Shown here one piece after another: positions 1-64,000 of a stretch of DNA of 64,000 nucleotides. Location of the stretch: positions 1 to 64,000 of the IMG/VR virus record IMGVR_UViG_3300008255_000118; one strand, 5' to 3'. The notes below the pieces were generated by a model. That model was not told where the DNA came from. It did not search any database and saw only the letters and a list, made by a program, of their open reading frames with translations. This stretch comes from a virus. Lineage: Duplodnaviria > Caudoviricetes. A program made the translations under genes and the position numbers. The first letter of the stretch is position 1, and the number at the start of each line of letters is the position of its first letter.

Positions 1-488
1 GCCTTTTCAGCATCTGTAACATATCTTTTATCTAAAGAATCTTGAATGTCAGAAGTAAATGCATCACTTCCACTTGTTACTAACCCATTAGAATCATAAA
101 CTATTTTAGTTTTTGCAGCACTTGCAATTGGCCCGTTTTTATCTAATTTAGTATCTTGTAAAGTTTTACCCATATTAGCTGATAAAGCTTCTGTAGTACT
201 TATGGATGTAAGTGTATCGTTTACTATTGTAGTTGTTCCTGCCTCTAAGAGAACTAAATCAACGTCTGCTATTCCGCCAACATAGTGGTATAGTGTTGGT
301 GTACCCGTAATATAGTTGCCTGAACCATCCTTAGTACCATCAGGAATGATAACAACTTCCATGCCCACGTGTCTGTCATTAGTTCCTAGGGCTGCATTTG
401 CTAAAAGAACGCTATCATAGGGGCCTCTTCTCTTATCTAACTCTTCTCTTGATGAACTCTTAAACCCTGTTATAATTTCTATAGCCAT
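1..488 (-). CDS. tail fibre-like virion protein, N-terminal part (runs off the window edge)
   Basis: Not in the ORF track; translated by hand from ATG at 488: MAIEIITGFKSSSREELDKRRG...VNDTLTSISTTEALSANMGKTLQDTKLDK...KIVYDSNGLVTSG. Open to position 1. The DTLTS..T.ALSAN.GK.L and YD..GLVT.G segments resemble phage tail-fibre repeats. Confidence 0.7.
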   Translation of the reverse strand, partial: MAIEIITGFKSSSREELDKRRGPYDSVLLANAALGTNDRHVGMEVVIIPDGTKDGSGNYITGTPTLYHYVGGIADVDLVLLEAGTTTIVNDTLTSISTTEALSANMGKTLQDTKLDKNGPIASAAKTKIVYDSNGLVTSGSDAFTSDIQDSLDKRYVTDAEK

Positions 489-499
489 TATCTTATATT

Positions 500-1450
500 T
501 TAGAAGTTGAACTGAAAGGTTTGGTTAATAGTTGTAACCGAGTTAGACCTGTAAACATTGTAACTCTGTGTATAGTTAGAGCCTAAACCTGTACTTGTAA
601 CATCATAAGTACTTTTCGTAAAAGATGCTGTTACATTGAACCCATTACCATCTAAGATAGTAGTCAAATTTCCATAAGAAGCAGGATAAGCAAAATACAA
701 ATATTGATCTGTTGCATTTAATGCTACTGATTTATTTGATTTTTCTGTTAATGATTTTGTCAAAGTTGTATAAACGCCTGTCCCAGCAACTAAAGCTGAG
801 GCAGATACTCCATAGAAGAAAGGTAGCATCCCTACTACAGTTAGAGTGTTTACTATGTTGCCTACTCCTCTATATGCATCAAATATTGTTGATGCATTGC
901 CTCTACTGTCATAGTAGATCCCACTACCAGCACCATAGCCCTCTGTTACAGTCCAAGTATTGTTGCCTAATAGTGCTGGTGTGTTTAGTATGCCTGTCAC
1001 AGGGTCTATACCTGTACCGCTATATACTTTAGAAGTACTAAGACCAGTTAAGTATACATCTGGGTGTGCATCTTTGCTATCTATAATGCCTCTTGTAAAT
1101 AAAGAAGATAGCGTTTGAGTTAGTTGTGTACCAAGTTCTATAGAACCTGATATCCCCGTAAAGGATAAACTGTTATCAGTTTTGGTAGGCAATACAAGAG
1201 GGGCTGCTAATATTGCATCTAGAATAGCCTCTACTGTAGTACCAACAGGAAAAGTATCATTCGTGGCTACACCACCTACTGGAGTTGCTGCGACTATTTC
1301 TGAAACTAAGTTCCCACCACCTACTTGTGACTTTAAAATACTCCATGGTATGTGTCTAGCAGCTCCCCCTACTACTGAAACTATCTTAGTGGTATCCACT
1401 GGTGGGTCCTCTTGTATAGGAGCTGAAATTTTACTAGAATAACTTGTCAT
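500..1450 (-). CDS. virion structural / tail fibre-associated protein
   Basis: 316 aa, T/G/S-rich beta-type composition; C-terminal YLYFAYPASYGNLTTILDGNGFNV segment; next to tail fibre gene. Confidence 0.55.
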   Translation of the reverse strand: MTSYSSKISAPIQEDPPVDTTKIVSVVGGAARHIPWSILKSQVGGGNLVSEIVAATPVGGVATNDTFPVGTTVEAILDAILAAPLVLPTKTDNSLSFTGISGSIELGTQLTQTLSSLFTRGIIDSKDAHPDVYLTGLSTSKVYSGTGIDPVTGILNTPALLGNNTWTVTEGYGAGSGIYYDSRGNASTIFDAYRGVGNIVNTLTVVGMLPFFYGVSASALVAGTGVYTTLTKSLTEKSNKSVALNATDQYLYFAYPASYGNLTTILDGNGFNVTASFTKSTYDVTSTGLGSNYTQSYNVYRSNSVTTINQTFQFNF

Positions 1451-1460
1451 CTCTTTTCTT

Positions 1461-1697
1461 TCAAATTGTTATTATCATCCCTCCCCAGTTATCATAGACT
1501 AGTGAGTTGTTAAAGTCTGTAGAATCTCCTCCAAGATATGTCCCTAATAGAAACCCATTGGGGATTGCACCATCTACTACATCACCAATCTCTAAAGTAC
1601 AGACATTAATAGGGTCTGTATTAGTTATACTCTTGTATAATAGAAACTTTAAGTTGTCTATTAATATGGTAGGGACCTTTATTCCTGTTACTGCCAT
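1461..1697 (-). CDS. small virion protein, paralogous to the C-terminal domain of the baseplate protein at 52956-54635
   Basis: 28 of 42 residues identical, ungapped, to the end of ORF 52956-54635 (TYLGGD.TDF.NSLVY.NWGG). Confidence 0.65.
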   Translation of the reverse strand: MAVTGIKVPTILIDNLKFLLYKSITNTDPINVCTLEIGDVVDGAIPNGFLLGTYLGGDSTDFNNSLVYDNWGGMIITI

Positions 1698-1746
1698 TTT
1701 AGAATTCTTTAATTAAGCAATATGATACTCTCTTTTGTTTCTCTTC

Positions 1747-2121
1747 TTATATTTTTTGAACAACAAGAACTGTTACTCTTCCAGCAGCACCAAAGGTTAC
1801 AGCTGATAGATCTATTACTAAGTATCTACCTGTGATATCTACTAACCCAAAAGCACTTGTTTTAGCACTCTCTGTAAAGGCAACAGTTGTAGTAGCCCCT
1901 GGGATAACTACTCCAGGACCATTAACTGTATTTCTCTGTTTAAGAGCGCCATTACCAACAGCGCCTGTCCCAGCACCACAAAAGACCTCTATAGAAGCTT
2001 TGGAGAAGCCTAACATGTCTACTACTAAGTCTGGGAATGCTTTGTCTAAAGCTAGGTCAAACTCAAATCTAACCTCTCTCCCACTTACATTACTATCTGA
2101 TGATTCTCTAGTTTGTTTCAT
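1747..2121 (-). CDS. putative virion/decoration protein
   Basis: 124 aa, G/A/V/T-rich beta-type composition, within the structural cluster. Confidence 0.45.
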   Translation of the reverse strand: MKQTRESSDSNVSGREVRFEFDLALDKAFPDLVVDMLGFSKASIEVFCGAGTGAVGNGALKQRNTVNGPGVVIPGATTTVAFTESAKTSAFGLVDITGRYLVIDLSAVTFGAAGRVTVLVVQKI

Positions 2122-2140
2122 TGTCTTCTAACTTTGTATA

Positions 2141-2174
2141 AAAATAAAAAAAAACTACTAAATTAGTAGCTTTT
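2141..2174 (-). terminator. intrinsic terminator
   Basis: Minus strand GCTACTA-ATT-TAGTAGT hairpin followed by a long T run, downstream of ORF 2208-2600. Confidence 0.65.
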
Positions 2175-2207
2175 CCTCTGTATGTTCTTTTTAGTCAACT
2201 TCTGTGC

Positions 2208-2600
2208 CTATACTAACAACTCATCTCTAGCCTGCTTACATGTTGATACTGTCAGGCATAGATTTGTCTCATCATATTCTTTAAATACTGTGTGTCTATA
2301 TGAATGACTATTAATTAGATTAGTTATAGAGCTACTCTCTAATTGCCCAATCATGTTTAAGTAACTCTTTTCTAGACTCTTTGTGGTAGAAAATGTTTTA
2401 TTAGCACTCTGGCTGTCTAAAACTAGATTCTGTACAACTATAACACCTGTAATACTTACCTGTATCATGTCTATCTTAATACTGTTTCCAATATCAACTG
2501 AAATGGGATTTGAATTTTGGACCTGGTCGGTGGTAAACCCGTACTCAGTGAAAGCACTTAACATAAATGCTAACATAAAGACTCTAATGATTGATTTCAT
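2208..2600 (-). CDS. hypothetical exported/membrane protein
   Basis: N-terminus MKSIIRVFMLAFMLSAFT resembles a signal peptide. Confidence 0.55.
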   Translation of the reverse strand: MKSIIRVFMLAFMLSAFTEYGFTTDQVQNSNPISVDIGNSIKIDMIQVSITGVIVVQNLVLDSQSANKTFSTTKSLEKSYLNMIGQLESSSITNLINSHSYRHTVFKEYDETNLCLTVSTCKQARDELLV

Positions 2601-2620
2601 GCCCTAAATATAATATAAAC
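2601..2620 (-). promoter_or_regulatory. putative -7-type promoter element 4 nt upstream of ATG
   Basis: Minus strand TTATAT-TATATTTA-GGGC-ATG; same geometry at 57793-57814. Confidence 0.35.
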
Positions 2621-2643
2621 TAACAATTCTATGACTACTCACT

Positions 2644-3729
2644 TTAACTATTTTCTATGTTTCTCGTGATAGTGTGGTTTATCAATGTAAGATAGTTCTT
2701 ATTCTCTAGAACCTTCTGACTCAATATCTCTAACATCTTCTTACCCTTTAGCAGTTCGCCACTTGATACTTCTTGATACTCAATATCTTGTATTGGCTGT
2801 TCTATTTCATGCATCTTCCCAATTGCTGTCCAATCATAGACCATTTGTGATGGGTAGAGAGGTTGTTCCTTTAAGTCCTCTAAACTAGTAGTCTCTACTC
2901 CACTAAACTTTGCATAGATTGATGAGTGTAGTCTCTCCAGAATGGTAGAGGGATTTACTTTCAAAGAAGATGCTACTCTGCCTACTATAATTTCTAAAAT
3001 AGGTAAGTTTTTTAGTATGTCTTCTTTTATAGTTTGATTAATTGTAGCCTCTATTCTACCACTTATATGATGTTCAATCTTCAATGTTGGATCTTGACAC
3101 TCTTCTTTGATTATCTTGATAGTTTGGATTAGCTGTATGTAATCTAGTCTATTCTTTCCCTCCTCCAGATATATCCCTTTTCTGTCAAAGTATAGTTCCT
3201 GTAACTCCTCTAATCTGCCTCTTCTATGTGATAACTTTAGAGCACTCCACTCTGTCTTGTACTCTTCCTTTTTCTTGTTAATTTCTCTCTCATAGTCAAC
3301 TTGGAATTGATTTAGAGGGTGTCTATTTATTTCCATCCCCCACTCTCCTGTTACTATCTTATAGACCTGATCTGTAGAAAGAAAGGAGCCAAAAAGTTCT
3401 ATCAACTCTAGAGACTTAGATCTTAGTAGTTGGTTTGATTCTGAACCCTGTTTCTTAGGTAAACTGATAAAGGCATCTCTCCCTGCCCTAATAATTGCTC
3501 CTCTAAGATTTTTATACTCTTGAAATATATCTCTCAACTCCTCCTGTTCCTCGTGGTCTAAGTGCTCTATCAACTTTGTAAAGTAATCTTTTGGCATCAT
3601 CATAGATTTCCCTAACCTAATGGGATCCATGGATGGGTCTGTAGTAGTAACTTCTGCTTTAAGTATTAGTGGGTTGTTTTTGAGCTTAACATATGTGTCA
3701 TAAGCTTTTTTATTCTTTATATTCTTCAT
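2644..3729 (-). CDS. hypothetical helical protein, possible terminase small subunit
   Basis: 361 aa; HRRGRLEELQELY segment recalls DUF2280/TerS-type proteins; weak. Confidence 0.35.
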   Translation of the reverse strand: MKNIKNKKAYDTYVKLKNNPLILKAEVTTTDPSMDPIRLGKSMMMPKDYFTKLIEHLDHEEQEELRDIFQEYKNLRGAIIRAGRDAFISLPKKQGSESNQLLRSKSLELIELFGSFLSTDQVYKIVTGEWGMEINRHPLNQFQVDYEREINKKKEEYKTEWSALKLSHRRGRLEELQELYFDRKGIYLEEGKNRLDYIQLIQTIKIIKEECQDPTLKIEHHISGRIEATINQTIKEDILKNLPILEIIVGRVASSLKVNPSTILERLHSSIYAKFSGVETTSLEDLKEQPLYPSQMVYDWTAIGKMHEIEQPIQDIEYQEVSSGELLKGKKMLEILSQKVLENKNYLTLINHTITRNIENS

Positions 3730-3742
3730 TCTAGCCTGGGGT

Positions 3743-4147
3743 TTAATTTATTCTTCTAAGTTTTACACTATCCCATCTCCCAATTGGCATATCTTCATTG
3801 ACTAGTATATCGATTCTATTGGTATATCTCTTATTCATCTTATCCTGTACAGTATAGACACCATCATAGTCAGTGCCTTCAACTAGTACTTGAGTACCAT
3901 TAGGGAATTGAGTTAGTAGATCTCTGGATACTGCAACTATCTTATGCTTAAAGGGATTCAGAGAATCAATACAGTACATAAAAGCTGTATGAAATGGGTC
4001 CTCATTTGTTTGAGATCTTACTGCACTATAGACTGTGGCAGTTACTTCAACAGCATCACTAACAATATCTTCAAATACTGATTCAGGAGATGGTGCATAA
4101 AGAGTTCGGGCTACTAAGAGAAATACTAAAGTGGTCAACTCTTTCAT
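3743..4147 (-). CDS. 3D-domain (double-psi barrel) cell-wall protein with N-terminal hydrophobic anchor
   Basis: VTATVYS...VAVSRDLL...VQDKMNKRYTNRIDIL matches the 3D-domain pattern; likely start MKELTT at 4147 (ORF track start 4177 overlaps upstream gene). Confidence 0.75.
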   Translation of the reverse strand: MKELTTLVFLLVARTLYAPSPESVFEDIVSDAVEVTATVYSAVRSQTNEDPFHTAFMYCIDSLNPFKHKIVAVSRDLLTQFPNGTQVLVEGTDYDGVYTVQDKMNKRYTNRIDILVNEDMPIGRWDSVKLRRIN

Positions 4148-4157
4148 AATAAGAATA

Positions 4158-4349
4158 CTAAAACATTCTATATACAATCACACAGATCCAGCCTATAATA
4201 GACCAACAGATTACTGACCCTACAACTAAAAATATTAGTCCGCCTAAGCAACTTCTATTTTCGCGTTCTTTACTATAATACTCTTCTTCTGATTCAGTCA
4301 TACTATTTAATTTAATTGTTTTCATACTATTTAATTTAATTGTTTTCAT
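4158..4349 (-). CDS. small membrane protein
   Basis: C-terminal hydrophobic helix GLIFLVVGSVICWSIIGWICVIV; start ambiguous (4349, 4325 or 4301) because of the tandem duplication. Confidence 0.55.
   Translation of the reverse strand: MKTIKLNSMKTIKLNSMTESEEEYYSKERENRSCLGGLIFLVVGSVICWSIIGWICVIVYRMF
4299..4349. repeat. 24-bp tandem duplication (2 copies plus cat)
   Basis: catactatttaatttaattgtttt at 4299-4322 and 4323-4346. Confidence 0.95.
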
Positions 4350-4358
4350 AACTAGTCT

Positions 4359-4760
4359 CTAGATAACTAGTACTGAAGTTTCAGCTAAGACTCTATCCAG
4401 TACTTGTTGTTCAATGATACTCTTAAGAAGAGCAGCCATTCTATAGTTCTCCTCCTCTATAGCCATAAGCAAGTAGGGATATAGTCTATCTCTTCTACAG
4501 AAGTGTGTTGAATGTGTCCAGCTAAGTCCTCTATTAGATGAGGTCGTCCCACATCTACCACAAGTAACTTTAGTCGTCTCTAGCCTTGGAGATGGGAGTA
4601 GACCTATATTAATAGTCTGGTCCCCACACTTCTCACAGAAACTAACAGCACATACCACATAAGTACACCCTATCACTCTAAGCTGACTACTAGGATCTAA
4701 GGGATTCTTAGTTGATAGAGATACTACTTTCTCCCCTACTCTAAACTTGTCTGTTTTCAT
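4359..4760 (-). CDS. Zn-ribbon protein with C-terminal UVR-like helix
   Basis: CEKC and CGRC pairs; LLMAIEEENYRMAALLKSII resembles the UVR (UvrB/C) motif. Confidence 0.5.
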   Translation of the reverse strand: MKTDKFRVGEKVVSLSTKNPLDPSSQLRVIGCTYVVCAVSFCEKCGDQTINIGLLPSPRLETTKVTCGRCGTTSSNRGLSWTHSTHFCRRDRLYPYLLMAIEEENYRMAALLKSIIEQQVLDRVLAETSVLVI

Positions 4761-4763
4761 CTT

Positions 4764-5036
4764 CTATAAATATTCTGCTAATCTCTTAACCCACTTAGGG
4801 TCGTTTAGCTTGTTGTGTAATGATTCTAACTCATGCTCGAACTTCTCTCTAGTCTGGCCTATAGCCAATTGACTCTCTGGGACTCTAATAGTAGCATAAG
4901 CTTGTAGAGCCTGGAATGGCTCTTCAAACTCTATTACTGTCCCTACCTTCATAGTGTTGTCTTTGTAATTATACTCACAAAGATATAAAATACCTAAAGT
5001 ATTCTCTTGAATCTCATTCCCTAAAAATGTTTTCAT
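4764..5036 (-). CDS. hypothetical protein
   Basis: 90 aa ORF, tightly packed, coding-like composition. Confidence 0.55.
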   Translation of the reverse strand: MKTFLGNEIQENTLGILYLCEYNYKDNTMKVGTVIEFEEPFQALQAYATIRVPESQLAIGQTREKFEHELESLHNKLNDPKWVKRLAEYL

Positions 5037-5068
5037 GCTCTTCTGTATCTATAACTGTTAATAGTCTG

Positions 5069-5293
5069 TTAAGCTATTCGTCCCTGTAAAGCTATCATCT
5101 CTGTAGTTACAGTAGTCTTTCTTTTTATGACTCTCTTATTAGAAAGTTTTACGTCTTGTAGTAGAGAAAATGTTTCTCTCCCTCTAAACCCACATACTCT
5201 ACCCTTCCCTTCCTCTAATGATAGTTGGGCAGAACCTACATACTTATTGTTCACTAGATAGTCTACACTATATGCGAATATATGAAATATCAT
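5069..5293 (-). CDS. hypothetical protein
   Basis: 74 aa ORF with 4-nt start/stop overlap to the upstream gene. Confidence 0.55.
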   Translation of the reverse strand: MIFHIFAYSVDYLVNNKYVGSAQLSLEEGKGRVCGFRGRETFSLLQDVKLSNKRVIKRKTTVTTEMIALQGRIA

Positions 5294-5562
5294 AATCTTA
5301 TTTCTTTCATCTCATCTATCTTCTTCTCCAGTGCCTCTATCTTAGAGATCACCTCCTGTATACTACTACACTCTAAGTTTATCTGTAGTGCACAGTACTT
5401 CTTCAAACAAGCTTTTACATCTGTATAGAACCACTGATCAAATACTTGTATAGGATTGCCTGTCTTAGGGTTCACTTCCCCTTTCTTATCTAGTATTAGA
5501 GAACATCCTGTTGTTGATGTTTCCACTCTATAACTCTCATCTATTTTAATTGATCTGCTCAT
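5290..5562 (-). CDS. hypothetical protein
   Basis: 90 aa ORF with C-terminal coiled coil. Confidence 0.6.
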   Translation of the reverse strand: MSRSIKIDESYRVETSTTGCSLILDKKGEVNPKTGNPIQVFDQWFYTDVKACLKKYCALQINLECSSIQEVISKIEALEKKIDEMKEIRL

Positions 5563-5693
5563 AGTTTCTATTTTAATACTTTGGTATACTCTGTCTTTGT
5601 CTTTCTATTTTCTTCTATACTATGTCTGTCTAAGAATCTGATTCTCTATCTCTAATATCCTGTCTACTAAGTGTTTCTAACAACTGTGAACAC

Positions 5694-5999
5694 TCAAACC
5701 ACAACGTGTTTGCATTTCTGTTGTCTCTTATACTTCTCATACATTTCGTGTATTCTCAACTTAACCAATGCTTGTATTTTGTAATCATTGAAATGCTTAA
5801 ACTCTGGCTCTGCTCTTGTTTTGCATATTATTTCAACTTCCTCATTCAATAAGAATGGGTGTCCGTGCCATAATTGATAGGCTTTGTCTTTTAACGTGAG
5901 TAAAAGCGACTTATAGTAACATCTAAATAAGATGTGCTGTCTTGTTCTTCGTTTGACAATCTTTTGATAATAATCTGTGTTCACTTTTCCTTTCTCCAT
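5694..5999 (-). CDS. hypothetical basic protein
   Basis: 101 aa ORF in tightly packed array. Confidence 0.5.
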   Translation of the reverse strand: MEKGKVNTDYYQKIVKRRTRQHILFRCYYKSLLLTLKDKAYQLWHGHPFLLNEEVEIICKTRAEPEFKHFNDYKIQALVKLRIHEMYEKYKRQQKCKHVVV

Positions 6000-6010
6000 A
6001 ATTCTTGACT

Positions 6011-6151
6011 TTAACTACAATCTGTAGACTCAAGCTCCCGATACTTTCTATTCATTTCAAATAGAAGTTCGGGGTCTGTAATGTCTTTGATATTTACTTC
6101 AATTTGTTTTCTCTGTTCTAAATTACTCAACTTCTCAAAATTAGTTAGCAT
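6011..6151 (-). CDS. small hypothetical protein (46 aa)
   Basis: Hand translation MLTNFEKLSNLEQRKQIEVNIKDITDPELLFEMNRKYRELESTDCS fills the gap. Confidence 0.5.
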   Translation of the reverse strand: MLTNFEKLSNLEQRKQIEVNIKDITDPELLFEMNRKYRELESTDCS

Positions 6152-6170
6152 TCATTTAATATATCAACAG

Positions 6171-6416
6171 CTATATCAGTTTTTGCATTCTTTCTAGTGC
6201 CTCTTTTTTAGACTCTCCCTTCCCTTCAACATAGTTGTCACTAAACTTAGGGTCAAAGGGACTTAGTGCTCTACTTTTCTCTAAATTATCTGTCTCTATT
6301 ATGGGAATTGGCATCCTACACCAAAACACTTCTCTCTTCTTTGAGTACACCCAGTAAACTTTATCTACTGATATCCCAATACTTCTATCAACATGAACTC
6401 TACTCATCTTTACCAA
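6171..6416 (-). CDS. hypothetical protein
   Basis: 81 aa ORF. Confidence 0.55.
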   Translation of the reverse strand: MVKMSRVHVDRSIGISVDKVYWVYSKKREVFWCRMPIPIIETDNLEKSRALSPFDPKFSDNYVEGKGESKKEALERMQKLI

Positions 6417-6425
6417 ACTTTTTGT

Positions 6426-6692
6426 TTAATTAATACTGTCTAAGTAAACTTGATATCGTCTGGCGTACTCTACTTCACTGTCAAAACTCATCTCTCTATC
6501 AGCACCATTCTCAGCAAGTTCAATATCAATCTCTCCCTGTCTTATACTAAGCCATTCATCAAATGTTACTGTACTCTTATCACACTTCTGCTTTCCTTCT
6601 GATGCTCTATAACCAGCATAGAAGGCTATCTCTAAGAGCATACTTGGTTCAAAGTTCTCTTTTTCTCTCCAGTCTCTATATGCCTGTTTCAT
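6426..6692 (-). CDS. hypothetical acidic protein
   Basis: 88 aa ORF. Confidence 0.55.
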   Translation of the reverse strand: MKQAYRDWREKENFEPSMLLEIAFYAGYRASEGKQKCDKSTVTFDEWLSIRQGEIDIELAENGADREMSFDSEVEYARRYQVYLDSIN

Positions 6693-7122
6693 TTCTCGAT
6701 TTCTTTCTTCTGTTTCTTAACTCTTCATGACTAATACAATTCTGACTCATTAAAGCTGTCCCTACCTCGCTAAATGAATTAGCTCTTTCAAAACAGGAGT
6801 TGATATAGTCTTTGATTTGTTCTCTATTGTCTGTTTTAAAGTACCCTTTACTAGTGGCAACTAGATTGGGGACTAAATTTTTTACTCTTATATAGTGATA
6901 GAGTTTTCTCATTCTTGGGCCACTTACTTTTGCTACTTTCCCTTTCTTAGAATAGATTCTGTATTTAACTAAATACTCATTCATCTTCTCTATCATCAAC
7001 TTCATATTCACAAGTTCATTAGGTTCTTTCCTTCCCCAAGATACCACTACTAGAGGAATCAAAACATTCTTCTCAAAAGTAGTAGGCTCATATGTAAGTG
7101 GTACAAACCCTGTTACTGACAT
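6676..7122 (-). CDS. hypothetical basic protein
   Basis: 148 aa ORF overlapping both neighbours. Confidence 0.6.
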   Translation of the reverse strand: MSVTGFVPLTYEPTTFEKNVLIPLVVVSWGRKEPNELVNMKLMIEKMNEYLVKYRIYSKKGKVAKVSGPRMRKLYHYIRVKNLVPNLVATSKGYFKTDNREQIKDYINSCFERANSFSEVGTALMSQNCISHEELRNRRKKSRNETGI

Positions 7123-7676
7123 ACCCTTCTATTTAAGTCTATTCTTCTTAAACCTTTATCAAAGTTCTTTAGATCATCCTTTGCAAACTGATTACTACTA
7201 GTTTTATATCTCACTGTGTAGTACCCTCTTTCTTTCTCCCAATCACCAACCTCTTTCTTTACATCTGTTAAGTCTTGTACTAATCTATCCTGTGTTGTAG
7301 GCGAAGCTGATTGTAGAACACTTCTTGGTATAACTAGATAAGGGTTCTGTTCTGATAATAGAGTCTCTACTCCGACTAATCTTCTTTCTGAACAAATCTC
7401 AGAATTTATGCTCACTTTCATTCTTCTCTTTAGCCATAAAGCATAGTTAGGGACTGAGAGATTCATGTTGCCTAGATTTCTAACACTGTTGTTAAAGTCT
7501 TCTTGAAGACTTATTGTCTGATGGGGCAATAGAAGGGAGAGTCTCTCTTCTAAAAGTAATTCTAGCTTCTCTACTATCCTTCTATTCTTAACTATAAGCA
7601 TAATTGCTATGAAAGATACTACTGCTAAAGCTACTGCTAAAGCTACTGCTACTCTGTTTAAAAACAACTGTTCCAT
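7113..7676 (-). CDS. membrane-anchored hypothetical phage protein
   Basis: N-terminal TM helix VAVALAVALAVVSFIAIMLIV; C-terminal YLVIPRSVLQS...QDRLV segment resembles a recurrent phage orphan family. Confidence 0.6.
   Translation of the reverse strand: MEQLFLNRVAVALAVALAVVSFIAIMLIVKNRRIVEKLELLLEERLSLLLPHQTISLQEDFNNSVRNLGNMNLSVPNYALWLKRRMKVSINSEICSERRLVGVETLLSEQNPYLVIPRSVLQSASPTTQDRLVQDLTDVKKEVGDWEKERGYYTVRYKTSSNQFAKDDLKNFDKGLRRIDLNRRVCQ
7619..7651. repeat. 12-bp in-frame tandem repeat
   Basis: ctactgctaaag x2 plus partial; lengthens the TM helix (AVALAVALAV). Confidence 0.85.
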
Positions 7677-7705
7677 GATATTTAATTTAATTTAATTGTT
7701 ACTAG

Positions 7706-7860
7706 TTTAAACCCAAGAGGTATAAAGACCCCCTCTGAAGACATCTTGGGTTTGTAAGTATTTGCATTCTCTCCAGAATCAAAGAACTTGGCATTTTAAG
7801 GAGGCATTGGTAACCTCTGAAGAAGTGTCTGCCGACACTATACTTTTCTTCTTACAAATG
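7706..7860 (-). ncRNA. candidate structured RNA / riboswitch-like leader
   Basis: Helices 7751-58/7851-58 (8 bp), 7824-29/7834-39 (GGCA GNRA loop on minus), 7801-05/7813-17 (G-U only on minus), 7761-70/7775-83 (one bulge), 7709-18/7744-53 (10 bp). Confidence 0.45.
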
Positions 7861-7878
7861 ATACACTCTCATCTCTCT

Positions 7879-8253
7879 CTACTTATCTTTAAACAGGTCT
7901 TCATACTTAAAGCTATTACTCATACACCAGTCCTGTAAAGTCTTCTTTTGTCCCCATGTTAGAACTGAGTCCATAGTGTCTAGCCTACTATCATTTGGGG
8001 TACAGTTTCCCAGCACTTTAGTCTGTTTATCCGTCCAGGTTAACAATCTAACCCACCCTAACTTATGTAGAGCTACATGTGGGTAGGCATTAAATGGACT
8101 CTTACATATCTTTTCAATCCTATCTAGGTAAAGTCTAGTCCCATACTTAGTCTCAAAATATTCATAAGCCCATTCATCATGACACATGTACTCTACTTCT
8201 ATAAACTGTCCTGATGGTTTTATCCAAGCATTTGCTTTTCCTTGTAGTTTCAT
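7879..8253 (-). CDS. hypothetical phage protein
   Basis: 124 aa; WI.P.G....V....H..WA and L.KLGWVR pattern seen in phage orphans. Confidence 0.6.
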   Translation of the reverse strand: MKLQGKANAWIKPSGQFIEVEYMCHDEWAYEYFETKYGTRLYLDRIEKICKSPFNAYPHVALHKLGWVRLLTWTDKQTKVLGNCTPNDSRLDTMDSVLTWGQKKTLQDWCMSNSFKYEDLFKDK

Positions 8254-9098
8254 TATCTTATTACTGAAATTCTCTGTAACTGTGTTTGTTTCTCTCCTCT
8301 ATACTCTGTATGCTTCACTGTGCCCTTAACTGTTGTGAATCTCTCTTCATCTAATACTGGAGGAGATCCACCTAGATATTTGTACAACTTGTTATCACGG
8401 CTTTGATAGGTGATGATATAGAATTCACCATAGTCACCATCAAAACTTCTACTGTCAATCTCTTGTAATTCAGTGCTGATTCTCTCTTTATCATTGTGTA
8501 AGTACCCGCCTTGTAATGAATCTATAAGAGCTTGTTTTCTCTCTCTCTCTATTAGAGAGTCTCTATACTTAGGGGAGACCCATTCTCGTTTGTAATGAAC
8601 TAACATTCCCAGCTCAATCATTCTTCTCCTAGCATATACTATTGGCCTTGCCCATTCAGGCCTAACTCTATTCTCCCCTTCAAATACTATTTCTTTCTTC
8701 AAGTATAGACACCAAAGAGCTTTTCTCTCTCCTTCACTAGCTTCTTTATCATCTGTCCCATCAACAAGTTTTCTAATATCACCAAGTTTTCTAATATCAC
8801 CAACTCCCCATCTATGAATATTAGATGGAAACTCCCAATCAGGCCTATCTGTTCCCTTCTCTCCTGTAGTATAAAAGGATACACTTCTACCATATAACTT
8901 TAAGTCTGGTGTTAAGTTAGTGACCCCAAACCTAGCAGCCTTAATCTTGGCTTGTTCTTCATCTTTTGATAAATTCTGTAAGTAAAGATAGTCAACTCTC
9001 CATTCGAAGTCAAATTTTTCAGCTCCGTAATAGTGTTTGTATTCTTCTGAGATATCCCAGAGGGTAAAGTACTGTGTGGCAAATCCGATTCTTTTCAT
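8253..9098 (-). CDS. hypothetical protein with C-terminal OB-fold-like region
   Basis: C-terminal F.GDYG...I..Y...D...Y.Y.G...VKGTVKHTEYRGEKQTQLQR; first gene behind the 9126 promoter. Confidence 0.55.
   Translation of the reverse strand: MKRIGFATQYFTLWDISEEYKHYYGAEKFDFEWRVDYLYLQNLSKDEEQAKIKAARFGVTNLTPDLKLYGRSVSFYTTGEKGTDRPDWEFPSNIHRWGVGDIRKLGDIRKLVDGTDDKEASEGERKALWCLYLKKEIVFEGENRVRPEWARPIVYARRRMIELGMLVHYKREWVSPKYRDSLIERERKQALIDSLQGGYLHNDKERISTELQEIDSRSFDGDYGEFYIITYQSRDNKLYKYLGGSPPVLDEERFTTVKGTVKHTEYRGEKQTQLQRISVIR
8765..8803. repeat. 18-bp in-frame tandem duplication
   Basis: caagttttctaatatcac x2, giving GDIRKL-GDIRKL. Confidence 0.9.
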
Positions 9099-9125
9099 GA
9101 TGATATATTAAAAAGTTTTACAGTA

Positions 9126-9156
9126 TAAAAGTATAAAATTTATACTTATCATCAAA
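9126..9156 (-). promoter_or_regulatory. Bacteroidota-type promoter with embedded palindrome (copy 1)
   Basis: Minus strand TTTG-N19-TACTTTTA; perfect aagtataa-aat-ttatactt at 9129-9147. Confidence 0.75.
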
Positions 9157-9185
9157 CTTTATTTTAATATTTTTTTAAAAATAAT

Positions 9186-9698
9186 TTAAAAGGGACAGTC
9201 ATCACTCTCTTTACCTACTCTCACTCCCATTTCTACTGTAAAAATATTCTTCCCACTGATATCTCTATCTCTCCACTTTAAGTACTTTTCTATATTATCC
9301 GTATTGGTTAGTGCCTGTATGTTATCATAGGTGTAGCCTCTATTCTCCACTATTCTATCAATATGCAAAGAAAACTTTGTTACGCCCTTTCTTTGCATAT
9401 ACTCAGTCTCTTTACAAAACTGTAAAAACTCCTCAAAAATTAGAGAAAATATCTTACTATACTCTTCAACTCTCAGTAGAGATTGAAAGAATGCTTCATA
9501 GGTATCATCATTATACAAATGTCTCTGCCTTGTAGTGTAGTTAATCAGTTTCTCTCGAAAGACTCTTCCAGTCTGTTTAATATCTCTAAGCCAAAATTTC
9601 TCAGCCCCTGTTTCTTCTAGTTTATCAATAGTATCAATCAATATAGTAGACTGTAGAACTATGTTTACAACTTGTTCTCTTATTTCAGTTTCTGACAT
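9186..9698 (-). CDS. hypothetical protein, possible C-terminal HTH
   Basis: 170 aa; C-terminal IVENRGYTYDNIQALT segment is weakly HTH-like. Confidence 0.5.
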   Translation of the reverse strand: MSETEIREQVVNIVLQSTILIDTIDKLEETGAEKFWLRDIKQTGRVFREKLINYTTRQRHLYNDDTYEAFFQSLLRVEEYSKIFSLIFEEFLQFCKETEYMQRKGVTKFSLHIDRIVENRGYTYDNIQALTNTDNIEKYLKWRDRDISGKNIFTVEMGVRVGKESDDCPF

Positions 9699-9721
9699 CT
9701 CTTACAATTAAAAAGTTATCT

Positions 9722-9955
9722 CTAGTACTCAGCTGAATCTAACTGTAATACATAGTCTTCAAATGTAGCTATATCAGCTGAGGCATATGGCCCATAAATA
9801 GTAGTTGTACCATCTGTAAGTACAATATCAATTTGTCCACTAATAAAAGCTCCTGTTACACCATCATTTACTTGAGTTACTGTATAAGATACTATGTGTT
9901 TTATATTGAATCTCTTAGATTCATCATTGCCTAATCTTATGAATGCTTTTGCCAT
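9722..9955 (-). CDS. hypothetical protein
   Basis: 77 aa ORF, beta-rich. Confidence 0.55.
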   Translation of the reverse strand: MAKAFIRLGNDESKRFNIKHIVSYTVTQVNDGVTGAFISGQIDIVLTDGTTTIYGPYASADIATFEDYVLQLDSAEY

Positions 9956-9980
9956 ATTATTGTTCTTTAACTGGGGTTAC

Positions 9981-10289
9981 TTACGGAATTACTTGAATGC
10001 CTATTGATACAATTGGTTTTCTTGTAGTTTGATAAAACACTACAATAGATTTACTTTGAGTTCTTAGCTCCTGTTGTAGAATAGTAAAGTCTTCTTTCTT
10101 AAGTCTAATATCTACAATTTTCCCTCTTTTGATATCTTCTGGGGGAATCTTTCGATATCTATCAGTGATATACCCCCAATTCTTACTTAGAATAAGATCT
10201 AGAGACTTATGTTCTGTTGGTTTGACTCTAAATACTGTTGAGTGACTCCCTTTAGTAAAGTAGAGTTCTAGTTTCTTGTCTTTTTTCAT
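9981..10289 (-). CDS. hypothetical basic protein
   Basis: 102 aa ORF. Confidence 0.55.
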   Translation of the reverse strand: MKKDKKLELYFTKGSHSTVFRVKPTEHKSLDLILSKNWGYITDRYRKIPPEDIKRGKIVDIRLKKEDFTILQQELRTQSKSIVVFYQTTRKPIVSIGIQVIP

Positions 10290-10294
10290 AATAC

Positions 10295-11425
10295 TTATTT
10301 TAGTCCAGTTGAAAGTTTAGCTTTGATAATAGGGTGGTATTGATACTCAAGTAATCTAAACCACTCAGGGTCTAGAGAAGAAAACTTCTCTACATCATCA
10401 ATATCCTGTCTCTCAGAGAGATGAATAAAGTCTCTATGAAACTCTAATCTAGGTAGTGGGCATGGTTTTCTACTAATTTGTTCTACTACTGCTGTGATAT
10501 GATTGTGATATATGTGTACATCCCCGAATGTATGTATGAACTTCCCTGGGACCATGTTGACTATTTTAGCAATAATCTCGATTAGTAAGGCATAGGACGC
10601 TATATTGAATGGCACACCAAGTATAGCATCTGCACTTCTTTGGTATAACTTACAATCAAGATAGTATTTAGGCGGGTTATAGGCTTTGAATATATCTTCG
10701 TAATTGTTGTTGTAACAGACTTCTCGAGGAACATATTCAAGTCTTTCCTCATCTGTTAATGGTCTAGCATTGAATTGAAACAAGGCATGACACCAGTATA
10801 ATGCCAAGTCTTGATCATGGACTGGGTCTATTGCTGTTACGATATGTCTTCTAGACTGTGGGCTATCTCTTAGTGAGTGAATTAGATTAGCTATTTGATC
10901 AATACTTTGATACTTAACATCTATCATATCCTCTCCTGATGAGTAGACTCCAGTTCGTACTGCTATCTCTTTCTGGGTTTCCCAGTCTCTCCAAACTTTC
11001 CCATACTGAAACCCACAGTCGCCTAATGTATAGTTAGGGATAACACTGTTCCCTTCTTCCGTTATAGGAGAGGTCTTACCACTCTTAATAATACTAATAA
11101 AATTTACAAAAGAAATAGGAGATGGCTTCTGAGTATACTCACTTAATCTCTTTAGATAGTAGTTATAGGCATCTTCATTCCAGATATTACAACCATGATC
11201 CACTAGATATTTGATATTAGTGCTCCCTCTTAAGAACCATACTAGTTCGGTAACTATACCCTTCCAGTACATCTTCTTAGTAGTAACTAGAGGGAAACCT
11301 TTTTGTAAATTAAATTTTATTTGAGGGCCAAAGAGAGATGTTGTATCTGGCATCCCTTCTCTAGCTGCTGGCTTATCAATGCCATGTTTACTTATTTTTT
11401 TTACTAGTTTTAGATACTGTTTCAT
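10295..11425 (-). CDS. thyA: thymidylate synthase
   Basis: FPLVTTKK, ELVWFLRG, SRRHIV, catalytic WCH..FQF, YQRSAD..LGVPFNIASY, HTFGDVHIY. Confidence 0.95.
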   Translation of the reverse strand: MKQYLKLVKKISKHGIDKPAAREGMPDTTSLFGPQIKFNLQKGFPLVTTKKMYWKGIVTELVWFLRGSTNIKYLVDHGCNIWNEDAYNYYLKRLSEYTQKPSPISFVNFISIIKSGKTSPITEEGNSVIPNYTLGDCGFQYGKVWRDWETQKEIAVRTGVYSSGEDMIDVKYQSIDQIANLIHSLRDSPQSRRHIVTAIDPVHDQDLALYWCHALFQFNARPLTDEERLEYVPREVCYNNNYEDIFKAYNPPKYYLDCKLYQRSADAILGVPFNIASYALLIEIIAKIVNMVPGKFIHTFGDVHIYHNHITAVVEQISRKPCPLPRLEFHRDFIHLSERQDIDDVEKFSSLDPEWFRLLEYQYHPIIKAKLSTGLK

Positions 11426-11658
11426 TTACTATTCAATTTTAGTTGTTCAATTTTATGTTCAAGATACCACTGTGCCTTCTTAAGATCTTCCAACTCTTTT
11501 GATGGGTCTTTCTTCCCCGCTCTAGCAATATACTTAACAGTATTCCCCAGAGAAAACCCTAATCCCCAGGCATCTATTACCTTAATTGCCTCAAAGGGAT
11601 TGTCTTCACCTCCGTAGTGTGCTGGGTGCCCTACCTCTTTACTACTACTTTCTGCCAA
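11422..11658 (-). CDS. DUF3310 (SaV-like) protein
   Basis: HPAHY...EAI.VI......F.LGN..KYI.RAGKK......DLKKA.WYL; TTG start. Confidence 0.85.
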   Translation of the reverse strand: MAESSSKEVGHPAHYGGEDNPFEAIKVIDAWGLGFSLGNTVKYIARAGKKDPSKELEDLKKAQWYLEHKIEQLKLNSK

Positions 11659-11700
11659 AATTATCTACTATTTTATTAAAAATTATCTACTATTTTATTA
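11657..11700. repeat. 22-bp tandem duplication
   Basis: aaaattatctactattttatta at 11657-11678 and 11679-11700, just upstream of the DUF3310 start. Confidence 0.95.
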
Positions 11701-11701
11701 A

Positions 11702-11883
11702 AAATTCTCTACTCTACTCTCAAGAATTGATGGGTATAGAATATCTATACTCACTCCCAATGTGGGATAGGTGCTCCTCTTAAGTAGAGGTAGAGAATTT
11801 AAGGTAAGAGCTCCAATATTTCCTGACAGAAACTTCTTCCCAATGTCAGTTAAGTGAGAGGTTTCCTTCTCATCTCTTACCCT
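11702..11883 (-). ncRNA. candidate structured ncRNA with two multibranch domains
   Basis: Helices 11702-12/11790-800 (11 bp) plus 11713-18/11783-88; 11734-39/11745-50; 11755-59/11763-67; 11803-10/11874-81; 11823-28/11844-49; 11855-59/11868-72 with GAAA loop on minus. Confidence 0.55.
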
Positions 11884-11893
11884 TTTATACTTA

Positions 11894-12598
11894 CTAGTCT
11901 GAATAGTCTTCCATGTACTTAGTAATTGAGTCTTCAATTAAGTCTAACATAGACATCCCTGTCAACTCTGCAAAATCTTTAATAACTGGCTTAAAGCTCT
12001 TTCTAACCAATAAATTCTCATACTTTTCATCAGTAACTGGTGGCTTCTCTATTCTGGTGGTAGTAAATACTGTCTTGTCTATGCTTAACCCTCTTACCAT
12101 AGCCTTGGTTGTAGGCGATAATTTAGTAATATTGTAACCATAGTAGATTGACTTGTCTACCTCTAGCCCAAACATTTCTGCTATCTCCTTAAACTTCCTG
12201 TTATGATAACCATCTTTAGAAACATCTTTAATATTCTCTTGAAAACACTTCAAGTGTGACATTTCATGTAATAGAGTATTTACTAGTTCTTCTTCTCCAC
12301 CTGTAGAAAGTGTTTCAGCTGAAATATTAATCTCATCATAACTTTTCCCTTCAGAGTTCCACTGATTAGGTATAAACCAACCCAGTGACTGTTTTCTTCT
12401 CCCCCTAGTTTGAATAGTAATAAGTATGTTTGTTGGAAGAGAGCTACCTGTGAACTGTTTATTAAAGAAATCAAATAATCTCTCCAGTTCTTTGATGGCC
12501 CTTCTATACCTATCCTCTACGGGACTAACTTTGTCAGATAATGTTACTGTCACTATCTTCTCACTCTCAATAATCTGTTCTCTACTATTGTCTAACAT
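11894..12598 (-). CDS. SprT-like zinc metalloprotease, possible C-terminal ribbon-helix-helix
   Basis: TLLHEMSH (HExxH) and GYHNRKFK third ligand; C-terminal LLVRKSFKPVIKDFAELTGMSMLDLIEDSI resembles RHH. Confidence 0.75.
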   Translation of the reverse strand: MLDNSREQIIESEKIVTVTLSDKVSPVEDRYRRAIKELERLFDFFNKQFTGSSLPTNILITIQTRGRRKQSLGWFIPNQWNSEGKSYDEINISAETLSTGGEEELVNTLLHEMSHLKCFQENIKDVSKDGYHNRKFKEIAEMFGLEVDKSIYYGYNITKLSPTTKAMVRGLSIDKTVFTTTRIEKPPVTDEKYENLLVRKSFKPVIKDFAELTGMSMLDLIEDSITKYMEDYSD

Positions 12599-12624
12599 AA
12601 TAACGATTTTTAATTAACACGGCT

Positions 12625-12655
12625 TAAAACTAAGTATAATTTTTATACTTACAAA
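12625..12655 (-). promoter_or_regulatory. promoter with embedded palindrome (copy 2)
   Basis: TTTG-N19-TAGTTTTA; perfect aagtataa-ttt-ttatactt at 12632-12650. Confidence 0.8.
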
Positions 12656-12676
12656 CTTTACTATTTATTTTTTTTT

Positions 12677-15190
12677 TTAACCACATTTAGAACTCCCACA
12701 GTCTAGACACTTACTACAGCCTTCTAGAAAAATAACATTCGTTCTATCCCCTGTACAATCTGGGTTTGTACAAAGAACTGTTGATTGACTACCATTAACA
12801 ATATATGTTTTTAGTATTCTACCGATTGCAGCTGTAAAGCTAAACATATCACTCTTTGATTTCTCTAACTGGTCTACTATTCTTACAAGAGGGACACCAT
12901 GACTGAGAGAAACTGATATCAATCTACAAATAGCAGTCTGTTCGTCTGTCATCTTATCTGTTAGAATTCTATGATTATGTTTTGCCCCATTTGTTTTCTT
13001 GAAATAATACTCACCTCTATCTCTTCTAGTAATAATGCCTTGTCCTGTTAAAGTAGTTCCTGTATACCCAAACACTTCATAGGGCTTATCTTCTATGGTG
13101 CCAACAAAGATGCTAAACTCAGTCCCTTTAACAGAGGTAACATAGGCCATACCATCTACCTCTTCTGGCCTCTTAAGCAGCTCTTTCTCCTTAAATACCT
13201 CTTTCTCCTGGCTATCACTAGCTACTAGTATTCCACTTCTAGACCCATCACGATAAACAGTAATACCCTTAAGACCTCTTTTCCAAGATTCGATATAGAT
13301 ATCCCCTACTAAACTAACTGGGACATCTTTTGGTAGATTAATGGTTGAACTTATTGAATGTGTTGTGTACTTCTGTACTAAAGATTGCAACTCTACTCTC
13401 TTCTTCCAATTAATTTCAGATGCAGTAGATCCGGCATAGGGACTCTCATTAGTGTCTGTCTTACCTGTTATCTGTTTCCAGTCCTCTAACTTAGGGTGAA
13501 CAACTTCAAACTCTTCAAAAGAATCACCTGTATTATCAGTAAAATCTATATTGGCATTCTTGTCTTCTCTATTTACTTTTCTTCTTCTCTTGTAGGATAG
13601 CAAATAAACTGGTTCAATCCCTGAAGAGGTTTGAGCCAACATACTTAAGCTCCCTGTGGGTGCTACTGTACTGATTGAAATATTTCTACGACCATATACC
13701 ATCATTCTTTTATAGATGTCAGGAAACTCTCTCTCCATCATCTTTATGAACTCTGATTGATTCTCATACAGTGGATCAAATCCCTTGAACTGCCCTCTTA
13801 CCACAGCCATATCAATACTACTGTCAAACTCTCCTCTTAACTTAGTTTTCATAATCTCATCAACTACTAAAAGAGCTTCATCCCCATCAAACTTCTTGTC
13901 TAAAGCTGCTAAGGTATCTGCCAGTGCAGTAAAACCTAAGCCTGTTCTTCTCCCTTCTCTACCACTTCTGTATAATAACTCCCAGATACTTAGTTCTGTT
14001 CTCTTTATCTCTTCAGGTTCCTTGTCACTACAAATCTTCCTCATTATAGATGCCACTGCTCTAAGCTCTAGGTCTACTAGATCATCCATTAGTCTTTGTG
14101 ATTCATAAACTACCTCATAGAACTTAGAGTAGTTAAAGCTAGCTTTATCAGTAAAAGGGTTCTCAACAAAACTATACAAGTTTATAGCTATTAGTCTACA
14201 ACTATCACCCCCTTGCATTGCTATCTCTGAACAAGGGTTAGTAGAATCATTCTTATAACCTGGGTATATCGAGGAGGTTGAATACTTATGTTGTCTATCC
14301 CAGAATATCAAACCTGGTTCAGCTGTATTATGTGCACACTCTATAATAGTACCCCACAACTCTTTGGCTCTAATTACTTTGGTGTATATTGGTTCTTTAC
14401 TGTCTATTGGGAAACGTAATGTAAAGTCTTCATCCTCTACAACAGCCTTCATAAACTCATCTGAAAGCCTCAATGAAATATTAGCTCCAGTCACCTTGGT
14501 TAAGTCTTGTTTTATAGTTACAAACTCTTCGATATCAGGGTGGGCTATATCCATTGTCAACATCAAAGCCCCTCTTCTACCATTCTGGGCAACTTCTCTA
14601 GTGGTATTGCTAAATCTGTGCATAAATGAAACAGCACCTGTAGTTGAGCCTGATGAATTCTTAACAAAGCTACCACTTGGTCTAAGATTTGACAAATCAA
14701 CTCCAACGCCACATCGTCTTTTAAACAATTGTGCCAATTGTTGATCTGTATGAAAAATACCCCCATAAGAATCATAGACTGGAGGAACTACTACACAATT
14801 TGAAAGAGATGCCATCATATCACTATTACCTAAAGAAGACATAACACTACCCTGTGGTATAGCATACTTAAAGTCTTTAAATAGTTGATAGATTTTCTCT
14901 CTTGTTAGTAGTCTTCTCTCTCTCCCATATTGTGATAACTTTTCCCCGTGTTTTATTTGAGTAATGCCATCATCTCTTGACCACATCAGTTCAACACTCC
15001 CAAATTCCTTGGACATTCTTCTGTGCATATCATCAGGGGTCTTTTCTGAAAACTGCCCTTCTTTTGTTTTCATTGCATACTTGTTAATCCAAGTAGTAGC
15101 TGCTAGTTCATCACCTCTAAAGTACTTTAGTGTCTCCTCTAACACTTCACTATATGTGAAAGTAGTTGGCACTTTTGATTTCTCTGTCAT
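12677..15190 (-). CDS. nrdJ: class II (adenosylcobalamin-dependent) ribonucleotide reductase
   Basis: SLSNC, STNPCSEI catalytic motif, TVAPTG, SGIEP, KGITVYRDGSR, C-terminal Zn ribbon C..C...GC..C..CG; no beta subunit nearby. Confidence 0.9.
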   Translation of the reverse strand: MTEKSKVPTTFTYSEVLEETLKYFRGDELAATTWINKYAMKTKEGQFSEKTPDDMHRRMSKEFGSVELMWSRDDGITQIKHGEKLSQYGRERRLLTREKIYQLFKDFKYAIPQGSVMSSLGNSDMMASLSNCVVVPPVYDSYGGIFHTDQQLAQLFKRRCGVGVDLSNLRPSGSFVKNSSGSTTGAVSFMHRFSNTTREVAQNGRRGALMLTMDIAHPDIEEFVTIKQDLTKVTGANISLRLSDEFMKAVVEDEDFTLRFPIDSKEPIYTKVIRAKELWGTIIECAHNTAEPGLIFWDRQHKYSTSSIYPGYKNDSTNPCSEIAMQGGDSCRLIAINLYSFVENPFTDKASFNYSKFYEVVYESQRLMDDLVDLELRAVASIMRKICSDKEPEEIKRTELSIWELLYRSGREGRRTGLGFTALADTLAALDKKFDGDEALLVVDEIMKTKLRGEFDSSIDMAVVRGQFKGFDPLYENQSEFIKMMEREFPDIYKRMMVYGRRNISISTVAPTGSLSMLAQTSSGIEPVYLLSYKRRRKVNREDKNANIDFTDNTGDSFEEFEVVHPKLEDWKQITGKTDTNESPYAGSTASEINWKKRVELQSLVQKYTTHSISSTINLPKDVPVSLVGDIYIESWKRGLKGITVYRDGSRSGILVASDSQEKEVFKEKELLKRPEEVDGMAYVTSVKGTEFSIFVGTIEDKPYEVFGYTGTTLTGQGIITRRDRGEYYFKKTNGAKHNHRILTDKMTDEQTAICRLISVSLSHGVPLVRIVDQLEKSKSDMFSFTAAIGRILKTYIVNGSQSTVLCTNPDCTGDRTNVIFLEGCSKCLDCGSSKCG

Positions 15191-15216
15191 ATTTAATAAA
15201 TTTATAAAGATAGTGT

Positions 15217-16731
15217 CTATGAAGGGCTTGAACAGTAAACTAGTCTTTTCTTTGCTCTTGTAATTGCTACATATCTTAGATTTTCCTCTTGTGTTTTCTG
15301 GTCTTCCGTTATTGCATACTTAGACGGTATAAGACTGCTATCCATAAAGTATACAGTGTCAGACTCTAGACCCTTAGCTTTGTGTATAGTGGAGAGTATT
15401 GTCCCTGTCTTAGTGTCATCACTAAACATAGATTCTAGACTAGATTTTATTTCTGCAACTGTATAATATTTTCTAGAGAAAACTTCAATAATCTGTATCT
15501 TTTCTTGAAAAGAAACATATTTTGGGTGTTTCTGCCCATTTTCAATCCCTAACTTCTCTAAATCTTTCTGAATACTCTCTAGCTTACTCTGTAATTCTGT
15601 CATTAGTTGACTTGAAAAGGCTACTTTGTATTTAGATACTAAATTTATTAAATTCTGGCCTATATCCTTCCCTTTTACATAAGCTCTTTTCCCTTCTTTT
15701 AGAAACTCAAAGTAAGTCTTTACAAGTGGTGCTGTATTTCTACAGAGAATCATATCTCCTTCTCTAGCATCTAACACATCTCCCTCAAACTCTACAGAAC
15801 CTTGTAAGTTACCTTCAAATGGTTCCATAATGTTGTAAACTGTATTAGCATGTTTTACGATATCTGTACCACATCTATAGCAAACTGATAGTGGCAATTC
15901 TTTTACATTTATCTTATCAAGAAATCTATCAAAAGACTCAGATGATGCCCCAGAAAAGCCATAGATGCTTTGTTTCCTGTCACCACAAGCCACAAATCTA
16001 TTATCTCTAATCACTTTATCTATCAAAACATGTTGTGCCTCATTCAAGTCTTGACACTCATCTATAAAGGTTACTTCAGGGTTAGGCAATACTATCTTGT
16101 TATTTGTGGCTGAGAGATAGATCATATCTGTAAAGTCAATCTCTCTTGGCTTCTCATTATACTTTGTAGACAATATATGAATGTCTAGAACTTTTACAAT
16201 TGTATCTCTTTCATAGTCTATCCCTAATATATCACAAACTTCAATTAGATCTCTACCGCTAGTACACATCTTCATTCTATATAGATTATAGAGGTCTTTT
16301 ATCGAGTAAACTAACTGCCACCAGTTCTTGTCTTTTCTTTTATTTTGTTTCAGCCTTGACTTCTCACTGTCACTTTTATCACTTTTATCAATCATCTCAT
16401 CAGTCCACTTATCAAAGAACTTATCACAGAAGTTAACTGTTTTATTTTCATTCACCTTAAGATTCCCAAAGTGTTGAACTAAACCTCTCATCCCCATACT
16501 ATGAAGTGTCATTATCTTCACTCTAGGTATATAGCCTACTTTCTTATCTAAGTCCTCTACTATTGACTTATTAAAAGCTAGATATATCCCACTTGTCTTA
16601 ACTTTTCTTAAAAGCCCTAGAAGTGTTGTTGTTTTTCCTGAACCAGCTACGGCTGATATTAGAAGATTATCTGTTCCTTGTGTAAATTCTCTATCAATCT
16701 CTACTTGATATGTTGATGGTATAAAACTCAT
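15217..16731 (-). CDS. UvrD/Rep-family SF1 helicase
   Basis: AVAGSGKTT, FIDECQD, GDRKQSIYGF, STIHKAKGLE, YVAITRAK. Confidence 0.9.
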   Translation of the reverse strand: MSFIPSTYQVEIDREFTQGTDNLLISAVAGSGKTTTLLGLLRKVKTSGIYLAFNKSIVEDLDKKVGYIPRVKIMTLHSMGMRGLVQHFGNLKVNENKTVNFCDKFFDKWTDEMIDKSDKSDSEKSRLKQNKRKDKNWWQLVYSIKDLYNLYRMKMCTSGRDLIEVCDILGIDYERDTIVKVLDIHILSTKYNEKPREIDFTDMIYLSATNNKIVLPNPEVTFIDECQDLNEAQHVLIDKVIRDNRFVACGDRKQSIYGFSGASSESFDRFLDKINVKELPLSVCYRCGTDIVKHANTVYNIMEPFEGNLQGSVEFEGDVLDAREGDMILCRNTAPLVKTYFEFLKEGKRAYVKGKDIGQNLINLVSKYKVAFSSQLMTELQSKLESIQKDLEKLGIENGQKHPKYVSFQEKIQIIEVFSRKYYTVAEIKSSLESMFSDDTKTGTILSTIHKAKGLESDTVYFMDSSLIPSKYAITEDQKTQEENLRYVAITRAKKRLVYCSSPS

Positions 16732-16834
16732 TATTCAGTACTGTATTTATCAGCTATTTGTTTCAGCTTTTCTCTATCTCTAGCCTCTCTCTATTGTCCT
16801 TGCTAAGTTTTGCATCTCTAAACCACCTTTTCAT
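16731..16834 (-). pseudogene. small ORF broken by a 2-nt insertion in an AG repeat
   Basis: Removing one AG from AGAGAGAGG gives MKRWFRDAKLSKDNREARDREKLKQIADKYSTE*, with ends overlapping both neighbours. Confidence 0.4.
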
Positions 16835-17370
16835 AATAGTCTTTGGCTAAATACTGGTGGCACTCTCTTTATCATATCTCCTGAGTAGTGAACAATAGTT
16901 ACATTCATGTCTTTCAACTCCTCTACTACTATTTCTTTCACTTCTCTCCAGTCATCTCCACCAATACCACAACCAATTAATGGTAAACCAATACTCTGTC
17001 CTGAAAACATCATGTTCACTTTTACTAAACATAATCTTAGAGCTGAACGAGATAGATTTCTACCTGGAAATAACTGTATGTAGAGATTTAAGATTCTCAC
17101 CTCTCTAGTCTCTACAGTTTCTTCTGGCCTTGGGTTGTTTTTATTTAACATCAATATAGAACTTGAAATAGTCATATCCCCTAATCTTTCAATTGGCAAT
17201 CTGTCATCCATTCGATCTATCTCATAGGCTTGTGGGAATCTATGAGCAATCTGTAGAGCTATTCCAGCCCCCATTGTTTTCTGACAATTGCAACCATGAG
17301 CTACAATATCAAATATCCCTTGACTAGCTAATTTTAGCAAATCACCATTTACCTCTCTATATTCTCCCAT
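16831..17370 (-). CDS. macrodomain (ADP-ribose binding/hydrolase) protein
   Basis: GDLL...DIVAHGCNC...MGAGIALQI...FP, SIGLPLIGCGIGG; likely start MGEYREV at 17370. Confidence 0.85.
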   Translation of the reverse strand: MGEYREVNGDLLKLASQGIFDIVAHGCNCQKTMGAGIALQIAHRFPQAYEIDRMDDRLPIERLGDMTISSSILMLNKNNPRPEETVETREVRILNLYIQLFPGRNLSRSALRLCLVKVNMMFSGQSIGLPLIGCGIGGDDWREVKEIVVEELKDMNVTIVHYSGDMIKRVPPVFSQRLL

Positions 17371-17371
17371 C

Positions 17372-17605
17372 TTAGTAAGTAATTTTGTTTTTATTAGCAA
17401 AGTCCACAACTCTTATCGCATCTAAAGAGTCTACTTTTCTGTTAGATTGTGCTCTGCCTACAATCATCATTATTTTTGAGTCTCTAAGATTTCTGGCAAC
17501 TACATGTATTCTGTACATGTAGTTGTCCCACTCTCTATACCCTGCTGAACTTGTATCATCTTGATCAAGTTCATTGATTCTTAAAACTAATTGTTCTGCT
17601 GTCAT
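17372..17605 (-). CDS. hypothetical protein
   Basis: 77 aa ORF. Confidence 0.55.
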   Translation of the reverse strand: MTAEQLVLRINELDQDDTSSAGYREWDNYMYRIHVVARNLRDSKIMMIVGRAQSNRKVDSLDAIRVVDFANKNKITY

Positions 17606-18123
17606 CTCTTTATTTTTATAATTTCTACTGTTCTCCCTTTAATCCTACCAATAGTGGCATACTTATCAGCAAGTTCATTATAGTGATTCCCACTATGGCC
17701 TCTATTCCACTTTAATTCTATTATAACACCTAGTGACTTGAACTTAATTAAGTTATCATATATGTTGCTCCAGAGATCTATATGCTTTCTTAAAACACCG
17801 CAATTCCTATAGTCAAAAACCCAGGTGAATAGCCAATTCTCTGATACTGCCTTTACTACATACTGATTGTCACAATAAATCTCAATCTTATCTACAATTT
17901 CAGTAATCTCTCTTAGAGCCAGAAAGAGACCTAGAACTTCCATTCTAGCCGAAGTCACCCTGTCATAGGGCCCATAAGATTGACATTCTACTTCTGTTTC
18001 TCCAATCTTAACAATGCCAACCCCACCAACATTTGATAATACACTACCAGCTCTATTATTACAGGAGCCATCTATGTGAATTTGTCTAATCTTCATTATT
18101 GTAGATATTGTTATCAATACCAT
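17602..18123 (-). CDS. rnhA: ribonuclease HI
   Basis: IHIDGSC, ARMEVLG, IYCDNQYV, KHIDLW, WNRGHSGNHYNELAD; real start may be 18096. Confidence 0.9.
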   Translation of the reverse strand: MVLITISTIMKIRQIHIDGSCNNRAGSVLSNVGGVGIVKIGETEVECQSYGPYDRVTSARMEVLGLFLALREITEIVDKIEIYCDNQYVVKAVSENWLFTWVFDYRNCGVLRKHIDLWSNIYDNLIKFKSLGVIIELKWNRGHSGNHYNELADKYATIGRIKGRTVEIIKIKR

Positions 18124-18295
18124 CTTGTATCCGCTCTCTCTGTCTCTCTAGTCTATCACTCCATAAGTCTCTGTAACTTTGTGGTACTTTACTGACAGAG
18201 TTTCTTCTTAGATCCTCAGTATTGTTCTCCAATAGGACCTCTAACATGTCTACTCTCATACATCTATACTGATTTTCAAGTGCTATTCTCTCCAT
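18086..18295 (-). CDS. hypothetical protein
   Basis: 69 aa ORF. Confidence 0.5.
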   Translation of the reverse strand: MERIALENQYRCMRVDMLEVLLENNTEDLRRNSVSKVPQSYRDLWSDRLERQRERIQDGIDNNIYNNED

Positions 18296-18297
18296 AA

Positions 18298-18486
18298 TTA
18301 TTGTTTTACTTCAGTTAACTTTATCCCTAACTTATTGAAATGTCTCTCTACTTTAAATATATCATCTGTACTAAAGTACATCATCTCCTCTTTTACTACT
18401 ATAATCTTCTCTGCTCCCAGACTCTTCATCATCTTTCTGTATGTTCTTACTAGTCTCTTACAGACTTTGAATCTATATCGTTTCAT
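18298..18486 (-). CDS. hypothetical protein
   Basis: 62 aa ORF, coupled start/stop. Confidence 0.55.
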   Translation of the reverse strand: MKRYRFKVCKRLVRTYRKMMKSLGAEKIIVVKEEMMYFSTDDIFKVERHFNKLGIKLTEVKQ

Positions 18487-18692
18487 TAAGCCTCTTCTAT
18501 TTCATGTTGTAGTTTAGTGATAGTTCCCCTACACTTAGAGAGTATCTCTTCTCTATACTCTGAACCCTTTCCCTTTTTCCATTCTCTCCCTCCTACAGTT
18601 ACCTCATATCTAGAGATGGGATCATCTTTGGGAGTCACCTTGGCTCTGAAAAGTCTTGTATGTGTGACACATACTTGAATATAGGCACTCAT
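18486..18692 (-). CDS. hypothetical protein
   Basis: 68 aa ORF, coupled start/stop. Confidence 0.55.
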   Translation of the reverse strand: MSAYIQVCVTHTRLFRAKVTPKDDPISRYEVTVGGREWKKGKGSEYREEILSKCRGTITKLQHEIEEA

Positions 18693-19951
18693 TACTTCTT
18701 AACTTTATAGTTAGCTTGGGTAAACACTCTGATAAACTCAGATACTACTTGAATCTTGTTTGCTTTCTTACCATCTACCCTGTGTATGTACTCATTCAAT
18801 CTACTCTTAGCTACTCGGATCATCTCTGATATTGTGCCAGGTAAAGTTATAGTTTTTTCTCTCTCTACTACTATTTCTGGAGCTTTTTCTTCAAAATGTT
18901 TCTCTACTTGAACTGTTTGGGCAATAGTAGTGGCTCTTTTTACAATCCCTCTCTTATTCTTGAGAGTAAGAGTAATCTCTTGATTATAGTGCTCTTTCAC
19001 ATAAGATACAATCTCAGCTGCCTTCATCAAACTAAAGTCTGGGATATTACCGATTAGAGTATTATCAGATTGAGTAACATTGTCTTCTACTACCCTCTTA
19101 GTAGACTTCTTTTCTGTCTTAGACATCACCTCATCTGATTCTATTAGATCTGAAAGCTTTACAACTGAGCCCCCTTTAATTGGGGCTGTACTATAATTAG
19201 AGTACCCAATCACTTGATATTGACAAACTCTTACTTTTCTAGATTCATAGTCTACTGGTACTGAAACTACATTTACAGGGTTAACTAAAACTTTAACAAT
19301 TATATCATTATTATACCATTGTCTAACATAGTCAGGCGGTGCACAATGTAGCCCTGAAGAACAGGTTTGTTTTGGGTTATCTTGAACTTCATCTCTATTC
19401 ATTGATACAACCCTACCAATTGAGTTATCAATTTTACTAGTATGTATATCTACCAGTAATGAGCCTGCCCTCTTAACTCCCTTCTCCATAACGATATCAC
19501 CTTCCTCCGTGATAGGTATGTTATTCATGATAATGAACCTAAATAGCTGTTGTCTGCTACTAGCAGATGGATTTCGGTCTAACTTATACCAGAACTTCAA
19601 GATGGATAACATAGACTCATTATCAACACTCTCTAGTTCCATTAACTTCTTAAGAACATCTGCTGGTACATAGTTAGATGTATTTCTAAGCTTTACTCGG
19701 CCTGTATAGTCAGATGTTATTTGAACAATTTCTTGTCCGTCAATCTTAACTAGAGTCAAATAGTGATCAAAATTGTTTTCAATCTCTCTAGGCCCACTTT
19801 TCTTTTTTAGTAACTGATGAAGTTCGTTGAACTGATCAGGGTACTTGTTTTTCTTAACTACTACTATTCGTTTGTCCAATACAAGTGTAATGGTCTCTCT
19901 AGTAACTGTAGCTTTAATTCTTAGTCTCGGCAATCTCTTCTTGTTTTTCAT
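18692..19951 (-). CDS. rIIB: rIIB-like protein
   Basis: QLFRFI....IPIT..G, M.R..V.DNP..TCSSGLH, VLVNP.NVVSVP.DY...K.RVC.Y; follows rIIA. Confidence 0.85.
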   Translation of the reverse strand: MKNKKRLPRLRIKATVTRETITLVLDKRIVVVKKNKYPDQFNELHQLLKKKSGPREIENNFDHYLTLVKIDGQEIVQITSDYTGRVKLRNTSNYVPADVLKKLMELESVDNESMLSILKFWYKLDRNPSASSRQQLFRFIIMNNIPITEEGDIVMEKGVKRAGSLLVDIHTSKIDNSIGRVVSMNRDEVQDNPKQTCSSGLHCAPPDYVRQWYNNDIIVKVLVNPVNVVSVPVDYESRKVRVCQYQVIGYSNYSTAPIKGGSVVKLSDLIESDEVMSKTEKKSTKRVVEDNVTQSDNTLIGNIPDFSLMKAAEIVSYVKEHYNQEITLTLKNKRGIVKRATTIAQTVQVEKHFEEKAPEIVVEREKTITLPGTISEMIRVAKSRLNEYIHRVDGKKANKIQVVSEFIRVFTQANYKVKK

Positions 19952-22275
19952 GATAAAGTTTTTAATATTGATAGTTCTTTTACTAACTGGTCTATTCTGT
20001 CAACTGATATGTTATTATTGTTCCCTCTTATGTACTGTCTTACTAGAGGGCTTCTATTTACTTCTCTTTCTAGAATGTTCCCTATCTTGACATTAAAATT
20101 CACTCTACTGTTGAGTCTACTTCTCAACTTTCTTAGAGAGTTGATATAGTGAGATTGATAGGAGTTTAGTCCCTCTATCTTCTCTCTCTCTGAAAAGAGA
20201 AACTTTACTAACTCTATTGTTGGCTCTACCTTTAATAGGACTTTACATAGAGTCTGTACTGTGGGACTATAGAACCCTAATAATATCAAACTGTTAAGTG
20301 TCATATTGTCATGGTTTCTATAATAGAAATAGTCTCTATCTGATAGAGAGTAGAAATTGTGTTTAGCAACTAAGGATTCACTTAACAACTTCATGTCTAT
20401 ACTCCCTCGTAGACTAGACACTTTCTCTTTCTCTAATCTTTTCTTTAAGGTACTTTGATCTTTCAGACTGAAGACAGTCTCTGTTTTAAAGTATAGTTGG
20501 TGTGTCTTCTCTGACGTAACGTAGATCTTATACTTCATTTCATCTGCTATATTAATAAAAGAGCAATCACATGAGAACTCTGATAGTGAGGGTACTACAA
20601 AAGTAAGATACTTATCCCCTCTAAACTCCTTATAAGAGAGATCTTTTCTATTAACCTCTACCACTAAAGGTAAGCCTTCATAATTGAAGTGAAGAATCTT
20701 TCTCCATCTAGTTTGTACTGTTTCCCCTGGCACGTATATACCTGGTTCTACAATACTAGGGTCTAAGATTTTTTTCTCTACACTTGAGTAGTTACTAATC
20801 TCTATATCAAATGTAAAGACCATATTTGAGAAAATATCATACTGTGATGAGGACAACGGGTCCTCTATCTTTTTCCCAAAAGGCCTGATCAAATAGAATT
20901 TCTGTTTATCTGTATTATCAAAGATGGTATAGTTTCTTCTCCTATCCTTCTTACTATCTAGCAAGTAAATTGGGTATTCTGATATCTTGAGAATATTAGG
21001 GTTCTGAGTTACTTTATACTTCTCTGGGTCAGATTTATTGACCTCAATAACTTCAAAATCTTTCTTAATCTCTAGAGACTTCATAGACTTGTACTTCTCT
21101 AGAATTGACTGTAAACTAAGTCCTTTGTAGAAGATCTGTTTCAGTATATCTATCTCATCAGTGTACCTGTCAAATATTACTGACACACTACCCTCCAATG
21201 TTTGCTCAAAGAGTCTCTTTTGAAATAGAGACTGTTGTTTAGAAAATGTCGATATTACTCCTCTGACACAGTCAAGATAAGACATCTCATTAACTTGTTT
21301 TGAAAACTTCTTAATCATCAATCTAGATAGTTTGCCAAAGGCTGAATCGATTGCTTTTTTAGTTTCCTCATTATACTCAATCCCTTCTCTGGTGGCTGTA
21401 ACTGAAATATCACCAGTGTTAAACTTCAAGAATATAGCATAGCCCTCTAACCTGTTCTTCAGACTAGTGATTCTCTCTGATATTCTAGTGTCTATAGGAT
21501 ATGGTATCCCATCTACTAGACAATATACTCCACTTCGGTATGGGCTGTAGTAGTTTGTCTTTACTATGACTAATGATTCATCATCTACAATAATGTCTTT
21601 GCTATCTAAAACTTTTTGGGAGTATCTTGAAACTTCTACAAGTATGATAGACTTCCCCCAGAGCGATGTGTAATACATCACCTCATCAGCGAATGTTGCT
21701 CTATCCTCACTCTCTACTAGTGGTAGAATAATGTCAGTACCTGTTGGTTCTGTTGTTAGACTCTCTGATAGCAATATCATCTTACCAGTGCCTGAATCAT
21801 CGATTAGGGCATTATAGAAGTATTGTCTCTTCTCTCCTTTGTAGTTGATAGCTGTTGTGTTGATATAGAATGAGTCTGTGTAAGCAAATGGAGTCTTGGC
21901 TCCCAAGCCAAACCCACCTGTTTGGGCATTGGTACCTCTTTTAGTAGAGGCTGCATACTTCACAAATACATCTGCCATTCTGTTAGGGCTAATACCCATA
22001 CCTGAGTCTCTGAAGATAATACAATACTGATCTTGAAGAATCTCAGAATACTGCTGTGTAATGATGATAGAGATTGGCATGTCTGCATTCCCATTTTCCC
22101 GATTGGCATCTCTTGAATTAGATGCCACCTCTCTAACTATGGAACCTACTTTGTTTGAGTACATCTTGTCCCTAAGAATATCAAAGATGACTCCGTTTTC
22201 TTCAATAGAGAAATTCATCCCTGCTGAACTTCCAACTACGAGTGTTGGGTCTGTTTGATAAGCTGCTATTTTCAT
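19948..22275 (-). CDS. rIIA: rIIA-like protein (GHKL ATPase N-terminus)
   Basis: MYSNK..SIVREVASNSRDA, D.GMGIS, STKR.TN.QTGGFGLGAKTPFAYTDSF. Confidence 0.85.
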   Translation of the reverse strand: MKIAAYQTDPTLVVGSSAGMNFSIEENGVIFDILRDKMYSNKVGSIVREVASNSRDANRENGNADMPISIIITQQYSEILQDQYCIIFRDSGMGISPNRMADVFVKYAASTKRGTNAQTGGFGLGAKTPFAYTDSFYINTTAINYKGEKRQYFYNALIDDSGTGKMILLSESLTTEPTGTDIILPLVESEDRATFADEVMYYTSLWGKSIILVEVSRYSQKVLDSKDIIVDDESLVIVKTNYYSPYRSGVYCLVDGIPYPIDTRISERITSLKNRLEGYAIFLKFNTGDISVTATREGIEYNEETKKAIDSAFGKLSRLMIKKFSKQVNEMSYLDCVRGVISTFSKQQSLFQKRLFEQTLEGSVSVIFDRYTDEIDILKQIFYKGLSLQSILEKYKSMKSLEIKKDFEVIEVNKSDPEKYKVTQNPNILKISEYPIYLLDSKKDRRRNYTIFDNTDKQKFYLIRPFGKKIEDPLSSSQYDIFSNMVFTFDIEISNYSSVEKKILDPSIVEPGIYVPGETVQTRWRKILHFNYEGLPLVVEVNRKDLSYKEFRGDKYLTFVVPSLSEFSCDCSFINIADEMKYKIYVTSEKTHQLYFKTETVFSLKDQSTLKKRLEKEKVSSLRGSIDMKLLSESLVAKHNFYSLSDRDYFYYRNHDNMTLNSLILLGFYSPTVQTLCKVLLKVEPTIELVKFLFSEREKIEGLNSYQSHYINSLRKLRSRLNSRVNFNVKIGNILEREVNRSPLVRQYIRGNNNNISVDRIDQLVKELSILKTLS

Positions 22276-22311
22276 TTTTTAGTTTTTCTGTGAATAACTG
22301 ACTTTGGCATA

Positions 22312-22440
22312 TTAAATTGATGCTAGAAGTAGTAGGAAGTACCCTACTGTAAATATTATGATTATCCCTACTGCATCCTTGATGGACTGTGCTGGGTCTT
22401 GTCTAATTGATCTTATGATCTCTCTAGTAAGCTCTCTCAT
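22312..22440 (-). CDS. small membrane protein (42 aa)
   Basis: Hand translation MRELTREIIRSIRQDPAQSIKDAVGIIIIFTVGYFLLLLASI; ATGA overlap with the upstream stop. Confidence 0.55.
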   Translation of the reverse strand: MRELTREIIRSIRQDPAQSIKDAVGIIIIFTVGYFLLLLASI

Positions 22441-22910
22441 GATTTCAATTGATTTAGAACTGAGTCTATATCTATCCCAAGCCTTCTTAGTGTAGACTTA
22501 TGAAATATCTTTTCGTAATCTTGGGATTCACTGTTCTCAATTAGATCTTTGGCATCACTCTTGAACTCCCAACCTGAGGTAACTCTCTTGTCAATTGTAT
22601 TGTAGATGAACCAATTATAGGAATCAACTTCTTTGTTGTACTCGCTTTGAGCAATTTGTGCCTTTGTTCTTCTAGTTCTCGTGTCTGACTTCTTCTCTCT
22701 TAGGATTTCATCCAGTTCTCCACTTTCTGTGATACTATTGATAAACATGTCAACGTTCATCTGATGATTGATTACATTGCCTTCTCCACCTATGGATTCT
22801 AGAAAGAATGCTCTAACTACTTTCTCTAGTTGCTGATCTGTTACCTCTTGAGGTAGAAGACTCTTAGTCGATTCAATGATTGAACCTGGTACTTGGATTG
22901 TGATTTTCAT
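22437..22910 (-). CDS. hypothetical protein
   Basis: 157 aa, first gene behind promoter copy 3. Confidence 0.6.
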   Translation of the reverse strand: MKITIQVPGSIIESTKSLLPQEVTDQQLEKVVRAFFLESIGGEGNVINHQMNVDMFINSITESGELDEILREKKSDTRTRRTKAQIAQSEYNKEVDSYNWFIYNTIDKRVTSGWEFKSDAKDLIENSESQDYEKIFHKSTLRRLGIDIDSVLNQLKS

Positions 22911-22952
22911 GATTTAAAATTATTAAGTTAATAATTGACCTTTTATATAGTA

Positions 22953-22983
22953 TAAAACTAAGTATAATTTTTATACTTACAAA
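22953..22983 (-). promoter_or_regulatory. promoter with embedded palindrome (copy 3)
   Basis: 35 nt identical to copy 2 (taaaactaagtataatttttatacttacaaacttt). Confidence 0.8.
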
Positions 22984-23024
22984 CTTTTTCTTTAATTATT
23001 TTTAAAATATTTTAAAAATAATTT

Positions 23025-23214
23025 TTAATCTACCAGTTCTATTGATGTAGAGGCTTTAATTCTTTTTCTTAAGCTAACTATCAGTTCTCTTTGAGAACTA
23101 TCAATCACTGAATCTAAATCTACTAGTAGCTGTTTTCTGACATTCATCTGGGCTCTGCCCATCTCTGGGATGGAGTTATACCCCGTACTTTTCTGCAAAC
23201 TCTTCTTTAGTCAT
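23025..23214 (-). pseudogene. ORF broken by an extra G in a G4 run
   Basis: GGGG at 23181-84; removing one G gives 62 aa MTKEEFAEKYGYNSIPEMGRAQMNVRKQLL...SIELVD*. Confidence 0.45.
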
Positions 23215-23226
23215 CTTATTCTTCTT

Positions 23227-23395
23227 TTATCTCTTCTTACTATAGTATTGATCTCTTAACTCTTCATCCATCTTGTCTAGCAGGTCTCTATGCTCTTTAG
23301 ATAAACTATCATATCTCTCTACTAGTGGATTAAAGTAGTATTAATTTCTTAAACTGGGAATTATAAGCTAAAATACAATTTTGAAAGCAATTCAC
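23227..23395 (-). pseudogene. ORF broken by a 1-nt insertion
   Basis: GTG start; removing one A near 23343 gives 55 aa ...NSQFKKLYYFNPLVERYDSLSKEHRDLL...KKR*. Confidence 0.35.
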
Positions 23396-23398
23396 AAC

Positions 23399-24235
23399 TT
23401 AAACAAGACAAACCAGTTTATTAGATAGGTTAGCATATCTCTGACCCTCAATCACTCTATAATATATGTTTGAAGAAATAATTTCAGTTCTAACCAATCT
23501 TTTCGTAACTTGTAAAAAACCTGATAACTCTAAGCTAGTTAATATATCTCTAGCTGAGGATACATTAGTTAAGCCTAATACTCTACATACTCCCTTCAAT
23601 GAAAGTGTCACATCCAGGTTCAGTTCTCTCTTATATTCTGACTTCCCTGACAACAAAGAATATATGTACCCATTCAAATCATCTCGATATTCATCATAAA
23701 GCTGCACAATGTCATTACTAGTAAACTGGTCTAGAATCTCTATACAGCTTGACTGAGTATGGTGGCTTAAAGATACGGGGTGTGTTTTATGACCTCGAAG
23801 TGATTGATATAAGTTTAGTCTCTGTTGTTTCAAACTGTCTCGAATATCTACATACTGAATCCAACTCTTAACATTTTCTACTATAAGTTCTCTAGTTTTG
23901 AAGATCTTAAAGAACCCTTTTCTTTTTCTCTTATAATTGTATTGTAGATCATAACCTAGTAAAGAGAAGAGATCATCATATGAAACTACTTGATAACCCT
24001 TCTGTGTTTTCTTAACTACACCTAGTCTAATACATTTTCTTAGTTTGTAGTAACAGGAGGACTCAGTATTGCTAATCCCTGATGTAAGCATTTTTGAAAT
24101 AATGGTAGTCTCTCTAAAGTACCCACTAGAATTTATTATCTTCAACTGGTAGTAGACTACTACTTCATTTAGACAATTCTTCTTTTTACAAAAGTTGTGT
24201 AACTTTTTAGGTATCTTCAGATAACTGTTTCTCAT
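23399..24235 (-). CDS. hypothetical protein, possible winged-HTH DNA-binding protein
   Basis: 278 aa basic; LSLKGVCRVLGLTNVSSARDILTSLELSGFLQV resembles wHTH. Confidence 0.45.
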   Translation of the reverse strand: MRNSYLKIPKKLHNFCKKKNCLNEVVVYYQLKIINSSGYFRETTIISKMLTSGISNTESSCYYKLRKCIRLGVVKKTQKGYQVVSYDDLFSLLGYDLQYNYKRKRKGFFKIFKTRELIVENVKSWIQYVDIRDSLKQQRLNLYQSLRGHKTHPVSLSHHTQSSCIEILDQFTSNDIVQLYDEYRDDLNGYIYSLLSGKSEYKRELNLDVTLSLKGVCRVLGLTNVSSARDILTSLELSGFLQVTKRLVRTEIISSNIYYRVIEGQRYANLSNKLVCLV

Positions 24236-24474
24236 TAACTCTCTAAATTATGCAATAAATAATAATACCCAGCTTTAAGTAAACTCTGTTCTGTTACTTC
24301 TACTTCTTTCGACACTGATGATATACCTAATAAAAAGTCATATACTCTATCTACTTCTTTTGAGGTTAATCTAGAAACTAAATGCCCTCTCTCTACTCTC
24401 AAAGTATCTCTAAGATGTCTATGAAGATCTCTTTTTGAAAAAGATAACTGATAGTGACTAGACTGTACTAGCAT
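24235..24474 (-). CDS. hypothetical protein
   Basis: 79 aa ORF. Confidence 0.5.
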   Translation of the reverse strand: MLVQSSHYQLSFSKRDLHRHLRDTLRVERGHLVSRLTSKEVDRVYDFLLGISSVSKEVEVTEQSLLKAGYYYLLHNLES

Positions 24475-24778
24475 AGATAGTATACACTATGTCTTTGTGG
24501 AATCTTCTTCGAACTTCTGGCAGATTTGAGATATTTGTAATAACAACTCTCTGTCTGTATGTATCCACACTTAGATTATCAATACTATTCTCTACTAAGG
24601 TAGTTACATCTCTACCATAAAGTGTATGTTCAAAAATACTTGAACTAGGGTCTTGAGTTTCAAACTCATTAATAACATAAAACTCTCCATTAATATCTAC
24701 TACTGTATACTTCAGCTTATTTAGAAGTAAAATAAACTCCTTAATACTGGCTTTCTTAGTTTGGTCATATCTATTCAT
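24458..24778 (-). CDS. hypothetical protein
   Basis: 106 aa ORF. Confidence 0.55.
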   Translation of the reverse strand: MNRYDQTKKASIKEFILLLNKLKYTVVDINGEFYVINEFETQDPSSSIFEHTLYGRDVTTLVENSIDNLSVDTYRQRVVITNISNLPEVRRRFHKDIVYTIYASTV

Positions 24779-24781
24779 ACT

Positions 24782-25093
24782 CTACTTGTTTGTATATCTC
24801 TTTAGTTCCTCTTTAGTCCTCTCTCGTTTTTGAATCTTCATATCTAGTGAATTAGCATGTTTATCTGCCACTTTTTTAAAAAACTGTTGATTCTTAGCTG
24901 CCCTTTCATTAGTGGTACCAAATACAGCTACGGGGAAGCCTCTATCCCTTTCAATAAATTCTAATTCTACTCCCTCTGAGGAACAAAGTGGTCTACCTCT
25001 TGAATCAGAGTATCTATTGTTCCCTAGAATTCTGTAGTTCTGTATAAAGAACTCTTTCCCCGTTTTAGGGCATTTGAAGTTGTTATCCGTCAT
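24782..25093 (-). CDS. hypothetical protein
   Basis: 103 aa basic ORF. Confidence 0.6.
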   Translation of the reverse strand: MTDNNFKCPKTGKEFFIQNYRILGNNRYSDSRGRPLCSSEGVELEFIERDRGFPVAVFGTTNERAAKNQQFFKKVADKHANSLDMKIQKRERTKEELKRYTNK

Positions 25094-25150
25094 ATAATTC
25101 TCTCTTTAACTTTAAGTAAGTCTAAATGTAAGAAACTTTTCACAGAAATG

Positions 25151-25708
25151 TCATTTAATCTCTTGATAATACTTTCTTCTACAGTACTCAGCTATTAGTA
25201 GACTATCTACAATACCATCATGTGGGTTCCGAGCTCTACTACTCTTTCTTAAATCAAAACCCTGAAATAAGTGTGTACAAGTTAACAAGGATGTAGCCTT
25301 AGTATTTACTGTCTTAGACTTATTACCCGGCTTCTTTTCATACTGAATATAGGTGTCTTCCCAAACTAACTTTTGCCATCTGCCTGGAGTTGGTAGTATC
25401 AATCTGAACTTACCTGGAACTGCTAAGGAGTACATACTAATAATACCTTCCCATAGTCCCTTCCCCCTACCCATTGTAAAAGTTCCGGTATTCCCACCTA
25501 CAGTAGTGGCATGTATGTCCTCTAGCCCAATCACAAAGAAATCACAATCACTTGTATATGAGTGTAACAACTTAGCCATCCCTATTATATCAAATTCTTT
25601 CTCCCCTAATCTAGGAGAAACAGAGCAGTGTACGGCTCTACCAACTTCATCTAGACAACTTATAGCTCCATCTTTTCCTGGGTCAATCCCTATAAATCTA
25701 ATTTTCAT
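25151..25708 (-). CDS. RuvC-like Holliday junction resolvase
   Basis: FIGIDPGKDGAI, GLED, P.P..WQK, HDGIVDSLLIAEY. Confidence 0.85.
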   Translation of the reverse strand: MKIRFIGIDPGKDGAISCLDEVGRAVHCSVSPRLGEKEFDIIGMAKLLHSYTSDCDFFVIGLEDIHATTVGGNTGTFTMGRGKGLWEGIISMYSLAVPGKFRLILPTPGRWQKLVWEDTYIQYEKKPGNKSKTVNTKATSLLTCTHLFQGFDLRKSSRARNPHDGIVDSLLIAEYCRRKYYQEIK

Positions 25709-25720
25709 CTAGAAATGTTT

Positions 25721-26008
25721 TTATTCGATTCCATAATCATAAAATTCTTCTGAATTGTTTATTTCGTTTCTTTCTTCTCCCTCTATCTTATCTTTATACA
25801 TATACTCAAAAGTTTCTATAGACTCTAATATCTCCTGTATATTCCATCTGTCTTTCCAATTCCCATCAAATATGACAGGCCCACAAGCTCTACCTCTAAG
25901 TGTTGTCCCATCTACTACTAAAACAGGTTCATACCCTTCAAGTCTATACTTTTCAATTAGATTGACTGAGTTGTCAATTGGCCCTGTAACTAAGTAAATA
26001 TATTTCAT
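25721..26008 (-). CDS. hypothetical protein
   Basis: 95 aa ORF. Confidence 0.55.
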   Translation of the reverse strand: MKYIYLVTGPIDNSVNLIEKYRLEGYEPVLVVDGTTLRGRACGPVIFDGNWKDRWNIQEILESIETFEYMYKDKIEGEERNEINNSEEFYDYGIE

Positions 26009-27906
26009 TTTATTATTGATATCTTATTCTCCTTCTCTACTGTTACTGTATTAAAAAGATTCTCTGAATGCTCCTTGAAGGTTACATGTGAAACTACACT
26101 TATTGTTTTCTTTAGAGTTTGTAGAGTCTTCATAATGTTGAACATTCCTAGTGAATCTACAGAATCAATGATTTCATCAAGAAAAGTAAACTCTAGTCCA
26201 CCTGTTGATGAACTCTCCTGTATAGAAGTATTGATTAGCTTCTGGATAGCGAATATAGCTGCTATCTCTACTCTAGCTCTTTCACCATTAGAAAAGGTAG
26301 AAAGAGAGGCATCTTCCCCGTCTCTATGTAGTGAAACTGAAATAGACTCCTTAATAGTATTATCTTTGTTCATCTTATAACCATCTATCTGAATTCTAAC
26401 ATCTGTTGACATTCTGCCTAGATACTCATTGATAAAACACTCAATCACTTTAATCACCTTATTCGATAGATGTGTCTTAAATCTTGTAAAAGTGACTATC
26501 CAATAAGAAGACTTCTCTACCTCTTCTTCTAGTTTTAGCTTCTCCTTCTCATATACAAGTTTCTTCTCCACCTCTTCATTACTCTTCTTCCTTAAATCTC
26601 TAATAATTGTAGAAATATCTACTTCTTGAACAGAATTAATCGACTTAGTCAAATCTGAAACTAAACTAGTACAGGTATCTATTCTTGTATTATTAGTTAA
26701 AATAATACCCTCTAATCTTACTATTTCATTACTAAGTCTGGACTTCTCTATAGACTTCTTATTTATTTCTGTTTTTAAGAGTATAAGTTTAGTTGATACT
26801 TGAGTTTCTTTAGCTTGTACTTGAGAAATGTCTTTCTCTAACTTTGATAAATAGCTAACAGCTACACTAATAGTATCCTTAATCTTTACCACATCAACAG
26901 TCTCTTTACTGTTAGGGTTAAACACTAGCTTACAACCAGGACACTCTACGGATGAAACAAGCTTCATCTCTAACTGTTTATGAATTATCTCTACCTCACC
27001 TTGAGTATTCTTCAACTTCTGTCTCTCTATCTCTAACTGTAAATCTTCAGCACTCAGATCTTGTTTCTTCTTCTCTAAACTCTCTATCTCTGTCTTTACT
27101 TCAGACAACTCTAAAGAAGTTTCAGTTTTCAAAAGTTCTGTACTTGCTATTATAGCTGAATAGCTTCTTGAAGACTCCTCTGTCTCGGCAATCTTCACTT
27201 GTATCATCTTCTTAAGCTCTTCAGCAGTTTCCGGGGTGTCTTCCTCTTTCTCTCTAATCAGTTCCTCATAGCTTTCAATTGTAGAGGTACAACCAATTAT
27301 TTGATCTTGCTTAGTTCTTGATTGTCTTTCAATTATAGTTCTAGCTGTCTTGATCTTCTCTATTACAATATCTATAATGTTACTATTTGAAAATCTCCCA
27401 ATGAGGCTTTTCTTTGCAGTATCAGATATTGAGAAAAAACTCTCAAACTTCTCAGATGAAATCAAATAATAGTTTAACAAATCTTCCCTTGTTATATCAA
27501 GTTTGTCTAAGATAAACTTATCACCATCTCTAACTGAAATAATCTCTTTCTGATGAACACCATTAATAGAAATCTTCAGTGTAGATGGTTTCGTATTAGA
27601 GAAAAAAGCTCTTTCTATTTCTAGATGCTCTTTAGTAATACTATTAAACATTTTTATGTGAATACTACATTCGACTTCCCCTCTTCTAACTAAATCCTTT
27701 GGGGTTGTACCTTTCCTTAGTGACAAATTAACAATACAAACTACAATTCCCTCTAAGATAGCACTCTTTCCTGAGCCATTATTCTCAAAGCCTTCATTTG
27801 ATAAGTTAACGCCTTGAATAATAGTAGCTTCTTGTTCTTTGAAGACTATTACCTGATCCTCATATGACATGAAGTTCTTTAAAGCTACTTCTTTAATTCT
27901 CCACAT
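26005..27906 (-). CDS. sbcC: SbcC/Rad50/gp46-like ATPase
   Basis: NGSGKS Walker A, long coiled coil with CPGC hook, FSNGERA signature, FLDEIIDSVD Walker B. Confidence 0.9.
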   Translation of the reverse strand: MWRIKEVALKNFMSYEDQVIVFKEQEATIIQGVNLSNEGFENNGSGKSAILEGIVVCIVNLSLRKGTTPKDLVRRGEVECSIHIKMFNSITKEHLEIERAFFSNTKPSTLKISINGVHQKEIISVRDGDKFILDKLDITREDLLNYYLISSEKFESFFSISDTAKKSLIGRFSNSNIIDIVIEKIKTARTIIERQSRTKQDQIIGCTSTIESYEELIREKEEDTPETAEELKKMIQVKIAETEESSRSYSAIIASTELLKTETSLELSEVKTEIESLEKKKQDLSAEDLQLEIERQKLKNTQGEVEIIHKQLEMKLVSSVECPGCKLVFNPNSKETVDVVKIKDTISVAVSYLSKLEKDISQVQAKETQVSTKLILLKTEINKKSIEKSRLSNEIVRLEGIILTNNTRIDTCTSLVSDLTKSINSVQEVDISTIIRDLRKKSNEEVEKKLVYEKEKLKLEEEVEKSSYWIVTFTRFKTHLSNKVIKVIECFINEYLGRMSTDVRIQIDGYKMNKDNTIKESISVSLHRDGEDASLSTFSNGERARVEIAAIFAIQKLINTSIQESSSTGGLEFTFLDEIIDSVDSLGMFNIMKTLQTLKKTISVVSHVTFKEHSENLFNTVTVEKENKISIIK

Positions 27907-28882
27907 TGCTTAAGTTTTTTATGATTTCACTCTCTAGTTCATCTGCTAGGTCTACATTCTCCATCAATAGTCTAACTACTTTATTCTCGCCTTGTCCTAG
28001 CTTAGTCTCCCCATAATTGAACCAGGAGCCTGCCTTATTTACAATTTTCAACTCTACTGACTTTCTTAGAATATCTCTCTCTCTTAAGATTCCCCTCCCA
28101 TATTCAATTAAGAAAGTTGCAATTTTGTGGGGAGAACCTACTTTGTTCTTCACTACTTTAACCTTAGTCTCAGTCCCAATTAAAATATCTGAACCACTAG
28201 AGCTATCAACAACCTTAACACCTCCTCTAATATCTAGTCTCTGAGATGCATAGAACTTAAGTGCATTCCCACCAGTTGTTGTTTCAGGGCTACCAAACAT
28301 TACACCAATTTTTTCTCTCAGCTGATTAATGAATATACAACAACATTCATTCTGACTTACAATCCCTGTAAGCTTCCTCATAGCTTGTGACATTAACTTT
28401 GCATGTTTACCAATACTTTGATCACCCATCTCACCATCTAATTCTGACTTAGGGACCATGGCAGCTACAGAGTCCACAATTGTTAAACTGACTTCTCCAG
28501 TTCGAATTAATCTATCTAAAATCTCTAATCCCTCTTCAGCTGTTGTTGGCTGTACAAATATAAGTTCTTCCAAATCTATCCCAAGTGCTTGAGCATACTC
28601 TCTATCAAAAGAGTGTTCAAAATCTATGAAGGCGGCAATGCCTCCATTTTTTTGTTCATTTGCTATTGCATGTAAAGTAAGTGTAGTCTTCCCTGAAGAT
28701 TCAGGGCCATAAATTTCTACAATTCTTCCCTTTGCATAGCCTCCATTCAAAGCAATATCTAAGTCTATACTGCCTGACTTAATTCTTGGCCCTACACTAG
28801 GCACGCTCTCTCCTCTAAGTATAGTCCCTTCGCCATACGTCTTATTCAGCTGGCTAATTGCATCTGTTAAATTCTTTCCCAT
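27893..28882 (-). CDS. recA: recombinase RecA
   Basis: GRIVEIYGPESSGKTTL, IVDSVAAMVP, INQLREKIGVMFGSPETTTGGNALKFYAS. Confidence 0.97.
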   Translation of the reverse strand: MGKNLTDAISQLNKTYGEGTILRGESVPSVGPRIKSGSIDLDIALNGGYAKGRIVEIYGPESSGKTTLTLHAIANEQKNGGIAAFIDFEHSFDREYAQALGIDLEELIFVQPTTAEEGLEILDRLIRTGEVSLTIVDSVAAMVPKSELDGEMGDQSIGKHAKLMSQAMRKLTGIVSQNECCCIFINQLREKIGVMFGSPETTTGGNALKFYASQRLDIRGGVKVVDSSSGSDILIGTETKVKVVKNKVGSPHKIATFLIEYGRGILRERDILRKSVELKIVNKAGSWFNYGETKLGQGENKVVRLLMENVDLADELESEIIKNLSNVEN

Positions 28883-28883
28883 T

Positions 28884-29918
28884 CTACTCTAATAATAGCT
28901 TTAACGTTTCTCTACCCTTTTCTTTATCTATACTATTCAACTCTGAAAACTCATCCCACTCTGTAAAGAGATTATCTTTTGTAAATGGTGTGAAAGATTC
29001 TGCTAATTCTAGTTCGACCTTATCTACTGATATATAGTCACTCTTCATTACAAAGCCACTATTATCTAAAATTCTCATTACTTGAAGTTTCTTTAGAGAG
29101 TCTAGTTCTTCTTTTGTACCATTCAGTATTACTCTTACTTTGAGGTGCTTAGACAGTTCAATCTTAGATAGCTTCTCCAGATCATCAGCAATAGTATCTG
29201 AATAATTCAACTTCACAGTCTCATATACTTGAAACTCTTTATCTACAAACTCATATGAACCATCATTAAAAATCTTAGTAAATCCCTTATACTGGTCTTC
29301 TCCAAAGTTTCTTTGCATTATTGACCCTATATAAACAATATTGTCAATAATCTGTCTATCATGGTAATGACCCACATATACTTGCTTGAACTGACTAAAC
29401 TTTTCTTTCGATAAAGACTCCTGTATCTCAGTCCCATCATTATTTCTAACCCCATTAACTGCTATGTGTGTAATTAGAATACTATCACAACTAGACTGAA
29501 CAACTCTACCCAAATATTTAGAATAAGTCTCTTTTTCCTCAAAGAAAGGAATAAGCCATACATTTAAGTTATCAAATGTCAAAACTTCTGTCTCTCTGAC
29601 TAATCTAAAGTGTGGGTGATATCTAAAGACATCAAGATAACTCTTCTCACTGGAATAACTCATCTTATCATGATTCCCAGGGATAACTATTATCTGAATG
29701 TCATACTTTTCTGCCATCTCTAGTATCTGCCCCCAATAGTCAATTGTTATTAGAGTTTGAGACTTTCTAAAGTTAAAGATATCACCACTGATAACAAGAG
29801 TAGAGATAGAGTTAGCAACCATCTCCTTAAAAATTGACTCTAAAGATTCTGTTACTAACTCTCCACTATTATCATCAATATGAAGGTCTGTTACTAAGTA
29901 AAATAAAACTTTCTTCAT
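28884..29918 (-). CDS. sbcD: SbcD/Mre11/gp47-like nuclease
   Basis: TDLH, SGDIF, PGNHD, THIA, GHYH, YIGS metallophosphoesterase motifs. Confidence 0.9.
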   Translation of the reverse strand: MKKVLFYLVTDLHIDDNSGELVTESLESIFKEMVANSISTLVISGDIFNFRKSQTLITIDYWGQILEMAEKYDIQIIVIPGNHDKMSYSSEKSYLDVFRYHPHFRLVRETEVLTFDNLNVWLIPFFEEKETYSKYLGRVVQSSCDSILITHIAVNGVRNNDGTEIQESLSKEKFSQFKQVYVGHYHDRQIIDNIVYIGSIMQRNFGEDQYKGFTKIFNDGSYEFVDKEFQVYETVKLNYSDTIADDLEKLSKIELSKHLKVRVILNGTKEELDSLKKLQVMRILDNSGFVMKSDYISVDKVELELAESFTPFTKDNLFTEWDEFSELNSIDKEKGRETLKLLLE

Positions 29919-29929
29919 ATCAAAAAGAA

Positions 29930-31156
29930 CTACCCTACTTGTTTCTTTAAAAATTCTAAAGGGTTATCAGGTATAGACTCTTCTCTAGTCTGCTCTTTCA
30001 AGTCTCTATCATCTTCTTCCTTAAATGGAAGAGTACCCATCAATTTAACTTCTCTTTGTACTAAAGAACGAATCTCTTCAACTGTATCTTCTGGCAGTAC
30101 TCGAATAGGGAAGCCTTGTACTTTGATATGTTGAATCAACTCTGCTCTATTCATATCACTTACATACTTTTTCTTAGCTGTTATCTCTGTAGATTCAGCT
30201 TTTTTTTCAACACCTACCCTTATTGATTCAAGAGACTTCTCTTTAGCAGGAGAAGACTCTCCAACTATTTTAGTACTACTTTCTGTAGCTTCTTTAATTT
30301 GCTCTTCTTCAGGATAAAGATCGCTATACTGCTCTACTATTTCAGCCCAATGGTCTGTAGAGAAGATATTGTAGTCTTCTTCAGCTTCATCAAATCTCTT
30401 AAGACCCTCTAAAGCTAATAAGAAATCAGATCTTCTATAACAATTAGTATAGATATCCTCTAGTGACTTAGCTTTTTCTAAGATATCCAATTCAGCATCA
30501 GTAAGTTTAGTTGGTCCCATAATATCAGGCCCTGTCTTATAGTAGTCTTCAGCCTTTCCACTAACGGGCTTATTATCATAGGTCACATAAATACAAATGC
30601 CTGTATCAGGGTCTGTATAGGGATCTGTGGTAATCATAGATGAACCATCATCCATGTTAGAGGCTAGAGCATTCATGGCATTCTTTACTGAAGTCTTTAG
30701 TTCTAGAATGCCAAACTTCTTACTGGTACCCTTAATCAAGTTTGCATATACTACCCATGTTCTAGACATCCCGATACCTGACTTGAAGGCTGTAAGTCTT
30801 CCAACAAACTCTTCTCTCTGTTTCTTATCAGTAATACTTTTACTTAGTAGCCAAACTTGACTGATGTACTCATCAATAATACACTTCTTGTGTTCTGAGT
30901 GATATAAGCCACTCCATACTGGCTTATTTTTAACTACTTTCTTACCGTCTTCCTCTACTTGAATTGGTAAAAAGTGTACTCCCTTTGGGTAGATAAAACT
31001 AGCTGTACCAGGGTGTTTTGGGAAGATTCTAATTTTGTTCTTTCCTACCTCTAGACTAAGATAAGAGCCTTCACTATCAAAGACTGCATCAAATTCTTTT
31101 TGCTGATTATTCAAATCAGACATGGCTGTCGCCTTAAACTGTTCTCTTAAACTCAT
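29930..31156 (-). CDS. single-stranded DNA-binding protein (gp32-like)
   Basis: NKIRIFP, DP.TG..I.V, acidic C-terminal tail; position in recombination block. Confidence 0.6.
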   Translation of the reverse strand: MSLREQFKATAMSDLNNQQKEFDAVFDSEGSYLSLEVGKNKIRIFPKHPGTASFIYPKGVHFLPIQVEEDGKKVVKNKPVWSGLYHSEHKKCIIDEYISQVWLLSKSITDKKQREEFVGRLTAFKSGIGMSRTWVVYANLIKGTSKKFGILELKTSVKNAMNALASNMDDGSSMITTDPYTDPDTGICIYVTYDNKPVSGKAEDYYKTGPDIMGPTKLTDAELDILEKAKSLEDIYTNCYRRSDFLLALEGLKRFDEAEEDYNIFSTDHWAEIVEQYSDLYPEEEQIKEATESSTKIVGESSPAKEKSLESIRVGVEKKAESTEITAKKKYVSDMNRAELIQHIKVQGFPIRVLPEDTVEEIRSLVQREVKLMGTLPFKEEDDRDLKEQTREESIPDNPLEFLKKQVG

Positions 31157-31162
31157 CTCTCT

Positions 31163-31717
31163 TTAGATTAAATTTTGTTTCACCTTGATTAATATATCAT
31201 TGAACTTCTGATTGACTAAGTCTTTCTGCATATCCTCAGGTGTCAAAGTATGTGAAAGATTATTCAATTTTGTCTCCTTAGCCTTTACTGACCAGTAGAA
31301 TGAATCTAGATAGTCAGCCTCTTTTCTAAGCCTAAGTAGTTTTTTTCTCATTAAGCTACCTATGGGATCTCTAACAATAGCTTGTAAAATAGCATCTCCT
31401 GAAGGGTACTTCTTTTGTGTTTTCCCCGAAGAGTTTATTATGTCACAAACTAGGTCCTTAGAGTAGTATTCATACAGTTGAGCCTCTTTTATCTCAACCT
31501 CCAACTTATAACAACTAAATGTGTTATCTGCCTCTGCCTTCCACAACCCTACTCTATTCATCAATGCTGGTATGGTAATAATTTCAGCAAACAGATTGTG
31601 ATAATCAATAGCCATAATTTCATCAACATTAATCTCTGTTGTAAAGTCAGGGAAAACTAATACTATTTGTTTACCCTTAAAGTCAAAGCTTAGTTTTAAT
31701 TGCTCCTCTTGTTCCAT
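31163..31717 (-). CDS. UvsY-like recombination mediator candidate
   Basis: Helical 184 aa protein next to SSB and RecA; pattern resembles UvsY; weak. Confidence 0.45.
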   Translation of the reverse strand: MEQEEQLKLSFDFKGKQIVLVFPDFTTEINVDEIMAIDYHNLFAEIITIPALMNRVGLWKAEADNTFSCYKLEVEIKEAQLYEYYSKDLVCDIINSSGKTQKKYPSGDAILQAIVRDPIGSLMRKKLLRLRKEADYLDSFYWSVKAKETKLNNLSHTLTPEDMQKDLVNQKFNDILIKVKQNLI

Positions 31718-31739
31718 TTATTACTTTGTAATTAATCCC

Positions 31740-31770
31740 TAAAACTAAGTATAATTTTTATACTATCCAA
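31740..31770 (-). promoter_or_regulatory. promoter with embedded palindrome (copy 4)
   Basis: taaaactaagtataatttttatacta; palindrome has one mismatch; -33 element is TTGG. Confidence 0.7.
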
Positions 31771-31787
31771 CTTTTTTATTATTTATT

Positions 31788-34700
31788 TTATATTATCTCT
31801 GTAAAGCCTTCTACTAAAAACTCATTACTACCAAAAAATTCATTGAGATACAGCTTCCCTCTTAGTATCACCAGTGCACCATCTTTAAACTTTGTCATGT
31901 CCCCTTTACCCATTGCCTCTGACCACATTCTAAATGCAATAGTAGATGAGCCTTGTTGTAGAAATCCAATACAGTAACTCTTATTTGTCTTAGTCAATTT
32001 TATCTGTACATCTACTAGTATACCTGGCAATACAAACTTCTTACCACTCTTAGTTACTTCCTTTGAAAAATCCTCCTCTAATAGAACTTCTCCCTTTATC
32101 TTAAAGTCCTCTACTAGTCGACTATAGTTAAGAAGGTTGATCTTACTAATGTCACTCTGCTTAAGAACCCAATAGTAGTCATTCTCTCTATTATTTACAT
32201 ACTCTGATGGTAGATACTGCCATTGTATTTCATCTAACTTATGTTGTAGAGAGTATAAGTCATTCCTATACTTCTCTTTAATCTCTACCACTAGCTTCTT
32301 ATCTTCTTTCTTAAGCCTAAAATCATCTCTAATGGTAAACATATACTTCTCTATCAATCTGAATCTCTCTCTAGGCTTTTTGATACTTTCAATCTCATCA
32401 AAACAACCAGAAACAATACAGTTAATCATAGAGGTTTTCTTTACTCCACTACCAACTCTTTCACAAAATTCTTCAAAGCTAAAAAATCTGCCACTTCTCT
32501 CTCTCTCTAATAGTACTGCATCCACAGCGGCTGGTCCCATATAAGCTATCTGTGTTAAGTTCCAGTAAATTGTCTGTTTCTCCACTGATGAAAAGAATTG
32601 TTTTTCTGACAAGTTAATATCTGGTGCCTTTACTTGTATTCTCCCTGAACTATTTATTTCAGAAACCATCATTGATATCTTATCTGTTTTAGCAAACTCT
32701 AATGCTACAGTCCAGAACTCTAAAGGGTAATAGAACTTTAACCAATTACACTGATACCCAATAATGGAATAAGCTGCAGCATGACTATTACAAGTTACTA
32801 CTCCCTCCTGTGTAGTAAAAGTGTGACTGGGACTATCCATTTCTACATCATACACATCCTCTCTCTCTATACTCTCAATACTCTTTATCTTAACAAGTCT
32901 AGTCCCAAGTCCCTTTTCACTAGATCTGTCTTTATCTGTGAATCTATATACAGTATCTTCCGATCTATAACCTGTATTTACAAATAAACAATCATCTAAA
33001 GTTAGATCTCTAAGTATCACTTCTCCTCTTTGTGTAGGATATTTATGATTATCTGTTGTACGAATAGTCTTCCCATCTTCAAGTGTAATTTTGAAAACTT
33101 CTCTAACTCCCTCATATCTAATATCTATGATCTTATTCTTTATAAGTACATTTTCCTTATTTAAAGAAAACCCTGTACCATAACCTCTATAGTTATAAGA
33201 CTCATGTAGTGATAGTCTACTTATTAGCTTCGCATATTTCTTATCATTCTTAATCTTATACATTTCTGCAATTGTTGGGTTAAAGGCACTACTGCCTGAG
33301 TAGTTCAAACCAACTCTATATATGCCTTCAGTACCTGAGATACATTTATTAAACCCATAAGAAGAAAACACCTCCATCTTATTCCATATCTCTACAGCTC
33401 TAGACTCTTCACAGTTATTCTTTTCTGCTCCGATTAGAAATATCTGTCTATATTCCTCCATCTTAGACTTTATCATTTTACCCATTGCTTTTCTAACACC
33501 ATCAGCTTCTACTAGGGTAAAGTTCCCTAATACTTGAGCTATCTTCATTATCTGCTCCTGATAGATATAGAGGCCATAGGTATTTGCTGTTAACTCCTGT
33601 AGTGATGGGTGATCATATACTATCTCTTCAATACCTCTTCTTAAATCAATATATCTCATATGTGTACCTGAAGCCATAACACCTGGCCTATATAGTGAAA
33701 TAGTAGCTACTAAGTCTTCTATGTGAAATGGTTGTACCAACTTTAGATAACCTGTTAACCCTTTTGTGCCAAAGTGGAACACATCTTGATTCAAACCTCT
33801 TCTAAATAAGTCAAATATACTATCATCATCTAAGGGGATATCATCAACACTGATTCTCTTACCTGTATTCTTTTCAACTAAATCAATTATGTGGCCAAAC
33901 TTAGCCATTTGTATTGTTGAAAGAATATCTACTTTCAAATAACCAATATCTGCCAATAAACCACCCTCCCACTCACTTACTAAAATATCTCCATCCATTC
34001 TTACAGGGATCTGTTTAAATAAATCTATCTGTCTCCCACTTTCATCTATTAATTTGGGAACGACAATCGTTGCACAGGCATGTATTGACATACTCTTGAT
34101 AGAGTTAATAACATACTTACAGTCTCTCACAATCTCCATATTATTCTCTACATAAAGTCGTAGTCTCTTATTAGTCATAGATTCATAGATAAGAGTTTTC
34201 CAAGTGGAGTTATCCCCCTCTAAGGTCTTTGTTACCTTATCAGCTGTTATCTCTGTTGTATTCCCATAATATCTCTCTAGTTCTTGTATTGCTCCCTTTA
34301 GCTGTAGGGTATTATATGTACCAACTCTACAAACATACTGTTGCCCATACTTGTTCTTCATATAGTCAATCACCTCATCTCTTCTATCTGAAGCAAAGTC
34401 AATATCAATATCTGGGAACTCTGACTTTATCCTGGATTCATTTAAAAATCTTTCAAAGAGTAAGTCAAAATCAAGAGGGTCAATAGCAGTTATTCCTAAT
34501 AGATAAGAAACTAGACTACCAGCTGCTGAACCACGACCAGGTCCTACTTGTATATGTTGTTCTCTACACCAATTACAAATGTCCCACAATATTAGAAAGT
34601 AGTCAATAAACCCTTGTTTAATAATATTCAATTCTCTAACTAATCTATCCCAGTGTTGTTTCTTATCTGTAGATATCTTTTTGTTAAACTTCTCTATAAG

Positions 34701-35876
34701 AAGTGCTATAAAGAGCTCATTATTAGTAGAGTACTTTAGTCTCTCTTGTTCACTCATCTCATAGCTAGGCAAGAATTTCTTAGTATCATCTATTACATAG
34801 TCACATATCTCAGAAACATAACTTAAACTCTCTATACCCCTCTTTAGTAAACTTTCATATCTAGAACTCCCAAATAGATGAATTAGTTTCATCATTAGCT
34901 CTTGTGAAGAATGAAAGTAGTGTCCTCTAGTACTGTTTTGAAAGTCCCCACCCCCTTGTTTTACCAAAATATCTTTTAAGTGGGTATGTTCAGAGTCTAA
35001 ACAGTAAGTATCGTGTATTAGTATCGGTGGTAAACTTTGCTGCCAACCTTCATTATTTAGATATTCTTGTAGACTCTCTAGATATTCTTTGTCTTTTAAA
35101 TTAGAACTATATTCTTTATCGCTTACTTGTAGAAAACAATTCTCAAAATGTGAAAGAAGAAAGTTTATAAATTCATCTGTTAGAGATAAGCCTGGCTCTG
35201 TAACACAAACTAGCCCCTTGAAATCTTGATTTATTGACTCAATCTCTATATAAGAGTACTCTCCCGTATGTAGCAACTTGTTTAAGAGTAGTAGATTTGA
35301 CCACCCTACTTGATTCTTAACATACAACTTTAAGTCTACTCTACTCCCATTCCCTGTCTCCACAGGTAAGGAGTACCCCGAAACAGGTCTAATTCCCTTT
35401 TTCTTACAAGCCTTTTGAAACTGTAGAATACCTCCAAGTGTACCCTTTTCACAAATCCCTAGAGTCTTGTACCCTAAAAACTTAGCTTTTTCTACCCAGT
35501 CAGGATACTCTCCAACGCCACACATTCTCTCATACCTGCCATGTATGCCTAAATAAGAATCAAAATACACCTGTTGTGAACAAGTTCCAATATACTTTAA
35601 CTCTTCTAGATCTACATGTGCTAAAGAGTCTGCTCTGGTATAAAGATACCAAGGGCCAAGTTTAAAGATAATCCCATATAAACTGTCTAAGGACTCTAAA
35701 ACTATATCCAACAATTCACTGTTGAATACTAATGACAACTCTCCATTATCATTTAATACGGGTTTTTCAACATCATGAAAGTAAAATAGTTTACCGTCTA
35801 TGTCAATCAGTCTCCCTTCTTCTTTATATCTGAAAAGATTTGTATGAAGGTATCTTTTTAGGCTCTGGTCTATCAT
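31788..35876 (-). CDS. dnaE: DNA polymerase III alpha subunit (family C) with intein
   Basis: PHP-like N-terminus, GPGRGSAAGSLVSYLLGIT, FERFLN, PDIDIDF, YGFNK/SHAAAY split by an intein. Confidence 0.95.
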   Translation of the reverse strand: MIDQSLKRYLHTNLFRYKEEGRLIDIDGKLFYFHDVEKPVLNDNGELSLVFNSELLDIVLESLDSLYGIIFKLGPWYLYTRADSLAHVDLEELKYIGTCSQQVYFDSYLGIHGRYERMCGVGEYPDWVEKAKFLGYKTLGICEKGTLGGILQFQKACKKKGIRPVSGYSLPVETGNGSRVDLKLYVKNQVGWSNLLLLNKLLHTGEYSYIEIESINQDFKGLVCVTEPGLSLTDEFINFLLSHFENCFLQVSDKEYSSNLKDKEYLESLQEYLNNEGWQQSLPPILIHDTYCLDSEHTHLKDILVKQGGGDFQNSTRGHYFHSSQELMMKLIHLFGSSRYESLLKRGIESLSYVSEICDYVIDDTKKFLPSYEMSEQERLKYSTNNELFIALLIEKFNKKISTDKKQHWDRLVRELNIIKQGFIDYFLILWDICNWCREQHIQVGPGRGSAAGSLVSYLLGITAIDPLDFDLLFERFLNESRIKSEFPDIDIDFASDRRDEVIDYMKNKYGQQYVCRVGTYNTLQLKGAIQELERYYGNTTEITADKVTKTLEGDNSTWKTLIYESMTNKRLRLYVENNMEIVRDCKYVINSIKSMSIHACATIVVPKLIDESGRQIDLFKQIPVRMDGDILVSEWEGGLLADIGYLKVDILSTIQMAKFGHIIDLVEKNTGKRISVDDIPLDDDSIFDLFRRGLNQDVFHFGTKGLTGYLKLVQPFHIEDLVATISLYRPGVMASGTHMRYIDLRRGIEEIVYDHPSLQELTANTYGLYIYQEQIMKIAQVLGNFTLVEADGVRKAMGKMIKSKMEEYRQIFLIGAEKNNCEESRAVEIWNKMEVFSSYGFNKCISGTEGIYRVGLNYSGSSAFNPTIAEMYKIKNDKKYAKLISRLSLHESYNYRGYGTGFSLNKENVLIKNKIIDIRYEGVREVFKITLEDGKTIRTTDNHKYPTQRGEVILRDLTLDDCLFVNTGYRSEDTVYRFTDKDRSSEKGLGTRLVKIKSIESIEREDVYDVEMDSPSHTFTTQEGVVTCNSHAAAYSIIGYQCNWLKFYYPLEFWTVALEFAKTDKISMMVSEINSSGRIQVKAPDINLSEKQFFSSVEKQTIYWNLTQIAYMGPAAVDAVLLERERSGRFFSFEEFCERVGSGVKKTSMINCIVSGCFDEIESIKKPRERFRLIEKYMFTIRDDFRLKKEDKKLVVEIKEKYRNDLYSLQHKLDEIQWQYLPSEYVNNRENDYYWVLKQSDISKINLLNYSRLVEDFKIKGEVLLEEDFSKEVTKSGKKFVLPGILVDVQIKLTKTNKSYCIGFLQQGSSTIAFRMWSEAMGKGDMTKFKDGALVILRGKLYLNEFFGSNEFLVEGFTEII
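32787..33344 (-). mobile_element. mini-intein in DnaE (186 aa, no endonuclease domain)
   Basis: GFNK|CISG...TTDNH (block B)...VYDVEM...VVTCN|SHA. Confidence 0.9.
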
Positions 35877-36078
35877 CTCTATTCTTTCTACTCTTTGGCA
35901 AGTCTATGTATACATAGACTTCATTTTCTACTATAAATTCTCTAAGTTTACAGAAGATATTATCACTATACTCTTTACTCCAATTATCAAACCAAGAGGA
36001 ATACACTTTATAGAATTCACTCTTTGTCATTATACAACAGTCTAAAAATAACTGTTTATCACTTATGATTAAGCTCAT
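35824..36078 (-). CDS. hypothetical protein
   Basis: 84 aa ORF between folE and dnaE. Confidence 0.5.
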   Translation of the reverse strand: MSLIISDKQLFLDCCIMTKSEFYKVYSSWFDNWSKEYSDNIFCKLREFIVENEVYVYIDLPKSRKNRDDRPEPKKIPSYKSFQI

Positions 36079-36388
36079 CTATACACAGATTAGTAAACTT
36101 TATTAACTGTCTGTTTAGAAGAAGTGAGGTTTTATAGAAATAAGACTTGGTCTCTCTTCTCCTACCAAATCTGTAAATAATAGCATACTCATCTCTATCT
36201 ACTTTAATATTTCTGACATTGATTGATCTCTTTTCTATTGAGAATCTTAGATTTTGAAAAAGGAAACAGTCATGACTAATTCTTACAGCCCTTTTAGGGC
36301 CTCTTTCTAGTCTAGTATCATCTACTAAGTCTTCTAAGCTGGTTCTAATTATCTCACAAAATTGTGAGACATCTACTTGTTTTTTCAT
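36059..36388 (-). CDS. hypothetical protein
   Basis: 109 aa ORF directly downstream of folE. Confidence 0.55.
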   Translation of the reverse strand: MKKQVDVSQFCEIIRTSLEDLVDDTRLERGPKRAVRISHDCFLFQNLRFSIEKRSINVRNIKVDRDEYAIIYRFGRRRETKSYFYKTSLLLNRQLIKFTNLCIDELNHK

Positions 36389-36403
36389 AAGGGAAAGCTG
36401 TCT

Positions 36404-37156
36404 CTATTTCTTTAAATTTAATAAAGTGTAAAACTCTTCTCTGGTTTTCTGATCATCATAAAACTCCTTACTCAAAACTTGAGTAGCAGTATCACTACTT
36501 TCGTCCTTTACTCCCCTACAAGCTACACACATATGTTCTGCCTCTACCACAACAGCTACTCCCTTATTCCCTTTAGCTACTGAATCTAGATAATCATGTA
36601 TCTCCTGTGTTATGTTCTCTTGTACTGTTGGCTTTCGAGAAATATAGTCTACCACTCTATTAAACTTAGATAACCCTATCACTGTTTCTCCAGGAAGATA
36701 CCCTATATGAGCTCTTCCTGTAAATGGTAGATTGTGATGGGCACACATTGAATTAACTTTAATCCCTCTAACAACTACCATCCCTCTATACTTCCCATCA
36801 TTCTCAAAGTCAGTTACTTTTGGCGGATCTGAAAAGTCACTTCTTGCTAAGTCTTCTACCCATGCCCTAGCAACTCTTCTTGGGGTATCTGCCATATGTG
36901 GGCTCTTAGTCCAGTCATACCCTAGTACTCTTAAAAACTCGCCATAACATCTAGAGGCTAGATCAATAATTAACTCATTTGGCATTTCTGCAAAGCCTCT
37001 TATTGGGTTACCATACCTATCTAGTTCAATATCTACTATCTTAACATCATCAGGCAATGGCAGATCAGTCTCTGATAAGATCCACCCACTAGTTTCTGAC
37101 TCCCATTGATTTGTTGTGGTCATTGACCATATCTGATACACTTTTAGTTTTCTCAT
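36404..37156 (-). CDS. folE: GTP cyclohydrolase I
   Basis: DTPRRVA, SMCAHHNLPF.G, IGLSKFNR, VQE.IT, HMCVACRGV. Confidence 0.95.
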   Translation of the reverse strand: MRKLKVYQIWSMTTTNQWESETSGWILSETDLPLPDDVKIVDIELDRYGNPIRGFAEMPNELIIDLASRCYGEFLRVLGYDWTKSPHMADTPRRVARAWVEDLARSDFSDPPKVTDFENDGKYRGMVVVRGIKVNSMCAHHNLPFTGRAHIGYLPGETVIGLSKFNRVVDYISRKPTVQENITQEIHDYLDSVAKGNKGVAVVVEAEHMCVACRGVKDESSDTATQVLSKEFYDDQKTREEFYTLLNLKK

Positions 37157-37157
37157 C

Positions 37158-37925
37158 TTAAACTCCCCTTTTATTATTATAGGCTATAATATGTAATCTT
37201 TCTGTATAGTTATAGCCTTTGGCTACACAGTACTCCATTAATTTAACTCTCTTTGGTTCTAGTTCTTCTCTAGTCCCACCTGCTGGCATTAGATAGACAC
37301 TCTCTTTTCCTACCTCTAGAAACTCTAAAAGCTCTAAAAGCTCTAAAAGCTCTCTAGTTTCATCTAAAGTAGAAATTACTGGCTTAATCTGAAAACTATC
37401 ATGATAGTGTATCATCTCTTTCATCACGTGCCATTTCTTTCTATACTTTTCATGCTTAGTAATGTCTTTCCTAGTTACATCTCTACCTAATGGAGTAACT
37501 GTCCCTACTCTTGGCTTTGAGTTTCTAAACTTAGGGGATAGACTAATCATATCAGCTACTGTAGGAACAAATGCTGAACCTTCAGTTTCTATTGTAATAT
37601 AGTGTCCATAAGTCTTAGCTAAAAGACATAACTCTTGTAAAAGTTCTGGGTGCATAGTTGGAGAGCCCCCAGTTATCATTGTATGTCTAATATGCTCATT
37701 CTTTCTAAACATGTTCTCTATAACCTCTAAACTAATTGTTCCCTTCATTGGGTGCCAAGAGGTGTACCAAGAATCACAGAAATCAGTATCACTGAATTGA
37801 CATCTTAATACACAACCCGTAGTTCTTATAAGAATATGTGGTACTCCCATTAATTTGCCCTCTCCTTGTAAACAAGTATATAGCTCCTGTATTGGCTGTA
37901 TTTTACTATAGTCCATAAATTGCAC
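37158..37925 (-). CDS. queE: 7-carboxy-7-deazaguanine synthase (radical SAM)
   Basis: LQGEG, RTTGC.LRC.....FCDS, ITGGSP, ITIETEGS, SLSPK. Confidence 0.9.
   Translation of the reverse strand: MQFMDYSKIQPIQELYTCLQGEGKLMGVPHILIRTTGCVLRCQFSDTDFCDSWYTSWHPMKGTISLEVIENMFRKNEHIRHTMITGGSPTMHPELLQELCLLAKTYGHYITIETEGSAFVPTVADMISLSPKFRNSKPRVGTVTPLGRDVTRKDITKHEKYRKKWHVMKEMIHYHDSFQIKPVISTLDETRELLELLELLEFLEVGKESVYLMPAGGTREELEPKRVKLMEYCVAKGYNYTERLHIIAYNNKRGV
37323..37349. repeat. 9-bp in-frame tandem repeat x3
   Basis: ctctaaaag x3 giving LELLELLEL in QueE. Confidence 0.85.
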
Positions 37926-38469
37926 TTGTTTTAGGGGTTTCTTTGAATTCTACAGAAGTAACAGTCACTCCAAGTGGGAACATTTTCTTTTTAACTTCCT
38001 CGTATAACCATGCTGAGATATTCTCAGAAGTTGGTACAAAGTTTACAACTACTAAGCCTTCATAGATCTCTTGTACTGCTAAGGGCTCACTTTCATATAT
38101 TGAAGGGCTTAGATTAAGAAATGCCTTACTTCCCATATCATTCATAAACATATTACTTCTGTAATCATCTATCCTCTTTTCAGTAATTAAAGGGTATACA
38201 TATGATATAACTGGGTCATTGATATCCATTATCATCTTATGATCTAGAGTATCATCCACCCATTTCTTAAACCAACCTAGATGCTTGAAGTCAGTTACCA
38301 TACCATCTGTTAAGTAGTCTGCCTCTAATTTAATAATAACTTGGCCCTGATGCCCATGTAAGTGACGACAGACTAAACAGGTATCAACTGCATAGTCTGG
38401 GTTTAGTTTCTGGTTGTGTACTCTATGACCATAACAGAAATCAAAACTCTTTGTAATATTATGCTTCAT
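37906..38469 (-). CDS. queD: 6-carboxytetrahydropterin synthase
   Basis: F.YGHRV, CRHLHGH, MVTDF, LDHK, PTSEN, ETPKTSA. Confidence 0.93.
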   Translation of the reverse strand: MKHNITKSFDFCYGHRVHNQKLNPDYAVDTCLVCRHLHGHQGQVIIKLEADYLTDGMVTDFKHLGWFKKWVDDTLDHKMIMDINDPVISYVYPLITEKRIDDYRSNMFMNDMGSKAFLNLSPSIYESEPLAVQEIYEGLVVVNFVPTSENISAWLYEEVKKKMFPLGVTVTSVEFKETPKTSAIYGL

Positions 38470-39298
38470 TTCTAGAGTCGTTATTCATTAATATTTGATT
38501 TACACAAGCTGTAACATAGTCCCAATCCCTCTTTACTAAACCACTATCAGTCTTCTCTGCATATGGTGTTGGGTCTGCCCTATTTAGTTTCATGAAAGCC
38601 TCTACTCTCTCTACTGAAGATGCTGAAAAGAAATCTGAATACCACTTACCCGTAGCTGGGTCTTGTAATGGCTTATACGAAGTCATTGTTCTCTTATAAA
38701 CCTCATCAAAATCTAAGCCTAGAGTTTTACAACTTATCTCTCCATCTAATAGTATATCACCTTTATCTAACTCTAGATATGGAGTATAGTAAGATACATT
38801 TTCTGCATCCCAGTTGCCTAAGAGAAAAGCATGGTAATCAGCATCTCTGAATTCTTTACGACAATCAGGGTACACAGTAGCATCTCCACTATGTATTCCC
38901 ATTGCAATTGCTACTGGTGAACCAGTTTCTTGACTCCAAGATAAAGCTACTGCTTGTATAATAGAAGAAAATATTTTGTTCCTATTTGGCACCACAGTCA
39001 TTTTCATATTCTCCTGTTCATAGTGTCCTTCAGGCACTTCACTACCACCAGATACTAGAGATGAAGAAGTCAACAGATGCCCAATATCTAGACTTACAAT
39101 ATCATGTGAGATGATACCTTTAGTATTCAAGTTCAAAAACTCCACAAGGGATTTAGCTTTTTCAAGTTCTACAGAATGTTTTTGACCATAGTTAAATGAT
39201 AACAGTTTTACATCATACTCTCTTGCTAGTAAATGTACTAACAATGAACTACTGTCCATACCCCCTGATAATGACAGAACAACTCTCTTTTTACTCAT
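38459..39298 (-). CDS. queC: 7-cyano-7-deazaguanine synthase
   Basis: SLSGGMDS, FNYGQKH, VVPNRN, YPDCR, TMTSY. Confidence 0.93.
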   Translation of the reverse strand: MSKKRVVLSLSGGMDSSSLLVHLLAREYDVKLLSFNYGQKHSVELEKAKSLVEFLNLNTKGIISHDIVSLDIGHLLTSSSLVSGGSEVPEGHYEQENMKMTVVPNRNKIFSSIIQAVALSWSQETGSPVAIAMGIHSGDATVYPDCRKEFRDADYHAFLLGNWDAENVSYYTPYLELDKGDILLDGEISCKTLGLDFDEVYKRTMTSYKPLQDPATGKWYSDFFSASSVERVEAFMKLNRADPTPYAEKTDSGLVKRDWDYVTACVNQILMNNDSRNEA

Positions 39299-39405
39299 CT
39301 TTATTTATTTTTACTTTTATTAATTTAAACTCTCTAAACTCTATACTTCCACACCTAATTTAATAGTTGTTGGTCTGAGACTACACTTCAAATGTAATCT
39401 ACACA

Positions 39406-40326
39406 CTACTGCCCTAGTGTCTTTGTAGTCAAAATATTGACATCTATTAATTCTTTTGGTATTAAATCAAGTCTTGTAGAACGTACAGGGGTAATATCAA
39501 GAGACCCTCTTCTAGAATATAGTAGTGCTATCATACACTCATCTACTAGTTCTTGTTTGGTCATATCTATAAATAGTTTCTCACAACAAAACTCATGAAA
39601 CTCATCTAACATTCTTATTGAAACTACTTTCTTGAATAACTCAGTATAGTTTAGAAACATCATCCCTTTAAATAGGCCGAAGAAAGTACCAGTGTCTTTT
39701 TGTTTGGTATATCTACATCTAGATCTTAATATGTTTGTCTGTACTGTGGAGGTTGTATACAGTGGTGCTGGGAGAGCAATACTATAGTCTCTCTTAGCTG
39801 TATAGTCATCAAAGTCAGACAGTTTTGATATATTGATTGAATCCTCTAGATAGTTGTACTGTAACAGTGTGTTTGCTGATAGTCTATCATGATATTGATG
39901 AAAAGCTACATTAACATCTACCCCTAGTAACTTTGATAAATCTTGTTTAATCTGATTTTCATAGTTCATTTTAGCAAATAATAATGACTTGCCCATCTTA
40001 CACATATCAAATGTATTTAGATACAGTTTCATCGACTTTGATTCTACTATCCCTACACTATATGATGGGTAAACAAACTTTAGTGTACCAGCTATAGGAA
40101 AACCATTGTCTAGTAAGAATGTTGCTTCATGACAGTTCCATATGTCATATCCTTGGAACTCATTCCCCGTAATACCCCAGTCACCTCGTGCCTCTGCTCT
40201 AGGCATCATTACCAATAAAGAAGAATCAAAGTGATCTGTTTGTGTTTCATAGCTTCCAGAAGACCCTAGGTGTTTTGAAGCTATCTTATTAGTTTCCGAT
40301 TCGGAAATACTTCTCTCTTTTTTCAT
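39406..40326 (-). CDS. queF: NADPH-dependent preQ0 reductase, bimodular type
   Basis: QueF motif VESKSMKLYL, catalytic SRC, FHE, YSRRGSLDI.P.R. Confidence 0.9.
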   Translation of the reverse strand: MKKERSISESETNKIASKHLGSSGSYETQTDHFDSSLLVMMPRAEARGDWGITGNEFQGYDIWNCHEATFLLDNGFPIAGTLKFVYPSYSVGIVESKSMKLYLNTFDMCKMGKSLLFAKMNYENQIKQDLSKLLGVDVNVAFHQYHDRLSANTLLQYNYLEDSINISKLSDFDDYTAKRDYSIALPAPLYTTSTVQTNILRSRCRYTKQKDTGTFFGLFKGMMFLNYTELFKKVVSIRMLDEFHEFCCEKLFIDMTKQELVDECMIALLYSRRGSLDITPVRSTRLDLIPKELIDVNILTTKTLGQ

Positions 40327-40344
40327 ACTTTTAAAAATATTCTA

Positions 40345-40375
40345 TAAAATTATAAAATTTATACTTATCATCAAA
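40345..40375 (-). promoter_or_regulatory. promoter with embedded palindrome (copy 5), upstream of queF
   Basis: TTTG-N19-TAATTTTA; shares tataaaatttatacttatcatcaaactt (28 nt) with copy 1. Confidence 0.75.
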
Positions 40376-40393
40376 CTTATAATTAAGTTTTTT

Positions 40394-40672
40394 TTATAAT
40401 AAATCTCTATTTTTTAATTTCTGGAGATTGTCCTCTATAACCTCTTCTAGAGTAATCCCATAGTTTTCACCAATTGCTGAAATACACCAAAGTAGATCAC
40501 CGAGTTCACTCTTAAGATCTCTCTGTACTGTTCTGCCATCTACTTTCCTTATAATCTCTTTTGCAACCTCTCCAGTTTCCTCTGTTAGTTTTGCTAAAAG
40601 ATATAGTTCAGGGTTAGATGAGTATTTCTTTACCTTAGTTACTGTCTTTTGATATTCATTTATGTTTGTCAT
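40394..40672 (-). CDS. MazG-like nucleotide pyrophosphohydrolase
   Basis: KLTEETGEVA...ELGDLLW.....................NL.KL..R. Confidence 0.85.
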   Translation of the reverse strand: MTNINEYQKTVTKVKKYSSNPELYLLAKLTEETGEVAKEIIRKVDGRTVQRDLKSELGDLLWCISAIGENYGITLEEVIEDNLQKLKNRDLL

Positions 40673-40674
40673 AT

Positions 40675-41307
40675 CTATAGAATTATTCTACCACTGCTTA
40701 TCTCCTTCTTGTCACTCAGTCTTATTATCTTACTTTTTATTTTAGGTGCTAAGTCCTCTCTAACATCACCGAATACAGTATTCATAATAAATTCAATATT
40801 CTCCTCTAAGTCGGCAGAGGGCAAAGTAAAACATCTCTTCCCTAAGTTAGGGACTAAGTTTTGTGATAATATAAGATCAATAGCTAATCTAAAAGTCTCA
40901 TCTGTATCTCTTGTGCCATCTTTTTCTATAGGGGCTTTGATTGGGGCGTAGAAGATAAAGTCATACTCATGTAAGAAGCCTGCTGTCATTTGCCCAAACA
41001 ATTCTAGAGTTTCACTTGACACTTGATCTTTACTATGTAAAAACTGAGTATAGGCTAAACCATCCACTAGACATCTATCAGCTAATAAATTTGTTTTTAG
41101 TAAGTCTTTCATGTGAAAGGTTAGAACAAGCTCCTGTGTTATATTAAAGTCTTCACTCTTACCACAATTAATAGGTAGTCCCTTATCCTTAAGAGCTCTT
41201 GTGTTTGAATAAGAAACATGATAGTTCTCAAACTGTGGCTTCATGGCCAAACGATTGATTAATGTTGTCTTTCCAGTACTATGTGTACCTGTTAATACTA
41301 CTTTCAT
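40675..41307 (-). CDS. P-loop nucleotide kinase-like ATPase (AAA_28/NadR-like)
   Basis: VLTGTHSTGKTTL, DRCLVDGLAY, YDFIFY.P, DG.R. Confidence 0.75.
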   Translation of the reverse strand: MKVVLTGTHSTGKTTLINRLAMKPQFENYHVSYSNTRALKDKGLPINCGKSEDFNITQELVLTFHMKDLLKTNLLADRCLVDGLAYTQFLHSKDQVSSETLELFGQMTAGFLHEYDFIFYAPIKAPIEKDGTRDTDETFRLAIDLILSQNLVPNLGKRCFTLPSADLEENIEFIMNTVFGDVREDLAPKIKSKIIRLSDKKEISSGRIIL

Positions 41308-41311
41308 ATGT

Positions 41312-42106
41312 TTACAGTTTTACTAGTTTTCTAAAATATTTTGTATTCTTTAACACCAAGTGATACTGCTCAACTGTCATATCACACTTGATTAATTCAA
41401 ATAGTTTTGTTTTTGGCTTTTCAAGTAGTGGGATATAGTGCTCATAGTCTTTATTATCTAAGGACATCATAATTGGATTTGAGGTATCTAGAGATGTCAA
41501 GAAACTATATCTATCATCTCTATAGAAACTAAATTCTAGCGGGAGTGCACAGCCCAATAAGTGGTGTTCTACTTCATAGTCTATTATCTCTTCTTCTATC
41601 AGATAATTAATTAGGGCTACCCTGCCGAAAGCCCAAGATACTAATTTATTTGAATGGGGGAAGATTCTCTCATATAGAGAATAGTCAAACGGTATGGCAA
41701 CTCTCTCTATCCCTAATCTAATTAACTTCTCATAGCATTCAATTATCTCTAACACGGTTCTACCCTGTACTACCCCAATCTTTTCACTCTTAATATCTCT
41801 ATAGGTTCTTATCCACTTAGAGGCACTCCTTATAGTCCCTTTCATATCCTCTAGAACGTCAGGGATAATATATGACGTTGGCTTCAGTTGTTCTATCCAG
41901 TAAGCAAATCTTTCAGGACTAAAAGAAACTCCCAGTTCAAATATTGAATTATCAAGTAGAACTTCTCTTCCCATCTCTACAGACTTTTGAAAAAACTCAT
42001 AATATTTGGGATACTCTTCAAATAAATGTACTAGTGCATAGTCGTAATCATTGAATTTTCTGGATTCATCCAATAGACATATTGGTGATTCATGTGATAT
42101 TCTCAT
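41312..42106 (-). CDS. dpdA: TGT-fold transglycosylase, DpdA-like
   Basis: LLDNSIFE, IIPDV, IGVVQG, HHLLGC, SLDTS align with TGT/DpdA catalytic segments; no C-terminal Zn motif; next to the que genes. Confidence 0.7.
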   Translation of the reverse strand: MRISHESPICLLDESRKFNDYDYALVHLFEEYPKYYEFFQKSVEMGREVLLDNSIFELGVSFSPERFAYWIEQLKPTSYIIPDVLEDMKGTIRSASKWIRTYRDIKSEKIGVVQGRTVLEIIECYEKLIRLGIERVAIPFDYSLYERIFPHSNKLVSWAFGRVALINYLIEEEIIDYEVEHHLLGCALPLEFSFYRDDRYSFLTSLDTSNPIMMSLDNKDYEHYIPLLEKPKTKLFELIKCDMTVEQYHLVLKNTKYFRKLVKL

Positions 42107-42152
42107 TCTCTACTATTTTAAGTTTTGGTAAAAATATAAAAAATATACTTAA

Positions 42153-42641
42153 CTACAAAATTCTCATTACTCTTTTTAATGGTACAAGTAAAAACTTTTT
42201 CTTATCTCTTACTCTAACTGATAGAAGTGGGAGTTCATTCATCACCATAGAATTGTCAGCTATGTACCCAATAGAGTTAGAGCTATCTTCATTCTGTATT
42301 CTCACTTCAGAATCTCTATTGTAAAAGAATACTCTATCCCACTTCTCCAACTTGTCTTTCTGTGCTGAATCTCTATAACAAAATACTGGTTCTCCCCATT
42401 CAGGTATTATCCCTGAAAAGACTCTAAGGTATTCATCTTTACTACTAAAAATAGTTTCCAGTCTATTCTTACTACCAATATCTTCGATCTTCTTCTTTTT
42501 GCCTAACATTGCATTCTCCCAATAAGGAACATACTTTTTTTGAAAAATCTTTGTTCTGATTTCTGCACAGATATACTCCTTCTGTAGATTTTCAAAGAAC
42601 TCAAAGATAGATAAGTTCCTAGATGATTGGCTATTCTTCAT
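42153..42641 (-). CDS. hypothetical protein
   Basis: 162 aa ORF directly after primase. Confidence 0.6.
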   Translation of the reverse strand: MKNSQSSRNLSIFEFFENLQKEYICAEIRTKIFQKKYVPYWENAMLGKKKKIEDIGSKNRLETIFSSKDEYLRVFSGIIPEWGEPVFCYRDSAQKDKLEKWDRVFFYNRDSEVRIQNEDSSNSIGYIADNSMVMNELPLLSVRVRDKKKFLLVPLKRVMRIL

Positions 42642-43688
42642 TTATGTTATTTTTACACTTTTAATACTGTTTACTCTAAAACTCAATACTGTTTCAAGAT
42701 TCTCTAAAGTTAAGAAAATTTCTTGTCTATTCATGTCTCCTGGATCTTTTTCTCCTACTAACTTAGCAACAAATACTTTCTCAAACTCTAACATTAGATT
42801 GTAGCTATACTGTTTAATACTATCAATAGCATCAGGGTCATACATCAATATAACTGTCTTAACCCCTCTATCTCTTATCTTTCTTATCTGAATAGAGGAG
42901 ATTTTTTTTCCAAATGTACAGAGACACTTAACTTCATCAGTCTTATACAGTAGCATTTCTTTATCCATATTAGTTTTATCTAGTATTCCCTCTACTAAAA
43001 TTACTGTCTGTGTCTTGTCTGTTACTTCGTCAATCCCATATAAAGCTTCTGAAAACTCTACTCCCCCTTCATTCTTATACTTAGGGAGAGGCCTTAGCCC
43101 CTGTATCTCTCTCTCTTGATTTATCACTCTATACTTCTCTCTACTGAAATCAATTCTAGCAACATAACCTTTGTTCTCACCATCTTCAATAACTAAAAAG
43201 ATAACATAGTTTCTTAGTTTAGTCTCTATTTTAGACCTCCCAACATTATATCTCTCAAAACTCTCCTTATCAAAACCTCTAGAGGATAGATATCCATCCT
43301 CATATACTCTTCTATATCCCATTGGTGGGTATCTCTTCTTTAAAAGATGCTCAATCTTCTCTTCTTTTTCTTTGATCTTTAACTTACTTAAAGTGCCCAG
43401 GTCTTCACGATACTCATACTCTGTAATCAAATCATCTCTGCCCATAGCCTTAAATAATGCTTTCTCAGATCCCTTAAACCCACATGAACCATGAAAGCAA
43501 TGTATACTAACATGATTCTTATACTCTCCTTCTCTGTTCTCATTTAGCTTTACACCAAACTTATCACTCTTGCCACACTTAGGGCACTTAGATCCCATAT
43601 ACCATCCCTTAGCTGTTCTATTTCTGTGTGATAGATTTAACAGGTTCAGTACCTTCTCTTGTGTAGTAGTAACATCACTCATACCCAA
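42642..43688 (-). CDS. dnaG: DNA primase (Zn finger plus TOPRIM)
   Basis: CPKC...HC...C Zn domain; ILVEG.LD, MYDPDA, KDPGDM. Confidence 0.85.
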   Translation of the reverse strand: MGMSDVTTTQEKVLNLLNLSHRNRTAKGWYMGSKCPKCGKSDKFGVKLNENREGEYKNHVSIHCFHGSCGFKGSEKALFKAMGRDDLITEYEYREDLGTLSKLKIKEKEEKIEHLLKKRYPPMGYRRVYEDGYLSSRGFDKESFERYNVGRSKIETKLRNYVIFLVIEDGENKGYVARIDFSREKYRVINQEREIQGLRPLPKYKNEGGVEFSEALYGIDEVTDKTQTVILVEGILDKTNMDKEMLLYKTDEVKCLCTFGKKISSIQIRKIRDRGVKTVILMYDPDAIDSIKQYSYNLMLEFEKVFVAKLVGEKDPGDMNRQEIFLTLENLETVLSFRVNSIKSVKIT

Positions 43689-45024
43689 AAGCCTTTACTG
43701 ATCTAATATGGTCGTAAAATCTCTCTCTACTATAGAGAGTAAATATTGGGATGACTCTCTTTAACAACTTATACTTTCTTGTTTTGTCACCATACAATCT
43801 AATAATACCCTCTTCATACTCATCCCGAGTTTGATTTAAGGTAACAAAGTATGAAAATGGCTTTAATAGCCCCTTAAACTCTGAAATATGATATCTAGTT
43901 AAAACAAACTCAGGATCATCAGAGTCCTTGTTATCTACTGTAGTTGATTGAGTAGCTGTGAAACCTGCTAAATTAAATTCTACAGCTATATTCTTGAATT
44001 CATTTGATACAGCTGTTCTTCTAGCTCTCTCACCTTCATTACTTGTATCATATCTCTTCCCATTCCCTGGGTCAGCTAATTCTATATAGTCTAAAATTAA
44101 GGCATCTATACTCCCTAACTCAACTACTAGTGATCTAATCTCTAGCATTGTAGCCGAGTTAAACTGTGAGTAACCCTTTACAAAGATCTCTCCACCTAAA
44201 TTGCTAATATAGCTACACCCTTTTTTAATTGACTCTACTGTCTTATCTGAAAAAATCCCTGACTCTAAGTCTGAAATAGTAGAACCTGTTATCCCAGCAT
44301 CATAGGCATCTAGTGCCTCTGTTTCTGATCCCTCTAGCTGTATATGTAACACTCTAAACCCTCTTCTGGATAGTGATATGCCAACCCACTTTAGTAACTT
44401 GCTCTTACCTATTCCTGAGCCAGCCATAAAACAAGCAGTATCCCCTCTGTCTACTCCACCACCTATTTGAACATCTAAGGGAGTTATACCTGTTGGTAAC
44501 TTTCTCTGAACTTTTACATTCTCTTTCTCCTTAGCTTCTTCTCTTCTTTTAAGAAGTCTGTCTACAAGAGAGGCAAAAACTTCAGTATGACCTACGGCTT
44601 TCTTAATAGAAAAGTTATCAAGTTCCTCATAAGCGGATTTTAATAATTCTATCGCTTGATTTTTCTCACCTTTCTGATATAACTCGCCAATCTTATCATA
44701 ACTATCTATGAATAGATTTAATCTAATAAACTCTCTTAGCTGCTCTACAGCTTCATCTTGATTGATTAAATCAGCTGACTTTATTTTAGAGAGTACTGTT
44801 TGTACTTTCTCTTGCATTTGAAACTTCTGTGAGAGAATCCCTACTGAAATACAACTATTATTTAGTTCATAGTAGTTCAAAATAGCTTGCCAAACTAGCT
44901 TATACTCTTCACCTGGTAAATACTGATACTTAAGATAATCTCTAGCTAAAACTAGAACTTCTGGCTTTTTTAAACAAATTTTGAACAGCTCATGTAGAAA
45001 ATCTTTACTTAACTCTTTACTCAT
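43675..45024 (-). CDS. dnaB: replicative DnaB-like helicase
   Basis: AGSGIGKS, IQLE, LILDYIEL, TATQS. Confidence 0.85.
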   Translation of the reverse strand: MSKELSKDFLHELFKICLKKPEVLVLARDYLKYQYLPGEEYKLVWQAILNYYELNNSCISVGILSQKFQMQEKVQTVLSKIKSADLINQDEAVEQLREFIRLNLFIDSYDKIGELYQKGEKNQAIELLKSAYEELDNFSIKKAVGHTEVFASLVDRLLKRREEAKEKENVKVQRKLPTGITPLDVQIGGGVDRGDTACFMAGSGIGKSKLLKWVGISLSRRGFRVLHIQLEGSETEALDAYDAGITGSTISDLESGIFSDKTVESIKKGCSYISNLGGEIFVKGYSQFNSATMLEIRSLVVELGSIDALILDYIELADPGNGKRYDTSNEGERARRTAVSNEFKNIAVEFNLAGFTATQSTTVDNKDSDDPEFVLTRYHISEFKGLLKPFSYFVTLNQTRDEYEEGIIRLYGDKTRKYKLLKRVIPIFTLYSRERFYDHIRSVKAFGYE

Positions 45025-45045
45025 TTTACGATTCTGATATTACGA

Positions 45046-47838
45046 CTATAAATAACTAAAACTAAACTCCATCTTATCACCTAGTAATGCTCTACATAAG
45101 TTCCATAGTGACATTGAAGTATCATCATGTTGTGTTAAGCTCTCTAGTTTACCTGTCTGTTGTATAAAAGAGATACTATTTAATTCTGAGAAATATAAGT
45201 CTGTCATAGCTTTAGCTTTCTTTGACTTATAAGGAAATCTCATTTTATTAGTTTCAAAAAATACTGCCATTCTTGGAACTCCTAAATATAATGATTTTTT
45301 GTTAGCTCCTGTAGTTTTACCTACCACAGGTAAGTTTTCATCTTTCATCATTTGTACAAATATCTCCTGAAAGTTGTTGTTCTCAACAAACATAATATCA
45401 GGAGAAAAGTCTCTATCAATCTTCTTAAGAACAGCCATTTGTTCAGAGTAGTTAGCACCCTGTCTCCTCCAACAATTAAAAATGTGAATTTTATTAAACT
45501 TATCTAGTCCGCCTACAGTAAAGACACTATAATCTGATCCCACATTACCCGAGATAGCAAAATCACAACCTACTGCTATCTTCAAGTAGTCATCCCTATT
45601 AATATTATCAATGTTAGAGATAATCTCTCTATCTTCTCCACCCTTAATAGCTTTGTTTAGAATAGAGTAGGGAAAGATAGTCGAATCATCAGAAATAGGT
45701 TTTACTAGTATCTCTCTGGAGAATATCAAAGACCCTAAGACTTCTTTCTTCTCCATAAGAGACTTATAGCTATGTCTTTCCGGGAAAAGTAACTTACCAT
45801 CGGGGAAGATAGCTGGGTACTCAAACATCTTAAATATGTTTGTTTGTCTTAGACGATAGTAGAGATCTTTCTCAAAGAAAGGGGTACCAACAGCTATTAG
45901 TTGCCCTGATGGAGACAAGGCTGGTAAAACTACTCCTGAAAAAATATTCCAATACTTATCTCTTTGATCTTGTGAGTAGATAGATGAATCATTCAAAAAG
46001 TCATCTAGTACTATCCAAGTAGGGTGGTACCCCCTTATTTTAGAATTAGCAGATTTAATTACCAAACTTGAACCATTCTTACACTCTATATGGTCAGAGC
46101 CCCAAGTACTCTCTCTACCTATTGGCTTAAGCCTCTCTTTTAGTATATCATTAGAGTCTATCTCAGTTTGTATGATATCCATTAAGTGTCTAGCTAACCC
46201 ATACTCATTTGTAATAAGCATCCCTTCTCTAGCCATAGAGAGATCTCTACTCTTATTACTCTCATAATTTAGCATAAGTTTCTGATTCTCTTTAATAGGC
46301 TGATATCTATACATCTGCCATAAAGGGTAGGCATAGCTAAAATGATAAGAATTATGAGTAACAGTACCATCGCCTAAGACAAATCTGTTGTCCCCATCTA
46401 CAGCAATAGATATATATTCTCCTTCTTCTAGCTCTTCTATATCTAAAGTTGATACATTTGAGATATCATAATTCACACTATCACCAGTATAGACCTTTGG
46501 CCTTCTAAACATTGAGTTTGATAACTCTGTATCTTTTATCCTCTTTCTATCTAATAATACTGGTAAATCTAGTAGTTTTTCACCACATATCTTAAGCCTG
46601 ATTGACTCAAACTTCCTCCCACTTTTCGTAAAACTACTCCATTCACTCTTTCTAACACAGTGTAAACCTAATGTATAGCATAGATTCTCTATATCATCTA
46701 TTAGTCTACTATGTTTTACACTCTGTGTGATGATTAGTTGATTATCTTCAACACTACCATCAGAATCAGCTAACCCTGCTAGAACTCCCATTCTGACTTC
46801 AACTGAATTAAGTATAAAGTCTTCAGGGATATATTTTTCACTGGTTAGATCATATTTCTTAAACAGTGAATTAATTGGATTCTTTCTACCTCTAGTACCA
46901 CTTAAGTATCTAGCACACTGATCTTCCCTAGTCTTTAGATCTAAGCCTAATTCTCCCCCATATGTAGTTAAGTAGCCAACAATCTTCTTATCTACTGTGC
47001 TAATCTCTTGAGGGATACTCTGTGTACCATCTCCTAACCATAACCCTAAATAATAGGGATCTAGATATATTTTCTTATATGGCAGTGAGAGGCAAACTTT
47101 GTACCCTTTATGTAGATTCTTAAAGTCTCTGGGTGAATTGATAAAATCTTTGATTTCTACATCTATAAGCTCTGGCACTCTGCTAGAGGGATTTACTCTC
47201 CCATCTGGAGTTCTCCACTTTCTATATAGTGATAGTATATGCCTACTATTAACTGTATAAGAGTTTCCTCTAGATTGGTTCACTCTATACATTTTGTCTC
47301 TCCCTCTATAAGCTCCTATAACTTTTCTAGATACTGAATCAGGGCCCATAAGTAGATCTCCAATCCTAATTTCACCAGCTAGTTTTATAGTGCCATCTCC
47401 CATTCTCACTGAAGTTTCTCCTGAAATCGACTTACCATGGTCCCTTGCCGCCAAGACCCCTAAAAGCCTATATATTTGTAATAGATTACTCCACTCCAGA
47501 TTATGCCAACCTAGAATAAAGTCAGGCAATAGAGATGATATAAAGTAGTTCAACAACTTACATCTAAGTGTCTCCTCTACACTTTCTGTTAAGCCAGATA
47601 CATAAGTAAATGAAGTTGAATCAAGAATTTTATTCTGAGTAGTTACTATATCAAAAGTTTCTTTGAATATCTGTTGAATAACTTTATCTATATCTGATTC
47701 TTGACCGCCTGATAGCCCTAGAATAGCTTTTTCATCTAAGAGATCTACAATATCTTCTACAAGACTCATAGTTTCTCTTAATTGCTTAATGGGGACAGCT
47801 TTATCTTTTGAATTAGCAAATAGGGAGTCTATTATCAT
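45046..47838 (-). CDS. terL: terminase large subunit with intein
   Basis: AARDHGK Walker A, WIVLDD Walker B, VGTPF, GCDFA...SDYS, ENNNFQ, HDD..MSLW nuclease motif. Confidence 0.92.
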   Translation of the reverse strand: MIIDSLFANSKDKAVPIKQLRETMSLVEDIVDLLDEKAILGLSGGQESDIDKVIQQIFKETFDIVTTQNKILDSTSFTYVSGLTESVEETLRCKLLNYFISSLLPDFILGWHNLEWSNLLQIYRLLGVLAARDHGKSISGETSVRMGDGTIKLAGEIRIGDLLMGPDSVSRKVIGAYRGRDKMYRVNQSRGNSYTVNSRHILSLYRKWRTPDGRVNPSSRVPELIDVEIKDFINSPRDFKNLHKGYKVCLSLPYKKIYLDPYYLGLWLGDGTQSIPQEISTVDKKIVGYLTTYGGELGLDLKTREDQCARYLSGTRGRKNPINSLFKKYDLTSEKYIPEDFILNSVEVRMGVLAGLADSDGSVEDNQLIITQSVKHSRLIDDIENLCYTLGLHCVRKSEWSSFTKSGRKFESIRLKICGEKLLDLPVLLDRKRIKDTELSNSMFRRPKVYTGDSVNYDISNVSTLDIEELEEGEYISIAVDGDNRFVLGDGTVTHNSYHFSYAYPLWQMYRYQPIKENQKLMLNYESNKSRDLSMAREGMLITNEYGLARHLMDIIQTEIDSNDILKERLKPIGRESTWGSDHIECKNGSSLVIKSANSKIRGYHPTWIVLDDFLNDSSIYSQDQRDKYWNIFSGVVLPALSPSGQLIAVGTPFFEKDLYYRLRQTNIFKMFEYPAIFPDGKLLFPERHSYKSLMEKKEVLGSLIFSREILVKPISDDSTIFPYSILNKAIKGGEDREIISNIDNINRDDYLKIAVGCDFAISGNVGSDYSVFTVGGLDKFNKIHIFNCWRRQGANYSEQMAVLKKIDRDFSPDIMFVENNNFQEIFVQMMKDENLPVVGKTTGANKKSLYLGVPRMAVFFETNKMRFPYKSKKAKAMTDLYFSELNSISFIQQTGKLESLTQHDDTSMSLWNLCRALLGDKMEFSFSYL
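46351..47430 (-). mobile_element. LAGLIDADG intein in TerL (360 aa, Ser1)
   Basis: HGK|SISG...VNSRH...LGLWLGDG...LAGLADSDG...VTHN|SYH. Confidence 0.9.
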
Positions 47839-48524
47839 ACAAGTCTGAACTTATCTCTAAATCTGTTTTCATCTTCTATCACAACTCTCTGGCCTACTCC
47901 TCTTACTGATTCGATAAAATACTTAACAAGGCTTAAATTACCCTCCACATCATTCATTGCCCTATGTGCATCTACTATAGGGCGCCCTATATATTTACAA
48001 CAAGTCCCTAGTGTATGATCTTTATAAGGGTAGTCAGAGTAGCCAAAGTATCGTCTTGCCTCTTTCATAGTATCAATAGTCTCTTTTTGTGAAACATATT
48101 TAAAGAAGTCAACTTTATGTTCTTTTAGAAACTGTTCTATAAAAGGGATATCAAATGAATCAATGTTATGTCCACACAGTATTGGCTTTCTATCTGGTAC
48201 TACAGAAATGCCTGGCTTGGACTCTACTTTCATAGACTCAAAGAAAGCTACCATCTCTAGTACTACTTGAGCACTGTCAATCCCTCTTTTTTCAATCTCT
48301 CCCATAGTGAAGCCATTAGCTTTAAAAGCTCCCTGGGAGTACTCTTTTTCATCATTATATGGCAGTACTACCCACTCACAACGGCCTATCTCTTTTAGAT
48401 TATTATCAATTGCGATAGCTGCAAACTCTATCAAAGGATTCTTTACAGGACTAAACCCACCTGTTTCTAAATCAAATACGATAATGTTTGGGTACTCTTT
48501 TCTGTTAGTATGGTCTGTACTCAT
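47835..48524 (-). CDS. DEDDh 3'-5' exonuclease (DnaQ-like)
   Basis: VFDLETGG, GHNIDSFD, IDT, AHRAMND. Confidence 0.9.
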   Translation of the reverse strand: MSTDHTNRKEYPNIIVFDLETGGFSPVKNPLIEFAAIAIDNNLKEIGRCEWVVLPYNDEKEYSQGAFKANGFTMGEIEKRGIDSAQVVLEMVAFFESMKVESKPGISVVPDRKPILCGHNIDSFDIPFIEQFLKEHKVDFFKYVSQKETIDTMKEARRYFGYSDYPYKDHTLGTCCKYIGRPIVDAHRAMNDVEGNLSLVKYFIESVRGVGQRVVIEDENRFRDKFRLV

Positions 48525-48530
48525 AGACTA

Positions 48531-48797
48531 CTAATTTTCTCTAACTATTCTGACAAACTTAATACCAGTATTCAGTACCCTAATGTACTCTAACTTATCA
48601 CCGCCATACTTATTAGGGAGTCTACCTCTTCTAACAAACTCTTTCCCTTCATGAGGAGTAAAACTAGCTTCACTAGATTTGCTATACTTCTCTGTTAGAT
48701 ATTTAGCAAATTCTGTTAAAGTATAGCAATCTTTATCTACCATACTCTCTTCTACCTCAATAATAAATTCATCTTCTTGTTTTTCTTTCTGTTTCAT
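48531..48797 (-). CDS. putative small DNA-binding (winged helix) protein
   Basis: YTLTEFAKYL...F......FVRRGRLP resembles MerR/excisionase-type wHTH. Confidence 0.45.
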   Translation of the reverse strand: MKQKEKQEDEFIIEVEESMVDKDCYTLTEFAKYLTEKYSKSSEASFTPHEGKEFVRRGRLPNKYGGDKLEYIRVLNTGIKFVRIVREN

Positions 48798-48809
48798 CTT
48801 TTCATCTCT

Positions 48810-49325
48810 TTAAATAAACTTAACCCCATAGGATATCAGTTTTTGTTTTAAAATTTCTAGCTCTTTGTCTCTAGCTTCTTCTTTCTTATATTCCAGTCTT
48901 ACTGACTTGCCCCTATTAGGGTATTGTTCTCTACTATTTATCTCAATATAAAATACATTACACAATCTTGTTACGCTCCACCCATAATCTACTCTAATTA
49001 GTGATATTAGACTAACTCTAAAGATTGATCCAGCAAAGGTAATAAAGACTGCTGCCTCTTCTTCTTTACTCTCTTTATCTAGTTCCACAGAATGTTCAAT
49101 CCCTTCATTTTTTGTAAAGGCTCTAACTCTATCAATAAACTTAGAATCTCTCTCTACCTTCCACTTAGACAATAGTCCAGCTATTTCAAACTGCTCTAAG
49201 TCTATGTGATAATCTATAAGCAGATCAATAATCTCTGCATCTAAAACAGAAATACTAGACTTCCCATCTACTACTGTACCATCATATCTATCTGAAACTA
49301 CTCTTAAGTGACTACGGCCTATCAT
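48810..49325 (-). CDS. hypothetical protein
   Basis: 171 aa ORF. Confidence 0.6.
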   Translation of the reverse strand: MIGRSHLRVVSDRYDGTVVDGKSSISVLDAEIIDLLIDYHIDLEQFEIAGLLSKWKVERDSKFIDRVRAFTKNEGIEHSVELDKESKEEEAAVFITFAGSIFRVSLISLIRVDYGWSVTRLCNVFYIEINSREQYPNRGKSVRLEYKKEEARDKELEILKQKLISYGVKFI

Positions 49326-49833
49326 ATTTGCTAAACTTTATCATATAATATTGAGGATCTAACTCTTTTACTAACATTAATATTTCTTCTTTGTCTCTAA
49401 AGTTATCAATTCTCCCTTGTTCATACTCATCATGACACCCTAGATTATCATCAAATGTCATACACTGAATCTTGATGTTTCTTTTTTCAGTTATAAGATC
49501 TCTCCTTCTACTTCTAGGTACTAAATGTGAGTAACTTAAAAACTCTGTAGAGCCACAGCTTTCACATCTATGTCCTCTCTCCTTGCTAATCTCTTGACAA
49601 ACCTTCTGATATTTTATCTGCTCTTGTATTCTCTTACTAGATACAGCTTTCATTGGTTTACTGGCCAACTGTTTCTTAAACTCATTAAGAGACTCTTTCT
49701 TTCTAGGTAATTTACTGTTATCTAGTCTCTCTCTATTCTTCTGTTCACACAAGTACTTAGTCTTGTTTACTATTGGCATTCTCTTCCCACAATCACACTT
49801 ACTACAATAATCAAAAACTACTTCTCCAAACAT
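49312..49833 (-). CDS. HNH-family nuclease with Zn ribbons
   Basis: CESCG...SHLVPRS...N....C......CH..Y. Confidence 0.7.
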   Translation of the reverse strand: MFGEVVFDYCSKCDCGKRMPIVNKTKYLCEQKNRERLDNSKLPRKKESLNEFKKQLASKPMKAVSSKRIQEQIKYQKVCQEISKERGHRCESCGSTEFLSYSHLVPRSRRRDLITEKRNIKIQCMTFDDNLGCHDEYEQGRIDNFRDKEEILMLVKELDPQYYMIKFSKYDRP

Positions 49834-50351
49834 CTCTCTGTCTTTATTTCTCTACAACTATTCTTAAAATTACAAATCATACACTCTACACAAGTTCTAT
49901 CATATAAGGTTGTTGTTTCCATACAGAAAACTAACCCAGCAGGTGTATTATGGAATCTCTTTCTATCAAGACTACTACCCATTTTTAAGGTTTTATACTG
50001 ATTCTGAAATATCTTCGTATATTGTATATCATGTTTTCTTAAGAAAGAATCATCTACATAACTCATCTCTGTCTTCTTAGAATCTTTTAGGTATCTTTCT
50101 AAGGAGGTCTTACCAAAAATATTGGAAATGGAATACTTGCTAAAACTTCTTGAAGACTCTCTATACTGGAACTGGTTAGACATATACTTAAATAAATATG
50201 ATGTCCCTACTAACTTCAAGTTATACGTAAGATGTAGAGCTAGAAGGAAATTCGTTATAGTCTCTCTATCTCTGCTCTGATACTGAAACTTCTCTCCAAG
50301 TCTACTTAGGAAATACTTATAGATCAATAATAGTTTTTGTCTCTTACTCAC
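49818..50351 (-). CDS. hypothetical protein with C-terminal Cys cluster
   Basis: C...TTLY...C..C..C.....C; GTG start. Confidence 0.6.
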   Translation of the reverse strand: MSKRQKLLLIYKYFLSRLGEKFQYQSRDRETITNFLLALHLTYNLKLVGTSYLFKYMSNQFQYRESSRSFSKYSISNIFGKTSLERYLKDSKKTEMSYVDDSFLRKHDIQYTKIFQNQYKTLKMGSSLDRKRFHNTPAGLVFCMETTTLYDRTCVECMICNFKNSCREIKTERCLEK

Positions 50352-50370
50352 TTTTATTCTTCTAAGAGTA

Positions 50371-50401
50371 TAAAATTAATAATTTTATTTCTATTATTAA
50401 A
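50371..50401 (-). promoter_or_regulatory. degenerate copy of the phage promoter
   Basis: TTTA-N19-TAATTTTA at the boundary between tail and DNA-metabolism genes; palindrome not intact. Confidence 0.4.
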
Positions 50402-50424
50402 AGTAAAAGACTATAGAATTAATA

Positions 50425-51006
50425 CTAGACTGCAGGTATCTCAACAAAATCAATCTTTAGCTTATACAACTCTTCTCTCTTAATCTCTTGCCCAGCCTCC
50501 ATTTGTGCCTGTAGAACATCACATTCTGGACAATCAAGACTAGACAAGGAAGATGGTCTAGCTATCACTCTCTGTAACCATATCCCTAAATAGTCCCCTA
50601 CCTTCCAAGTAAGGCCTGTTACTGAAATACTCTCTAAGTTAGTTAAGGGTACTAGAGTGCCTATAGTAGGGATAGATTCAGAGTCATCTAACTCTTCAAA
50701 GTAATAACCTAAGGAAGACCCTTGTGCTGGCATAATTAAAAATGCATTAAAGGCACTAATAGTATCTGCCTCTAACTCTATGCCTAAAGTAATCTCAGAG
50801 ATAGATAACTGCCCCTCATTCTTAATGGCAATACATCTCATCTCCTCCAGTCCCTTAGAAACTGTTGTTTCTGAGATACTTCTAAATAAGTTTCCCATCT
50901 TCTTATTTGGTATCTTTGAACTTGAGATATTACCTCCAAGTGATTTACCAGGTAGATTCTGTTTCCCAAAGTATTTTTTTGCTCCAGTATAGTATAGTCC
51001 TATCAT
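50425..51006 (-). CDS. baseplate/tail structural protein
   Basis: 193 aa; end of tail operon; SLGG.ISS and YLGIWL.R segments. Confidence 0.5.
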   Translation of the reverse strand: MIGLYYTGAKKYFGKQNLPGKSLGGNISSSKIPNKKMGNLFRSISETTVSKGLEEMRCIAIKNEGQLSISEITLGIELEADTISAFNAFLIMPAQGSSLGYYFEELDDSESIPTIGTLVPLTNLESISVTGLTWKVGDYLGIWLQRVIARPSSLSSLDCPECDVLQAQMEAGQEIKREELYKLKIDFVEIPAV

Positions 51007-51016
51007 CGTTATGTTA

Positions 51017-52933
51017 TTATAAGATTCTCATTATTTTATAAACCACTAAGTATGGTTGTAAGTTTGGGTGTGCCTCTGCTGCGGGGCTTGAACTAATTGC
51101 TACAGTAATATTAGAACTTGTTAATTCTGTTTTAGCAGCTAAGTCAGTATCCATAATCATCGTTCTTCTAGAACCTTCACCACTACCCCCTGGATTAGAA
51201 TAGTCAGGAGTTCCCATCACTCCCTTCTTGACTAACATGTTATGTCGATGCTGACTATCAGTTACTGCAGCATCATGTGTATGTGGACCATTCTGTGACC
51301 CTGATAGAGTTACTGTTTTAACGCCCCCTGTAGCTGAAATTGTATCAAAATCAACATCAACGGGGTTCAAGCCTACTGCAACTCTACCTTGAAAATTAGG
51401 TGTTAGCTGTCCATATAGAGGTGAATCTACATTTGTTATTTCTCTACCATCACAAATGACCCAGTTAGTAGGGACATCAGATTCAGAACCCGTATAGTCT
51501 ATTATTCCCCCTATTGGTAGTATTGAATCAAGTACTGTAATAATTGTAGAGGCTCTTCTCTTTATGTTTAGTATTCCCCCTGTTGAGGTGTCTAGAGTAT
51601 TTGAGCTCTGAACTCCCTCTGAAGTAAAGTTGTCCTCTGGTATATAGGGACCTGTGTTAAGTAAGTTTACAGCACTATTACCAACATTACTCTTAAGATG
51701 TCTGTATGAAATTTTTATAGTAGAATTTGACTCGACCTCTACTGTACATGATCTCATATTAGAGTCAAAAGAAAAAGTTTTTGTAATATTAGAGTCAGTT
51801 ACACTCTCAATTGAAATTTGAATAGTTTCACAGTCTGGTACAATATAGAGAGGGCCAGTTAAGTTACTACTTGTTATAGTTGTTAGCAACTTAGCTACTC
51901 CGCCTGATATATTTACTGATAAAATCTTACTTACTTTCCCATCTGGGAAGACTACTCTCCAACCGACTAATAAATTTTCATCAATAAGTTCAGCAATACT
52001 CTGCCAAATACCACCTTTAACAGATCCCACAGTTATTTCTCCTGAACTATCAATTGACCAACCACCTGAACTAGAAACTAGACCCCAGCCTATCTGTATT
52101 GTATTATTTAGCCCTGAGCTGTTTAAGCTACTATACTTAACCCACTCAGTACCAATAATAGGGTTTACTTTTGATACTCTATTATTGATTAAAGAAAATC
52201 TATTTGAATCTCTAGAATCTTTAATAGTAACAACCCCACCACTGTTTACAACTGAGCCTAATAGGAACTCAAGTTGATTATCAGATAAATCTGTTAAGGA
52301 TACTTTAATTAAGTAAGAATCATTTAAAAAGGGATACTTATTACTTTCATCTATAACGATTGAAGGAGTAAAAGTACCTACTACTGAGTATTTAATACCC
52401 GTTTCAGCAACTAATATGCCTGGTACAACATTCAGATAAGCTAACTCATTACTTATAATAGAAGCTATCTCATACTCACTTATGTTATTTGAGGAGTTAG
52501 TAAATCTTATCTTAGTAGGTAGTCTTGAAGAAACTCCTCTAAGTATTGATAAAAACTCTGTACCAATACCTGCTATACTGCCTTCTGGTGTTATAGATAC
52601 TGTTCCCTTCTCCTCTAGTGTCTGTTTATAAGAAATAGTAATAAAGTACTCATTACTATCATCAGGGACAGTAATAGCATTCACTATATCCTCATCTACA
52701 GAGATATATTCATGATTCTTATTAACTGCTAAGCCTGACTTAACAGAAACTTTCCCACTACTACCAGGAAATAGTCTTAGTGAACTTGACAACTTATCAT
52801 TGATAACTATCCCATAGTTATTTACAACGACTTTACTTAAGGTAAGATAGCCCCTTTCTCTATATGACTTATCTAGTTTCTTGAATTCTGGTATGCCTAG
52901 TAGCAAATCTGTACCCAACTTTACTTGACTCAT
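51017..52933 (-). CDS. baseplate wedge / short tail fibre with tail-collar domain
   Basis: LPIGGII...VPTNWVICDG...TPNFQGRVAVG...GG...VTL...PHTH...AH.NLQPY..VY.IMR. Confidence 0.75.
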   Translation of the reverse strand: MSQVKLGTDLLLGIPEFKKLDKSYRERGYLTLSKVVVNNYGIVINDKLSSSLRLFPGSSGKVSVKSGLAVNKNHEYISVDEDIVNAITVPDDSNEYFITISYKQTLEEKGTVSITPEGSIAGIGTEFLSILRGVSSRLPTKIRFTNSSNNISEYEIASIISNELAYLNVVPGILVAETGIKYSVVGTFTPSIVIDESNKYPFLNDSYLIKVSLTDLSDNQLEFLLGSVVNSGGVVTIKDSRDSNRFSLINNRVSKVNPIIGTEWVKYSSLNSSGLNNTIQIGWGLVSSSGGWSIDSSGEITVGSVKGGIWQSIAELIDENLLVGWRVVFPDGKVSKILSVNISGGVAKLLTTITSSNLTGPLYIVPDCETIQISIESVTDSNITKTFSFDSNMRSCTVEVESNSTIKISYRHLKSNVGNSAVNLLNTGPYIPEDNFTSEGVQSSNTLDTSTGGILNIKRRASTIITVLDSILPIGGIIDYTGSESDVPTNWVICDGREITNVDSPLYGQLTPNFQGRVAVGLNPVDVDFDTISATGGVKTVTLSGSQNGPHTHDAAVTDSQHRHNMLVKKGVMGTPDYSNPGGSGEGSRRTMIMDTDLAAKTELTSSNITVAISSSPAAEAHPNLQPYLVVYKIMRIL

Positions 52934-52955
52934 AACTTTATTTTTTATTATTCTA

Positions 52956-54635
52956 TTATTCTATTATTGACCCACCCCAATTATTGTAAACTAAACTATT
53001 TGTAAAGTCCGTTTCATCACCACCTAGATAGGTTGCTCTGAAGAAGAATCCCGGAATAGACCCAACTATTGTATCTCCCACCTCTAGTTCATTCTCTAAG
53101 TAATTACCTACTTTCTTGTGTAACAAGAAGGTGTACCCGCCTATTACAAGAGATGATTTGAATAAACTACCACAAGGGAAACTATAAGTAACAGCAATTG
53201 ACTCTGAATTATCTCTAGTACCTGTATTCACCAACATAGTCTTACTATAGTTTATTAGACTATGATGTGCTAACTCTATGGGACTACTCTTACCACTCTT
53301 ATCAGTATACCAAGTATCAACTAACTGACTACTTTGTAAGAAAGACTTGCTATACTGTGTATGAAGTATTTTGACAAAGTAATCTTTTATTTCTAAATTC
53401 CCTGTAAAAGTTACATTTACATCTAGTTTAGAGATTTCACTCGTCATCTTGATATTACTACCTACTAAAATACTAGGCTGAGAAATAGTATCTATAGTAT
53501 TAGTTCCATAGATAACTAGTCTAACTAAATACCACTGGTCAAATACTGGAGGTGTAACATCTAGTAAAGGTGGGCCTAAAACTACAGAAGGGTCTAGATA
53601 TGTTAACCCATACTCTAGATCATTAGTATCAAACATCTTTACATCAACTGTAAAAGACCCAGTGCCTTTTACAAGCATCATAACTTCATAGTCAATTCTG
53701 GCATCTACTTCAATCTTCTGTGCTATAATTGTAGAGACAGCTGTTACTGTTACTATGTTATCTAAGATACTACAACCTATGAAACTATCAGGTGTCTTTA
53801 GCAAACTTATTAACTCAACTTCAAACTGATCATGTAAATATCTCTCAAATATAGAGTTTCTATCTAGAAAGATACCAGTAGTACCTGGGACAGAGTCAGA
53901 GAAGATAAAGATCTCTCCTGATACTGCTCTTCTACCAAATAGTCTCTCTAATTCATCATAAGCTGACCCTCTTTGACTAAAAATAGTTGAGGTAGATAGT
54001 ACTAAACTCACTAAGGATGCTAGGTCTGAGTTTCTCTTATAAAATAGACCTCTAGAATCAAGAATCTTTCTTACTAAGTCTATTTGTTCTAGACTCTCAA
54101 ATCTTCTAGAGAAAGCTACAACTATGCTTAAGAAGTTTACAATAGACCTCCAGAAGTCAACATAGTCTCTATCTGTTGTATCGCCATCTCTTTCAATATA
54201 GTCTGGGACTATCCCTTTTTCATAAACTTTCTGTAGAACATTTTGTTCCCAAAGTTTGGCAAACCCTCTATCACTACTATCTAAGATTGAAAACAATGAA
54301 TCATCTAAGTTATCAACAACTACCTGTAAATCTGTAACTGGGACTACCCAATCTATTACAACTTGGCCTACCGAATCTGTCTTAGTATATCTAAACTCTA
54401 TGTTAAAGTCTTGTCTATAATCAAGAACAAGATTCTGTAATGCTAGATTTGTTAAAGTAGCCCAGTCAAACCACTTTAGAAGATCAGTTGTATATCTGAA
54501 TTCTCTAGTTAGATTACTAGGAGAGTTCTCACCAGTTAAAGATTCATCATAACTAAGAATACTCTTAACATTCTCTAGAGGGAATGTTAGAGGGATAATA
54601 GCTTGATCTCCTGTGTTTGTTAATATAGTACTCAT
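52956..54635 (-). CDS. baseplate wedge/tail protein
   Basis: 559 aa, follows baseplate J; C-terminal domain shared with ORF 1461-1697. Confidence 0.55.
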   Translation of the reverse strand: MSTILTNTGDQAIIPLTFPLENVKSILSYDESLTGENSPSNLTREFRYTTDLLKWFDWATLTNLALQNLVLDYRQDFNIEFRYTKTDSVGQVVIDWVVPVTDLQVVVDNLDDSLFSILDSSDRGFAKLWEQNVLQKVYEKGIVPDYIERDGDTTDRDYVDFWRSIVNFLSIVVAFSRRFESLEQIDLVRKILDSRGLFYKRNSDLASLVSLVLSTSTIFSQRGSAYDELERLFGRRAVSGEIFIFSDSVPGTTGIFLDRNSIFERYLHDQFEVELISLLKTPDSFIGCSILDNIVTVTAVSTIIAQKIEVDARIDYEVMMLVKGTGSFTVDVKMFDTNDLEYGLTYLDPSVVLGPPLLDVTPPVFDQWYLVRLVIYGTNTIDTISQPSILVGSNIKMTSEISKLDVNVTFTGNLEIKDYFVKILHTQYSKSFLQSSQLVDTWYTDKSGKSSPIELAHHSLINYSKTMLVNTGTRDNSESIAVTYSFPCGSLFKSSLVIGGYTFLLHKKVGNYLENELEVGDTIVGSIPGFFFRATYLGGDETDFTNSLVYNNWGGSIIE

Positions 54636-55798
54636 TATTCTACATATCTAATATTGTCAGTATATAGTACTGGTTCAAAGCTGCCTGTGTTTTCTGATAA
54701 CAATATCCCATCTAAGTCATACATCTTGAAAGATCTTACTCTAGGGTACTGGCCTAAATAGACTATAATATCAGCACTTGGAGTAAAGTATGATTCAGGC
54801 AAAGTTACAACATCTTTATGAGATGAAACAACATTCAAGAGATACTCCCATTGGACTACTCTATTATCCCAAAATCTTAAATCTAAGTATTTACTAACTC
54901 TATTCTGTAGATCAATTCTTAGTTGTGTTAAGTCAGCACTACTAGTGGACTCAAGTCTAAAACTAATATCTACTGGTAGATAACTACAGTTCTCTAACTG
55001 AACTAAAGATCTGCCTGTTGGGCTTATATTTGCTAAACTAAGATATGGGGTTATTTGTTGTGATAAAGTATCTAGCTCCCCTGTTGTTAGAAAACTACCA
55101 TTCTGTAACATTATCCCTAGTATTAACCTACCATCATTCGTTGTACCCTTTCTATATACTCTAAATATGTTAGAATTGAACTTCAACATTATTTGAACTA
55201 AATAAGATAAGGTGTCTCTTGACATTATGTTAGGGTAGTTAATAATTCTATGTCTAAACATTTCATCATCCTCAATGTCTCGGCCCCCCTGTGCTTTGAA
55301 TTCATTAGTAACACTTATATGGCCTGTTGGTTCTGTCGACATTTTATTAATTAACAAACTACTAACATTTGCTCTAGTTCCCTGTTGTACTGATCTTGCT
55401 CTTACATATGCATAGCCCTCTAAACCTATTGTAAGATCATTTTCTAACTGAAATTCTATCCCCTGTCCCATAAAGAGATGTACTGATTGTGTATATATTG
55501 TGCCTACATCGGCAATAATTCTTAAGTATACAGAGGATTCGGAAGCCCCAAGCCTAGCTGGAACGCCAGACCTACTTGCAATAGTATCCAGATTTGTTCC
55601 ATTAGCAAAATCAGGAAAGAGATGAGTCTCTACCAAGGCAATATCTTTCAGTGCCTTTTGTACTACTTTACTTATACCATAACTTACTCCCCCTAAGACA
55701 CTATCATCAGATATCTTAGAGACCTTGTCAGTATTTGAAAGTAGTATTTGTACGAAAACTTTCTTGAGTTGTTCTATTGATGTTATCTTGGCTATCAT
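54635..55798 (-). CDS. baseplate J-like protein
   Basis: A.G..LD.IA...G..R..A, G...NV, N......GG.D.EDDE.FR.RI. Confidence 0.85.
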   Translation of the reverse strand: MIAKITSIEQLKKVFVQILLSNTDKVSKISDDSVLGGVSYGISKVVQKALKDIALVETHLFPDFANGTNLDTIASRSGVPARLGASESSVYLRIIADVGTIYTQSVHLFMGQGIEFQLENDLTIGLEGYAYVRARSVQQGTRANVSSLLINKMSTEPTGHISVTNEFKAQGGRDIEDDEMFRHRIINYPNIMSRDTLSYLVQIMLKFNSNIFRVYRKGTTNDGRLILGIMLQNGSFLTTGELDTLSQQITPYLSLANISPTGRSLVQLENCSYLPVDISFRLESTSSADLTQLRIDLQNRVSKYLDLRFWDNRVVQWEYLLNVVSSHKDVVTLPESYFTPSADIIVYLGQYPRVRSFKMYDLDGILLSENTGSFEPVLYTDNIRYVE

Positions 55799-56718
55799 AG
55801 TATTATATTATCTAGTATTACTTCACTAATTCTTGTTTCTATCTCTAAATCTAGTATTAGACTATCTTCAGAGGTTCTCAGATCCACTATCTTTAGAGAT
55901 TTTAATGTGTCATCTTTTTGAAAAGTAGAGTATAGCTGTCTTAAGAGTATTTGATATGGCAATGAGTTTTTATTAGAACCAATTATAAGACTAGACTGTA
56001 TCCCATCTTCCATAAACTCAGGATTATCACCTTGTCTAAGATTTACTAAAATATTCACTGACTGAGTAATAGTCTCTTTATATGTCAGTATTGAAAGATC
56101 ATCACCAGAAAATTCTAGCTTCTTATTAAGATCTCTCCCATATATCTTCTCACCTATAATATTACTATCAATCACAGAATCTAGTGATAAACTTAGTTTA
56201 TTGAAGTACTGTACTATCAAATCTACTCCTCCCTCAGATGTATAATCTTCCTCTGGTAAATCATTTCTAAGTGCAATATAAGCCCAATCTGTCTCCTTAT
56301 TAGAAGATCCCAACCTTTTAGATAGTGATTCAAGTGTCTCCCTTTGTTTTAGAAGCTCCTCATTCTCTATTCCATAAGAGTATCTCCCTTTACTTAGACT
56401 GGATCTTAACCACTTTGGCGTATTCTCTATATACTGTAAACTCAACTTAATGTCATCTACAAGTTCTACAATATCCCAGAATCTACTGTCTAAGGAATTG
56501 CTATAGTTTTGAATAATGCTTAATACTGTATTTGATTCACTAGTAAGTGACTCTAGCAATAGAAAGGAATCACGAATGCTTACTTTAGCATTCTTTTGAG
56601 AAGAATAAAACTCAATAATCTTCGGGTAGCTCGTTCTAATGAAAGTGTCTACCTGTCTAAAGTAGTTTTGAAGATCATATTGTGTCTTCTCTCTAAAGTC
56701 TTCTACTAAAGTTTTCAT
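55795..56718 (-). CDS. baseplate wedge subunit (gp25/gp53-like)
   Basis: W..IA..NDL segment; C-terminal RQL..TF..DDT...L.I.D; position before baseplate J. Confidence 0.5.
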   Translation of the reverse strand: MKTLVEDFREKTQYDLQNYFRQVDTFIRTSYPKIIEFYSSQKNAKVSIRDSFLLLESLTSESNTVLSIIQNYSNSLDSRFWDIVELVDDIKLSLQYIENTPKWLRSSLSKGRYSYGIENEELLKQRETLESLSKRLGSSNKETDWAYIALRNDLPEEDYTSEGGVDLIVQYFNKLSLSLDSVIDSNIIGEKIYGRDLNKKLEFSGDDLSILTYKETITQSVNILVNLRQGDNPEFMEDGIQSSLIIGSNKNSLPYQILLRQLYSTFQKDDTLKSLKIVDLRTSEDSLILDLEIETRISEVILDNIIL

Positions 56719-57428
56719 ATCAACTTACGTACTTTATTTAATAGTATCCCAACGCCCTTCTGTATTGCACTATTAGCTATCATTCTGCTTACTCCATTTT
56801 GACTTCTTATCTCGTCTAAATTAGCTACTACTGTCAAGTTTAGAGTATATTTCCACATCATATTTGAGGAGGTTACATCCTGTATTAGTTTGAATGAATT
56901 AATTCTAACTAAGTAATTTTCTCCTAATATTGGAAAATATAGATAGACATTCATCGTCTCATTATAACTATCCAACTCAGATGATCTATCAACTATTGAT
57001 TTCAATATCTTAGTAACCCCATACCCTGTCTTAAGCCTCAAGCTTAATAATCTTGATTTTGTTTGTAGGCCTTCCTTAGCTGATGAATACACTCCATCTC
57101 TGGTACTACCACTGTGCCCTACATTATTCAATTCGGTTAATAGTCTTATCTTACGTCCAAATGAACCAGATAGTGTAATCTTTTTTGGCCTATTAGTATT
57201 TGAATCAGTAGTGCTTATCCCTCCAAGTGTCTTCTTTATGTTAACTAGAGTCTGATCATCATATGAAATACTATCTGGAGATACGGGGAATGTAAGGTAC
57301 TCTATTGTCTTCCCTTTACTATCTGTAAGTTCAATAGTTACTGCGTAATACTCAAAATCATTAGGAAATAGTGTGTGAGCTGCTGCCCTACCTATCGTTG
57401 AAACCTGTTTTAATATATCTACATTCAT
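56715..57428 (-). CDS. tail tube initiator / baseplate hub protein candidate
   Basis: LTFPVSPDSI, KKITLSGSFG, WKYTLNL. Confidence 0.5.
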   Translation of the reverse strand: MNVDILKQVSTIGRAAAHTLFPNDFEYYAVTIELTDSKGKTIEYLTFPVSPDSISYDDQTLVNIKKTLGGISTTDSNTNRPKKITLSGSFGRKIRLLTELNNVGHSGSTRDGVYSSAKEGLQTKSRLLSLRLKTGYGVTKILKSIVDRSSELDSYNETMNVYLYFPILGENYLVRINSFKLIQDVTSSNMMWKYTLNLTVVANLDEIRSQNGVSRMIANSAIQKGVGILLNKVRKLI

Positions 57429-57432
57429 TTCA

Positions 57433-57792
57433 TTAGAATATGGACGATTTAAGTGAACTTAATAGAGTACTTGCATCATTCAATACAGCCTTAGCTGCCT
57501 TCTCTGCAGCCTGTATTAATGGGAATTGATATTGTTGTTGTACAATAGCTGTGCCTATATCAAGTTTATTCTTTAGTGAAGTTGCTATCTTCTTATTTAC
57601 CACATATGTTTTGTTCAAAGAGTCTTGTACTCTTTTCTTTACAACTAGAGTTTGTATTAATTTTGTTTTAGAACTATAGTTCCCTCTTATCTTAGAATCT
57701 ACATCACCCCAAGATTGTGACAACTCTTTTACATCCATACTAGAATGTATAGTTACACCAAACTTATTAAAGTTATCTAATAGCCTACTCAT
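57433..57792 (-). CDS. hypothetical tail protein
   Basis: 119 aa in the tail operon. Confidence 0.5.
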   Translation of the reverse strand: MSRLLDNFNKFGVTIHSSMDVKELSQSWGDVDSKIRGNYSSKTKLIQTLVVKKRVQDSLNKTYVVNKKIATSLKNKLDIGTAIVQQQYQFPLIQAAEKAAKAVLNDASTLLSSLKSSIF

Positions 57793-57814
57793 TGGATAAA
57801 TATAAGTATATTTA
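57793..57814 (-). promoter_or_regulatory. putative -7-type element 4 nt upstream of ATG, inside a palindrome
   Basis: Minus strand TATACT-TATATTTA-TCCA-ATG; plus strand taaatata-ag-tatattta palindrome at 57797-57814. Confidence 0.35.
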
Positions 57815-58657
57815 ACTAATTCTTACATTCTTTGATACACCTATTTCTGACAGATCTACTATTTCTGTAGAACTTGTAGACTTTGCATATAGTGCTGGTT
57901 TATCCCCCTCTAAGTAGATTTGCTTATCAGTCTCCACAACTATCCCTCTGTCGGTAATACTAACTGAAGAATTCTTACTCTCTAAAGAAATTACTTTATC
58001 AGAATTAATTATGACACCATTAGCAGAGATCTTGATACTCTGTCCTTCAAAATTTACTAATAGCTCATCCCCATCAAACTGGATAGACTTCTTGTCAGAA
58101 ATAATTGCAGATAAATTCTCTGACTCAATCCGTAGACTGTCAGACTTTAAAACTGTAATCCCACTTCCACCTAATGAAAGTTCAGAACTGGTGACACCAT
58201 CAGTTACTACTAACAGTATCTCCCCTGGCCTATTCTTACTACCTCTTACAGCTATTTGATAACCATTAATCTCTAAGTTCTTAGTTATACTAACAGAGCC
58301 CTTATCTCCTACTGAGAATTCAGTTTTTCTTTTCTCAGATGATATACCAAACTTTTCAAAGCCTAAGAATACTCCAGTAACAACTAATTGTCCACTGCCT
58401 GGAACTCTCATCCAATGTACAAGACTACCTCTACCCCCTGGTATGTGGGGAAACTCACACAGTGTATGTAGATGTACTGGTACCATTATCTGTTTCTTCA
58501 CCTCATTATAGATGGTTATCAGAATACACTGGCCTACTCTATAGAAGTCTCTAAGATATTCTTCTCTCCCTCTATCAATAGGTATAGTTAGAAAACCAAA
58601 TCCATTTGAAATTGATTCAGTGTTCCATTCAAGAGGTATATTTCTGTCTTCATTCAT
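57812..58657 (-). CDS. baseplate central spike (gpV/gp5-like)
   Basis: N-terminal OB-like FP...G..GSLV.W; C-terminal beta-helix-like repeats (SI.I...G..I). Confidence 0.6.
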   Translation of the reverse strand: MNEDRNIPLEWNTESISNGFGFLTIPIDRGREEYLRDFYRVGQCILITIYNEVKKQIMVPVHLHTLCEFPHIPGGRGSLVHWMRVPGSGQLVVTGVFLGFEKFGISSEKRKTEFSVGDKGSVSITKNLEINGYQIAVRGSKNRPGEILLVVTDGVTSSELSLGGSGITVLKSDSLRIESENLSAIISDKKSIQFDGDELLVNFEGQSIKISANGVIINSDKVISLESKNSSVSITDRGIVVETDKQIYLEGDKPALYAKSTSSTEIVDLSEIGVSKNVRIS

Positions 58658-61419
58658 TACTCTATAGATTGTCTTTTCTTTAAAAAGAAGTCAAAAACTT
58701 CTTTGTTGATTGATAAACCAGATTTATAGTCAAACTTTTGTTCGGCTGTCCCTCCAGATACAATCTTGTAATATGACTTCTTAAACTGTTTAATGTTTAC
58801 TAAGTTGAAATATGATAATGATTCCCCACTTTCAGTTTCCTGGCTCCCATAAATAAATGACTTCACCATACCCCTTTCTACTGATAGGGTAGTAACTCTA
58901 TTAATCTCTACACCAACTGAAAGCTGATGAGTAACTTCTTTTATATAAAAGACCTCATCTGTTGGTATGTAATGAAGGAAAGTCCCTGCCTTAAATCTTC
59001 TATCCCCTTGTATTGTGATAGAGCCTGTCCTAGTAAAGGGCAGATAAATATGAGTCTCTATCAACCAGCCTAACAATTCTGAAGCATGTTTAGCATATAA
59101 ATCTAGTCTAGAGCCCTCTGACTTATCCGACCAAAAGTCAAGATTAGAGTAGTTAGATATTACACTAAATCTAGTATTGCCGAATACTTGTGCATAGTCA
59201 TCAAAGTAGACTCCTGGGAATATACCTAGATATACACTAGCTCCTGCATAATTCCCTTTGTCTGTTAGTTGGAACCAAGAATAAGACTCATCTGAGTAAG
59301 AGAGACTTTCATTAATTACCATATCTTCAGTCACCTCTAGAGTCTTAGAGCCCTTTGATAAAACTACTGTACTTAGATTAACTGGGTGTAACTGAGAGTC
59401 ATTAAAAGTTAAAATATCACTTCCCTCTCCACTATGAACTTCTGGGCCATATGCCTGACTTTCCTCCTCATTAATAAAGTTACTTAAGAAAGATAAAATT
59501 GCATCTTGATCAAATGGTGGCCTTCTAAGTATTATATAGAACTTATCTCCATAAGTATCTGTAAACATCTCTACAAAAGGCTCCTGTGCAACTTTCTTTA
59601 TCAGATCATAGATTGTACCATTCGGGTTTGAGATAGAGTCATCCACAACTCTTAAGTCTCTTACTGAATCATCTACGAATAGTTTCATAATCTGCCAAAT
59701 CCCTTTTACTTCCTTTTGTTCTGAGACATGTACATTCTTATATAACTCAGAAACAGCTGATTGTTCTACCTTCTTGTTGTTTAACTTTATTTCAGATCTG
59801 CTAACAACTGTAAGATTCTGAAAGTTTGAAAAGATGTCATTAGGAACAAAACCAATTGATGATATTTGATGAAAAATGAATTTGATAGAATCTACTATAC
59901 TTCTACTTAAAACAGAGTCCAAATTATGATATCTCCCATCAAGAAATCTTCTTGTACTGAATGGCGTCTCACCAAAGATAGATGCACTATGTCCAACAGA
60001 GTAAGGGTTGAAGTAGGAGTTATCACTCTCTAGTACTTTAACTAAACTTCTCCCGTTGATTGTTACTTGTATCTGGTTGTTAGCACTTGTATTAACTTGA
60101 ACACTGTCAATCATACCAATCATATCATACCAGTTACTAGAGATCTCTTTCCTATTAGATTCTATTCCCAGCTCTTCAAAAGAAATAAATACTAAATCAT
60201 TTTTACTAAGTATCTCTTTATAGTAAATACTAGAACGTTTTCTATACCCTCTATTACCATCTATATAATTTAAACTTGTCTTAGTAACCTGTTGCCCACT
60301 ACTAAGATCTATGATGCCTTTCTTAACCCATCTGCCTTCTTCGAAATTAGCTTGTGTAGAATTTAAAGAAAGTGTAAAAGAACTACGCCCTTGTGTACTA
60401 TTAGAGGTTGTCACTGACTGTACATCTTTAGTTAAATCTAAATACCCAGAACCACCATCTTGTAGATAAGAAGTTCTAGACCACACAAAGACTGTTAATA
60501 CTGAACTTTGATTTCTTAAATAACCACTCTTAGTATTCTTGTACTTGATTACGTAACCTGGGTCAATAGACATTTGTCTCAGAATCTTAGGGAAAAATAG
60601 GGACGAGTCATTTTGAGAAACTAGAAAATTACTCTCAAATCTTATCCCAATATCTATTTTCGAATTGGGAATAATCAGAGTTACTCCATTAGTAACTAAA
60701 TAGTTTTTAGTCTTACTATATGTCTCCTTTAGTCTACTACTCTCATATAGTCTTCTATGATTAGTTTTATTTTGATAAGTAACTCCCAACAACTCTGATT
60801 CTGTAATCTGCCCTCTCTTTACAATAAAAGAGTCTTGATTTAACAATTCTTGAACTGAGTAAGTTCCACCACTGTGTACATACTCTACAAACTTGCTCTT
60901 ATTGATTTGTTCTTCTTTAAGTGGCGTCTTAATAGATGTCTCTCTTTTTATTGGAGTAGACTCACTCTTAAATAAGCTAACCTCAGCCCTTCTTCTTTTC
61001 TGCAAACTCTTACTATCAGTTAAAGAACCATATGATAACCAGGCATTCATTGCTTCTGAAAAGTTCTCTTTATTAACGTATAGTCTAATTTTGGAAGATT
61101 CTACGGCACCATAACCAGCACTAAATGTAAGACTACACAAGGCATCAAACTGATCTTGAGAAAGTGGTGTTTCTATATACTTTTGTACATATAACTCTGC
61201 TTCGTTTTTCAAATCTCTAAGAAACAAGATCTTTGCTCTATCTAAGGAAATCTTCTTCCCTTGGTATACACTAGCACCTGTATGTCTCCAGCCTATAACA
61301 AATCTTTTTTCTGTCTTATCCCAATATGATTCTAGTGATAGTTTCTCATAGCTTTTAATAAATTCTTGTCCTCTTGGACTACATCTAAGATTTGAGTTTG
61401 AGTTCATACTAGTGGGCAT
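58657..61419 (-). CDS. baseplate hub protein with N-terminal GH24 lysozyme-like domain
   Basis: FIKSYEKLSLESYWD...IGWRH...LSQDQFDALCSL.F..G...RRRAEV.LF; rest resembles a hub (gp27/gp44-like). Confidence 0.7.
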   Translation of the reverse strand: MPTSMNSNSNLRCSPRGQEFIKSYEKLSLESYWDKTEKRFVIGWRHTGASVYQGKKISLDRAKILFLRDLKNEAELYVQKYIETPLSQDQFDALCSLTFSAGYGAVESSKIRLYVNKENFSEAMNAWLSYGSLTDSKSLQKRRRAEVSLFKSESTPIKRETSIKTPLKEEQINKSKFVEYVHSGGTYSVQELLNQDSFIVKRGQITESELLGVTYQNKTNHRRLYESSRLKETYSKTKNYLVTNGVTLIIPNSKIDIGIRFESNFLVSQNDSSLFFPKILRQMSIDPGYVIKYKNTKSGYLRNQSSVLTVFVWSRTSYLQDGGSGYLDLTKDVQSVTTSNSTQGRSSFTLSLNSTQANFEEGRWVKKGIIDLSSGQQVTKTSLNYIDGNRGYRKRSSIYYKEILSKNDLVFISFEELGIESNRKEISSNWYDMIGMIDSVQVNTSANNQIQVTINGRSLVKVLESDNSYFNPYSVGHSASIFGETPFSTRRFLDGRYHNLDSVLSRSIVDSIKFIFHQISSIGFVPNDIFSNFQNLTVVSRSEIKLNNKKVEQSAVSELYKNVHVSEQKEVKGIWQIMKLFVDDSVRDLRVVDDSISNPNGTIYDLIKKVAQEPFVEMFTDTYGDKFYIILRRPPFDQDAILSFLSNFINEEESQAYGPEVHSGEGSDILTFNDSQLHPVNLSTVVLSKGSKTLEVTEDMVINESLSYSDESYSWFQLTDKGNYAGASVYLGIFPGVYFDDYAQVFGNTRFSVISNYSNLDFWSDKSEGSRLDLYAKHASELLGWLIETHIYLPFTRTGSITIQGDRRFKAGTFLHYIPTDEVFYIKEVTHQLSVGVEINRVTTLSVERGMVKSFIYGSQETESGESLSYFNLVNIKQFKKSYYKIVSGGTAEQKFDYKSGLSINKEVFDFFLKKRQSIE

Positions 61420-63256
61420 TATTAGCCTTGGCTGGCTTTATTAATTGTCTAGCAAGATATAGTAAGTTAGCTCCTCCCATAATACCAGCCATGGCTGCAG
61501 GAGGAGGGACATCTCCTAGACCAATTAAATTGGCGGCAGCTGTCTTTGTATTAAAAACATCTATTAACTCTTGTATTGCAGTACCCATCTTAGAGGCAAG
61601 GTCTCCCATTGACTCAGCTTCAAAATCTAAGTCGGTTTTTACTGTGGATGAAGCTCTCTTAGCTCTTCCCCTCATACTCTTAGCAAACTCACCTTTATCA
61701 GTCCCTTCTTCCTCTAAATTAGAAAAGTCCATCCCTCCCTTAAACATGTTTAGAATATCATTTTTCTTAAGTTGTCCACTAGTAAGCTGATCAAATAAAA
61801 TCATTTGTGAATCTTCAGACCCACCATAACCTTTTACTCTCTTCATCACTGCTTCAAGATATCCCTTAGACCCTGTCCCCTTCTCCATCTCTGCTTGTAA
61901 TTCAAAATAGCTCTTATCTGGGTTTAGTTTTCTTAGTATATCAAACTTCATTGCCTGTGACTCTGGGGTGCCCCCACTTCTTAAACCTGAGTTAAGAGAT
62001 GTTACTGTAGAGGCTGAAATATCTTCTCTCTTATACACGCCACCTAGACTTGTAAGTCTATTTAGTAAGTTTAAGTTAGCTTGACTACCTGCAGTAGAAC
62101 TACCTGTTAACTGGCCTTCTTGTAATTGTACAAGTGTGCCAAGTAAACTTGACATTCTAGAAAAGTCTTTTCCATCTTTTCCAAAAGTACCACTCTTAGA
62201 CATAACAGAGTAGATTTGTGCTGCCATATCTGTAGCATCTGTACCATTAGTTCTACCATACCTAGCTGCTCCCATTATAGTGCCTTCATCTACAGCACCA
62301 CCCCTCATTAGTTCTATACCTCTAAGGGCCAAGGACTGTGCGCCAACTACAGTACCATTAGCTTTTATGATTTGTGGTAACCACTTAGAGGTAAACTCTT
62401 CTCTTGATATATTAAGATCTAGAGGACCATAGCTTCCTTTACTAGTTCTGCCAACACCAGCATCTTCAAGACCAGAAACAGAGCCCCCAGTTAATGCAGC
62501 ATACTCGCTTAAAGATGTTTCTCTTCCTGCTCTTATAGTTCTGGGCATATCAACTAAACCCTTCACAGCTGCTATAACTAAGCCAGCAATTCCAAGTTTG
62601 CCTAAAACTCCCGCCCCTCCTTCTCTACCAGCTAAACCGCCAACTACACCTAAACTTGAACTAGCAGCTCCTAGGAAGCTTCTTTGTCCCACTATGCCCC
62701 CAGCCTGTTGTGCTGCACCTGTAAGTCTGTCTGCCAAAGATGATGATTCTGTAGGAGTACTTTCAGAAATCATTCTCCTAGTAAGTTCTCCAGCTTCTCC
62801 ACCATGTTTCTGAGATACTCTTGTAATAAGATCAGATTTACTTTGATTAGTAGAGTCAGCTTTTCTCAACTCCTGTTCTGAAGTTATTTTTACTGTTTCA
62901 ATAAGCTCTTTAAGTAACTGTACTTGAAGTTGATCTTCTTTAGCTTCTCGACTAATCTCTTTAACAGATCTGAAGTAGTCTTCTTTAGCTGACTTACCAA
63001 CTCCAGCAGCCTCTCTTGTTTCAAATGTTTGTGTAGCTTGCTGTCTAAGACCTTCAGTGTATACTCGATTACGTCTCTCTATTAAACGTATCTGCTCCTC
63101 ATAGTACTTAATAGCATCTTTAGAGTTTTTAGAGTTTTGTAGAGACTCTTCAAGTAAACCTCTGCCTAATTCAGCTGAGCTACTTCTGAGTCTATCCATT
63201 AGGCTACCAAGTCCTTCGTCTCTACCTGATACTACTATTTCTCTTCTAGTGCTCAT
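61409..63256 (-). CDS. tape measure-like protein
   Basis: Coiled-coil N-terminus, G/A-rich membrane-like segment, position between chaperones and hub. Confidence 0.65.
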   Translation of the reverse strand: MSTRREIVVSGRDEGLGSLMDRLRSSSAELGRGLLEESLQNSKNSKDAIKYYEEQIRLIERRNRVYTEGLRQQATQTFETREAAGVGKSAKEDYFRSVKEISREAKEDQLQVQLLKELIETVKITSEQELRKADSTNQSKSDLITRVSQKHGGEAGELTRRMISESTPTESSSLADRLTGAAQQAGGIVGQRSFLGAASSSLGVVGGLAGREGGAGVLGKLGIAGLVIAAVKGLVDMPRTIRAGRETSLSEYAALTGGSVSGLEDAGVGRTSKGSYGPLDLNISREEFTSKWLPQIIKANGTVVGAQSLALRGIELMRGGAVDEGTIMGAARYGRTNGTDATDMAAQIYSVMSKSGTFGKDGKDFSRMSSLLGTLVQLQEGQLTGSSTAGSQANLNLLNRLTSLGGVYKREDISASTVTSLNSGLRSGGTPESQAMKFDILRKLNPDKSYFELQAEMEKGTGSKGYLEAVMKRVKGYGGSEDSQMILFDQLTSGQLKKNDILNMFKGGMDFSNLEEEGTDKGEFAKSMRGRAKRASSTVKTDLDFEAESMGDLASKMGTAIQELIDVFNTKTAAANLIGLGDVPPPAAMAGIMGGANLLYLARQLIKPAKANNAH

Positions 63257-63612
63257 TCTTGTGCTAAATCTATGTCTGCCTCGCCATCTCCTATCTTAGT
63301 TATATCAATTCGATCAAACAGATTTTCCTCAATCTCTTCACCATCTGAGTTAAACCAATCGCCAGGAGTATACTTGACTTTATTTTTACTTAATTCTACC
63401 TGCTCCCCTAGATTCTTAAATATTAGTTCTTCTTCATACTCAAAACCTATTGATAGCAGTGTTACTTGTCTGTGTTCTACTGAGCCCCATCTAATGTTAT
63501 ACTTACTTCTATACCATTTGTCAAGAGGGAAGTTGATATTCCACCATTCTACAAATCTACTTATATCAAAGCTATAGGTTCTTTGCTTACTCTTTATGTT
63601 AGGTATTAACAT
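63253..63612 (-). CDS. tail assembly chaperone (second ORF)
   Basis: WWN..FP.D.WYR.KY; directly upstream of tape measure. Confidence 0.5.
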   Translation of the reverse strand: MLIPNIKSKQRTYSFDISRFVEWWNINFPLDKWYRSKYNIRWGSVEHRQVTLLSIGFEYEEELIFKNLGEQVELSKNKVKYTPGDWFNSDGEEIEENLFDRIDITKIGDGEADIDLAQE

Positions 63613-63990
63613 CTACTCAGTCTTCCTGTCTATCTTCTTTTCAGTTTTAGGGCTAAGAAAGCTTAGCTGTTCTTCAAACCAAGGGACAAACTTCAACTTG
63701 TATTCACCTCTTAATTCTTCAATTTCAACTATTGACAATAGTCTCCAGCCTTCTACTTTAATATCAGACATTAAATCTGGGCATAGAACCATTAAGGCAG
63801 AAAACATATCTACATTGTCTAGATTCCAGTTAGAAATCACTGTCCCGTGGCTTACGATAGTGCCATATCTCCCTCCAGTAAGTTCTGCTTTCATTATCTC
63901 AATGTCCAACAATGAGCCAATGTTAATCTCCTTTAACTGATATTTGTTTGACTTAAAGTCTAGTACTGGCTTACTCTTTAAATTATTCAT
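63613..63990 (-). CDS. tail assembly chaperone (first ORF)
   Basis: 125 aa, two genes upstream of tape measure. Confidence 0.5.
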   Translation of the reverse strand: MNNLKSKPVLDFKSNKYQLKEINIGSLLDIEIMKAELTGGRYGTIVSHGTVISNWNLDNVDMFSALMVLCPDLMSDIKVEGWRLLSIVEIEELRGEYKLKFVPWFEEQLSFLSPKTEKKIDRKTE

Positions 63991-64000
63991 CTCTTTACTA

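Follow-up and report, generated by a model that had tools for sequence, protein, structure and literature searches.

The window analysed here is the first 64 kb of an 88,332-bp IMG/VR virus record and comes from an uncultured phage, very probably of Flavobacterium. All of the ORFs chosen for the gene map of the window are carried on the minus strand, and GC skew is negative throughout the 88-kb genome. On these two grounds the stretch studied here, a structured element of 182 nt at 11702-11883, was assigned to the transcribed strand. The features of the locus are listed below in the direction of transcription.

12625-12655, minus strand: nearest upstream promoter of a repeated family (TTTG, the palindrome AAGTATAAAAATTATACTT, then TAGTTTTA)
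11894-12598, minus strand: SprT-like metalloprotease gene, 234 aa (Pfam PF10263, E 7.5e-11); its C-terminus aligns with those of the relatives in phages L087 and L090
11698-11937, minus strand: ORF79, an open reading frame with a TTG start that overlaps the element; judged not to be a gene
11883-11894, minus strand: the 12-mer GTAAGTATAAAA, left half of the promoter/operator palindromic core
11801-11883, minus strand: domain A of the element, with the same MFE and centroid structure; predicted 10-bp closing helix including one G-U pair, two hairpins and a junction
11702-11800, minus strand: domain B of the element, with the same MFE and centroid structure; predicted closing helix of 11 + 6-7 bp with a one-base bulge
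11700-11704, minus strand: U5 run at the 3' end of the domain B closing helix, a terminator-like tail seen in the sequence
11642-11713, minus strand: AU-rich 22-nt tandem array, 3.2 copies by TRF
11422-11658, minus strand: DUF3310 gene, 78 aa, TTG start (Pfam PF11753, E 4.4e-14); the start matches the ATG of the L090 gene
10295-11425, minus strand: thyA gene, 376 aa (Pfam PF00303, E 2.2e-81), with a 4-nt overlap with the end of DUF3310

Read in the same direction, a gene for a UvrD-type helicase is followed by a class II-like ribonucleotide reductase (12677-15190), an AT-rich promoter gap and the SprT-like gene, and then by a 235-nt gap, DUF3310, thyA, three small ORFs and a further promoter at about 9126-9156. 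The 235-nt gap (11659-11893), which holds the element, is the largest intergenic gap of the window; the rest of the phage genome is compact, with most gaps shorter than 100 nt. Members of the promoter family consist of TTTG, 19 nt and TAnnTTT(A/G), with the -33/-7 spacing of the Bacteroidota type, and about seven near-identical copies are present in the genome. The copy at 12625-12655 probably drives SprT, the element, DUF3310 and thyA. No promoter of this family was found inside the spacer when it was scanned, and since the nearest one lies upstream of SprT, DUF3310 and thyA must be read through the element. Flavobacterium is very probably the host of the phage, as suggested by the Bacteroidota form of the promoters and by a solitary 47-nt CRISPR repeat (23352-23398) whose letters agree at 45/47 positions with repeats in many Flavobacterium arrays.

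A first-pass annotation of this region had described a 22-nt tandem repeat following the element and a TTG start for DUF3310, and both descriptions were borne out. The array, of 2.6-3.2 copies, was recovered by TRF and is exact over 11657-11700. Its first copy is the 3' arm of domain B, the second and third copies are identical, and a last partial copy lies over the DUF3310 start codon, a TTG at 11658 that aligns with the ATG of the L090 homologue. Because the array begins with the 3' arm of domain B, the 5' arm of that domain is nearly complementary to each of the repeats, and it is also 80% complementary to DUF3310 codons 3-8. Alternative pairings of these kinds are not populated in the predicted ensemble, and the length and composition of their helices suggest that they are much weaker than the native ones. 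The repeats and the DUF3310 start region are instead predicted to be largely unpaired, including when 461 nt were folded together. The 22-nt motif was not found elsewhere in the genome. Its use as a second class of promoter was considered and rejected, as the motif is unique to the locus and its spacing does not fit the -33/-7 promoter.

At the 5' edge of the element, the half promoter repeat GTAAGTATAAAA bridges SprT and domain A, reaching from the final base of the stop codon (11894) to the base with which the domain begins (11883). The minus strand has four copies, of which three belong to promoters and the fourth is the one at this edge; by a hand estimate, about 0.06 copies per genome strand are expected by chance. 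The half repeat has the look of a scar left by recombination, or of a promoter that has decayed, at the boundary of a module.

The element itself is non-coding and is predicted to fold into two adjoining three-way-junction (Y-shaped) domains, with zero unpaired bases between them; the SprT stop codon stands 10 nt ahead of domain A. The closing arms of domain A, GGTAAGAG (11803-11810) and CTCTTACC (11874-11881), form the 8-bp stem described in the first-pass annotation, and this rises to 10 bp on the minus strand by means of G-U pairing, also as described. The stem encloses a bulged 7-bp hairpin with a GAAA/AAA loop, a 6+4-bp hairpin with the CUGACA/UGUCAG helix and a single-stranded junction of 12 nt, GAAAUAUUGGAG. 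The closing helix of domain B contains a perfect 11-bp inverted repeat (11702-11712 with 11790-11800), and within the domain lie an inner 5-bp helix and two hairpins, UCCCA/UGGGA and GUAUAGA/UCUAUAC. The GAAA-looped hairpin and the CTGACA/TGTCAG helix of domain A, the 11+6-bp stem of domain B with its single bulge and the TCCCA/TGGGA hairpin were all found where the first-pass annotation had placed them, as was the hairpin given there as GTATAG/CTATAC, which was seen here as GTATAGA/TCTATAC. Similar motifs, AUUGGGA and AUUGGAG, recur among the single-stranded junctions and loops of the element.

Pairs of the MFE structure have a mean probability of 0.89, with one structure dominating the ensemble, and both domains were retained when 461 nt were folded together. 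A competing helix between 11777-82 and 11805-10 had also been put forward. The complementary letters for these 6 bp do exist, but the helix is used in neither the MFE nor the centroid structure. The suggestion that the region lacks the purine skew of neighbouring coding DNA stood only in a modest form, with a purine fraction of 0.54 here versus 0.59 for SprT and 0.63 for DUF3310, and also 0.54 for thyA. Domains A and B were also compared as possible tandem duplicates of one another, and the local alignment was unconvincing (p ~0.03, a 13-nt match).

The folding of this stretch was statistically exceptional. Against dinucleotide shuffles, the 235-nt gap had folding z-scores of -4.25 (minus strand) and -4.67 (plus strand), and 0/200 shuffles matched the native folding stability. 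Among the 15 intergenic gaps tested in the window, the gap with the element was the best folder. When 3,527 sliding 182-nt windows of the 88-kb genome were ranked by GC-corrected stability, the element took first place for the plus strand and second place for the minus strand. The highly structured stretch is thereby confirmed as real and not due to chance. The two strands are nearly equal in folding energy (-63.7 vs -61.9 kcal/mol), and because both fold almost equally well a reading at the RNA level is not forced. Mirrored onto the plus strand, the minus-strand structure, with its 6 G-U pairs, becomes 8 kcal/mol less stable, whereas the plus-strand structure placed on the minus strand costs 1.3 kcal/mol, so that the minus strand tolerates both optimal structures. 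The loss of 8 kcal/mol suggests that the modelled energetics slightly favour the transcribed strand.

As ORF79 overlaps the element, its coding potential was assessed separately. This frame contains no ATG, and its sole start, a TTG, lies in a 44-nt overlap with SprT. The codon score, 0.17, is borderline, near the upper limit for spurious ORFs (maximum 0.185) and at the bottom for real genes, most small ones of which score 0.22-0.57. Conservation of the frame had been named in the first-pass annotation as one observation that would speak against an RNA element; among 1.84 billion protein representatives there were 0 homologues at E<=0.001, not even the frame itself. No Pfam match was obtained, and nothing was called between SprT and DUF3310 in the JGI and ENA gene tables for the contig. 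We therefore judged the element to be non-coding and ORF79 not to be a gene.

We compared the element with known classes of RNA and with other types of element. A search of the whole window against Rfam 15 at the gathering threshold returned only CRISPR-DR50 at 23353-23398, and with the limit relaxed to E<=10 the one family returned for region 11400-12100 was SSRC38, whose 19.7 bits fall well short of its gathering score of 80. No family, be it of riboswitches, ribozymes, 6S/6S-Flavo, Flavo-1, tRNA or sRNAs, was thus matched in the cmscan-type comparison that the first-pass annotation had recommended, in keeping with its view that the element is undescribed. ARAGORN found 0 tRNA genes in the window and in L087, L088 and L090, and there was no Rfam tRNA match; a degenerate tRNA cluster, considered on account of T-arm-like strings in L090, was rejected on these two negative results. 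Dispersal as a repeat or MITE-like sequence was rejected as well, as the element is present in a single copy in the 88-kb genome and has no match in the phage collection.

Canonical intrinsic terminators consist of a G+C-rich hairpin with a loop of 3-8 nt followed by a U-tract, and none was called on the minus strand at the element in a scan of 9000-13000. Domain B does precede a U5 run, with a 61-nt branched domain in the position of the loop and an A-U-rich base to its helix. Sites of the RNase III type present about two turns of mostly uninterrupted double-stranded RNA; set against this length, the predicted helix of domain B measures 11+7 bp with one bulge. Riboswitch classes have an aptamer that is conserved in related and unrelated genomes upstream of functionally linked genes, and by single-sequence models the element is absent from L090, 100 DUF3310/thyA phage loci and 151 Flavobacterium genomes. 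The earlier idea of an antitoxin mimic is without its hallmarks. In type III systems of the ToxI kind, tandem repeats of about 34-45 nt precede a terminator and the gene of an endoribonuclease toxin; the repeat unit here is 22 nt, and the next genes are DUF3310 and thyA. A phage pseudo-antitoxin would resemble a host antitoxin repeat, and nothing similar was found among 301 Flavobacterium genomes with a query holding a single repeat unit. Three 22-bp direct repeats and an AT-rich tract, both features of iteron origins, are present; GC-skew analysis revealed no skew switch, and no initiator gene was identified next to the element.

Identical phage genomes had been assembled independently in JGI, ENA and Logan data (contigs of 88.3-88.5 kb), and every recovered copy of the spacer was 100% identical, three in full (L088, L089 and L091) and two in part (L092 and L093). 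Beyond this lineage, blastn at a setting for distant matches, with the element and the L090 spacer as queries, found no relative among 50,697 phage records. Collection of homologues by nhmmer, as proposed in the first-pass annotation, was carried out on 80 thyA and 80 DUF3310 loci and yielded no diverged homologue. Single-sequence covariance models of domain A or B (R1 and R2), run with filters off on the window, L087 and L090, had no match in either relative and found nothing similar in the window beyond the element itself; they also came up empty in 100 phage loci and in 151 Flavobacterium genomes. A BLAST search of 301 Flavobacterium genomes gave four weak matches, which involved coding DNA or only the AT-rich tail of the query. 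Exact 17- and 18-mers shared with IMG/VR were at chance level; there were two 18-mer matches, neither of which extended beyond 22 nt of the element.

The flanking genes allowed the locus to be compared with those of related phages. Among 5.8 billion proteins, the SprT-like protein has just two moderately close relatives, 73% and 65% identical, with more distant homologues located in bacterial mobile elements; DUF3310 is too conserved to mark kinship. L090, the nearest relative, with a SprT that is 73% identical, keeps the order SprT, spacer, DUF3310, thyA. Its spacer of 596 nt is non-coding, with no forward-strand ORF of at least 30 aa, and is only moderately structured; neither blastn nor shared 8-mers gave an alignment of it with the element. 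No tandem repeats were found in it. It ends in a stable hairpin of 10-13 bp and a U-tract, about 25 nt before the DUF3310 start. In L087, whose SprT is 65% identical, an 82-aa ORF begins 4 nt past SprT, and the spacer, DUF3310 and thyA are missing from this position; the next gene is a homologue of the 102-aa ORF that in the window comes after thyA. From this gene order, spacer, DUF3310 and thyA behave as a single cassette, which a phage may carry or lack at this position. Descent of the spacer from the genes that follow SprT in L087, as a decayed copy, was rejected when blastx found nothing.

Other loci gave a similar picture. Most of 80 other DUF3310 loci in IMG/VR abut the upstream gene, with about 15 having gaps of more than 100 nt, and the best thyA relatives, at most 58% identical, are tightly packed and have no spacer. 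On this sequence evidence, the element has no known kin outside a single clonal lineage of phage, and the available evidence on conservation speaks against a widespread regulatory RNA.

Tentatively, we favour the view that the element is a lineage-specific, cis-acting RNA structure within a polycistronic phage transcript, where it could serve in attenuation, processing or mRNA stability. We infer that the element is transcribed, that the transcript may be terminated or processed there and that expression may be affected as a result. Transcription would start at the promoter at 12625-12655 and proceed through the SprT-like gene into the element, and the two Y-shaped domains would fold independently right after the SprT stop codon. 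The 18-bp closing helix of domain B with its U5 run could then act as a partial (leaky) terminator or attenuator, or the helix could be a processing site of the RNase III type, while domain A would be an extra barrier to 3' exonucleases. Together, the two domains would uncouple SprT mRNA, in both amount and stability, from the DUF3310-thyA cistrons downstream. These cistrons would be translated from a long, unstructured, AU-rich leader made up of the 22-nt repeats. An unstructured AU-rich leader is of the kind expected for Bacteroidota, in which Shine-Dalgarno pairing is weak.

Several observations led us to favour a cis-acting structure. The domains are stable and well defined, while the repeats and the start region are largely unpaired; the 18-bp helix of domain B is followed by UUUUU; the spacer of L090, different as it is, also ends in a hairpin and a U-tract before DUF3310; and the element sits at the boundary of the DUF3310-thyA cassette with half a promoter repeat at its 5' edge. 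Against it, the fold is not that of a canonical terminator, given its branched 61-nt "loop" and A-U-rich base. Elsewhere, at 2149-2174, the phage makes do with a plain hairpin followed by a U-run, and as a simple hairpin would suffice for the proposed job, the elaborate architecture is left unexplained. The structure is also not conserved in L090, which leaves room for a neutral or a DNA-level origin.

The neutral alternative, which we consider rather unlikely, is that the spacer is a non-functional remnant, recombination junk at a cassette junction whose palindromes, like the 22-nt repeats, arose through template-switch inverted duplications and slippage and are not under selection. Homologues were lacking in the collections searched, the L090 spacer of 596 nt is unrelated and L087 has none, all as a remnant would have it. 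Folding that is symmetric between the strands fits as well, and the near-perfect stems of purine and pyrimidine tracts next to an exact tandem duplication suggest a recent mechanical origin, to which the scar-like half promoter repeat may be added. However, a fold that ranks 1st or 2nd in stability among 3,527 windows is seldom reached by decayed sequence, the genome is otherwise compact with most gaps below 100 nt, and the element is unchanged in all independent assemblies. The symmetry of folding is shared by another unlikely reading, in which the stretch works as DNA, as a replication origin or other protein-binding site with iterons, an AT-rich tract and inverted repeats able to form cruciforms. 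Three direct repeats at a spacing of 22 bp, or two helical turns, lie beside an AT-rich stretch and large inverted repeats, and the surrounding genes (UvrD helicase, RNR, SprT, thyA) form a DNA-metabolism module. A non-coding spacer that is kept in place while its sequence is not would fit origins that co-evolve with their initiator. Yet no initiator gene was identified beside the element, the cumulative GC skew changes monotonically and does not turn at 11.7 kb, the L090 spacer is without tandem repeats and the overlap of the last repeat copy with the DUF3310 start codon suggests simple slippage.

The remaining alternatives assign the sequence a product or a sensing role. Many 3'-UTR-derived sRNAs lie directly after a stop codon and end in a helix and a U-tail, and the element has the same position and the same kind of end. 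It might therefore belong to a trans-acting ncRNA about 185 nt long, made from the 3' UTR or by processing of the operon transcript, that ends at the U-tract of domain B and acts as a regulator, sponge or decoy. Its compact domains, with the single-stranded GAAAUAUUGGAG junction and the AUUGGGA/AUUGGAG motifs, could bind a partner, and the solitary CRISPR repeat would be another likely RNA decoy in the same phage. We regard such an RNA as distinctly unlikely, given that the element lacks a promoter to itself, that L090 does not conserve it and that it resembles nothing in 301 (BLAST) or 151 (models) Flavobacterium genomes or in 100 phage loci. It is quite doubtful that the element represents a new class of phage-specific functional RNA of about 185 nt, cut from the SprT-DUF3310-thyA transcript and acting as a sensor that tunes the thymidylate-synthesis genes or as a decoy or sponge for a Flavobacterium factor. 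Such an RNA would end via the domain B helix and the U-tail, and the L090 spacer would be its fast-evolving counterpart.

Highly improbable, in our assessment, is a riboswitch or another ligand- or protein-responsive cis switch for DUF3310-thyA, even though the element lies directly upstream of nucleotide-metabolism genes and three-way junctions are typical of aptamers. The expression platform of a switch would be either the 11777-82/11805-10 helix or the pairing of the domain B 5' arm with the start-codon repeat. Alternative pairings do exist as sequence, both as the 6-bp helix and between the domain B 5' arm and DUF3310 codons 3-8 or the repeats, but by helix length and composition they are much weaker than the native helices, and one structure dominates the ensemble with a mean pair probability of 0.89. 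Moreover, no Rfam match was obtained even at E<=10, and the element is missing upstream of DUF3310 in 80 other loci, in the thyA relatives and in the nearest relative. That ORF79 encodes a real small protein, with the structure incidental, is extremely improbable. An open frame of 79 codons exists, and its score of 0.17 is at the low end of the range of real genes; against this stand the lack of any ATG and a TTG start lying 44 nt inside SprT, 0 homologues, no Pfam match, no call in the JGI and ENA contigs and the absence of a forward-strand ORF of 30 aa or more from the L090 spacer.

The first-pass annotation had proposed a candidate new ncRNA or a switch for nucleotide metabolism. Of this proposal, a non-coding, undescribed and structured element on the transcribed strand of the operon stands. 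A conserved nucleotide-metabolism switch is disfavoured, because the L090 spacer is unrelated, DUF3310/thyA loci are mostly tight and no match was found in 100 of them.

Stable intercistronic structures are known from other phages. In phage T7, RNase III cuts the early mRNA at a series of sites (R0.3-R1.3 and others), and after cleavage a protective 3' hairpin is left on the upstream message. The T7 sites and the element are alike as stable intercistronic structures of tens of base pairs in a long transcript read in one direction. The T7 sites, however, each consist of one hairpin of about 60 nt that has an internal loop, occur many times per genome and share a consensus, whereas the element is a single-copy stretch of 182 nt with two three-way junctions and nothing similar elsewhere in the genome. 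Compared with intrinsic terminators and attenuators, the element likewise places a helix directly before a U-run downstream of a stop codon, and in L090 a hairpin like that of a canonical terminator stands in the matching position. Unlike such terminators, the element has a branched "loop" of 61 nt and an A-U-rich base, and no promoter for the next genes lies downstream.

Its size, architecture and position upstream of nucleotide- or folate-linked genes recall three-way-junction aptamers such as the purine, TPP and THF-II/folE classes. It differs from riboswitch aptamers in having no Rfam match, in being restricted to one clonal lineage and in showing no evident bistable expression platform, and riboswitch identity is unlikely. 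The likeness to iteron origins lies in the three direct repeats, each about 22 bp and spaced by helical turns, the AT-rich tract, the inverted repeats and the setting in a replication and nucleotide module; the differences are the lack of a skew signal and of an adjacent initiator, and the placing of one repeat over a start codon.

In T4-type phages, promoter/stem-loop (PeSL, or promoter-terminator) cassettes at module junctions are reported to mediate shuffling (PMC2839356, PMC4122927). As in those phages, the phage of the window has repeated units of promoter plus palindrome that flank variable cassettes, and its element sits at the boundary of DUF3310-thyA presence and absence with half a promoter palindrome at the 5' edge. 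Unlike a PeSL, the element is not a copy of the promoter repeat. Only the 12-nt half-site is shared, and the structured 182 nt are unique.

What can be claimed at present is limited to a structure that is real and non-coding, and the label of a riboswitch or of a new RNA family is not yet warranted. For now, confinement to one clonal lineage removes any comparative handle and leaves little generality. Should a discrete RNA be produced, it would be one more phage ncRNA. To our knowledge, gene control at the RNA level in Bacteroidota phages is almost unstudied, and we know of no strong Shine-Dalgarno use and no Hfq in their hosts. If the transcript is processed, attenuated or stabilised by the element, Bacteroidota phages would have in it an unusually elaborate example, and if it acts as proposed, it would constitute a new and unusually elaborate intercistronic RNA structure of a phage operon.

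Gene content was compared between positions 4001-5410 of L087, a second relative of the phage, and positions 9981-12598 of the window. L087 carries an 82-aa ORF between its SprT gene and its homologue of the window's 102-aa ORF, in place of the spacer and DUF3310-thyA. Judged from gene order, the spacer and DUF3310-thyA are a cassette, present or absent as one unit. The spacer of the nearest relative, L090, was also inspected.

L090:674-1269, non-coding spacer of 596 nt between SprT and DUF3310

No Rfam family and no tRNA was found in this spacer. Besides T-arm-like strings (GGTTCGAAAC and GAGTTCAAGTCTC), it contains a long, roughly 67-nt hairpin and, just upstream of DUF3310, a terminator-like one.

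Strong folding was also observed elsewhere in the genome.

About 29760-29975, minus strand, extended hairpin of about 100 nt with a side hairpin, very stable by folding energy

This region, which extends from the end of ORF 29930-31156 into the beginning of ORF 28884-29918, folds at -60.5 kcal/mol (z -4.39, GC 0.30) with abundant G-U pairs. As it ranked first genome-wide on the minus strand and was absent from the plus-strand top list, the structure is strand-specific. Folding of the gap at 7677-7878 was unexceptional (minus strand, z -1.09; plus strand, z -1.59).

Near-identical copies of a predicted promoter recur as follows.

9126-9156, promoter copy
12625-12655, promoter copy
22953-22983, promoter copy
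About 31734-31765, promoter copy
40345-40375, promoter copy
42129-42159, promoter copy
77653-77683 (genome numbering), promoter copy

Each consists of AAAGTTTG followed by the palindrome (T)AAGTATAAAAATTATACTT and finally AGTTTTA; these predicted promoters have Bacteroidota-type -33/-7 geometry, and a likely operator lies between the two promoter boxes. A plus-strand unit resembling the family was located near genome position 84044.

ThyA (10295-11425) is 376 aa long, and its residues 2-372 cover the 266-position Pfam profile end to end, so insertions make up about 100 aa of the protein. ThyA proteins of related phages are comparably long (350-428 aa).

Independent JGI, ENA and Logan assemblies yielded contigs of 88,332-88,491 bp, and the ends of the ENA contig (L088) are nearly equal to those of the whole record (G000). 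Therefore, despite a listed completeness of 64%, the record probably represents the entire phage genome as a linear molecule whose termini are fixed.

A solitary CRISPR repeat was detected within the 200-nt gap at 23199-23398.

23352-23398, minus strand, solitary CRISPR repeat

The repeat matched Rfam CRISPR-DR50 over its full length (66 bits), and no CRISPR array surrounds it. It lies on the transcribed strand, immediately after gene 23399-24235, and could be a repeat-mimic RNA anti-CRISPR. Many Flavobacterium arrays, with a repeat period of 76 nt, share 45 of its 47 positions, and this solitary repeat is a strong clue to the host of the phage.

Follow-up and report, generated by a model that had tools for sequence, protein, structure and literature searches.

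A DpdA3-type preQ1 modification module with adjoining kinase and MazG genes in an uncultured phage, and a possible route through the nucleotide pool

Gene content and order of the locus

The window analyzed here is a stretch of 64,000 nucleotides from the 88-kb record of an uncultured phage, whose completeness is 64% according to CheckV. The replication module of the record is syntenic with that of Cellulophaga phage phiST, and a megablast search with the locus against phage records gave no match. The locus lies on the minus strand and starts with the gene for a TGT-like protein of 264 aa (41312..42106), assigned to the DpdA3 family from a match to phrog_19058, its relatedness to DpdA3 and its predicted fold. 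Next come a P-loop nucleoside/nucleotide kinase of 210 aa and the AAA_28 type (40675..41307; PF13521 61 bits; phrog_2107 'thymidylate kinase') and a MazG-type nucleoside triphosphate pyrophosphohydrolase of 92 aa (40394..40672; PF03819 49.5 bits, cut-off 22). Beyond an AT-rich spacer of 67 nt (40327..40393) are found QueF, a bimodular preQ0 reductase (39406..40326; PF14819, QueF_N, 74 bits), the 7-cyano-7-deazaguanine (preQ0) synthase QueC (38459..39298; PF06508 127 bits), the 6-carboxytetrahydropterin synthase QueD (37906..38469; PF01242 90 bits; phrog_2389), the radical-SAM 7-carboxy-7-deazaguanine synthase QueE (37158..37925; PF04055 36 bits; phrog_2076, E 2e-44) and FolE, a GTP cyclohydrolase I (36404..37156; PF01227 178 bits). 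All eight genes from dpdA3 to folE form a single run. Two small ORFs of 109 and 84 aa, without family match (35824..36388), separate folE from the gene of a DnaE-type DNA polymerase III alpha subunit of 1362 aa (31788..35876; phrog_405, E 4e-201). This gene order had been given by the initial annotation, and every element of it was found in place. The two small ORFs keep their position in the related loci L090 and L091 (63% identity for the 84-aa product and 38% for the 109-aa product) and are therefore probably real genes. Another conserved minus-strand ORF without family match, of 162 aa (42153..42641), lies between the primase gene and dpdA3, and its homologs in L090 (61%), L061, L002 and L038 keep this place.

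The mazG/queF spacer, a putative site of an internal promoter, had been described as a palindromic promoter. The palindrome proved to be an imperfect inverted repeat (arms of 15 nt at 40348-40362 and 40370-40384, 80% complementary), and sigma-70 sites are no commoner in the region than in shuffled sequence (47 versus 48.8). By eye, the word TAAGTTTG in the spacer might be likened to the -7 element of Bacteroidota.

FolE, QueD, QueE and QueC, as well as QueF, all score above the curated cut-offs of their families, so the preQ1 pathway is complete. The first four would convert GTP to preQ0, which QueF would reduce to preQ1. QueF shows the motifs ESKSMKLY (NADPH) and RSRC...Q.D.G (catalytic Cys), and was present in all 52 DpdA3 loci with enough flanking sequence. 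QueC is 57% identical to its counterpart in Flavobacterium phage immuto and QueE 47% to that of phiST. A search of the record in six frames found no TGT domain (PF01702), and QueA was likewise absent from the 88 kb, which extends to the whole record the lack of queA and of a tRNA-type TGT noted earlier for the window. No match to a DpdN HMM or to the formyltransferase family PF00551 was detected in the 88-kb record, nor any phosphoribosyltransferase, and no DpdM-like gene (CxxCxxCC protein) emerged from tblastn searches of it that used the proteins of this type from L061 and L038 as queries. DpdN is present in 56 of the 61 related DpdA3 loci, and some close relatives of the window carry a DpdM-like gene. 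L091, the nearest relative, matches the window in its set of enzymes and adds only homing endonucleases. Since neither DpdN nor a DpdM-like gene was found, the product of the module is probably plain, positively charged dPreQ1; as the record is 64% complete, a tailoring enzyme could sit in the missing part. To our knowledge, all levels of dPreQ1 reported so far lie between about 1% and 30% of G.

The orthologs of DnaE in L090 and L091 contain PHP, DNA_pol3_alpha, finger and HHH_6 domains, and the DnaE of the window is 36% identical to the polymerase region of phiST. DnaE is a neighbor of the module, and a part for it in the modification system is not supported: against the idea of a selective DnaE, put forward in the initial annotation, other DpdA3 phages have the module beside polymerases of family B, family A or the T4 type. 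Polymerases generally use C7-substituted 7-deaza-dGTPs well, and no special polymerase should be needed for the incorporation of d(preQ1)TP.

Predicted fold and active site of the DpdA3-like protein

In tblastn searches the protein was 48% identical to DpdA3 of immuto over 98% of the length (4e-71) and 39% identical to that of the Campylobacter phage CP220 group (6e-38). Identity to DpdA3 of phiST is only 26%, and the phiST protein CGPG_00065 is matched by the DpdA3 family HMM at 5e-16. Because of the identities to immuto and CP220, the module of the window is placed by sequence in the published DpdA3 class, and there is little doubt in our minds that it is a DpdA3-type preQ1 genome-modification module. 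The TGT-like enzyme postulated at first is thus a member of a family linked to complete replacement of G (PMC10516641).

The protein has no Pfam match, including none to the TGT model PF01702, and a DpdA3 profile search of PDB sequences returned nothing relevant. The AF2 model (pLDDT 93) had only TGT structures as top Foldseek matches (probability 1.0). VIA-align gave Z 18.0 both to 1iq8 and to 7ui4, with 230-232 residues aligned at rmsd 3.0-3.2, and 17.8 to bacterial TGT; archaeosine TGT, the DNA preQ0 insertase DpdA and bacterial TGT all match the model at Z 17.8-18.0. From this model, the protein is predicted to be a minimal TGT-fold TIM barrel ((beta/alpha)8). Residues D52/F56, D83 and D207 are invariant in DpdA3 and are aligned, by motifs and not by residue-level structural superposition, with the catalytic Asp residues of DpdA/TGT as named in PMC10164549. 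The segments LDNSIFE and PDVLED align with GDSGAFS and LDVIGD of DpdA2, at an hhalign probability of only 23%, and SLDTS corresponds to SVDSS. The putative general acid/base, base-binding Asp and nucleophile are expected among D52, D83 and D207.

The type of barrel (Z 18.0 to 7ui4) and the Asp/Phe/Asp/Asp pattern are common to DpdA3, bacterial DpdA/DpdB and phage DpdA1/DpdA2 (PMC10164549). However, DpdA3 has 264 aa versus 385-413 aa in bacterial DpdA and phage DpdA1/2, and lacks a Pfam TGT match, the zinc site and the large insertion Ins8, by which the DNA-binding surface is formed. The CxCxxC zinc motif occurs in none of 251 DpdA3 family members; in the window protein the Cys residues, at positions 10, 124, 186 and 241, do not form the zinc site of canonical TGT. 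The chain ends 57 residues after the putative nucleophile D207, which leaves no room for an insertion of the size of Ins8. The missing zinc site and Ins8 were rejected as a sign of a non-DNA substrate, given that the DNA-acting phage DpdA2 also lacks the zinc motif, and acidic pI (family median 5.4) was rejected as a sign that DNA is not bound, as the phiSM DpdA is acidic too.

Fusion of DpdA3 to the kinase was not found among 273 family proteins in a Rosetta-stone search, and prediction of a DpdA3-kinase complex scored 0.04 (mark 0.32), a result that speaks neither for nor against such a complex. The fusions found join DpdA3 to formyltransferase (P0162, P0184), to QueF (P0272, P0273) or to pieces of homing endonucleases or DUF3310, and one member has an intein (P0271). 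Those with QueF and formyltransferase are compatible with a free base as substrate whether exchange takes place before or after replication.

Sparse modification, or none, was also considered: as in DpdA2 phages, preQ1 would then mark the DNA at a low level or go into tRNA of the host or the phage. The DpdA2 phage phiSM has about 1% of its G modified. In the genome studied here G-containing palindromes are depleted (GATC 0.56, CATG 0.62 and GGCC 0.61 of expectation), which would fit sparse marking. However, CATG is depleted in fully modified phages as well (0.55 in phiST, 0.07 in CP220 and 0.58 in immuto), as are GATC and GTAC; since the depletion is similar, it does not discriminate, and palindrome avoidance was rejected as a proxy for full modification. 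The record has neither a tRNA-type TGT nor QueA, the protein is a DpdA3 and not a DpdA1/2, and all three tested DpdA3 phages are fully modified (PMC10516641). Sparse modification is therefore judged very improbable.

Kinase and hydrolase genes beside DpdA3

The Walker A motif of the kinase is the P-loop GTHSTGKTT. A profile search of PDB sequences found the ribosylnicotinamide kinase domain of NadR (1.5e-5), deoxynucleoside kinase and thymidylate kinase, and Foldseek matched the AF2 model (pLDDT 86) to dNK, TMPK and NadR (probability 1.0, TM 0.5-0.6). The protein is predicted from these matches to be a P-loop dNMP or nucleoside kinase. MazG carries the EExxE...ExxD metal-binding motif as EETGE...ELGD and has orthologs in the nearest relatives L090, L091, L002 and L038.

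In 60 of the 61 loci (52 distinct DpdA3 sequences) DpdA3 is followed within 1.3 kb by the kinase gene, and the polymerases adjoining these pairs belong to family C, B or A. In 50,697 phage records the kinase family was found in DpdA3 phages and in none of the QueC-positive DpdA1/2 lineages, and the DpdA loci of Rosebush and phiSM have no kinase. As IMG/VR searches with single DpdA2 queries returned 2 loci and 0 loci, this negative control rests on the searches of phage records. A kinase neighbor is thus near-constant at DpdA3 loci and absent from DpdA1/2 loci. Co-occurrence of kinase and MazG with this DpdA clade had been proposed as a check; the kinase co-occurs almost throughout, and a recognizable dNTP hydrolase was present in only 23 of the 36 loci whose flanks reach 5 kb on either side. 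The neighbor clusters c18, c16 and c13 gave no hhalign signal with MazG, although the same test also left MazG and PRA-PH unlinked, and the ESM Atlas returned only unnamed viral clusters for c18 and c16.

Replacement of G is complete in immuto, CP220 and phiST (PMC10516641), and in all three DpdA3 stands beside a P-loop kinase and a (d)NTP hydrolase that is not orthologous between them. The order is PRA-PH/MazG-superfamily hydrolase, DpdA3, DpdN and kinase in immuto; HD+AAA_33 fusion, DpdA3 and AAA_28 kinase in CP220; and tandem MazG, DpdL, the P-loop kinase CGPG_00066 (PF13238 29.8 bits, cut-off 29.4) and DpdA3 in phiST. As the kinase and hydrolase types differ between lineages, this non-orthologous replacement indicates a conserved function.

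Like the window, immuto has the FolE/QueD/QueE/QueC/QueF set, an AAA_28 kinase after DpdA3 and an adjoining all-alpha NTP pyrophosphohydrolase. All of its G is replaced by formyl-preQ1 (PMC10516641), and it is the Flavobacterium phage for which near-complete replacement was mentioned in the initial annotation, although its base is not the plain preQ1 predicted for the window. Immuto also has DpdN and a phosphoribosyltransferase, both lacking here, a PRA-PH-like hydrolase where the window has a canonical MazG, a family A polymerase instead of DnaE, and genes that do not form one tight run. In phiST, whose modified nucleoside is dDG and which has DpdA3 and DpdL (PMC10516641), synteny with the window covers UvsX (42% identity), an SbcD-like protein, DnaE, FolE (41%), QueE and MazG (31%), and MazG, kinase and DpdA3 stand next to the polymerase in both. 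However, phiST lacks QueC and QueF, stops at CDG and then decarboxylates it, its MazG is in tandem and its kinase is of a different P-loop family (AAA_18). CP220, in which all G is replaced by dADG (Crippen et al. 2019, as cited in PMC10516641), shares the AAA_28 kinase directly downstream of DpdA3; it differs in being a T4-like myovirus whose hydrolase joins an HD domain with an AAA_33 kinase-like domain in one protein, whose que genes are scattered and whose product is the amide ADG.

Base exchange before or after replication

The presence of a kinase and a dNTP-cleaving enzyme with DpdA3 suggests, from gene content, that the base may be exchanged on free nucleotides before the DNA is copied. 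MazG would cleave dGTP to dGMP, emptying the dGTP pool and supplying the substrate; DpdA3 would exchange guanine for preQ1 on the free deoxyguanosine nucleotide, or possibly the nucleoside; the adjacent kinase would phosphorylate the product and host enzymes would complete the path to d(preQ1)TP; and the phage polymerase would incorporate it, with near-complete replacement of G. Such a pre-replicative exchange would resemble the hydroxymethyl-C system of T4 and the Z-genome system (PurZ/MazZ/DatZ) in its working and not in its protein families. In those systems the canonical dNTP is removed by a pyrophosphatase or triphosphohydrolase acting on dNTPs, which thereby supplies a modifying enzyme at the monophosphate level, kinases act next, and the polymerase incorporates the new dNTP, with complete replacement. 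By this analogy the modifier here would be a TGT-fold base exchanger, unlike the thymidylate-synthase or PurA homologs of T4 and Z phages.

The published alternative is that DpdA3 exchanges every G for preQ1 on newly made phage DNA, as proposed by the authors who defined DpdA3 (PMC10516641). The kinase and MazG would then recycle released guanine/GMP to GTP for FolE, or lower dGTP against re-entry of G by repair synthesis, or they may be ordinary nucleotide-metabolism genes that happen to lie nearby. DpdA3 shares its fold and catalytic aspartates with enzymes that act on polynucleotides (PMC10164549), and a phosphoribosyltransferase, found in 18 related DpdA3 loci, fits guanine salvage. The kinase family also extends beyond DpdA3 phages: it occurs in 89 Streptomyces phages without DpdA3 and could therefore be a general dNMP kinase. 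Moreover, kinase and MazG are both missing from L061, a contig of 16 kb with DpdA3 and QueF, and this absence, like the incomplete occurrence of the hydrolase, counts against exchange in the pool. All characterized members of the TGT superfamily known to us (bacterial, archaeal and eukaryotic TGT, bacterial DpdA and phage DpdA1/2) act on a polynucleotide and none on a mononucleotide, which also speaks against it.

Exchange after replication, however, leaves unexplained why the kinase is so constant, recurring in three unrelated characterized lineages while absent from the partly modified DpdA1/2 phages, and why hydrolases of four different folds alternate beside DpdA3. The DpdA3 phages tested have all of their G replaced, against at most about 30% in bacterial DpdA and phage DpdA1/2 systems. 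On dsDNA, bacterial DpdA depends on an ATPase partner as well as on large insertions (PMC10164549), and DpdA3 is too small for Ins8. No modification of DNA was seen in E. coli when DpdA3 was expressed by itself (PMC10516641), which counts for exchange in the pool, as does the ADG nucleoside that, according to a report cited in PMC10516641, was found in the cytoplasm of CP220-infected cells. Exchange on finished DNA seems to us possible, if somewhat unlikely. The constancy of the kinase, together with the kinase and hydrolase of the three fully replaced phages, therefore leads us to favor exchange on free nucleotides over the published route, and the complete reading, a DpdA3-class preQ1 module with this pre-replicative route included, seems to us evenly balanced between right and wrong.

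Exchange before replication might also take place at a level other than dGMP, with DpdA3 acting on deoxyguanosine followed by a dNK, or on GMP/GDP followed by the phage ribonucleotide reductase. The nearest solved relatives of the kinase are nucleoside kinases (the NadR domain and deoxynucleoside kinases), the HD hydrolase of CP220, fused to a second kinase domain, would fit cleavage of dGTP to dG and two kinase steps thereafter, and the large subunit of a ribonucleotide reductase is encoded in the window (12677-15190). However, the products of MazG enzymes are monophosphates and not nucleosides, thymidylate kinases reach scores close to those of nucleoside kinases, and use of a 7-deazaguanine nucleotide by the reductase is purely hypothetical. 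We consider such a level improbable.

The DpdA3-type gene set is already known; judged by sequence, what is particular to the window is the absence of DpdN and of a DpdM-like gene. The module has here its minimal form, with eight genes in one run and neither a formyl/methyl tailoring gene nor a salvage enzyme, and is therefore a convenient set for reconstitution. If exchange in the nucleotide pool is wrong, the window adds one more member to a described family. If it is right, it would be a new type of reaction for the TGT superfamily and would explain how DpdA3 phages reach 100% replacement. DpdA3 would then be the first base exchanger of that superfamily to act on a free deoxyguanosine nucleotide or nucleoside, the pathway would be the third pre-replicative one for a whole base after T4 hydroxymethyl-C and the Z genome, and nearly every G of this phage would be a cationic preQ1, a claim to which we give slightly less than an even chance. 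If the route is real, its three enzymes would lead from preQ1 and dGTP to a C7-aminomethyl-7-deaza-dGTP and so offer a useful enzymatic access to functionalizable DNA.

Gene content of the locus and its surroundings

The window makes up the initial 64 kb of the IMG/VR record (88,332 bp, 64% complete according to CheckV), which carries nearly all its genes on the minus strand. Family searches confirmed each of the genes that the initial annotation had named in 31788-42106. There is a DnaE, identified by family search, followed by two small ORFs, FolE (PF01227, 178 bits), QueE (radical SAM; phrog_2076), QueD (PF01242), QueC (PF06508) and a bimodular QueF (PF14819), in which the NADPH motif ESKSMKLY and the catalytic Cys motif are readable. 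The run also holds a 92-aa MazG with the EExxE...ExxD motif (PF03819; 40394-40672, minus strand), a 210-aa P-loop kinase (AAA_28; 40675-41307, minus strand) and a 264-aa DpdA3-type protein without any Pfam match (41312-42106, minus strand). The tRNA-type TGT (PF01702) and QueA, already reported as missing, were not found in the 88-kb record. What had been taken for a palindrome promoter proved to be a weak inverted repeat within an AT-rich spacer, and it lacks statistical support. The replication module is syntenic with that of Cellulophaga phage phiST (identities of 42% for UvsX, 36% for DnaE, 47% for QueE and 41% for FolE).

Further nucleotide metabolism genes lie upstream on the minus strand (10295-17409), including a long thymidylate synthase-like protein (376 aa), the ribonucleotide reductase large subunit (12677-15190) and a "phosphatase" (phrog_335; 16831-17409). 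Genes similar to rIIA/rIIB are present at 18692-22275. Within the replication module, a terminase large subunit-like protein of 930 aa is encoded at 45046-47838 (minus strand). This gene probably contains an intein, since its 929-aa orthologue in L091, a related phage locus, has homing endonuclease/intein (Hom_end) matches.

The DpdA3 family

An AlphaFold model of the 264-aa protein, built from 29 homologues, was confident (pLDDT 93). Foldseek matched it only to tRNA-guanine transglycosylases, with probability 1.0, and VIA-align over about 230 residues gave Z scores of 18.0 with the archaeosine TGT 1iq8, 18.0 with the DNA preQ0 insertase DpdA 7ui4 and 17.8 with bacterial TGT. The protein shares 48% identity with the DpdA annotated in Flavobacterium phage immuto and 39% with a protein from the Campylobacter CP220 group, and the HMM of its family also detects CGPG_00065 of phiST. 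These three are the founders of the DpdA3 subfamily, and in their phages all G is replaced, by fdPreQ1, dADG and dDG, respectively (PMC10516641).

One search placed 3,683 proteins in the family and another 1,659 representative clusters. D52/F56, D83, L183-184 and D207 are invariant; by spacing and motifs, these putative active-site residues fit the general acid, stacking Phe, base-binding Asp, Leu and nucleophile of DpdA/TGT, as named in PMC10164549. The CxCxxC zinc motif is absent from every family member checked. In some of the homologues P0271, P0272, P0273, P0162 and P0184, DpdA3 is naturally fused to QueF or to a DpdN-type formyltransferase, and one of them is split by an intein that contains a LAGLIDADG endonuclease.

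Kinase, hydrolase and the route of guanine replacement

The proposed association of kinase and MazG with this DpdA clade stood for the kinase: in 60 of 61 loci (52 distinct DpdA3 sequences) it comes after DpdA3 at a distance of no more than 1.3 kb. It stood only partly for the hydrolase, recognisable in just 23 of the 36 loci with ample flanking sequence. A different group of loci has, within the que cluster, a protein of the dCTP-deaminase/dUTPase fold that may fill the hydrolase part. Two small unannotated proteins, for which neither a family nor an Atlas name was found, also recur at the edge of the DpdA3 module in sizeable groups of related phages: one of 145 aa (L004:9570-10004) immediately precedes DpdA3 in about 20 loci, and one of 115 aa (L012:13131-13484) comes after QueF in the family-B polymerase group.

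The kinase stays near DpdA3 in loci with DnaE, family-B and family-A polymerases alike. This argues for exchange of guanine on the free nucleotide before replication, a mechanism not found in the published literature searched. A selective DnaE, as first envisaged, is not supported, because the polymerases beside the module belong to three different families, and polymerases generally accept 7-deaza-dGTP analogues.

Exchange in the nucleotide pool is also favored by the presence of a hydrolase, DpdA3 and a kinase in the window and in each of the three lineages for which complete replacement has been measured, with hydrolase and kinase families that differ among them. In CP220, DpdA3 (gp056) is placed between a fusion of an HD-domain hydrolase and an AAA_33 kinase-like domain (gp055) and an AAA_28 kinase (gp057). 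The order in immuto is a hydrolase of the PRA-PH/MazG superfamily, DpdA3, DpdN and then the kinase. In phiST, CGPG_00066 (159 aa; L088:16382-16861) directly adjoins DpdA3, and a tandem MazG with two domains, CGPG_00068, is nearby. CGPG_00066 has been described as a gene of unknown function whose homologues are not encoded by other 7-deazaguanine phages (PMC10516641). Its match to the P-loop kinase family PF13238 is barely over threshold (29.8 bits, cut-off 29.4), and that to AAA_33 is weak. The same layout of hydrolase, modifying enzyme and kinase is known from the T4 hmC and Z-genome pathways.

A search of 50,697 phage records found members of the kinase family in Campylobacter and immuto phages. 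None was found in the QueC-positive phages with DpdA1/2, which modify their G only in part (those of Mycobacterium, Bacillus, Arthrobacter, Gordonia and Escherichia, and the Cellulophaga phiSM type), and no kinase was seen at the loci of Rosebush and phiSM. In addition, DpdA3 by itself left DNA in E. coli unmodified (PMC10516641), which also favors exchange before replication.

Several observations oppose this. Members of the kinase family are also present in 89 Streptomyces phages that lack DpdA3, and L061, a 16-kb locus of the window's clade, has DpdA3 and QueF but neither kinase nor MazG. The incomplete occurrence of the hydrolase counts against it too, and the kinase could instead recycle guanine into GTP for FolE. 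Moreover, none of the enzymes of the TGT superfamily is known to work on a monomer. We give exchange in the nucleotide pool an even chance, and the published post-replicative exchange in finished DNA is a serious but less probable reading. Both nucleoside kinases and thymidylate kinases are among the nearest solved relatives of the kinase, which may thus phosphorylate a nucleoside or a monophosphate. Variants of the pool exchange at the nucleoside or ribonucleotide level seem unlikely.

In the Streptomyces group, StarPlatinum (L083:7210-8621) and 88 other BE-cluster records have the AAA_28 kinase directly after an FkbM-type methyltransferase, with DnaE and MazG a few kb away and DpdA3 absent. 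This locus is possibly a further module for modifying DNA at the nucleotide level.

The missing zinc site, an acidic pI and palindrome avoidance were rejected as discriminators between routes, as they failed against DNA-acting DpdA2 or fully modified phages. In the whole record, the ratios to Markov expectation were 0.56 for GATC, 0.62 for CATG, 0.61 for GGCC and 0.41 for CCGG, and GATC was more depleted than in the parts of phiST, CP220 and immuto that were sampled.

Tailoring genes and the predicted base

ORF clustering of 80 IMG/VR loci, immuto and the window showed a conserved core of DpdA3, [formyltransferase], kinase and QueF. The DpdN-type formyltransferase (PF00551) is present in 56 of the 61 loci with enough flank, being absent only from the window's own clade, which carries DnaE. 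Some members of this clade have instead a YkgJ/DpdM-type CxxCxxCC protein (PF03692) inside the module (L090:12328-12987, L061:8128-8799 and L038:8784-9413), which suggests methyl-preQ1 variants. The L090 and L038 modules also share a protein of 314-325 aa with no known function.

The closest relative, L091 (DpdA3 66% identical), has the enzyme set of the window plus two homing endonucleases, between DpdA3 and kinase and between QueF and QueC (8794-9558 and 11459-12094). In L092, from another sample and with identical DpdA3, the kinase is broken into two ORFs (9563-10191) by a frameshift or an assembly error.

In phiSM about 1% of G was found as dPreQ1, and in HVTV-1 30%; the dPreQ1 expected in immuto was not detected, and fdPreQ1 was found in its place (PMC10516641). 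Beside the full replacement in the DpdA3 lineages, sparse or absent DNA modification is very improbable for the window phage. No formyltransferase, DpdM-type gene or phosphoribosyltransferase was found in its 88-kb record (64% complete). Because the first two are missing there, the predicted base is unmodified preQ1. The locus represents a previously undescribed, minimal form of the published system; the overlooked phiST kinase and a preQ1 clade without tailoring enzymes are new here.
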